Virus record (IMG/VR): IMGVR_UViG_3300030376_004646
Coordinates: 1-25,741 of that record
Source: a virus
Taxonomy: Duplodnaviria > Caudoviricetes
Strand: one strand, 5' to 3'
DNA length: 25,741 bases
A model generated the notes under the pieces. That model ran no database searches. It was given only the letters and a program-made list of their open reading frames with translations, and was not told the origin of the DNA. Position 1 is the stretch's first letter. Each line of letters begins with the position of its first letter. The position numbers were made by a program, and so were the translations under genes. This document shows positions 1-25,741 of this stretch, one piece after another.

Positions 1-214
1 CCATTGCAACTGCACAAATCCAACCGATAAAAGGTCGCCAACCAGCCACGAAAACAGATCGATGCTGTGCTTCTGCTTTATTGACTTCAATTTGTGCATG
101 ATTCGCTTTTTGTATTTCAAGTTGTATTTCGTGTTCTAGTTTTGTTTTTAAATCTTTATCAGCAACGAACTTATCTAAAATCTTAGACACAGGGTTTATA
201 AGTTCTTTAATCAT
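1..214 (-). CDS. 3TM holin (GTA holin-like), runs off the window's left edge
   Basis: Not in ORF track. Hand translation MIKELINPVSKILDKFVADKD...EAQHRSVFVAGWRPFIGWICAVAM contains the WRPxIGW motif of 3TM holins; the start abuts the upstream stop (TAATAATG). Confidence 0.85.
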   Translation of the reverse strand, partial: MIKELINPVSKILDKFVADKDLKTKLEHEIQLEIQKANHAQIEVNKAEAQHRSVFVAGWRPFIGWICAVAM

Positions 215-216
215 TA

Positions 217-405
217 TTAATGTATTGTCGTTTCTTCATGCGATAACAGCTCTGAATCTTCATTGATAACATCTGCAAGAAAACACAAAACGAGTTCTTT
301 TGCGTGTTCCAAGTCTCTCGCTTTTATGCCTTGAGCTGTATAGACCATGTCGTCTTCTAAGAACTCAAGATCAAAATATGAAAATTTATCCGTTTCCTGA
401 GCCAT
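217..405 (-). CDS. hypothetical protein (62 aa, acidic)
   Basis: ORF 217..504 trimmed to MAQETDKF; AAGGA lies upstream, it overlaps the portal stop and is coupled to the holin start. Confidence 0.65.
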   Translation of the reverse strand: MAQETDKFSYFDLEFLEDDMVYTAQGIKARDLEHAKELVLCFLADVINEDSELLSHEETTIH

Positions 406-2551
406 TGAAGAGTCCTTGCGCTTGAGCTTTTGCGATCTGTCTGATCGTTTCTCGATCACGCTCCATGAGTGCGTTGATTTCTGCGACATTAACTTGAGCG
501 CCATATTTAGCGTTCAGCTCAGCGGCTTTCAATCGAATGTCTGCTTCAGACTCATCACGTTTGAAGTCATCGTCCATGATGATTTTGAGTCGATCATTTT
601 CTGCGTCAATAACTGCTTTCTCAGCTTGCACATTTGCTTTGTGAATCTCTGCTTGTGCCAACATCTCAGCTGGATCAGGCTTTTTCTCTTCTTGTTGTGG
701 TGGCATCGGTGGTATATCAGTGTTAATAAATGCGTTTACATCTTTGAAGCCCGCCATTTCTATAACTTTTGCTAACGTGTTTGCGTATTGATTCATTGTG
801 ACCATTGGATTATTGGGCCCAAGCATTTTTAAGATCTCTTCTTGTTTTCCAGCGACCATGCCTAAGACTTGCATCTTCTCTTCGTCACTGCTTTTGCTGA
901 TCGCTACATTTACAACTAGATCTTTGTCCAGCTCCCAATATCTGGGGTCCACTGCAACAAAATCATTGTTTAATCTGACAATCTCTTCTTTATCAGCGTA
1001 TTTGATGATCAAATTGTTGACGAGCTTGAAAAGCGTTTTCATGCCACCTTCTGCGAAGTGACGACAGATTAGCTCGACCCTGCCTTGCGCGCCTGACATT
1101 GTTGCTGAGACTGCTGCTTTTGTTGAAGATTGCAACGCGTCAGCATTTAGACCTGCGCTTGCTTTAGAAACGCCCGTACGGTTCTCGCGGGCATCATCCA
1201 GATAGGAGAGAACAGGAAATGCCTCTTTCCCGACGAAGGGTATCGAGAAGGGTTGAACCATGCCGGGCGCTCTCATGCGAATGGGTTGACCGATGTCGGT
1301 GTTCAAAACATCGTCAATGTTTACCTGGCCCTCTACCACCCCCATGCGGGGGAATATCGAATGACCGAGAGAGTCAAGTGTGTCGCGCATGATTTGTGAT
1401 TTTGCAGTTTGTATTGGAATTAAATAATCTGAGACACAGCTTCCGATCGCTGTGTGAGGCTCAGGATCCATCGAGAACATAACGATAGGAAGTTCGTCCC
1501 ATTGATCGTAGTTGACGATGTTTAAGCCATTGCCGACTGTGCAGACTCGAACACGCTCTGCGATTCCGTCTTTGTCTAAGTCGTAGTTGACGTAATGTTC
1601 GATGTATAAAACTTTTTTATCATACGCATTGTCAGCGTCAGGATACATTGAGCTATCAAGTGGGCTTCTTGCTTCTTCTTCTTCGTATGTTTCTGCGTCA
1701 AAAGTTGAGCCTGAGCCTGCGTATTCTTTCATCTCATCTTCATCGTAGCCCATTGCAACGAGATCGCTCACTGACTTGATCATACGATGTGCAACATAAG
1801 CTGATGTCTCTAAATCTCTTGCATTGCGAGCAATCAGCACTTCTTCAGGCGGAACACTTTCAATGCACACTTTGTTTTTTGCTGTCACTCTGCGAACAGT
1901 CAAGTCATACGACACAGGTGTTTCTTGCGTCATTTCTTCGCCTGTCATTTCGTCAACAATCGTCATGCTTTGCATGTTTGCTGACTCTTCAACGATCTCG
2001 ACATCTTCATCGAGCAATAGAGCCGTGTAAGCGTCTTGAGACAAATCAGAGAAATGATGCGTTGTCGCTTTGATGCTGTCATCGTAATACGCTTTGACGA
2101 AGCCGGTCTTACGGACAAGCGCATCTTTAAACGCATCGTAGAGTACGCTGAAGCCATTGCTTCTTTCAATCGTGTAATTGACAAAATCTGTTTGCTGTTT
2201 TGCCAACTCAATATCATTTGCATCATGCGGTATAAATTCGACTACTTTTTTTGTGCCGAAAAATGTTCGCATGATTGAAGGCATCAAAAATAAAACACTG
2301 TCTCGCAAATCTGTCGAGACAAATTCTGATTGCAAAGACGATGTTGCGTTGGGTTTTTTGCCCAAATAATAATTTGTTGCTTCAGCGCGTTCTTCGCCAA
2401 TCTGATCGATGAAATCAGACGCATCATCAAGCTCTACTTTTAGAACGCTTTGTAGATCTTCAATGTCTGTTTCTTCTATAGAATTTACTTCATCACTTAC
2501 AACTTCTATCTCTGCTTCTTCTAATAGACGTTCGTTATCTGTATATGCCAT
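386..2551 (-). CDS. portal protein (P22-like podovirus type)
   Basis: 721 aa, directly downstream of TerL; N-terminal YYLG, KDALVRKTGFVK segment, RTGVS...GL motif, and coiled-coil C-terminal barrel. Confidence 0.9.
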   Translation of the reverse strand: MAYTDNERLLEEAEIEVVSDEVNSIEETDIEDLQSVLKVELDDASDFIDQIGEERAEATNYYLGKKPNATSSLQSEFVSTDLRDSVLFLMPSIMRTFFGTKKVVEFIPHDANDIELAKQQTDFVNYTIERSNGFSVLYDAFKDALVRKTGFVKAYYDDSIKATTHHFSDLSQDAYTALLLDEDVEIVEESANMQSMTIVDEMTGEEMTQETPVSYDLTVRRVTAKNKVCIESVPPEEVLIARNARDLETSAYVAHRMIKSVSDLVAMGYDEDEMKEYAGSGSTFDAETYEEEEARSPLDSSMYPDADNAYDKKVLYIEHYVNYDLDKDGIAERVRVCTVGNGLNIVNYDQWDELPIVMFSMDPEPHTAIGSCVSDYLIPIQTAKSQIMRDTLDSLGHSIFPRMGVVEGQVNIDDVLNTDIGQPIRMRAPGMVQPFSIPFVGKEAFPVLSYLDDARENRTGVSKASAGLNADALQSSTKAAVSATMSGAQGRVELICRHFAEGGMKTLFKLVNNLIIKYADKEEIVRLNNDFVAVDPRYWELDKDLVVNVAISKSSDEEKMQVLGMVAGKQEEILKMLGPNNPMVTMNQYANTLAKVIEMAGFKDVNAFINTDIPPMPPQQEEKKPDPAEMLAQAEIHKANVQAEKAVIDAENDRLKIIMDDDFKRDESEADIRLKAAELNAKYGAQVNVAEINALMERDRETIRQIAKAQAQGLFNGSGNG

Positions 2552-2557
2552 GTATGT

Positions 2558-4090
2558 TTATCCCACTCGTATAATTTTTGATTTTATAGGCTTTTTCCAG
2601 TTGTAACCCATTTGGTTAAAATTGCTAGAAAAGCTGGCGGCAGAACTAGCCATGGTTAATGCAAGTGCGTCTGCTTTGTCAGGAGATTTGACTCCTCTCT
2701 TGCGCATCGATTCCTTGGCTTCTATCTTTATCTTGCCTGTGCTTGTGTAAGTATAAGACGGACTGACTAATTCTGCAATCAGCTCGTCATCATTGGGCAA
2801 GCGGCAATCGCGAGCAGAGAGCCAATCTTTGATTTTGAACCATAATTCTGCGCGTAGATTCAAATAATTTTTCTTGCTTGCAGGCGATTCTGCGACATTA
2901 ATGCCACGCACAGGTAGATCTTGTTCAGCTAATCGATCCACGACACCGCTTCCGACACCGATGACATCAACTAAAATCTCTTGCGGTCGATTCATTGCAG
3001 TTGCATCGTCATAAAGATTTTTAATTGCGCCACAAAGTTGCATGAGATCCATTGATTTGAATGTTTTTATTTCAAATACTGTGTTTCCTTGTCTTACGCA
3101 AAGCGCTGAATTGTCAGCTCCGAAACGAGCGACATCGAGTCCCCATATAATTGGCTCACTTGCTGTCAACGTGACTTCTCTATCGACTGCTGATCTTGCT
3201 AATTCGATCGGAATAACAGTGTCATCGTCAGCGCTAGGAAATTGACCCAGCACTTCGACTCTTGCGACTGTTGAATCAGCTCCGTATTGTTCGAGCATAG
3301 TGTTAAAAAGTTTTTGATCTGTGCCTTCAACGTCACGCGAGTCGATTTGTTCTGTTTGCCAGAAAGATCTGTTTGCATGAAACGAATCATAGAAAGGACC
3401 TGTGTTTCTTCGTGGATTCGAAAACGCGAACCAAAAACGATTTTTCGTTGGCTCTGTAAAAAAGCCTTCACTAACTGAATAAATTTGGTGGGGTATGCCC
3501 GATGCTTCATCGCATACTAAAGTGACTCCGTGCGAGCTGTGAATTCCTGCAAATGCGTCGGGGTTTTCTTCGCTCCAGAGGCTTGCTTGCGCGTAGTAGT
3601 AGCCACAATCGATGCTTAAATCTCTGACGAGCAGTTCTTCGAACCATGCTTGAGGCTTTAACGCTGTCGCTGTTTTGTGAAACCAATGTCCGTTTATGGC
3701 TAAGCTGACCCATTTTCCGAGTTCTGCCCATGTTCTTGTTCTGAGCTGTGCTTCTGTGTTTGCTGTGACGATGACAGTTGAGCCGAGTCGAGTTGATAGC
3801 ATGAACAGAATGATCCACGCTACGAGTGCTGATTTGCCGATGCCACGACCTGAAGCGACTGCGAGACGATACATCTCAGGCAAATCAATCACTTCATTGC
3901 GTTGTATATGCGTTGCAATGTCTCGTAAAATTTTTTCTTGCCACTTACGCGGACCTGTGAAGTCTTCGAGAGGGGTGTTTTTTTGCCCCCATGGGAAAAC
4001 GTAGCGTACAAAATTCAACGGATCATCTTTGATCGTAAGCGACCAGAGCTGTGTCATGAGTTGTTCTTCTTGTTCTGCTGAGTATTTCAT
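2558..4090 (-). CDS. terL: terminase large subunit
   Basis: Walker A SGRGIGKS, Walker B LVCDEA, SNP coupling motif, RNase H-like nuclease motifs GLDVARFGAD and SPDKADA. Confidence 0.95.
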   Translation of the reverse strand: MKYSAEQEEQLMTQLWSLTIKDDPLNFVRYVFPWGQKNTPLEDFTGPRKWQEKILRDIATHIQRNEVIDLPEMYRLAVASGRGIGKSALVAWIILFMLSTRLGSTVIVTANTEAQLRTRTWAELGKWVSLAINGHWFHKTATALKPQAWFEELLVRDLSIDCGYYYAQASLWSEENPDAFAGIHSSHGVTLVCDEASGIPHQIYSVSEGFFTEPTKNRFWFAFSNPRRNTGPFYDSFHANRSFWQTEQIDSRDVEGTDQKLFNTMLEQYGADSTVARVEVLGQFPSADDDTVIPIELARSAVDREVTLTASEPIIWGLDVARFGADNSALCVRQGNTVFEIKTFKSMDLMQLCGAIKNLYDDATAMNRPQEILVDVIGVGSGVVDRLAEQDLPVRGINVAESPASKKNYLNLRAELWFKIKDWLSARDCRLPNDDELIAELVSPSYTYTSTGKIKIEAKESMRKRGVKSPDKADALALTMASSAASFSSNFNQMGYNWKKPIKSKIIRVG

Positions 4091-4181
4091 ATCAAAAAAA
4101 ATTACAAAAAATTAGTTACACGTCTGCAAAAACAACGCACCCGCGTTGCGTCCGATGGGGGGTGTCCGCACCTCATTTCCT

Positions 4182-4700
4182 CTATGGTTTTTCATCATCT
4201 TCTGATGTCAGTTTCTTAGAGAGAAGTTGACTATCGCTTTGTCCATTGATGTTGCGAGCTGTTTCAATCTTGCGAGTCGAAGTAGGTTCTAAATCAATGA
4301 TGCGTTTTTGTGCGTTCTGCAAAACTTTATTCAAACTGATCTGATGCTCGACTGTCTCATGAACTCTGTCTTTCCAGTTGTCGGCGTCTCGGTTTTTTAA
4401 GAAAAACACCTGAGCAGTCACGTTAGGGTCTTTGCCAGCTCGACCTGTCGCAGAATCGAAGAGAGCAGAAGCGACCTCGTCAATGGCTTTTGTCTTGCCT
4501 CTCTTTAAAGCAGTGTCAAATTTCGCAGAATCGCGTTTTCTTCTAGCGATAGTGGAGAGTGAAACCCCAAAGGATTCAGCGATCTTAGACTCTGAGATTC
4601 CTAAGCCAGCCATTCTCGCCACTTCTTTTAATTCATCGTCATTAAATTTTATTCGCTTCCTTCCAGCGCCTTTTGGGTTCTTTTCAGTCTTCTTTGCCAT
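4182..4700 (-). CDS. terS: terminase small subunit
   Basis: N-terminal HTH (ESKIAESFGVSLSTIARR), TAQVFFLKNR...W motif, position immediately upstream of TerL. Confidence 0.8.
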   Translation of the reverse strand: MAKKTEKNPKGAGRKRIKFNDDELKEVARMAGLGISESKIAESFGVSLSTIARRKRDSAKFDTALKRGKTKAIDEVASALFDSATGRAGKDPNVTAQVFFLKNRDADNWKDRVHETVEHQISLNKVLQNAQKRIIDLEPTSTRKIETARNINGQSDSQLLSKKLTSEDDEKP

Positions 4701-4704
4701 TTAA

Positions 4705-5694
4705 TTACTCACAAACCTTACAAGCATCGTTTGAATCATCGACTAATTCTCCTGTTTTAAGAGTCTCTTGTATTCGATACGCTAACTCTTTACCAACGAA
4801 GCCACGATGACTCCAGTATTTTGCAACAGTCTCAACGCTTATGGTTTCATTGTCTATTATACGTTTGTTATTTGTAAAATTAATGTTGTTCGCTTTCTCT
4901 CTGTCTTCAGCATCGTAATCTTTTCTGTACTGATTATTTATAGATGAAACAGCCTCTAATAAAGAAAGATTGTTGTTTGAGAATTCTATAAAAGCATTTA
5001 TGTCTTTAGGAAAACACGCACCACCGAAACCTCTTCTTCGATTATTGTCTGCAACTTTTGTATGCGATGTATCAATTCTGTCGTCTGCTGTTATTGCAGA
5101 AACAATCTTTTCATAATCACAATCATATTGATTAACTAAATCATAAAGTTGATTAAAGAAAATAACTTTCATCGCTAAAAAACTATTGACTGAGTATTTA
5201 ACAAACGAAGCCTCTTCAGCACTCATATGAACAAAATCACTTGAGACACATCTTGAATGATTCGCATAGATCTCTGAAAGTTTCTTTGTTGCTACATCTG
5301 AGCCACCAAGCACATGATGATCAGCGTTGATAAAATCATGATTTGAGTTTCTTTCTGTCAAGAACTCTGGGTTGTAAACAAACCGATCTGCGTCAACGAA
5401 AGACAGAAAGTTACTTACTATATTTGGAGTAATAGTTGATTTAACGACAATCAAACTATTTGTTTCTCTGCAAAGATAATCAACAACATGCTCTACAATC
5501 TTGCTGTCTATCTCTTTGTTGTCTTTCATAGGGGTTGGAACTGAAACAAAAGAAACGTCAGCTTCAAAAGAATTGAGATCCTCTAGTGTTGTATTGTAAA
5601 TAGGGTCAATTATTAAAAGTTCAACTCCATTTGTTCTGAACGCGTTGTCTATTGCTTTTCCAACAAAGCCATGACCAATTATTGCTATTTTCAT
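4705..5694 (-). CDS. ugd: UDP-glucose/GDP-mannose 6-dehydrogenase family protein (short phage form)
   Basis: GHGFVG Rossmann motif, VPTP, KSTI, NPEFL, KY..NSFLAMKV, and catalytic GFGGACFPKD. Confidence 0.9.
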   Translation of the reverse strand: MKIAIIGHGFVGKAIDNAFRTNGVELLIIDPIYNTTLEDLNSFEADVSFVSVPTPMKDNKEIDSKIVEHVVDYLCRETNSLIVVKSTITPNIVSNFLSFVDADRFVYNPEFLTERNSNHDFINADHHVLGGSDVATKKLSEIYANHSRCVSSDFVHMSAEEASFVKYSVNSFLAMKVIFFNQLYDLVNQYDCDYEKIVSAITADDRIDTSHTKVADNNRRRGFGGACFPKDINAFIEFSNNNLSLLEAVSSINNQYRKDYDAEDREKANNINFTNNKRIIDNETISVETVAKYWSHRGFVGKELAYRIQETLKTGELVDDSNDACKVCE

Positions 5695-5726
5695 ATGTAT
5701 AAGCCTCTGTTATTTGTAAATTTTGT

Positions 5727-6134
5727 TTATTCTTCTAAATCTTTTAATAGCTGTTCGTATGTTTGCTCTTGCAACTCTTCGTTATACTCAATGACTTTCA
5801 CTCCTTTTTGTTTTTGACCTTTGTTCTTGAGAAAGTAAATGTAATTCGATCTCAAACAAACGAGTGCAAACACTTGGCACACATCCTCGTTATAAACTCT
5901 TTTGCCTTTCTTTACGAAGTTAAACTTGTATCGCTCATGTGTTCTGCTTTCTTCTTTGTGTGCGTTATAAGCAGATTTAACTTGTACTCCATAAAACTTA
6001 TCATCAATTTGTATCACTAAGTCTCGATTGCTGTTAATAGCAGAGGGTGAGAAGCAAGGAATACCTTTCATCATGAAGAATATTTCTACTAGCTTTTCGC
6101 CTGCGCTTCCACGCTGATTTTTATAATGAACCAC
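5727..6134 (-). CDS. PD-(D/E)XK endonuclease-like protein
   Basis: GSAGE helix, RDLVI and VQVKS pattern of small restriction-like/homing nucleases. Confidence 0.7.
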   Translation of the reverse strand: MVHYKNQRGSAGEKLVEIFFMMKGIPCFSPSAINSNRDLVIQIDDKFYGVQVKSAYNAHKEESRTHERYKFNFVKKGKRVYNEDVCQVFALVCLRSNYIYFLKNKGQKQKGVKVIEYNEELQEQTYEQLLKDLEE

Positions 6135-6719
6135 TCAAACTATCTCATCTTGTAACGCAACACCCTCTATATCTTTATCTGTTATTGGTTTTCTCGATTT
6201 AATCTCAACATTGCCAAAACTATTTTTGAACCTCTTTTTTAAATCAAAAACATCTTCATCAATTAGTGCAAGCAACTCTCTTATGCTGAAATATAAACTC
6301 GGTTTCTCTTTGTGTGACATTGCACACGCTTTTGGTAACTCTTCTGCGTTCTCTACAACGATTATTTGTAGATCATTGTGTGGGTGTTTAACAATCCACA
6401 TAGCTGGACTTAACTCATCAAATCCTCTGAATTTTGCATAATCAATAAACTTATCAAAACCACGCATCATGCTTTCGCTGTAAGTCAGTATTTTTTCTTC
6501 ATCAAACTTAGATCGTGCTTCATCGAGCATTTGTATCAAACGTCTCATGTTCTTCTGATCATCGATTGACTGTATTTCAATTAAACGCTCAAAGCCCCAA
6601 TCACAGCTCACTTGAACTTTTCGCTTCAAATAGTTCGTATATGCTTCAGTCGATTTATTCTTCAGATCTTGACTGACTTTACGATACATATCAGGTTGAA
6701 CTGTTTTCTTCTTATACAT
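6135..6719 (-). CDS. hypothetical protein (194 aa)
   Basis: Long ORF packed in the operon; no motif recognised. Confidence 0.75.
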   Translation of the reverse strand: MYKKKTVQPDMYRKVSQDLKNKSTEAYTNYLKRKVQVSCDWGFERLIEIQSIDDQKNMRRLIQMLDEARSKFDEEKILTYSESMMRGFDKFIDYAKFRGFDELSPAMWIVKHPHNDLQIIVVENAEELPKACAMSHKEKPSLYFSIRELLALIDEDVFDLKKRFKNSFGNVEIKSRKPITDKDIEGVALQDEIV

Positions 6720-6764
6720 ATAAAAGACTCAAAAAGAATAAACAAAAAATACTGACAAAATGGT

Positions 6765-6960
6765 CACGACAACGACTACGACTCTTATAGAGTCTGTCGT
6801 AGTGTCGCTGTGTCGGCGCAATGTCGCAGTCGATGTCGCAACTCATGTCGCAAACGCTTGAAAGCACTGATTTTACTGGGTTCGTGATGTCGCACTTCGT
6901 GTCGCAACTCATGTCGCAAGCATTTTGAAACTGCTCTGAAAAAAACACGTTTTGCGACAC
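6765..6960. repeat. iteron-like repeats plus palindrome; probable replication origin
   Basis: RTGTCGCA at 6821, 6833, 6845 and at 6887, 6899, 6911 (12-bp period); inverted copy TGCGACAC at 6953; dyad ACTACGAC-TCTTATAGAGTCT-GTCGTAGT at about 6775-6803. Confidence 0.7.
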
Positions 6961-6994
6961 GCTTTTGACACTATTTTGCTCTGTTTTGTTGTTA

Positions 6995-7417
6995 TCAAAC
7001 AACATTTGCTCTCTCATTGATTGAATCAGCAATCATTTGTTTGTACTTTGTCGCTGAATAATTGTGTGAACGATCTATAAAATGAACGTAAATATTTAGG
7101 TTATCTCCTGTGAATGATTTGTTTTTGTAGTCATCACCTAAGAATCTGATGTCGATTTTTTGACGCGATTCAAGCAGTTCTAATAGATCAGATTCGAGTC
7201 TATATGTAATGATTTGATCGACATATCTAATCGCAGAGAGCGTCTCAATTCGCTCTGCAACAGAAAGAATAGGCTTCATCTTCTCAGCTCTCTCAATAGA
7301 AGGATCTTCATGCAAATAAACAATCAAATACTCGCAGTTGTCAGCACACTCTCTTAGGGCGCGAATATATCCGATATGCATGACATCGAAAGCTCCTGCA
7401 ATGACTCCTGTTTTCAT
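6995..7417 (-). CDS. cytidylyltransferase family protein (TagD/RfaE domain II-like)
   Basis: GAFDVMHIGY (HIGH-like), KPILSVAER, IRYVD, GDDY, DRSHNYSAT. Start trimmed to MKTGV, which has an ATGA overlap with the cupin stop. Confidence 0.88.
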   Translation of the reverse strand: MKTGVIAGAFDVMHIGYIRALRECADNCEYLIVYLHEDPSIERAEKMKPILSVAERIETLSAIRYVDQIITYRLESDLLELLESRQKIDIRFLGDDYKNKSFTGDNLNIYVHFIDRSHNYSATKYKQMIADSINERANVV

Positions 7418-7746
7418 GTTGTCGCTCTCTTTTTGTTGAAAACGCACACAAAATACAAATCGTCTTGAGAGTCGTTAATGACTTTGTGAAAAACATTGTC
7501 TTCAATAAGAACGACATCATTGCTTTTAACGTCTATTGTTTCGTTGTCTAGCTTCATTTTTCCTTGCCCTTGTACGAAAAAATAGATTTCTTCTTGACCT
7601 TCGTGAGAATGACCTGTTGTTTGTTTGTTTGCTTTTAGTCTTGTGCTACTCAGCGTCAAGTCTCTTAGTCTTGTGTTGTCTTTAACGATGTATCGATCAT
7701 CTTGTTTGACTAAATCGCCTTGTATGTTTTGTATATTGAGCTTCAT
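7414..7746 (-). CDS. cupin domain protein (sugar isomerase-like)
   Basis: GHSHEGQEEIYFFVQGQG and NVFHKVIN metal-binding cupin motifs. Confidence 0.85.
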   Translation of the reverse strand: MKLNIQNIQGDLVKQDDRYIVKDNTRLRDLTLSSTRLKANKQTTGHSHEGQEEIYFFVQGQGKMKLDNETIDVKSNDVVLIEDNVFHKVINDSQDDLYFVCVFNKKRATT

Positions 7747-7747
7747 A

Positions 7748-9547
7748 TTAAAAAGGTGGTTCTTCATCGATCATTTTATTGCTCTTTGCATACGCAATAT
7801 CACGCTCAATTGTTCGAACTGACACGCCTGTTTTGCTCGAGATTGCATCTTTGTCAGCTCCTTCATTGATCATTTGTGCAACGACTTCACGTCTCATTTC
7901 GAGATCGTCTTTGTCTTTTGACATGACTCCGTTTGAATAGAGCCACGCAATTGGCAGTGCATCTTTACCATAAAAATGACGCGTCTTTTCAAACGACCAC
8001 TTAAATGACGTTTCATACGTTTCAGCGTCAATGTCGAGTAGGGCGTCTGAATCGTTGTTTGCCAGCTCTGTCTTGATAACGCCGTCAAGCACCACTGTCT
8101 TGGACATACTTCCGAGCTGGGTGCCTGCTTTTGATGAATGATGAACGAACCATGCGACACGATCTTGTTGACGCAACTTAAGTAATAACGGTTGCACGTC
8201 AGATACCCATTCGTCTGCTTGATTGCTATCAGTCATGCTTGTGAGCGTCAGAAGGTTGTCTAAAATCACTACCGCTGGATCTATCTTCTCGATCATGTCC
8301 CAGAACCATGTTTTTCCTTCTTCTGTATTGAGCGGTAACAATCCATGCTCTTGATCGTGATGTGACACGATAAATAAGTTCTTTTCTACGCGTTGTATAA
8401 GCTCTTTTTGTCTCTCGAAAGACTCAGCACTGAACATGTTGAGCTGTTGATTCAGACGTTCTTGCATGGCGTTTGGTGGCATTTCTGCATCGATATAAAC
8501 GACTTTGACAGCGTTCGGTATCTTGTAATGCCCGAAGTTATAGCCTGACGCGAGTGCGATTGACATGACAGAAGTGCCTAGAGATTTGCAATGACCGGGA
8601 GCGCCATGAATCATAAAAAGATTTGATCTCGCCATGAGATTTTCAATGAGCCACACTTTCGGTGGATACTCAATGTCTTTAAACGCTTTATAATCGTGAT
8701 AGACGACAGTGTGTGACGCTTCTTTGTGATATTCGTTGTCTCTCGCATACTTAACGACATCGAAGTATTCTTGTCGCTCATAAGCATCGTATAGATCGTC
8801 TTTTTCGTCCCAGTGCGTTGGCGGTTTCACAATGCTCGTTTTAATGTTCAACGATTCGAGCTTTTCTTTTAATGCGATTGCACAATCGAAGCCTGCATCG
8901 TCATTGTCAGGGAAAATAATCACTTCATTAAAGTCTTTGAGCTGTGTCCAGTTGCTTTGCTCTAGTGCTGAGACTCCGCCATGCCATGCACAGATGATGT
9001 TCTCTTTCGCAAGTTCTTTTGCACCTAAGAACGCTTTTTCGCCTTCGACTACGATGACGGGCTTCGCTGAATCGCCTTCACTTAATAATAGTGGCATTAA
9101 TCCAGTTGGTCTTTTCATGATCCAGTTATTTGAATCAACGCGACTAAAAGGACGATAAATCTTACCCTCGAATCGCATTGTGCAGAACGCATCATTAAAG
9201 CGTGAATAGATCTCTGCTTTCTCTGCAAGCGCTCTCATTTCGTCTGAGCTGTATTCTTTGCTCTGTATTTGTGTATCGTTGTTTCTCACTGGCGGTAGTT
9301 TTTGTTCAGTGATACCCAGTGTTTCTAAAAATTCTGTGATGCTTGATTCACCTCGCTCTCTTTGTATGAGTGAGAGCATGCCACCACCTTCTTCATTTTC
9401 GTGATCGTAGAATGTGCCTTTAGAGAGATCGATGCAGAGTGAGCCTTTGCGACCGAACCTTAATTCTTTGTCGCTACTGAGCTTCTCGTTGGGTGATCCT
9501 AGAAGTGCAATCGCAATCTGTTCTGCGTGTAATGCTACGTCAATCAT
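7748..9547 (-). CDS. primase-helicase (TOPRIM plus RecA-like AAA_25 plus C-terminal HTH)
   Basis: TOPRIM motifs VEGEK and FPDNDDAG; Walker A GAPGHCKS, YIDAEM, ILDNL, HHSSK; C-terminal HTH GVSVRTIERD. Confidence 0.88.
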   Translation of the reverse strand: MIDVALHAEQIAIALLGSPNEKLSSDKELRFGRKGSLCIDLSKGTFYDHENEEGGGMLSLIQRERGESSITEFLETLGITEQKLPPVRNNDTQIQSKEYSSDEMRALAEKAEIYSRFNDAFCTMRFEGKIYRPFSRVDSNNWIMKRPTGLMPLLLSEGDSAKPVIVVEGEKAFLGAKELAKENIICAWHGGVSALEQSNWTQLKDFNEVIIFPDNDDAGFDCAIALKEKLESLNIKTSIVKPPTHWDEKDDLYDAYERQEYFDVVKYARDNEYHKEASHTVVYHDYKAFKDIEYPPKVWLIENLMARSNLFMIHGAPGHCKSLGTSVMSIALASGYNFGHYKIPNAVKVVYIDAEMPPNAMQERLNQQLNMFSAESFERQKELIQRVEKNLFIVSHHDQEHGLLPLNTEEGKTWFWDMIEKIDPAVVILDNLLTLTSMTDSNQADEWVSDVQPLLLKLRQQDRVAWFVHHSSKAGTQLGSMSKTVVLDGVIKTELANNDSDALLDIDAETYETSFKWSFEKTRHFYGKDALPIAWLYSNGVMSKDKDDLEMRREVVAQMINEGADKDAISSKTGVSVRTIERDIAYAKSNKMIDEEPPF

Positions 9548-10506
9548 ACTGTTATAAACTCTATGTTTTTACAAAAATAGTTAATGGTTTTTGATAATCC
9601 TTCTCTCAGCTCTATTTTGGGTTTCCAGTCGAGTTCAAATGACGCAAGACTAATATCAGGCTTTCTTCTTACAGGATCATCTTGTGGTATATCGCAATGC
9701 TCAATCTCGCTTTCTGTTTTTGTCAACGCAACGACAAGATCAGCGAGTTCAAGCATCGTAAATTCGTTAGGATTGCCCAAATTAACAGGGCTTTTGTTGT
9801 ATCTTGAGCGCATCAATTTCATTAGCGCTTCAATCAAATCATCGACATAACAGAAAGAGCGTGTTTGCTGTCCGTCTCCGTAGATTGTTATGTTTTCATT
9901 GTTGATTGCTTGTACGACAAAATTTGAAACAACGCGACCATCGTTTGCGTTCATGTTGGGCCCATAAGTGTTGAAAATTCTTGCGACACGAATATCGACA
10001 TTCTTCTCGCGTTGATAATCAAAGAAAAGCGTTTCTGCTGATCGCTTTCCTTCATCGTAACAGGCGCGTATTCCTGTTGGGTTGACATTGCCGTAATATT
10101 GTTCGACTTGTGGGTGCATCGTAGGGTCACCATAGACTTCGCTTGTCGATGCTTGCAGTACAGTTGCAGAGTTCTTTTGTGCAAGATCTAAGACGTTGAG
10201 AGCGCCTATGACACATGTTTTCAATGTCTTAATAGGGTCGCTCTGATAATGCACAGGACTCGCTGGGCAAGCTAAATTGTAGATCTCGTCAACATTCAAA
10301 TTTATTGCTTCTGCAACATCGTGTTCAACGAACTCAAATTGTTGCAAATGATTAATGTTTGCTATGTTTGTAGTTGATCCAGTTGAGAAGTCGTCTAAGC
10401 AAATAACGTAACTGTCATCATCGATGAGTGCTTTACATAGGTGGCTTCCTAAAAAGCCAGCACCGCCAGTTACAAGTACGCGTTTTTTGTCGAATTGATT
10501 TCTCAT
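9544..10506 (-). CDS. uxs: UDP-glucuronate decarboxylase (UDP-xylose synthase)
   Basis: VLVTGGAGFLGSHL, IYNLACPASPVHYQ, ASTSEVYG, CYDEGKR, RIFNTYGP, DGRVVSNF, QTRSFCYVDD, DDP..R.PDI are all signatures of the UXS subfamily of extended SDRs. Confidence 0.93.
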   Translation of the reverse strand: MRNQFDKKRVLVTGGAGFLGSHLCKALIDDDSYVICLDDFSTGSTTNIANINHLQQFEFVEHDVAEAINLNVDEIYNLACPASPVHYQSDPIKTLKTCVIGALNVLDLAQKNSATVLQASTSEVYGDPTMHPQVEQYYGNVNPTGIRACYDEGKRSAETLFFDYQREKNVDIRVARIFNTYGPNMNANDGRVVSNFVVQAINNENITIYGDGQQTRSFCYVDDLIEALMKLMRSRYNKSPVNLGNPNEFTMLELADLVVALTKTESEIEHCDIPQDDPVRRKPDISLASFELDWKPKIELREGLSKTINYFCKNIEFITV

Positions 10507-10526
10507 TGTTCCTTGTTTTAAAAGGA

Positions 10527-10572
10527 TGTAGAGAGCCGTGGAGGATCAACATGTAATAATTGGCTCTCTACA
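10527..10572 (-). promoter_or_regulatory. intergenic stem-loop (11-bp perfect stem, 24-nt loop)
   Basis: TGTAGAGAGCC (10527-10537) pairs with GGCTCTCTACA (10562-10572); followed by CCTTTT on the minus strand. Confidence 0.65.
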
Positions 10573-10588
10573 CCATTTGGGGGTTACT

Positions 10589-11200
10589 TCAAAACGGAAT
10601 TTCTTCTGTCTCTTGTTGCGAGATTGCAGAGCCATTTGTTTTGCTCTCATCAAGCGCTGTCTCTTCAAACGTATCTGTCGTTGCTTCAAATGAATCGTCA
10701 GCTCGCCAACCTTGAATTTCAAACTCAGGTATTCGAGAGTTGCCTTTGCCGTATGCGACTGCTTTTGATCCTTTGTATTCTACGACAGCAACTTTTCCTG
10801 CATTTTCAGCAATTTGAGGATGCAACGCTGTATATAAAGCAAGAAAGCCTTGCGAGACACCTTTCGATGTTGATGACCATGTTCTTACACCGAGATCTTT
10901 CGTGTAAAGATCGACAGAAAAGCCTCTTTTGTATTCGAGTTTTTGTTCTTCAGTGAGAAGGGTCCCGTCATTGCGCTGTGTCGGTAGCGATTTTCTTATT
11001 CCTACTTCATCGTCCCAGTGCCAATCAGGTGAAAATCCTTCACTGATCCAGCCCCAACCGCTTTTGATTGAGTTCGGATCAAGTAAAAATTTTTCAACTG
11101 TTACTTCATCGTCACCTGCTTTCCAGCCATTGACGCTTGGCATGTATCTTACATATTTTCGTCCGTCCATATTATCCTCTAGTCCTAGTAAATCACCCAT
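10589..11200 (-). CDS. putative single-stranded DNA-binding protein
   Basis: Aromatic beta-rich core, acidic tail ending EEIPF, strong AAGGAG RBS, location in the replication module. Confidence 0.65.
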   Translation of the reverse strand: MGDLLGLEDNMDGRKYVRYMPSVNGWKAGDDEVTVEKFLLDPNSIKSGWGWISEGFSPDWHWDDEVGIRKSLPTQRNDGTLLTEEQKLEYKRGFSVDLYTKDLGVRTWSSTSKGVSQGFLALYTALHPQIAENAGKVAVVEYKGSKAVAYGKGNSRIPEFEIQGWRADDSFEATTDTFEETALDESKTNGSAISQQETEEIPF

Positions 11201-11215
11201 AGTTTTTCTCCTTAA

Positions 11216-11299
11216 TTAGATGGTTATTATTAAAATGAAAACGACCGCAACTGTTATGAGCGCAATCAGTTTTTCAAAATCATTGTTGTTGTAATGCAT
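11216..11299 (-). CDS. small membrane peptide (27 aa)
   Basis: Hand translation MHYNNNDFEKLIALITVAVVFILIITI; fills the gap between the glycosyltransferase and the SSB-like gene. Confidence 0.4.
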   Translation of the reverse strand: MHYNNNDFEKLIALITVAVVFILIITI

Positions 11300-12137
11300 C
11301 AAATTCTCTTTGGCTTATTTCTGTTAGCTTCATTCCGTAATTATTTATTCCTTCTGGTATTTCAACTCCTTGTTTGCGTATGAGCTGATTGTTTCTAAAT
11401 GATGAGTAATCGACATGATGCTGATAACGACCAAACTTCCAGCTGACAGTGCAAACGTCAGGATGTTGATCGACAAGTGATTGCGCCATTTGCAATCGAC
11501 CATCGTCTGCATAAAGCTCGTCTGTGTTACCGCCTTTCATTTGCATGGTTCCTGTTTTGTAGCCTAGAAACGCATTGAATAAGATTGTGCAAAACCCATC
11601 TTTTAAGACACGCAAGCAAAGATCTGTGTCTTCGTTGTAACGTCCTCTCCAGCGATGTTGTAGATCGTTTCTTATCAATAGCATTGAATAAACGCGTGTA
11701 TTCAAATAATAAGGCGGTACAGCCGATGCCGCATTTGCAAAGAAGCCATAATTAAATCCTGAAATACCTACATTTTCATAACGCTCTGTAAAATCTTCTG
11801 CACATTTGAATATTGTTCCTGAAGCAACTCTGATCTTTGCATTGCGATTCAGTCTCAAAAAACTTGCAATGTTGTCGTCAAGAATCCAATGTCTTTCATA
11901 TCCTCTCTCTATCGAATCTTCCCAAACCCAGTTTCGAGCAGGGATACTGCCTTGTCCTAAATTACTGAAAGGAAGAACCTTAATCTTCTTCTCATCAATG
12001 TGTTCGTTGTACGCATCAAACTCTTGTTGCTCAATCACAATATGATAGGGAACATTCAATCGCTCTAATTCTTTTTGCGTAAGTCTTGAGTCTGCTCTTC
12101 CTTTAGAAATGATGTAGACAGGGTATTTAGGATTCAT
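11280..12137 (-). CDS. TAGT/GREB1-like GT-A glycosyltransferase (family linked to DNA base glycosylation)
   Basis: YPVYIISKGR, ARNWVW, HWILDDNI, NTRVYS, WRGRYNEDTDL, MKGGNT..LY, GRYQHHVDY. Start trimmed to MNPKY, which has a GAGG RBS. Confidence 0.8.
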   Translation of the reverse strand: MNPKYPVYIISKGRADSRLTQKELERLNVPYHIVIEQQEFDAYNEHIDEKKIKVLPFSNLGQGSIPARNWVWEDSIERGYERHWILDDNIASFLRLNRNAKIRVASGTIFKCAEDFTERYENVGISGFNYGFFANAASAVPPYYLNTRVYSMLLIRNDLQHRWRGRYNEDTDLCLRVLKDGFCTILFNAFLGYKTGTMQMKGGNTDELYADDGRLQMAQSLVDQHPDVCTVSWKFGRYQHHVDYSSFRNNQLIRKQGVEIPEGINNYGMKLTEISQREFDALQQQ

Positions 12138-12387
12138 CGATATACCTCTTGTACTTGTTTCTAAATTTAGGAAAAGCCGGATACCAAACACTTTTTGTCA
12201 AAGGTGTCAGGTTTTGTTCAATCAGATCTGCAAAATTTTTGTAATCTAATTCGTCTCTGAAACGAATAGTGATCTCTGCGTAAGGCTCAACTTGCAATTG
12301 CAAAAACTCAGGCATGTTTTGCCATTCGATTTCCCATGGCTCTTGCTCAAGTTCTTCAAGTAAAAACATTTGTTTCTCATCTTTCAT
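12127..12387 (-). CDS. small acidic protein overlapping the glycosyltransferase start
   Basis: EWQNMPEF...IRF...FADLIEQ.LT..TKSVWYP, a pattern I recall from genes adjacent to phage TAGT-like glycosyltransferases. Confidence 0.75.
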   Translation of the reverse strand: MKDEKQMFLLEELEQEPWEIEWQNMPEFLQLQVEPYAEITIRFRDELDYKNFADLIEQNLTPLTKSVWYPAFPKFRNKYKRYIDES

Positions 12388-12563
12388 CAATGAATCACTC
12401 GCTCATGAAATTCACCACACAATTGCTCGAAGCGTTCATTGATGTAATCGTCATACTCTAAATATTCTTTTTTGTTTGCAATGCTGAACTTGACGTATTC
12501 TTCGTGCATCCATTTAACGAAGTCCAAGAACTCTTCGAAGTTTCTGTTTTTTTTATCAGACAT
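12387..12563 (-). CDS. hypothetical protein (58 aa)
   Basis: Not in ORF track. MSDKKNRNFEEFLDFVKWMHEEY...ERVIH; overlaps both neighbours (TGATG coupling). Confidence 0.7.
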   Translation of the reverse strand: MSDKKNRNFEEFLDFVKWMHEEYVKFSIANKKEYLEYDDYINERFEQLCGEFHERVIH

Positions 12564-12990
12564 CGATGCGCGCCTTTAAATAAGACATCAGCAAGTTTAT
12601 AAATTGATCGAAGTGCATACGAGCAGGCGCTTCATTGAACTCGACATCGTAACTATCAGCAACAAAGTTAAACATCATCACAGGAAATTGAACTTGAATG
12701 TCTTGATAGTCGTACTTGTAAATCAGAATCGGTATTTGCTGTCTCTCTTCGCAAACATCGCAGACTTGATTCCACCATTCGTTGCGTGGTAAATCATTCG
12801 ATTGTTTCGCATAGCGCTTACATTCTATTTGTAAATTATCGATACCAATGAGATCTGCACCGCCATCTCTTGTTTGAGTCAGGTTGCGCTCAAGAGAGTA
12901 GGGCAGTCTGTAATTCTCAAGCTCTTGATTGATCATGTTCTTGATCGTATTCTCGAAAGCATGTCCTTTTACTCTACTAGCTCTCGACAC
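12556..12990 (-). CDS. Holliday junction resolvase (Hjc-like PD-(D/E)XK)
   Basis: SRVKGHAFE, GGADL, IECKRY, WWNQ motifs. Confidence 0.8.
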   Translation of the reverse strand: MSRASRVKGHAFENTIKNMINQELENYRLPYSLERNLTQTRDGGADLIGIDNLQIECKRYAKQSNDLPRNEWWNQVCDVCEERQQIPILIYKYDYQDIQVQFPVMMFNFVADSYDVEFNEAPARMHFDQFINLLMSYLKARIDV

Positions 12991-13135
12991 GTTCTTTCTC
13001 TTCTCTTAATGCTTTGCGCAACATGTTACTGATAAGATCTTTTATTTTCTGTTGCTTGAAATCCGCCAATGCGCGGACTTCTTGATGTAATTCTTCATCG
13101 ATCCACAGTGCTTTTTTTGATTCTTTTTCGCTCAT
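12977..13135 (-). CDS. ribbon-helix-helix DNA-binding protein (52 aa)
   Basis: Not in ORF track. MSEKESKKALWIDEELHQEVRALADFKQQKIKDLISNMLRKAL fits the Arc/CopG beta-alpha-alpha pattern; it is the first gene of the leftward operon. Confidence 0.7.
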   Translation of the reverse strand: MSEKESKKALWIDEELHQEVRALADFKQQKIKDLISNMLRKALREEKERVES

Positions 13136-13331
13136 TCTCTACAAGTCAATAAATTCAGTATCTAACAGACGTTAGTTAATAGTAATGTGTCAATATTAAA
13201 TATATATTTTTATATATTTCAATTTGAATATAGATGATGAATAGATGACAGAATGATAAATAATGATTGTTTACAGATAACAGTCGTGTATTATTATATA
13301 TATTAATAAATCAATTTAACGAGGAAAAAAC
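13136..13331. promoter_or_regulatory. AT-rich divergent promoter/control region
   Basis: Non-coding gap between divergent operons; TTTACA-N16-TATTAT on + from 13270; TTGACA on - at 13188-13193; short direct repeats. Confidence 0.6.
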
Positions 13332-13679
13332 ATGAACAATACAACAGAAATTAAAAAATCATTAGATTCAACTGCTAGAGAAGTTAGAAGAATGAGAAAC
13401 TCATGGCATAAAACTCTTAGAGACAACTATGTTACAAAAATCTTTGATGGACTTTATCTTTTCGAGAATGGTGACACAAAAAGATTGATCGAAAGAAATG
13501 ATCGATGCAGAGATTGGGATATCTATTGGACTGACGCAACACTGAAGTCATTGATCGTTGAACACAAGATCTTGACAGAGCAAAGCAGTGAACCAAATCC
13601 TGATCGCTATATGCACAACGAAAAAACATTGAGATCAGCAATAATAGAGTGTTATCGAGATTCAATAATTACATATTAA
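13332..13679 (+). CDS. hypothetical early protein (115 aa)
   Basis: ORF with GAGG RBS; first gene of the rightward unit. Confidence 0.8.
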   Translation: MNNTTEIKKSLDSTAREVRRMRNSWHKTLRDNYVTKIFDGLYLFENGDTKRLIERNDRCRDWDIYWTDATLKSLIVEHKILTEQSSEPNPDRYMHNEKTLRSAIIECYRDSIITY

Positions 13680-13708
13680 AAATAATTTCATTTATATAGG
13701 AGAACGAA

Positions 13709-13894
13709 ATGAAAAAAACAAAACACTTTAATGATTTAACTGAAGAAACGCAGTCAAAAGTCATGAGCTTATATTGTCAATTAGATGATCTTGAGACTAA
13801 CTCAAAAGAGTTTAAGCGTATAAGACGAGAGCTTGACAACATAAGAAAAGAAAACGGAATCACATACAAAGAAGCATGGATCGGTAGTATGTAA
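13709..13894 (+). CDS. hypothetical protein (61 aa)
   Basis: AGGAG RBS within the repeat. Confidence 0.8.
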   Translation: MKKTKHFNDLTEETQSKVMSLYCQLDDLETNSKEFKRIRRELDNIRKENGITYKEAWIGSM

Positions 13895-13917
13895 TTTCAT
13901 TTATATAGGAGAACGAA

Positions 13918-14160
13918 ATGAAACAAACATTCAAAGTTGATTGCAATGAAAATCAATATGGAAAATGTGAAGCAGATATTGTGACTTTAAAAGAGTTCAT
14001 TGAAGATGCTGAATCATGGGAATTAGAGCAAGGAAATCAATTCGGAGCATTTAAGCATGATGAATACACAGTTGAGAATCTAAAGAAAATGAAAACAGGG
14101 CAGACGATAACAACATATTCACCTCATGGTTGGGACACGAAAGTTACTCGAATCAAATAA
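13918..14160 (+). CDS. hypothetical protein (80 aa)
   Basis: AGGAG RBS within the repeat. Confidence 0.8.
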   Translation: MKQTFKVDCNENQYGKCEADIVTLKEFIEDAESWELEQGNQFGAFKHDEYTVENLKKMKTGQTITTYSPHGWDTKVTRIK

Positions 14161-14183
14161 TTTCATTTATATAGGAGAGAAAA

Positions 14184-14927
14184 ATGAAACGCAAAAAGCG
14201 TTCACAAACGCACGGGAAAATCGTCACACTCATTCGACTCAATAAACATGAGAGTGAACTGTCTTTAGCTGAGAGAAGAAAGCTATTAAAAAAACAACGC
14301 GCAGAGATTATTGACTATCTCGGTGTCGGTTCACACATGCACATGAAAAAGAAACATTACGTTGAGTTGCATCACAGTAACCCTTATAAAATGCCTGAGT
14401 TTGAGAAAGCGATCAGACACGCAATACGCAACAAAGCAGACATCGTTCTAAATCGTATCGGTACACGCATGAAGAATCTCAAGTTCATCGATCTCGTTTA
14501 TGACGCAAGTGAGAATCATTCAGTTAAGTTCTATGTGTGTTATCAAAGTGTGCGAGCGATTGACGCAAGCGTTTTAGTTGCGATCAGTAACGAGCATAGA
14601 GCAGAAGTGTCTCGCAACACGAAATACGCACTCGCAAAGCTCAAGCGCAAAGGAGTAAAGCTCGGATCAAAAGACATCAACAAGCTCACTGAACACGCAG
14701 TTAAATCGCACACAGACAAGCGCTTAGAGTTTGCTGTGAAGATGCGACCTGTCGTTGAAGAGATACAACAATACGGTGCAACAACGCTTTCAGAAATTGC
14801 TAAAGCGTTAAATATGCGCGAAATAGAGACTAGATATAATCCTGAGAAGTCCAGCTGGCACGCTTCAACAGTAAGTAATTTGCTAAAAAGCATCGAAGAA
14901 ATTAAAGAAAATAAAAAATTCTCTTGA
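14184..14927 (+). CDS. serine recombinase/resolvase-like protein, apparently catalytically degenerate
   Basis: PEFEKAI, EHRAEVSRNTKYALAKLKRKGVKLG (helix E) and C-terminal TLSEIAKALN...W..STV; the YxRVS motif reads LIRLN. Confidence 0.75.
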   Translation: MKRKKRSQTHGKIVTLIRLNKHESELSLAERRKLLKKQRAEIIDYLGVGSHMHMKKKHYVELHHSNPYKMPEFEKAIRHAIRNKADIVLNRIGTRMKNLKFIDLVYDASENHSVKFYVCYQSVRAIDASVLVAISNEHRAEVSRNTKYALAKLKRKGVKLGSKDINKLTEHAVKSHTDKRLEFAVKMRPVVEEIQQYGATTLSEIAKALNMREIETRYNPEKSSWHASTVSNLLKSIEEIKENKKFS

Positions 14928-14953
14928 CAGTAAATTTTAAAAAAAGATATATT
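14924..14953 (+). promoter_or_regulatory. possible sigma70 promoter
   Basis: TTGACA-N18-TATATT upstream of the ORF at 14989. Confidence 0.4.
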
Positions 14954-14988
14954 TCTTTCAGATAAATTTTGATAAATAAAAGTAAAGC

Positions 14989-15255
14989 ATGAAGAAAGAT
15001 AGAACAGAATCGATCAACGTTTATAGAGCCAACGGAATCAAAACCAGAAGATTTGAGCCTCGCTTAGTGAGACGAGAGGATGTCGAAGATTTGTTGACCA
15101 CGCTTTTATCAATGACAAAGCAACTGCAAACACAGCTCAACATCAAACAATGTGAATCGTGGCTCGTTACACACGCACAAAACATCATGACTGAAGGCAC
15201 ATACATGCACAAAGAATTGACTCTACAGCGAGACAAAATCGACAAATGCGTATGA
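14989..15255 (+). CDS. hypothetical protein (88 aa)
   Basis: ORF on the operon strand. Confidence 0.65.
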   Translation: MKKDRTESINVYRANGIKTRRFEPRLVRREDVEDLLTTLLSMTKQLQTQLNIKQCESWLVTHAQNIMTEGTYMHKELTLQRDKIDKCV

Positions 15256-15358
15256 ATTTTAAAAACACACGATTGAAAAACGTAAACAATAAAGCGTTTG
15301 ATAATTGTAACGTTACAAATACCAAGTTTCTGCAATCTGTTCTGATTGCGAAAAATCA

Positions 15359-15571
15359 ATGAAAACCAATAAACACAGCGAAAGCGAGGACATGAACAAA
15401 TATAGACATATGCATATAATATATAGACTGTATAGTTGTTCTGAAGCACTAAGACGCACTGTAAATTTTGTGCTTATCAATGCTTTAAGAATGAAACGTC
15501 TGTTATTCGTATTCTTGCAATCGCTCTTTGCTATAGGAGAGCAATATGAGAGCATTAGAACACCCGAATAA
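15359..15571 (+). CDS. hypothetical protein (70 aa), doubtful
   Basis: ATGA-coupled to a 36-aa ORF at 15252-15362; no clear RBS. Confidence 0.3.
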   Translation: MKTNKHSESEDMNKYRHMHIIYRLYSCSEALRRTVNFVLINALRMKRLLFVFLQSLFAIGEQYESIRTPE

Positions 15572-15788
15572 TTTTCATACGTTTATATTGTATGAATCAC
15601 AAAACGAGATTGGTGGAAACACCATCACTGTCAGAAAAGACAGCATAATCTCATATCGCGCTGAACGCTCAGATTCAGCCGCAACGATAACGACACCTGA
15701 AGGTACGTTCACTGTCACGATGTCGCCTTATGACATTCAAAAGATGATCACGAAGCACATCACATGGAGACAAACCAATGGTCGGTAA
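15546..15788 (+). CDS. hypothetical protein (80 aa)
   Basis: AGGAG RBS; overlaps the exonuclease start. Confidence 0.75.
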   Translation: MRALEHPNNFHTFILYESQNEIGGNTITVRKDSIISYRAERSDSAATITTPEGTFTVTMSPYDIQKMITKHITWRQTNGR

Positions 15789-16737
15789 AGTAACAGACGA
15801 TGGCTCTCTTTCTGCAAGTGGTGTTTCAGCGCTTCTTGGTAACAATCCTTACAAGTCAAAAACTGAATTGCTTGACGAGAAGATCAGAGCGCGAGCTGGT
15901 GAAAACACAAGACTAGACGAGCAACCATCTTTGATGAGAATGGGTGACGTTCTTGAAAACACTGTGCTTGATGAAGCGTGTCTCAGAATGGGTCTCGATA
16001 ATGTCAGATTGAATATTGATGAGCCACTAATACATGAGCGATTACCGATACAGGGAAGTCCTGATGGGATTGCAAGTGCTGGAGTCAATAACTCAATCGT
16101 AATAGGCACTGATTACGACAAATGCATATTTACGCCTGACAGTGACATTGTTCAACTCAAAGGCGATGGCATCTTAGAGTGTAAGTGTACGAGTGCATTT
16201 CCTGAAGATGTGCTTCCTGCATGGCGTGGCAAAGATCAACTGTTCGCAAACATGGAGTGTGCAAACATGACATGGGGCGCTGTTGTCGTACTCTATCAAA
16301 GCGTTTTCTTAAAGATATTTGTGTTTACGCGTGACGAAGATTGGGTCAAAAGATTCGAGCCAGCTGTGATTGATTTTGAGAGACGCATTGTTGAGCAAGA
16401 TTATTATGATCCTGAGAGTTCTGAAGATTGCGACATTTTATATCCTTACGATGTCGAAGAAACAGTCGAGCTTGAAGATGATCTTGAGCATCATTTTTCT
16501 GAGATCTTACATGCGAAGAGTCTAATCAAGAACGCTCAGCAATCAATCAAAGATCATGAAGCTGTGATCAAAGAACACATGCAAGAAAACAAACACGCAT
16601 TATGTGGCACACACAGAGCAACGTGGGGAAGTCGTACATATAAAGCACAAAAAGAGAAGATTGTTCCTGCAAAAGAAGCGTACACAATTCGATCTAAAAC
16701 ACTATCAATCAAAGAGGAAGATTATGGACTTGACTAA
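15778..16737 (+). CDS. YqaJ/lambda-exonuclease family protein
   Basis: SASGVSALLG.NPY, G..LE, GSPDG, LECK motifs. Confidence 0.88.
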   Translation: MVGKVTDDGSLSASGVSALLGNNPYKSKTELLDEKIRARAGENTRLDEQPSLMRMGDVLENTVLDEACLRMGLDNVRLNIDEPLIHERLPIQGSPDGIASAGVNNSIVIGTDYDKCIFTPDSDIVQLKGDGILECKCTSAFPEDVLPAWRGKDQLFANMECANMTWGAVVVLYQSVFLKIFVFTRDEDWVKRFEPAVIDFERRIVEQDYYDPESSEDCDILYPYDVEETVELEDDLEHHFSEILHAKSLIKNAQQSIKDHEAVIKEHMQENKHALCGTHRATWGSRTYKAQKEKIVPAKEAYTIRSKTLSIKEEDYGLD

Positions 16738-16975
16738 AAAATATGTCGGCAAAGTTGCATACAACAGACAAAAGAACATGAACGAAACATATGAAGCGAT
16801 CAAAGATTTTGCAGAAAAGACTGGACACACTCCAACGCGTGTTGAGCTTGCAAAGCACATGAAGATCGGACTAGGCGCAGTTGATAAGCGCTTACAGCAT
16901 TTGTTTAATCACTGTGAGTTTGTCGATAAAGACGAGAAGAACGGGCAAATAGTTCTTTATAGCGAAGATGTGTAG
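16724..16975 (+). CDS. LexA-N-like winged-HTH DNA-binding protein (83 aa)
   Basis: YEAIKDF...GHTPTRVELAKHM....VDKRLQHL; start trimmed to MDLTKK (GAGG RBS); no peptidase domain. Confidence 0.7.
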   Translation: MDLTKKYVGKVAYNRQKNMNETYEAIKDFAEKTGHTPTRVELAKHMKIGLGAVDKRLQHLFNHCEFVDKDEKNGQIVLYSEDV

Positions 16976-17138
16976 CAGTAAAGATAATGAGCCTTTTAAA
17001 GCATTTGTGAGTCGCATGTATTACAGAAACATATTAGAAAGAGCGCGACACAATGAAAAGCCTTATAAGAATCTATTTCGCTATTACAGAAAGAACTATC
17101 AATTCATACATGATCAATACAAAGAGAATAAATCATGA
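16968..17138 (+). CDS. hypothetical protein (56 aa)
   Basis: Not in ORF track. MCSSKDNEPFKAFVSRMYYRN...KENKS; ATGA-coupled to the integrase. Confidence 0.65.
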   Translation: MCSSKDNEPFKAFVSRMYYRNILERARHNEKPYKNLFRYYRKNYQFIHDQYKENKS

Positions 17139-18220
17139 AGTCTGATACGCAAAATAAACGCATTAAGATCAAAACGCTGAGTAATCAAGAGCAGTCGTTT
17201 TATCTGTATTACTACAGAAACAACAAAGCGCATTTGATGAAGATAGCAAGTCAAGGAACTGACATCGATACTGTGAGACGCATTGCGAGCGACATAGAGA
17301 GTCGTATGAGTGTTGATGCACATTATGATCCATTGCTTGAGAGGCAAAAATCAAGACGTGAGACTAAACATGTTGATATAACTCTTCATCAGTTATTCAC
17401 AGACTATTTAGATGACATCAACAAGAAGAAGTCACACGATAAGATTCAGCAGATTTACAACAACAACATCAAAGAAGTGCTAGGCGATAGAAAGATCAGC
17501 ACGATTGAGAAAGCAGACATTGTTGAGCTGAAGAGAAAGATCAGCAAGAGAGCGCCTTACGTTGCAAACTCTGTCATCACATATCTGCGTTCTGCGTTTA
17601 ACTTTGCAATTGAGAGCGAGCTTGTTGAGAAGAATCCATGCAATCGCATTAAAAAGCATGAAGATGTTGAGCGTAATCGTATTTTGTCAAACGATGAGCT
17701 GAGACGTGTTTTCGAAGTGCTAGATGAAAAAGCGAAGAATAAAAACAATCATCAAAGCGTTGCATTTATCAAGTTATTGATCTTCACAGGCGCAAGAGTT
17801 TCAGAGATTGCAAACATGCGTTTCAGCGACATTAAAGATCGTGTCATAAGACTGTCTCAGCACAAGACAGATCATCTAGGACAAGACAAAATAATCTATT
17901 TAAACGATCACACATTGTCGATCATAAACGCTTTAAAACGCACACATGAAAAAGCAAAAATCATTGGCATTAAAAGCCCACGTCATTTGTGGGATTCAAT
18001 CAGAAAAGAAGCGAACATTGAAGATGTGAGATTGCATGATTTGAGACACACATACGTCTCATTCGGCATCAATACTCGCACTGTGTCATTTGATGAAATG
18101 AAAGATCTAGTCGGTCACAAAGACGCTAAATCAACGCAACGCTATTTAACGAGATCAATCGATACAAACTTAGCTAACGCTGACGCTGTTTCGAATGAGC
18201 TTTTAAATCTAATCAACTAA
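17135..18220 (+). CDS. int: tyrosine integrase
   Basis: Catalytic motifs TGARVSEI (R), HKT (K), LHDLRH (HxxR), VGH, TQRY (Y); N-terminal arm-binding-like domain. Confidence 0.93.
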   Translation: MKSDTQNKRIKIKTLSNQEQSFYLYYYRNNKAHLMKIASQGTDIDTVRRIASDIESRMSVDAHYDPLLERQKSRRETKHVDITLHQLFTDYLDDINKKKSHDKIQQIYNNNIKEVLGDRKISTIEKADIVELKRKISKRAPYVANSVITYLRSAFNFAIESELVEKNPCNRIKKHEDVERNRILSNDELRRVFEVLDEKAKNKNNHQSVAFIKLLIFTGARVSEIANMRFSDIKDRVIRLSQHKTDHLGQDKIIYLNDHTLSIINALKRTHEKAKIIGIKSPRHLWDSIRKEANIEDVRLHDLRHTYVSFGINTRTVSFDEMKDLVGHKDAKSTQRYLTRSIDTNLANADAVSNELLNLIN

Positions 18221-18238
18221 AAATAAAAAGGAACTAAA

Positions 18239-18496
18239 ATGAGTGAAAACATTGAAACAATCACATTTGATAACGAGCAATACAACGTCTCAGATCTAAA
18301 CGAGCAAGCAGTTCAACATTTTAATATTTTGATGAAACTGCAAAACGAATCAAACGAGCAATCGTATCAATTAAGCAAAACAAACATTGCGATTGAAACG
18401 ATGTCTGATCGCTTTAAAGCATTGCTTGACGAGCTTGATATAAAGCCTGTTGAAGAGACTGTTATTGATACAGAAACTAAAACGATAGAGCAGTAA
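18239..18496 (+). CDS. hypothetical coiled-coil protein (85 aa)
   Basis: AAGGA RBS; ITFDNEQY.VSDL N-terminus. Confidence 0.8.
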   Translation: MSENIETITFDNEQYNVSDLNEQAVQHFNILMKLQNESNEQSYQLSKTNIAIETMSDRFKALLDELDIKPVEETVIDTETKTIEQ

Positions 18497-18545
18497 TTTG
18501 TTTGTAAAAACAATTTTGCTTTTGTTTATATTTAAAGGAACAAAC

Positions 18546-18992
18546 ATGCCAATAATCAACATGAAAGGACTTGATCTGATCAAAGAGTTTGAAGGTCTAA
18601 AAACAGACGCTTACAAAGATCGAGCAGGTGTCTTAACAATCGGCTACGGAAGCACAAAAGACGTAAAAGAAAATGATTCAATCACTGAACAATTTGCGAC
18701 TGCAATGCTTGATAAAGAGTTGCGTGAATACGAAGGCTACATTGATAATCTTGTAAATGTTCCTTTAAATTCTAATCAACACTCAGCATTGGTTAGTCTA
18801 ATTTACAACATTGGGCCCACGCACTTTAAAGACAGCACACTTTTGAAAAAATTAAATGAAGGTAAATACGATGAAGTGCCTTATCAAATGAAGCGTTGGA
18901 ACAAAGCAACAGTGAACGGAGAGCTAACAGAGCTTGAAGGACTAATTAGACGCAGACAAGCAGAAGCAGATCTATTCAATGAGGACTCGTAA
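18546..18992 (+). CDS. GH24 phage lysozyme (endolysin)
   Basis: LIKEFEG...AYKDRAGVLTIGYG (E/D/T triad) and GLIRRRQAE. Confidence 0.93.
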   Translation: MPIINMKGLDLIKEFEGLKTDAYKDRAGVLTIGYGSTKDVKENDSITEQFATAMLDKELREYEGYIDNLVNVPLNSNQHSALVSLIYNIGPTHFKDSTLLKKLNEGKYDEVPYQMKRWNKATVNGELTELEGLIRRRQAEADLFNEDS

Positions 18993-19255
18993 TGATTGAA
19001 AATGAATTTCAAATTGACGAACTAATACATAAAAAGGGTCAAGAATATGGACATCCAATGAGGTTTTTTCGTCAGTTATCGAAAGTGTGGAGTGGAGTGC
19101 TTGATGTTGAAATCACTCCTCAGAAAGCGGCGACTATGATGCTGTTGTTCAAGTCAGTGCGTTTGTATAACAACTCAAACAAAGCTGATACTCAAGATGA
19201 CATTCAGGGTTATCTTAAAATTGTCGAGATTCTAAATGACTTTGAACAGTCATGA
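18992..19255 (+). CDS. DUF6378-like all-alpha protein
   Basis: GQEYGHP...WS..L...M...K..R...D...DIQGY pattern. Confidence 0.75.
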   Translation: MIENEFQIDELIHKKGQEYGHPMRFFRQLSKVWSGVLDVEITPQKAATMMLLFKSVRLYNNSNKADTQDDIQGYLKIVEILNDFEQS

Positions 19256-19365
19256 ATGATGAGGAGCGTCAAAGATTAATAGCGCAAGTCGAGCATTTTC
19301 GTAGGCAATATCGAATTGCATTAGTGGGTCTAGTGATTCAAACGATACTTTTAATTTTGGTTTAG
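19252..19365 (+). CDS. small C-terminally hydrophobic peptide (37 aa)
   Basis: MNDEERQRLIAQVEHFRRQYRIALVGLVIQTILLILV; ATGA-coupled; stop overlaps the convergent gene's stop. Confidence 0.55.
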   Translation: MNDEERQRLIAQVEHFRRQYRIALVGLVIQTILLILV

Positions 19366-20933
19366 TTTTGCGTTACGTCTCGCCCAACTCTTCCTGACAC
19401 TACTGGTATTGAAGTTCTTCCTACTTGTCCACTTCCTCTCAGCAATTCTAGTAAAAGTTTTTGCGTTGCTGGGTTTTGATATCCAGATAATATAGTTCCC
19501 GCTATACCGGCTGACAAAGGATCAACCATTGCGCCACCACCTAAAAGACCACCAGCAGTTAATGTTCTTGCTGAAGTTCCTGAGTCTGATAGCGTTTGTC
19601 CAATCATGTTTTGCCCAAGCTCTGCTATATCTTGCATTTTACTTTCGCCACGAAATGTTTTTGTTTTTCCTGATGATTTATCGGCGGCTTTACCAGCTTG
19701 TCTTAGTTGAGCTGGTGTAAAAATATTTCCTTGATTTGCTGATGCAGTTCCAGCTTTTGAAATGACGAGTAGATCACCATAAGCGCTTTTTGCGCTGTTG
19801 TACGCTGTAATCAAATCTTTAGGGTTGTCAGATTGTAGTGCATCGTCTAAAACTTTATAAACATCATCGTAAACATCGCCCATCTCTCTTTGAACAGCGT
19901 CACCTGAAGTTCGGTATCGTCTGATTTGCGATCTTAACCATGAGTCTGCTTTTTGCAAAGATTCGCCTGTCAATCGATTGTCTTTTGCTTTTCCGTAAAA
20001 CAATTTGTTTAGTCTGATATTGATGTCTTTTATTTCATTTGGTTTTAGCAAAGAATTGCTCAAAGCATTATCAATTTTTGATCTTAGTTGATTGATGTCA
20101 TTTACTTTTAAATTTTTTACACTTCTATCAAGTGCGTTTCTTACTTGTCTGTCTAAATATAAGCCTGCATCGTCAACAACGCTCGGTAGCTGTTTGTTAA
20201 TTTTTTTCAAAGCGTCATTGATTACAGATCTGTTAAAAGTTTGTGTTGATCGCTGTAATGCTTTTTCAGTTCCTATGAGTGGCAATGAACTAACTGTTTC
20301 TTCCAATCTTTTAAGCGTGTCTCCGACAACTGTTCCTTGCGTTGCTTGACCGGGCGTTAATTGTGTTCCTTTGTTCATTAATCTTTTAGCGGCTTCAGAG
20401 ACTTTAGGCAAAACAGCGCTGCCAACTGGAGACGCAACTGCTGTTATACCACCTGAAGCGACTGCGCTTTTCGCTCTGTCGATAGCATCTCCTTCTGAAA
20501 CACCTGCGCCATAAGCGGCTCCTAATCCAACTTGTGGGGCTGTTTGTTTAGCAATGTTTTTCGCTTGATTAATTCTTCTTCCAGCACCCGCAACTCTTGC
20601 CCCTGTAGCTGTAATATTTGCGGCTGTTCCTGTTCCACCTGTAACTGCGCCAACAGCAAGTGAAGGAATTAAAGCGCCACCAATTTCTGTTGAATATGCA
20701 AGAGCTGGATTGTCAGTTCTGAATTGATCAATTTCTTGTCTTACTTCTTTGGCAATATCATCATAATCTTTGTTGCTTGCTAATGATTTTGCAAACGCTT
20801 CAACTTCATCACCAAAGCCTAGAGCTAATCCTTGTCCAAGCGCTGATCTAACAATGTTTTTAAAATTCGTTGAAGATCGTTCTTCTTCAGCGCGTTTTTG
20901 AGGGTTATATGTTTTGTTTTTTAATTCGCTCAT
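19362..20933 (-). CDS. putative DNA ejection/internal virion protein (523 aa)
   Basis: Ala/Gly-rich and helical with GQGLALGFGDE; last gene of a podovirus-type virion operon. Confidence 0.65.
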   Translation of the reverse strand: MSELKNKTYNPQKRAEEERSSTNFKNIVRSALGQGLALGFGDEVEAFAKSLASNKDYDDIAKEVRQEIDQFRTDNPALAYSTEIGGALIPSLAVGAVTGGTGTAANITATGARVAGAGRRINQAKNIAKQTAPQVGLGAAYGAGVSEGDAIDRAKSAVASGGITAVASPVGSAVLPKVSEAAKRLMNKGTQLTPGQATQGTVVGDTLKRLEETVSSLPLIGTEKALQRSTQTFNRSVINDALKKINKQLPSVVDDAGLYLDRQVRNALDRSVKNLKVNDINQLRSKIDNALSNSLLKPNEIKDINIRLNKLFYGKAKDNRLTGESLQKADSWLRSQIRRYRTSGDAVQREMGDVYDDVYKVLDDALQSDNPKDLITAYNSAKSAYGDLLVISKAGTASANQGNIFTPAQLRQAGKAADKSSGKTKTFRGESKMQDIAELGQNMIGQTLSDSGTSARTLTAGGLLGGGAMVDPLSAGIAGTILSGYQNPATQKLLLELLRGSGQVGRTSIPVVSGRVGRDVTQN

Positions 20934-20935
20934 AT

Positions 20936-22198
20936 TTACTCAAAATCCTTTTTGCTGAATATTCTTAAAACAGGATTATCAGGATCACTTGTATCAATGT
21001 ATGCTTCACCTTCTTTAATTGCGTTTGTGTCTGCCATGCTTCCTATTATGCTTTCGTTATTTTCATTGACTGCTTGAGCGTCTATGTTTTGATAAACAAG
21101 TGGCATTAAATCAGGGTTATTACTCATATAAGCGTCAAAACCAAGCGTTGTTTTTTGTTCTTCAAAAAATTCTTCTTTAAGTTGCAACAGTTTTCGATCT
21201 CGCTCTGCTTGTTGAATTGCAGTCGCAACAATAATTCTGTTGGCTTCTCTGTTTTTACCAAGCCCTACTGTTGCTCTCGCAAACATCATTTGTTCAAAAT
21301 CTGATGAAGCACCCGATCCCGGTGGTCTCATTCTTGGTGTTGCGTAACTTGCTATCGCTTCAAAAACAAGTTGATTTGTGACGTTAGGATCATCAATGCC
21401 TGTAATTTCAGAATATAGTTGTCTAGGGCCCAATGTTGCTTTTTGCATAATACCTGTGTCGAAATTTTCTTGGTTCAATATTATTTGTGCTTGCCTAAAT
21501 TTAGGAACTAAAGCGGTGTCTGTTTGAAGTATTTTCTTATCTTCAGATAATTCTTTTCTTCCTTCAGTGTAGTCAATTTCTTTATATTTCCACTCAGCTT
21601 TATCACCCAAGTCAATATTTGTTACAGGCGTTTTTGGCTTAACAAACTCCATTCGTCTTTGCATTTCGATCTGATCTGCTTGAGTTATTACGCCATCGTT
21701 AGGTGTAGGATCAGAGTTTGCCCAATCAAAATTCTCTTGCGCATTTGGTTTATTAGGTAATTTACCAGTTGCTATTGCTAATTGTGCTTCTTGTTTTGAT
21801 ATTTGTCCTGTTGATACCATCTGTGCAAGTGTTTGTTCGAATCTAGCTCTCGCGTTTATCTCTTCTTGTTGTTTTTGCATAGCAAGCGTATTCGCTTGTC
21901 TTTGTTGAGCTTCAGCGCCTATGTTTCTTCCTGCAAATGCGTCACTGAGAGAGTAGAGCATGTTGCCTAGTCCTACGTTACGAGCGTTTCTTTGTTGTTG
22001 CTCATAAGTGTTTGCGTCAGCTTGCGTTTCAAAGAAGCCACGTTTTAATGCTTCTTGCTGTGCTTGATCAGGTGTAAAACCGCCACCTCTTGCGAAGAAA
22101 GAGTTGATGCGTCTAGGCTCTTGCACTGCAACACGATTCTGCTGTTGCTGTTGCTGTCGCTTTTGCATTTCTTCTAAAATTTTAGGATCAATATACAT
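20936..22198 (-). CDS. putative DNA ejection/internal virion protein (420 aa)
   Basis: Gln/Ala-rich N-terminus, PGSGASSDFE motif, gene position. Confidence 0.6.
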   Translation of the reverse strand: MYIDPKILEEMQKRQQQQQQNRVAVQEPRRINSFFARGGGFTPDQAQQEALKRGFFETQADANTYEQQQRNARNVGLGNMLYSLSDAFAGRNIGAEAQQRQANTLAMQKQQEEINARARFEQTLAQMVSTGQISKQEAQLAIATGKLPNKPNAQENFDWANSDPTPNDGVITQADQIEMQRRMEFVKPKTPVTNIDLGDKAEWKYKEIDYTEGRKELSEDKKILQTDTALVPKFRQAQIILNQENFDTGIMQKATLGPRQLYSEITGIDDPNVTNQLVFEAIASYATPRMRPPGSGASSDFEQMMFARATVGLGKNREANRIIVATAIQQAERDRKLLQLKEEFFEEQKTTLGFDAYMSNNPDLMPLVYQNIDAQAVNENNESIIGSMADTNAIKEGEAYIDTSDPDNPVLRIFSKKDFE

Positions 22199-22204
22199 TG
22201 CTCG

Positions 22205-23014
22205 TTACACTCCCGGCTTGTTAAAGTAACCGCCAGCAAATGCTGAACCGAGCAAGCCTGCGCCTGCACCAAGTATGTCTCCGAAACCTACTTTTTGTCT
22301 TTGTGTTTCATTCGTAGACGAAGGCAAGAAACTGACACCAGACTTGAGACGATCTAGCTGTACGTCAGGATATCCTTGCGCTCTCATGAACTCGCTGAAG
22401 TTTGCGTCAAGTTGAGCTTGTTGCATTTGTCTGTTCATTGCACCGACATTTCCTAGCAGTCCAAGCGTTTTGTATTGGTCTGATAAAAGACCACTTTGAA
22501 TTCCTGTTCTGTATGAGCGGTCATCTAGTCCCAGCTGGGTTGCTGTGTCAAAGCCAGACTTTCTTAGATCTGAGACTGTGCGACCTACAGCGTCATAGTA
22601 GCCACGGTCTGCGTCTCCTTCTAGTAGAGTTGAACGAGATCCACCGAAAGCGCCTGCTCCTATGGCTCTGTCTTGACTGTCTAAAATTTGCAATTGTCTC
22701 GCTCTGTCGAGATCTTGTATTGAACGATCAATGACTTCACTCTGGTACGGATTCATATAAGGCGATATATCAAGTGGTGCGCCACCCATGTTTGCTAGTT
22801 CAGCTCTAGGGTTATATCCCATTGAGTCACCGAACATTCCTCTTGTTGCTTCAAATGAGTCAATATCGTCAGGAGAGTATCCCGCAATTTGAGCTTCAGT
22901 ATAAGGTTGGAAAGGTATATCAGCCGCAGATTTAGCGCCTGAATAAACTTCTTTATACATTGCAAGAAGTTCGGGGTTAATTTCTGTTGAAGTTGTCGTG
23001 GAACCCTTACTCAT
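22205..23014 (-). CDS. putative DNA ejection/pilot protein (269 aa)
   Basis: MSKGSTTTST start, YMNPY, GAGAFGGSR, Gly-rich hydrophobic C-terminus. Confidence 0.65.
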   Translation of the reverse strand: MSKGSTTTSTEINPELLAMYKEVYSGAKSAADIPFQPYTEAQIAGYSPDDIDSFEATRGMFGDSMGYNPRAELANMGGAPLDISPYMNPYQSEVIDRSIQDLDRARQLQILDSQDRAIGAGAFGGSRSTLLEGDADRGYYDAVGRTVSDLRKSGFDTATQLGLDDRSYRTGIQSGLLSDQYKTLGLLGNVGAMNRQMQQAQLDANFSEFMRAQGYPDVQLDRLKSGVSFLPSSTNETQRQKVGFGDILGAGAGLLGSAFAGGYFNKPGV

Positions 23015-23024
23015 GGATTTTTAC

Positions 23025-23426
23025 CTATATTTGTTTACTTATTATATTCTCAGCGTGAAAGCCGAGATGTTGAGCTTTTTTTACCCAACCTTTTCTTCCA
23101 CCGCCATAGAGTTTTGTTGCACCAAAATGACTGGCAAAATTCTCAATGCTCGGTAGCATTTCTTCTAAGTCTTCAAAACGTCCAGCGCAGAAGATTAAAT
23201 TCAATGCAGTCGATTGAGGATAAACAACCAGTTCTGTCACAAAACAAGATTGCTGGTTGTGGTGCGGAAATAACTGAAAACGTCCAGTTTCGATAAGCTC
23301 ACGCACATCACTAATATTATACATATCTTGATATTGAATACATTTAGAAATTAAAGGCTCGCACCAGTTCCACACGTTTTCTGACAACTTATTAGACTGT
23401 CGCTGTTGTAGAGAGTACGCCTGCAT
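23025..23426 (-). CDS. virion-assembly protein with GNAT-like fold (start uncertain)
   Basis: ELVVYP and GGRKGW motifs; lies between nozzle and ejection genes as in podoviruses. Confidence 0.6.
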   Translation of the reverse strand: MQAYSLQQRQSNKLSENVWNWCEPLISKCIQYQDMYNISDVRELIETGRFQLFPHHNQQSCFVTELVVYPQSTALNLIFCAGRFEDLEEMLPSIENFASHFGATKLYGGGRKGWVKKAQHLGFHAENIISKQI

Positions 23427-23616
23427 TGCTCACTTCTAATTTGTATTTTGTTCCGTCAGGTGACACCAAGACGACTTCTGTTTGATCGCCACCATTTGCT
23501 TCAATGCGTTCACCTTTTTTGAATGATAGTCCGTCTCGTTGTTCGACTTCAGCAACAAGATAATTCATATATTTTTGATCGTATTCGTTTTTTGGCTTTG
23601 TTAATGCTTGTCTCAT
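23392..23616 (-). CDS. small virion-associated protein (74 aa)
   Basis: TAATG-coupled to the upstream gene; LVSPDGTKYKLEVSNAG motif. Confidence 0.75.
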   Translation of the reverse strand: MRQALTKPKNEYDQKYMNYLVAEVEQRDGLSFKKGERIEANGGDQTEVVLVSPDGTKYKLEVSNAGVLSTTATV

Positions 23617-25124
23617 TATCTGCGCCCTCCGTTTTTTAGATCGAGTCTAATATCACCGAGTGAAAACGATTGATCAGTATCGCCTTCAATGGTCATTGAT
23701 ATTTCTCTTGCTGATATACGACAGTCAGAATAGCCATCACTTTCAAACGTGACACTGCCAAAATCTGTTTGAGCGCCAAGTGGTGTAAAACGACCTTTGA
23801 AACTCAGAGTCACTCCCGGCAATGTAGTCGCCTCAGAATCAGGTATCACTTGCGTTGCGTGTATGTAGTTGTCTCCTTTTGCGAGCTGTATTGCGCCTGA
23901 AGTTGCTGTTGGTTTAGATGTGCCTAGATCTTTGCTGTTGAATAGATTTCCTTTCTCTTGATAGTAAACAAAACCATTTTCGTCAGAAGCAATTGGATAA
24001 TCAAAAACACCTGCATCGTGATAAGCGCCACGATTTAGTTCACCGATTGCCCAGGTGTTGTCGATGTAGTTCCATAAAACGTACTTATCAGGTGTTTTGC
24101 TCTCGCCACTAGGAAAAAAGAACCAAATTTCATTGTTTGAGCTGTTATGACCTGCACATGTCGCTTTACGATATAAATAATTAATATTGTCGAATATATA
24201 AGAGCTGACAGGGCTTTTTATTTCTTGTACTGAGCCATCGTATATAAAGACTGAGCTTTCACCGAGCCACGCGATGAAGTTTCCAGCACTTGTTATTGCT
24301 CGCGGTGATATTGCTTTACAGTTTGTGCCAGCGTCAGATATGCCATAGATGAAAGGCGATCCTGTGTAGTATAGACGAGCCAGTCCTGTATCTGTCCATA
24401 CTAGGATGTCTGTTTGCCATTTGAGTGCTGTTAATGCACGACCGCCTGTTGGGATTTGAAGATCGCCAGCTGTGTTTGTAGAAGCCGCAGTCCATGTGGT
24501 GTTTGCTTCTCTTGATGACCATGAAATTTTGCGTGGATCATTGTTAGCGCCGATCGCAATTAAATGTCTTTCGTTGCTGACAACAAGTGATTGACAGCCT
24601 GTTGGCGCATTAGTGATTGCTGTCGCAGTTGCATCAGGTGAGCCACTTCCTGCGTCGGGTCTCCACTGGTACAATTTGCCGTCTGATGAACAGCTAAAGA
24701 CTAAGTGTTCGCCCCAATTGTCGAAAGAATAGCTGTGTGCGTTGAAGCCTAAGCCTGATTGTGATCTGGCATCGCCATAATCTTCCACGTTATAATTAAA
24801 TGCAGAATATCCGAGCGGTGAGGTGCTGTCTGGAGTTACAAAGCCAGAAGGAGTTATATCCCGCCATACAAAGTTATAAAGCGTGTAAACTTTTTGATCA
24901 GTTCCTACAACTAGAATTTGATCGCCATCGTTTTTGTTGTATGAAAAAATGCCAATTGGAATACCAGTCAAAGCTGTACTGCGAAGCAAATCCCAACCTT
25001 TTATTGGTATTAATATTCCATCTTGAAAGCGAATTAAATTGCTTGTGATCCAACGACCACGATTCTGATAATCAGTACCGTTGGTGTATACACCCGCTTT
25101 AGGAGTTATTGGCAATAAAGCCAT
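23616..25124 (-). CDS. tail nozzle / DNA stabilisation protein (P22 gp10-like)
   Basis: 502 aa, beta-propeller-like, ISWS motif; located upstream of the ejection genes. Confidence 0.7.
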   Translation of the reverse strand: MALLPITPKAGVYTNGTDYQNRGRWITSNLIRFQDGILIPIKGWDLLRSTALTGIPIGIFSYNKNDGDQILVVGTDQKVYTLYNFVWRDITPSGFVTPDSTSPLGYSAFNYNVEDYGDARSQSGLGFNAHSYSFDNWGEHLVFSCSSDGKLYQWRPDAGSGSPDATATAITNAPTGCQSLVVSNERHLIAIGANNDPRKISWSSREANTTWTAASTNTAGDLQIPTGGRALTALKWQTDILVWTDTGLARLYYTGSPFIYGISDAGTNCKAISPRAITSAGNFIAWLGESSVFIYDGSVQEIKSPVSSYIFDNINYLYRKATCAGHNSSNNEIWFFFPSGESKTPDKYVLWNYIDNTWAIGELNRGAYHDAGVFDYPIASDENGFVYYQEKGNLFNSKDLGTSKPTATSGAIQLAKGDNYIHATQVIPDSEATTLPGVTLSFKGRFTPLGAQTDFGSVTFESDGYSDCRISAREISMTIEGDTDQSFSLGDIRLDLKNGGRR

Positions 25125-25126
25125 AA

Positions 25127-25477
25127 TTATCCGCCTATGGTTTTCGTTTCAGTCGTAGGCGTGATCTGCTCAACAATGTTTGAATCTAATCCATCTTTCA
25201 GTGATTGCACTTCATCTTCGCCCATAGCTGTTTCAGTCCAGCCTTCAACGATTGACTCAGTGAGATCAGCGAAAGGAATGAAGTTTCCAATGTCATCAGT
25301 AGAAATGCCTTGCGTACCATACACGCTTGCAGTGTAAGGCACATCTTCGCCATCGACTTCGTGCGTTTGATCGCTTGTCGCTGTAAGTCTCCAATGCACG
25401 ACATAGACGACATCGCTGTGACTATCGTGTGTGGGGTAAACATCAACTGTTTTGCAATTCCATGCGTAGTTTGCCAT
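25127..25477 (-). CDS. tail-fibre-associated acidic protein (116 aa)
   Basis: VHWRL and FIPFADLTE...GW motifs; GAGG RBS; follows the tail fibre. Confidence 0.75.
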   Translation of the reverse strand: MANYAWNCKTVDVYPTHDSHSDVVYVVHWRLTATSDQTHEVDGEDVPYTASVYGTQGISTDDIGNFIPFADLTESIVEGWTETAMGEDEVQSLKDGLDSNIVEQITPTTETKTIGG

Positions 25478-25528
25478 TTTAGTTTCCTCTTAGTTTTCGC
25501 ACTTCTCGTGTGCTTGTTGTTTTAATTG

Positions 25529-25741
25529 TTAGCTACTCTCCAATGCTGTAATTCTTGCTTCTAGTTCTTGTATTGTTTTGACCAATAGTGGAACAAGTTT
25601 GCCTTGATCTATTTGTTGGTATTCAGGATTTCCATCCGCATCAACTGCATCTTTAATGCCTGAAATTGCTTCTGGAACAATACTAGATACTTCGTGTGCT
25701 AAGAAACCATCCATAGTTTTTGTTTTATTTTTTATAAAATT
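25529..25741 (-). CDS. C-terminus of tail fibre: S74 intramolecular chaperone domain (partial)
   Basis: GFLAHEV..IVPEA, YQQID..KLVPLLVKTIQEL..RI..LE; the frame is open to the window edge. Confidence 0.88.
   Translation of the reverse strand, partial: NFIKNKTKTMDGFLAHEVSSIVPEAISGIKDAVDADGNPEYQQIDQGKLVPLLVKTIQELEARITALESS

Follow-up and report, generated by a model that had tools for sequence, protein, structure and literature searches.

We identified, in a DNA stretch of 25,741 nucleotides from an uncultured phage (IMGVR_UViG_3300030376_004646, the whole of which is referred to hereafter as the window), a two-gene glycosyltransferase of the TAGT type in a slot held by methylases or acetyltransferases in sister phages, together with genes predicted to provide UDP-xylose, so that xylose is likely to be attached by the phage to its own DNA. 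The reading we prefer, held tentatively at slightly less than even probability, is that xylose is placed on a limited set of phage DNA sites, with no known hydroxymethyl handle. The conversion of UDP-glucose into UDP-glucuronate by Ugd, and then into UDP-xylose by Uxs, is established biochemistry. The phage Ugd and Uxs would perform these two steps, and the partner and TAGT proteins, acting as a two-subunit glycosyltransferase, would transfer xylose from UDP-xylose to limited sites in the phage's own DNA, probably without the hydroxymethyl handle used by the characterised phage DNA glycosyltransferases. We infer DNA to be the acceptor, xylose the sugar, and site-limited protection from host nucleases, or a packaging mark, the purpose.

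Gene content and landmarks

The initial annotation described six co-oriented genes distributed over four separate slots. All six were confirmed on the minus strand, with family matches: ugd (4705-5694; Pfam UDPG_MGDP_dh_N, E 2e-18, and central domain, E 7e-17), a cytidylyltransferase-like gene (6995-7417; PF01467, E 2e-10), a cupin gene (Cupin_2, 7414-7746; PF07883, E 3e-13), uxs (9544-10506; human UXS1 2b69, E 1e-109), the TAGT gene (11280-12137; PF20691, E 4e-45, 154.8 bits, the Pfam cut-off being 27.5) and the partner gene (12127-12387; 86 amino acids, no Pfam match). The four slots are also real: blastn comparison with the sister phage L199 yielded aligned blocks (88-94% identity) interrupted at window positions 4842-5704, 7005-7749, 9548-10527 and 11299-12384. 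The last of these is the exchangeable slot flanked by orf58 and the SSB-like gene, which holds the partner and TAGT genes in the window.

Among the landmarks named in the annotation, the resolvase (RusA-like; PHROG 244, E 7e-14), the primase-helicase and TerS stood, the SSB-like gene gave no match in family searches and owes its name to an acidic tail, and the putative replication origin is marked by iteron-like repeats (6822-6959) lying outside the module. These repeats have the sequence TGCGACA at 12-bp spacing (6822-6912), in six copies forming two triplets, with one inverted copy; they are also present in four of the five relatives checked, being reduced in L081, and a 106-aa ORF overlapping them is broken in relatives.

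The TAGT enzyme and its partner

Correction of the start to the ATG at 12137 gave a TAGT protein of 285 amino acids, assigned to the GT-A glycosyltransferases of the Aeh1-like subfamily, with R14, D87-D88-N89 and N168-E169-D170 invariant in the alignment. Its structural model (pLDDT 93.6) matched GT-A folds and contained the acidic metal/donor motif. It is 47% identical to Aeh1p093 and 25% identical to the TET-linked TAGT of P12024L. The median pI of TAGT domains is 9.2 (n=86), which we count in favour of the preferred reading.

The partner belongs to a W-x-x-MPEF family and adjoins the TAGT gene, on either side, in 60 of 78 viral loci and 67 of 80 cellular-genome loci, among the matches listed. 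In other phages, the partner domain forms part of a fusion protein, either following an N-terminal ParB-like domain (a Pfam match to ParB_N in both L242 and L317) or preceding the TAGT. A complex of the partner and TAGT was predicted with a score of 0.88 (best control, 0.00; 116 of 157 solved pairs versus 2 of 215 mismatched pairs attained the mark for this score), with a contact agreement of at least 79% and a partner pLDDT of at least 75. The two proteins are thus predicted, from modelling, to form a two-subunit glycosyltransferase.

The donor enzymes

Uxs aligned with human UXS1 over its full length (the next family giving E 2e-33) and shares with it the identical motifs STSEVYG and YDEGKR, the STSE and YxxxK elements of which we take to be catalytic. 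By sequence, it is a clear homologue of UDP-glucuronate decarboxylase (UDP-xylose synthase). Its gene is inserted ahead of the primase-helicase gene, with overlapping stop and start codons.

Ugd is of a short phage form of about 275 amino acids, fused in frame to a resident gene: its last ~50 residues correspond to a gene of 57-72 amino acids that stands alone in relatives, and a degenerate repeat flanks the insert. No C-terminal UDP-binding domain was found, matches stopping near residue 263, and each of the 12 phage relatives in the alignment terminates around residue 275. Residues K166, N170, C227, D231, E110 and T87 are invariant in a 13-sequence alignment and line up with solved enzymes; the Cys, Lys, Asn, Asp and Glu are presumably catalytic. 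The fold of the model, in which the tail has a pLDDT below 50, matched UDP-glucose dehydrogenases (E 6e-17). Ugd is a UDP-glucose dehydrogenase homologue, the activity of which is putative given the missing C-terminal domain, a point counting against the preferred reading.

A slot shared with DNA methylases and acetyltransferases

Other occupants were found between orf58 and the SSB-like gene in relatives: L199 and G003 carry an ABC-ATPase-GNAT, and G001 (PF01555, E 4e-11) and L474 carry an N6/N4 methylase. These occupants support the DNA-type role proposed at the outset for the TAGT slot. All four of these relatives lack uxs, and the three extending far enough also lack the cupin gene and ugd; TAGT, uxs, cupin and ugd are all present in the near-identical TAGT phages L081 and L002. 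As expected for the joint module first suggested, these four genes were gained jointly in the lineage and come and go together across relatives, but the relatives with a TAGT, sharing 98-100% identity in module genes, count as one event. Similar swaps distinguish Aeh1, with a partner-TAGT fusion, from PX29, with an ABC-GNAT (flanks 77-78% identical), and, between primase and helicase, P12024L, with TET, TAGT and methylase genes, from P12024S, with an ABC-GNAT. The slot is common to TAGT and DNA methylases or GNAT in three unrelated phage groups. The ABC-GNAT is predicted to be a DNA writer; our literature search on this fusion found nothing.

The association of TAGT with ugd and uxs postulated in the annotation was borne out for each pair, but not for the full trio, which was found only in the phage group of the window (0/85 viral Uxs loci and 0/94 short-Ugd loci elsewhere, among the matches listed). 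Alignment scans retained the best 80 matches, and the locus counts are therefore samples. Of the 85 viral Uxs loci among the matches listed, 15 included a TAGT, as against 0/76 and 0/79 in the controls, and 70 did not. Of the 94 short-Ugd loci listed, 22 included a TAGT, one of them (L106) in a TET cluster, and 72 did not. Thirteen of the 15 TAGT-Uxs loci were co-oriented within 700 bp and nine within 25 bp; none of these records contained ugd. The link appeared only in the alignment scan, a single-protein Uxs scan having yielded TAGT in 0 of 12 loci. No ugd or true uxs was detected in the fetched flanks of the 78 closest non-identical TAGTs, among the matches listed, suggesting that this enzyme generally functions with no source of xylose provided by the phage, which counts against the preferred reading.

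We attempted to deduce the donor from TAGT phylogeny, and this failed. In a quick tree, Uxs-linked, epimerase-linked and stand-alone TAGTs were intermixed, so that the donor is not readable from sequence. On the same tree, the Uxs label required six changes, five forced by well-supported branches, which we count as evidence that the TAGT-Uxs pairing recurs. The Uxs of the window had no supported TAGT-linked sister.

Search for a base-priming enzyme

The annotation had noted that no enzyme creating the acceptor base was visible in the window, and Pfam and PHROG scans likewise found none. TET/JBP dioxygenases were found neither in the window, about 9-10 kb of the genome lying outside it, nor in 17 relative loci; none of 50 TAGT records, 15 of them near-complete, exceeded the TET cut-off, in a search for which the control Nigel was found at E 4e-8, below the cut-off, and P12024L at 94 bits. 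There was no C5-cytosine methyltransferase in the window (1/50 TAGT records, 0/15 near-complete), no dCMP hydroxymethylase of the thymidylate synthase family in the window, and no Pfam or PHROG match to the GT-B alpha- or beta-glucosyltransferases among the 38 window proteins. Thymidylate synthase was present in one of the 50 TAGT records, a 676-kb provirus record, and Aeh1 had one strong match to this family and one weak partial match below the cut-off. The region of L472 and L478 matching the outside part contains capsid, adaptor and fibre genes; its 28 scanned proteins included no dioxygenase or hydroxymethylase, with matches to N6/N4 methylases, nucleotidyltransferases and ART domains. A Pfam scan of eight genomes with a TAGT, of which seven were 90% or more complete, covered 296 of 319 ORFs of at least 100 amino acids (leaving out 13 ORFs >700 aa and 10 from G020) and gave no match to the 2OG-Fe(II), thymidylate synthase and C5-methylase families. 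A hydroxymethyl-pyrimidine acceptor supplied by an enzyme outside the window, as originally envisaged, is therefore unsupported, near-complete genomes of the TAGT subfamily also being without known enzymes. The same TAGT type lay beside a TET operon in one of 80 cellular-genome loci (L463), among the matches listed. Single occurrences in the genome scan were MT-A70, PAPS reductase, dUTPase, an amidoligase/GATase pair and GT2.

Palindromes are avoided in the window (6-mer observed/expected ratio 0.71; GGCC, 5 versus 18.6) and in G028 (GGCC, 0 versus 70.5). This persistence of restriction-site avoidance makes armour over the whole genome unlikely, and the anti-restriction role first proposed is accordingly doubtful as broad armour.

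Alternative readings

One form of writer, which we consider fairly unlikely, would be a stand-alone partner-TAGT enzyme xylosylating canonical DNA, either on a normal base, through its exocyclic amine or oxygen, or at a DNA end; this would explain the one-for-one swap with methylases and GNATs. A protein acceptor is unlikely. The TAGT would in that case xylosylate a virion or host protein, its position among replication genes reflecting early expression only. GREB1, of the same broad family, is reported in the available text of its description to O-GlcNAcylate a protein (PMC7968844), the best PDB matches of the TAGT fold, each of them weak (E about 1e-5 to 1e-6), are to GT-A enzymes of the protein and glycan type, a Gnt1-like protein-type glycosyltransferase lies between TerS and TerL in relatives, and several TAGT cassettes adjoin terminase or portal genes; the failure to find a base-priming enzyme points the same way. 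Against this stand the slot shared with DNA methylases and GNAT, the ParB-like fusions of the partner, and the methylases, polymerases and helicases flanking TAGTs.

It is also unlikely, and slightly more so, that the genes are independent mobile passengers, with Ugd and Uxs altering host nucleotide-sugar pools or the host surface and TAGT using host UDP-glucose. The four separate slots, the independent movement of the cytidylyltransferase, the nearest 78 TAGTs with neither donor gene and the majority of viral Uxs and Ugd loci without TAGT, among the matches listed, speak for such passengers; the joint gain and loss of TAGT, uxs, cupin and ugd and the recurrence of TAGT-Uxs adjacency in unrelated phages speak against them. 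Moreover, the annotation's statement that no membrane glycosyltransferase or flippase for LPS conversion is present holds across the 38 window proteins scanned (Pfam, PHROG), and none was found among 66 TAGT-flanking genes in cellular genomes. The reading to which we give least probability retains DNA as the target, with a sugar other than plain xylose: glucuronate, arabinose (through a host epimerase) or a 4-keto product reshaped by the cupin. TAGT accompanies an epimerase resembling UDP-glucuronate 4-epimerase, by motif reading, in 12 of 94 short-Ugd loci, among the matches listed, hexuronate on 5hmC has been shown for related clusters (Pyle et al., bioRxiv 10.1101/2023.12.21.572611), Uxs and Uxe produce UDP-arabinose in Sinorhizobium (PMC6024577), and the cupin co-varies in the lineage and abuts uxs in other phages. 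However, Uxs would use up UDP-glucuronate, the window holds no second epimerase, and the cupin was found in none of the 15 TAGT-Uxs cassettes elsewhere.

Relation to known systems

Site-limited xylosylation of phage DNA, our preferred reading, has partial counterparts. The T2/T6 beta-glucosyl-HMC-alpha-glucosyltransferase belongs to the same PF20691 family, has a GT-A fold and acts on phage DNA, but adds a second glucose to glucosyl-hmC and requires gp42 and alpha-GT; the available text describes no partner subunit (PMC13216743). No T2/T6 record was among 30 tblastn matches of the window TAGT at E 0.01, and a T-even-like model had 16% identity to it (TM 0.64). As far as the available literature describes, characterised DNA-acting members use a hydroxyl on 5hmC or glucosyl-hmC (Pyle et al., PMC13216743). 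The TET/C5-methylase-linked clusters of subclass II likewise combine a GT-A enzyme, with a similar R...DD(D/N)...ED motif, and a donor-supplying nucleotide-sugar SDR (Pyle et al.; Burke et al., PMC8256090). Uxs is such an SDR, co-varying with TAGT in the lineage and abutting it elsewhere, but the window has neither TET nor C5-methylase. Reported subclass II sugars are hexose, HexNAc, heptose, Kdo and hexuronate, phage GT-A enzymes requiring a partner epimerase yielded hexuronate on 5hmC, and "xylos" and "pentose" have no occurrences in the main text (Pyle et al., bioRxiv 10.1101/2023.12.21.572611).

The Aeh1 glucosyltransferase, of the same subfamily, has its partner fused in Aeh1p093 but no Uxs or Ugd in the surrounding 10.9 kb. 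We infer that Aeh1p093 is ORF087c, which "presumably modifies DNA, unknown base" (PMC8056088, Table 2), and Aeh1 is not among the phages listed with gene 42 (PMC2993671, Table 4). The arabinosyl-5-hydroxycytosine systems of RB69 and DLP3 also place a pentose on phage DNA from a phage-made donor, but their transferases are GT-B enzymes, their hydroxylase is thymidylate-synthase-like and their donor route runs through arabinose-5-phosphate (PMC13326640); none of these was found in the window. Mu Mom, a single post-replicative writer acting on unprimed adenine N6, is a functional analogy in needing no handle, but uses GNAT chemistry with glycyl-tRNA (PMC13219725); ABC-ATPase fusions have no occurrences in that paper, and the ABC-GNAT of the slot is thus not shown to be Mom-like.

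Solitary TAGTs are already published and are common: according to the available text, 288 of the 753 phage genomes that carry transferases of this kind have them (PMC13216743). Our literature search found no xylosylated phage DNA. If real, direct xylosylation of canonical DNA by a stand-alone writer would be the first case of a phage placing sugar on DNA with no base priming, and the first of DNA carrying xylose. Confirmation of xylosylation would extend DNA modification by one more sugar, and perhaps by another type of linkage. The lineage is a natural experiment, in which sisters differ at one slot (methylase, GNAT or TAGT) and donor genes are gained with TAGT; it points to a likely donor, UDP-xylose, and a likely required subunit, with cultured test cases such as Aeh1 versus PX29.

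Cupin and cytidylyltransferase

The cupin, which co-varies with TAGT, uxs and ugd in the lineage, has an intact H-x-H...E...H motif. Among the matches listed, it lay next to uxs in four of 85 viral Uxs loci and near ugd in two of 94; the Atlas yielded only generic Cupin_2 clusters, a common viral cupin with no assigned function. The cytidylyltransferase, originally included in the pathway, was rejected as a module member: it does not co-vary with the other four genes, being absent from L081 and L002 despite their presence there. It is found at 91% in G001, without TAGT, uxs, cupin or ugd, and in L202 without the cupin, and is an independently mobile passenger.

Gene content and predicted functions

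Gene content identifies the phage as podovirus-like and temperate; the window, a 25.7-kb fragment, encodes an SU10-type portal, a terminase, an integrase, a RecE-like exonuclease and an endolysin. As a relative of 27.75 kb has a completeness rating of 79%, about 9-10 kb of the genome lies outside the window. The six genes of the pathway proposed in the initial annotation are all present in the same orientation (minus strand): ugd (4705-5694), the cytidylyltransferase-like gene (6995-7417), the cupin gene (7414-7746), uxs (9544-10506), the gene for the PF20691 glycosyltransferase (TAGT, 11280-12137) and that for its 86-aa predicted partner subunit (12127-12387). The best match of Uxs was human UXS1 (E 1e-109; next family, E 2e-33), and the active-site motifs of the two are identical. 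Ugd retains the catalytic residues and lacks the C-terminal domain, likewise absent from all 12 aligned phage relatives, and its predicted fold still matches UDP-glucose dehydrogenases. Its last ~50 residues (4705-4845) are a small resident gene, with a CxxCE motif at its end, that in relatives is free-standing and sits upstream of TerS; together with a degenerate repeat flanking the insert, this points to the gain of ugd. TAGT scored 154.8 bits on PF20691, and its model has a GT-A fold (pLDDT 93.6). A hairpin (10520-10575) between the SSB-like gene and uxs, which the sister phage L199 keeps immediately before the insertion point, is a possible terminator or processing site. A DUF6378 protein encoded at the end of the lysis genes (18992-19255) is kept in relatives.

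Slot occupancy in sister phages

The alignment with L199 showed 88-94% identity with clean gaps at four slots, and the two primase-helicases are 97% identical. At the position of partner and TAGT, L199 and the relative G003 encode a protein of 401 aa that combines a Walker A motif with a GNAT domain, and the TAGT slot (11299-12384) of the relatives G001 and, more distant, L474 holds an N6/N4 methylase. All four lack uxs, and in the three with sufficient coverage cupin and ugd are missing too; the same two genes are missing from L196 and L200, the sequences of which stop short of the TAGT slot. The relatives L081 and L002 carry TAGT, uxs, cupin and ugd without the cytidylyltransferase, which is present in G001 and the further locus L202 without the cupin. 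Presence and absence across these loci thus indicate that TAGT, uxs, cupin and ugd co-vary and that the cytidylyltransferase does not, and its assignment to the pathway was not upheld. The TAGT-bearing relatives are 98-100% identical in these genes and were counted as one event. In L196 (1817-2716) and L200 (1717-2616), the cupin/cytidylyltransferase slot is taken by a PAPS-reductase-like gene and may thus be a second slot for DNA modification. TAGT-less relatives also carry, between TerS and TerL, a Gnt1-like GlcNAc transferase gene (L191:8328-9377, PF11397, E 4e-42; L196:4826-5791; L200:4726-5691), possibly for virion protein glycosylation, and in some relatives an ART-PolyVal domain gene is inserted after the portal gene (L199:17788-19098, L470:3992-5209).

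The partner subunit

Among the matches listed, the partner lies beside TAGT in 60 of 78 loci from viruses and 67 of 80 from cellular genomes, and it is often fused, either to TAGT or to a ParB-like domain; according to the available text of PMC13229309, some phage T-dioxygenases need ParB-like activators. The predicted partner-TAGT complex scored 0.88 (best control 0.00), a mark attained by 116 of 157 solved pairs and 2 of 215 mismatched pairs, with at least 79% contact agreement between runs and a partner pLDDT of at least 75. In the model, the invariant partner residues M25-P26 pack on TAGT residues 264-267. The modelling supports binding of the partner to TAGT.

Association with donor-sugar genes

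Co-occurrence was assessed in samples (the best ~80 of longer lists), with this phage's own loci left out of the Uxs count. Among the matches listed, TAGT was present in 15 of 85 viral Uxs loci (12/64 with near-copies removed), and 13 of the 15 pairs were co-oriented and no more than 700 bp apart. Control loci contained TAGT in 0/76 and 0/79 cases, which understates the background, because they were structural genes rather than replication regions. The pairing required six changes on a quick TAGT tree and eight on the Uxs tree, only two of them forced. Short-Ugd loci included TAGT in 22 of 94 of the matches listed; 12 of these 22 had an epimerase, by our reading UDP-glucuronate 4-epimerase-like, and none had Uxs. 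Conversely, none of the 15 TAGT-Uxs records contained Ugd, no uxs or ugd was found in the flanks of the 78 closest TAGTs listed, and the listed cellular-genome TAGT loci had each in 1/80. The anticipated co-occurrence of TAGT with ugd and uxs was borne out pairwise and not as a trio, which, among the matches listed, was seen in this phage group only. Partner and TAGT are the core, and the donor genes are optional add-ons. SDR partners of such transferases are described as usually required and as determining the sugar (Pyle et al., bioRxiv 10.1101/2023.12.21.572611).

Operons of the type partner-TAGT-epimerase-short Ugd occur in large T4-like phages (L095, L098-L102, L104, L216, L234, L252), frequently with the partner present twice, and are candidates for a uronic-acid version of the same system. 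In L106 (5866-11727), short Ugd and an SDR end a cluster of TET, GATase-like, acyltransferase-like, transferase and P-loop kinase genes, identified by eye except for TET and Ugd. Within 9 kb, the cultured Pseudomonas phage QdP_Psa3 (L375, 1896-10745) encodes a full-length Ugd along with thymidylate synthase and a Uxs-like epimerase (46%), and no TAGT or partner was detected in that interval. A class I SAM methyltransferase family, a candidate sugar methylase, occurs in 10 of the 78 TAGT loci listed, often adjacent (e.g. L070:7797-8636).

Acceptor-making enzymes and extent of the proposed modification

The earlier caveat that no acceptor-making enzyme is visible in the window holds. The set searched comprised 50 records, G001 and 49 with TAGT, of which 15 are at least 90% complete. 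Tet_JBP gave no match above cut-off and two weak ones, both interrupted by stops; the only thymidylate synthase lay in a provirus record of 676 kb, and the only C5-methylase in a record that is incomplete. Because the Tet_JBP match to a known phage TET fell short of the cut-off, the search was repeated on six-frame translations, with two TETs from phages as queries: none was detected in the window, eight whole genomes, 17 relative loci or the 80 viral TAGT loci listed, and one each in the 179 Uxs/Ugd and 80 cellular-genome loci listed. In the latter (L463), a separate TAGT-like gene belongs to the TET, and a TAGT fusion lies tail to tail with it. In the complete 64.7-kb genome G013, a partner-TAGT fusion abuts Uxs, and no priming enzyme (TET, hydroxymethylase or C5-methylase) was found by Pfam. 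Phage Aeh1 has a full thymidylate-synthase gene and, in addition, one weak partial thymidylate-synthase match, and is not on the gene 42 phage list in Table 4 of PMC2993671.

The window is depleted of palindromes (6-mer O/E 0.71) to about the same degree as TAGT-less relatives (0.60-0.78), and in complete TAGT genomes the depletion is strong (GGCC in G028, 0 vs 70.5 expected). This avoidance speaks against armour of the T4 kind across the whole genome; in the window it may simply be older than the TAGT gain.

Target of the transferase

The Aeh1 partner-TAGT fusion and the PX29 ABC-ATPase-GNAT gene occupy the same position, between flanks 77-78% identical, and TET, TAGT and a methylase in P12024L replace the ABC-ATPase-GNAT gene of P12024S. 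The Aeh1 and PX29 genes are presumed DNA modifiers, the base being unknown, in the available text of Nikulin and Zimin (PMC8056088), crediting Iyer et al. 2013; a literature search found no demonstrated activity of the ABC-ATPase-GNAT protein. This recurring swap is the best evidence, albeit indirect, of DNA as the target: if the slot acts on DNA, then so would TAGT.

We tentatively favor, as the most likely reading, a two-subunit transferase of partner and TAGT that would be directed at DNA, be supplied with UDP-xylose and act at limited sites without a known hydroxymethyl handle. A protein acceptor, to be weighed with the missing priming enzymes on one side and the slot swap on the other, is unlikely. 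That the genes are unrelated passengers, given the many TAGTs without donor genes and the joint variation of TAGT, uxs, cupin and ugd, appears slightly less probable again, and a DNA target bearing a sugar other than xylose, considered beside the epimerase operons, is by a small margin the least probable of these readings.

Relation to known systems

The TET-linked TAGT of P12024L is only 25% identical to that of the window, and T2/T6 gave no match to the latter at E 0.01. The window TAGT therefore represents a separate, uncharacterised subfamily: it belongs to PF20691, yet its system lacks the defining features of the TET-linked and T-even systems. A literature search, with most subscription papers outside its reach, found no xylosylated phage DNA. 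Solitary TAGTs have already been noted in print, in the available text of PMC13216743.

Follow-up and report, generated by a model that had tools for sequence, protein, structure and literature searches.

The genomes of one small clade of marine podoviruses are purged of CC/GG dinucleotides wherever the amino acids leave a choice, most strongly in early genes; gains of CC/GG are suppressed within the clade, and restriction-type sites that are otherwise avoided are spared where they overlap a CC/GG step. From these observations we infer, as the probable explanation of both purge and sparing, a covalent mark at CC that would shield overlapping restriction sites yet cost fitness. The stretch of DNA analysed (25,741 nucleotides, hereafter the window) belongs to a marine podovirus (record 74% complete) and carries genes for an SU10-type portal, terminase, primase/helicase, integrase, lysozyme, nucleotide-sugar enzymes and a TAGT glycosyltransferase. 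All 19 habitat-labelled DNA runs with this stretch are marine or seawater metagenomes, and one more run is unlabelled.

A sequence-only reading had counted by hand 6 CC and 10 GG against 44 CG and 46 GC in positions 14161..14880 (no strand assigned), and a program count returned exactly these numbers. The total of 16 CC/GG compares with a mean of 61.8 and a minimum of 36 in 20,000 base shuffles. Obligatory positions in Pro, Gly or Trp codons account for twelve of these, the ribosome-binding site for one and optional positions for three, in line with the remark that most of those remaining lie in such codons or in the ribosome-binding site. The scarcity is not local to this stretch but genome-wide (1..25741, no strand assigned). 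In the whole window rho(CC/GG) is 0.57, and 0.50 between genes; synonymous shuffling of 33 genes gives observed/expected ratios of 0.31 for C|C and 0.38 for G|G at codon junctions, and the 16 NCCN contexts are low without exception (0.03-0.54). With amino acids fixed, 316 optional CC/GG are observed against 1,095 expected, 0.29 of expectation, so the scarcity survives amino-acid correction and the odds ratios do not approach 1. The shortage noticed by eye in the integrase and primase genes is also real: the tyrosine integrase (17135..18220, + strand), the most purged large gene, holds 2 optional CC/GG against 48.5, and the primase/helicase (7748..9547, - strand) 20 against 86.0, absolute ratios that vary with model parameterisation. 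The dinucleotide coefficients of this per-gene model are collinear and were left out; its relative per-gene ratios and trimer terms were used. An additional avoidance of GGCC disappeared under a stricter shuffle (6 vs 8.2). Avoidance of anti-Shine-Dalgarno sequences or of G-quadruplexes was likewise rejected, since the coding strand is as poor in CC as in GG, and since runs are cheaper rather than dearer.

The clade also purges restriction words, among them GCWGC, CGACG, AAGCTT and most palindromes ending in G/C, and here CC/GG makes a difference. In the window, 6-bp palindromes ending in G/C number 10 against 76.8 expected when free of CC/GG, but 22 against 23.0 when their terminal base is doubled (p 5e-8), and those with an internal CC/GG occur 7 times against 7.4 expected. 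The site CCAGCTGG (14851..14858, no strand assigned) is an example, a CAGCTG palindrome with both ends doubled into CC/GG; when CAGCTG is left out, the counts are 10/72.4 for free and 16/21.2 for touching sites (p 2e-5). Sparing is specific to doubling, since palindromes with another G/C flank (4/40.9) or an A/T flank (6/36.6) are not spared, as against 22/22.8 for doubled ones. A codon-level conditional logit, with errors that are anti-conservative, gives a touching-minus-free difference of +2.24±0.29 in the window, +1.23±0.35 in the clade contig L379/L115 and +0.71±0.38 in the relative G001, as compared with -0.12, +0.14 and -0.21 in three sister sets. In G001 the palindrome contrast itself is weak (6/25.4 vs 9/82.5, p 0.12). 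Pooling 74 sister loci gives 0.40 for free, 0.38 for touching and 0.36 for internal sites, with p<0.01 in one of the 74, L277. This undepleted sister (0.90), one of 205 loci screened, has touching sites at 16/22.6 vs 3/24.2 (p 1.4e-3).

Shielding could also be non-covalent, if a phage or host protein bound CC/GG on the incoming DNA, covering sites and hindering early genes. Such a protein predicts the purge, the sparing and the early-gene gradient alike. It should, however, also cover neighbouring sequence, and CC/GG steps that adjoin a site without overlapping it bring no sparing (-3.45±1.52, -1.24±0.72 and -1.81±0.86, on small numbers); moreover, G001 and a second relative, G006, spare one side only. 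We consider a bound protein quite unlikely.

A within-word flank test over eight contexts was used in place of an unstratified scan, which is confounded by word identity and missed the positive controls. These controls were the phages Iggy and CAjan, in which DpdA installs preQ0 at GA (PMC10484667, PMC7544227). G|A is the best context in both, with 21/47.6 vs 3/102.6 in Iggy (p 2e-8) and 12/34.2 vs 2/44.3 in CAjan (p 1.5e-3). In the window the best context is C|C (6/6.5 vs 1/31.8, p 1.4e-4), as it is in G001 (p 0.029) and G006 (p 0.022), p-values that singly fail an 8-fold correction. The test finds nothing at C|C or G|G in the relatives G007 and G008 combined, in DMS3 or in HTVC010P, and DMS3 gives one nominal signal, at C|T (p 0.013). 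Other flanks in the window are G|G, also spared (7/9.1, p 0.017), G|C, at 7/12.6 vs 5/17.0 (p 0.21), which reads the G of GC and so bears on C in GpC only indirectly, and C|G, at 0/13.9, which concerns CG.

The window spares both classes of palindrome (8/10.2, and 14/12.7 for the C..G class, the latter against 2/14.2 in G001, p 0.001), so the marked base is suggested rather than pinned. In G001 and G006 sparing is one-sided: among the independently chosen words that G006 avoids, sites with C followed by C stand at 22/32.9 and the mirror class at 2/23.8, a contrast between classes being the only use made of these lists, since they were chosen on free copies. The marked base is probably a C followed by C, or a G preceded by G, as sequence cannot separate the C from its paired G. 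A phosphorothioate motif is CpC; to judge from the one-sided sparing, this modification appears unlikely and was set aside. The restriction words purged also differ between these genomes, being GCWGC and CGACG in the window and G001, and GAAGC, GTCAC and CACTG in G006, which under one CC signature hints at different host pools.

Gains of CC/GG are rarer than expected. At 2,225 synonymous sites polarised on G001, changes that create CC/GG number 64 vs 215 expected, the suppression covering T>C, A>G, A>C and T>G, and changes that destroy CC/GG number 20 vs 10.5. A polarity-free two-state model, which assumes stationarity and independent sites, gives gain ratios of 0.24-0.44, each of the six bootstrap intervals lying below 1, and loss ratios of 1.5-3.7 (1.5-2.3 for the first C of CC, 2.7-3.7 for the second). 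New CC/GG appear within the clade at about 0.3 of the neutral rate, a pattern that fits weak purifying selection at each site. In each of the four free-base classes the value is low (0.16 vs 0.38-0.57 for C before C, 0.05 vs 0.31-0.45 for G before G, 0.04 for NCC and 0.04 for NGG), so mutation of one fixed C is insufficient.

These data bear on the proposal that CC/GG is modified and then lost by deamination of 5mC, made by a CC-specific C5 methyltransferase resembling M.CviPII. The spared class is indeed the one expected if the first C of CC is methylated (PMC9636781), and losses by C>T are in excess (13/28 vs 105/488). Hypermutability does not, however, predict a roughly 3-fold drop in gains, with transitions and transversions both suppressed; both Cs are lost, and loss of the first C does not exceed that of the second. 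C5-methylase (PF00145) had no hit in the window's record (74% complete) or in G001 and G006 (records 73-79% complete), but matches are present in the undepleted G007 and G008. Mutational loss through 5mC is thus highly improbable, and loss of either C fits selection rather than 5mC deamination or UV. The sequence-only reading is therefore supported on a modified base under counter-selection, for which site sparing and gain suppression speak, and not on deamination as the route of loss. UV-driven loss of CC, or oxidative damage, had a point in its favour in the marine or seawater origin of every labelled run. The excess of TC/CT that had been put forward as a check is weak (TC/GA 1.07 and CT/AG 1.02, as compared with 1.20 for CA/TG and 1.26 for the enriched GC), AA/TT stands at 1.04, and since TC, CT and TT are not depleted the UV pattern is excluded; in addition, the same collections yield sister phages that are undepleted, and damage has no link to spared sites, so that we give it a negligible probability.

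The strength of the purge varies along the genome. The rightward early operon (13332..18992, + strand), which contains a recombinase-like gene, a YqaJ exonuclease, the integrase, small genes and a lysin, shows the strongest purge, with 12/289 optional positions occupied vs 69/445 in the packaging genes (p 5e-7), and the same gradient is found in G001 (7/243 vs 37/462, p 0.008). Lengthening an existing CC is cheaper than making a new step (0.33 vs 0.05-0.085; control 0.46). Pro, Gly and Trp are somewhat fewer than in sisters for the portal and integrase orthologues, other genes being inconsistent, and codons for these residues retain about one CC/GG step per 22 bp. Two genes are without the CC/GG purge, L112 2541-3605 (0.66) and L379 2993-3289 (0.92); they are probably recent imports, and hence the purge may date gene acquisitions.

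The preferred reading, a covalent and costly mark, would work as follows. An enzyme would mark CC steps on progeny DNA, and a marked base inside a recognition site would prevent cutting, lifting selection against that copy of the site. Each mark would carry a small cost, greatest in the genes read first from incoming DNA, arising perhaps from slower transcription or from cutting by modification-dependent nucleases. Owing to this cost per mark, optional CC/GG would be purged and the steps in Pro, Gly and Trp codons retained. The trade-off would be that the protective step is itself purged ~3.5-fold, most of all in early genes.

No mark would be needed if CC were avoided as the PAM of a host CRISPR system (CC for type I-F, NGG for Cas9) or as the target of a host nuclease. 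In favour of such avoidance, the purge is context-free, affects both strands and selects weakly at each site, and runs are cheaper than new steps, just as type I-F selects a single pair within a G run (PMC5059440). Pseudomonas aeruginosa phages under CRISPR I-F also carry less of this dinucleotide, but there the CC PAM stands at 8.27% vs 8.74% (PMC12174588), an effect of ~5% as against ~70% of optional sites in the window, and DMS3 scores 0.93 vs 0.34 in the window. PAM avoidance moreover leaves the spared restriction sites unexplained, and we hold it to be just as unlikely as the bound protein. The analysis in PMC4246573 is confined to types I-C, I-E and II.

The purge is limited to a single small clade. 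At codon junctions CC+GG stands at 0.28-0.46 among loci whose TerL is at least 89% identical, or whose 502-aa virion protein is at least 92% identical, to that of the window, clade members being non-independent samples. It is 0.74-1.02 in the other TerL loci (25 of 25), 0.68-1.07 in the other portal loci (79 of 79, among the best 80 of 483) and 0.70-1.01 in the 79 major-capsid loci outside the clade, none of which is depleted. The 79 new major-capsid loci did not recover the clade's missing quarter, with its head and tail-fibre genes. Non-clade loci of at least 4 kb (n=488, counting redundant records) have a median of 0.92 and go no lower than 0.61. G006 is intermediate (0.55), and the syntenic G007 (0.86) and G008 (0.91) are undepleted. 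In the primase tree the window, L111, L027, G001 and G006 group apart from G007 and G008 (100/100, midpoint root); the TerL tree leaves the position of G006 unresolved. L387 (0.61) and L388 (0.66) are possible intermediates, and no modification-like gene was found among their translated ORFs, read by eye.

A slot between a 58-aa gene (12387..12563, - strand), coupled upstream of it, and a putative SSB holds four modification-type alternatives in these relatives. In the window (11280-12390) it contains the TAGT glycosyltransferase (PF20691, E 3e-45; 11280..12137, - strand) and an 87-aa partner (12127..12390, - strand) that is lost along with it. G001 and G006 carry an N4/N6-type methylase there (77% identity between them; this allele is L003 2839-3969), L379 has an ABC-ATPase-GNAT in TAGT's place (856-2061), and G007 and G008 have a C5 methylase. 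The C5 methylase lies in two overlapping frames (G007:C1:16161-17280, G008:C1:2175-3591), its N-terminal half in one frame and the rest in a long overlapping ORF. The slot also varies inside single samples: runs X2, X20 and X12 have a contig with ~1.2 kb of other DNA there, its length matching that of the GNAT allele, and run X6 has TAGT. In X2 and X20 the TAGT allele is in the minority, at a contig depth of 6-13 vs 30-35.

Could TAGT alone make the mark, with the signature following it? The gene is intact and stands near nucleotide-sugar genes, and the window, which bears TAGT, spares most strongly and on both sides. G001, G006 and L379 are depleted, however, with other genes in the slot; the TAGT allele is a minority one in X2 and X20; 78 of 78 other TAGT loci (among the best 80 of 403) are undepleted at 0.61-1.29 and show no pooled sparing, which disqualifies TAGT as a general marker; and the characterised clusters with TET and C5 methyltransferase mark GpC (PMC8256090), yet GC is enriched in the window. 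We consider this very unlikely, less probable than the bound protein or PAM avoidance. Equal depletion in relatives without modification genes, here the glycosyltransferase, had been named as grounds for dropping the mark. G001 is depleted as strongly as the window and TAGT was not found in it (79% complete), but its slot holds another modification-type gene, so TAGT as sole maker is refuted and the mark itself is not. TAGT is not required for the signature.

Other genes were also considered as markers and rejected. The methylase family of G001 shows neither purge nor pooled sparing in 78 other loci (35-53% identity, among the best 80 of 156). The 58-aa gene occurs in undepleted kin, as do homologues of the 247-aa recombinase-like gene, of a 194-aa gene, which has no informative homologue, and of a PD-(D/E)XK nuclease; all core genes that were checked have homologues in undepleted G007, G008 or both. 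Given a mark, two makers seem to us equally possible: a host enzyme, and the slot enzymes, the G001/G006 methylase being the ancestral writer and TAGT and GNAT its replacements or decorators. A phage gene in the unsequenced quarter of the genome comes slightly behind these, and a diverged core gene is doubtful. As G006 purges other restriction words and yet shares the signature, the evidence leans slightly to a phage-borne writer. A more elaborate and rather unlikely scheme has an unreported enzyme install a handle on CC that the slot gene (TAGT, ABC-GNAT or N4/N6 methylase) decorates variously in one population; if true, such a mark would shield restriction sites and mask CC and NGG PAMs.

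Among known systems, the GA mark of DpdA phages is the closest in kind, being a mark in a dinucleotide context that protects overlapping restriction sites, with a matching flank-sparing footprint. It differs in its step, GA rather than CC/GG, and in the depth of the purge, the marked step at codon junctions being depleted to 0.67 in Iggy (L531) and only mildly, to 0.88, in CAjan, as against 0.34 in the window. A term search of the accessible text of PMC10484667 gave no mention of GA depletion or avoidance in Iggy. A tblastn search with DpdA of Iggy and CAjan (E 0.05) found no match in the window, G001, G006 or L379/L115, all incomplete records, and on this ground the clade is not a member of the DpdA system. 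QueC gave no match in the window, G001, G006 or the L379/L115 contig; a PF01702 search missed Iggy itself and was not used.

M.CviPII and M.CviQIX of chloroviruses are CC-specific C5 methyltransferases that modify the first C of CC (PMC9636781), the base favoured by our flank test, but they are enzymes of eukaryotic viruses, and the depleted records show neither a C5 methylase nor a deamination spectrum. With the phage clusters of C5 methyltransferase, TET and glycosyltransferase, which mark GpC (PMC8256090), the window shares a TAGT-family glycosyltransferase (PF20691); those clusters need a C5 methylase and a TET, neither of which was seen in the window, where GC is enriched and TAGT swappable. 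TET/JBP (PF12851) matched nowhere, controls included, with no Pfam hit among the 35 window proteins. CmoX requires GC (PMC12783734) and is not the system of a CC signature. A SMRT study reports m4C motifs such as CCNGG and GGWCC in marine myovirus-like genomes, and little methylation in podoviruses (PMC8919816). Avoidance of restriction sites is described in phages, and in Murciavirus for the leading region (PMC12455610); the clade resembles it in purging restriction words and in its early-region gradient, but in the clade a site overlapped by CC/GG escapes avoidance, and what varies along the genome is a two-letter step.

In the literature searched, chiefly non-subscription papers, we found no report of a CC mark, or of spared restriction sites, in bacteriophages, and the CC mark proposed here from genome sequence is likely an undescribed member of the dinucleotide-context DNA modifications of phages. 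A test that recovers two published marks here predicts, from sequence, a CC modification in an uncultured clade of marine phages. The clade is also a natural experiment, since its syntenic relatives range from depleted through intermediate to undepleted and a single slot is filled by any of three enzymes. An enzyme that writes marks in a CC context would be useful for probing epigenomes, and it would hide the PAMs of type I-F (CC) and SpCas9 (NGG). Five unrelated TAGT viral loci (L046, L091, L093, L047 and L056) show strong CpG depletion (rho 0.06-0.27), which suggests marks in a CpG context.

Searches of the window found no attP and no RNA families. None of 13 candidates pointed to a host when TerL was compared with genome contigs, and in a TerL alignment of 24 loci the closest (78-80%) are short contigs in unrelated MAGs, which indicate no host. 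Two nucleotide-sugar genes vary among relatives: a gene resembling NAD-dependent nucleotide-sugar epimerases/decarboxylases (9544..10506, - strand) is absent from one same-species contig, and in place of the UDP-glucose dehydrogenase (4705..5694, - strand) G001 has a GlcNAc-transferase. The clade member L027 has a PAPS-reductase-like gene (1817-2713) directly 3' of its primase. The CC/GG-poor stretch counted by hand, with its three optional CC/GG, is housed in a gene for a 247-aa protein (14184..14927, + strand) that resembles serine recombinases (Atlas neighbours PF07508/PF00239). Serine recombinases have the catalytic motif Y-x-R-V-S; at the presumed position of this motif the protein reads L-I-R-L-N, and it may thus be catalytically dead. 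It is 84-94% conserved within the clade.
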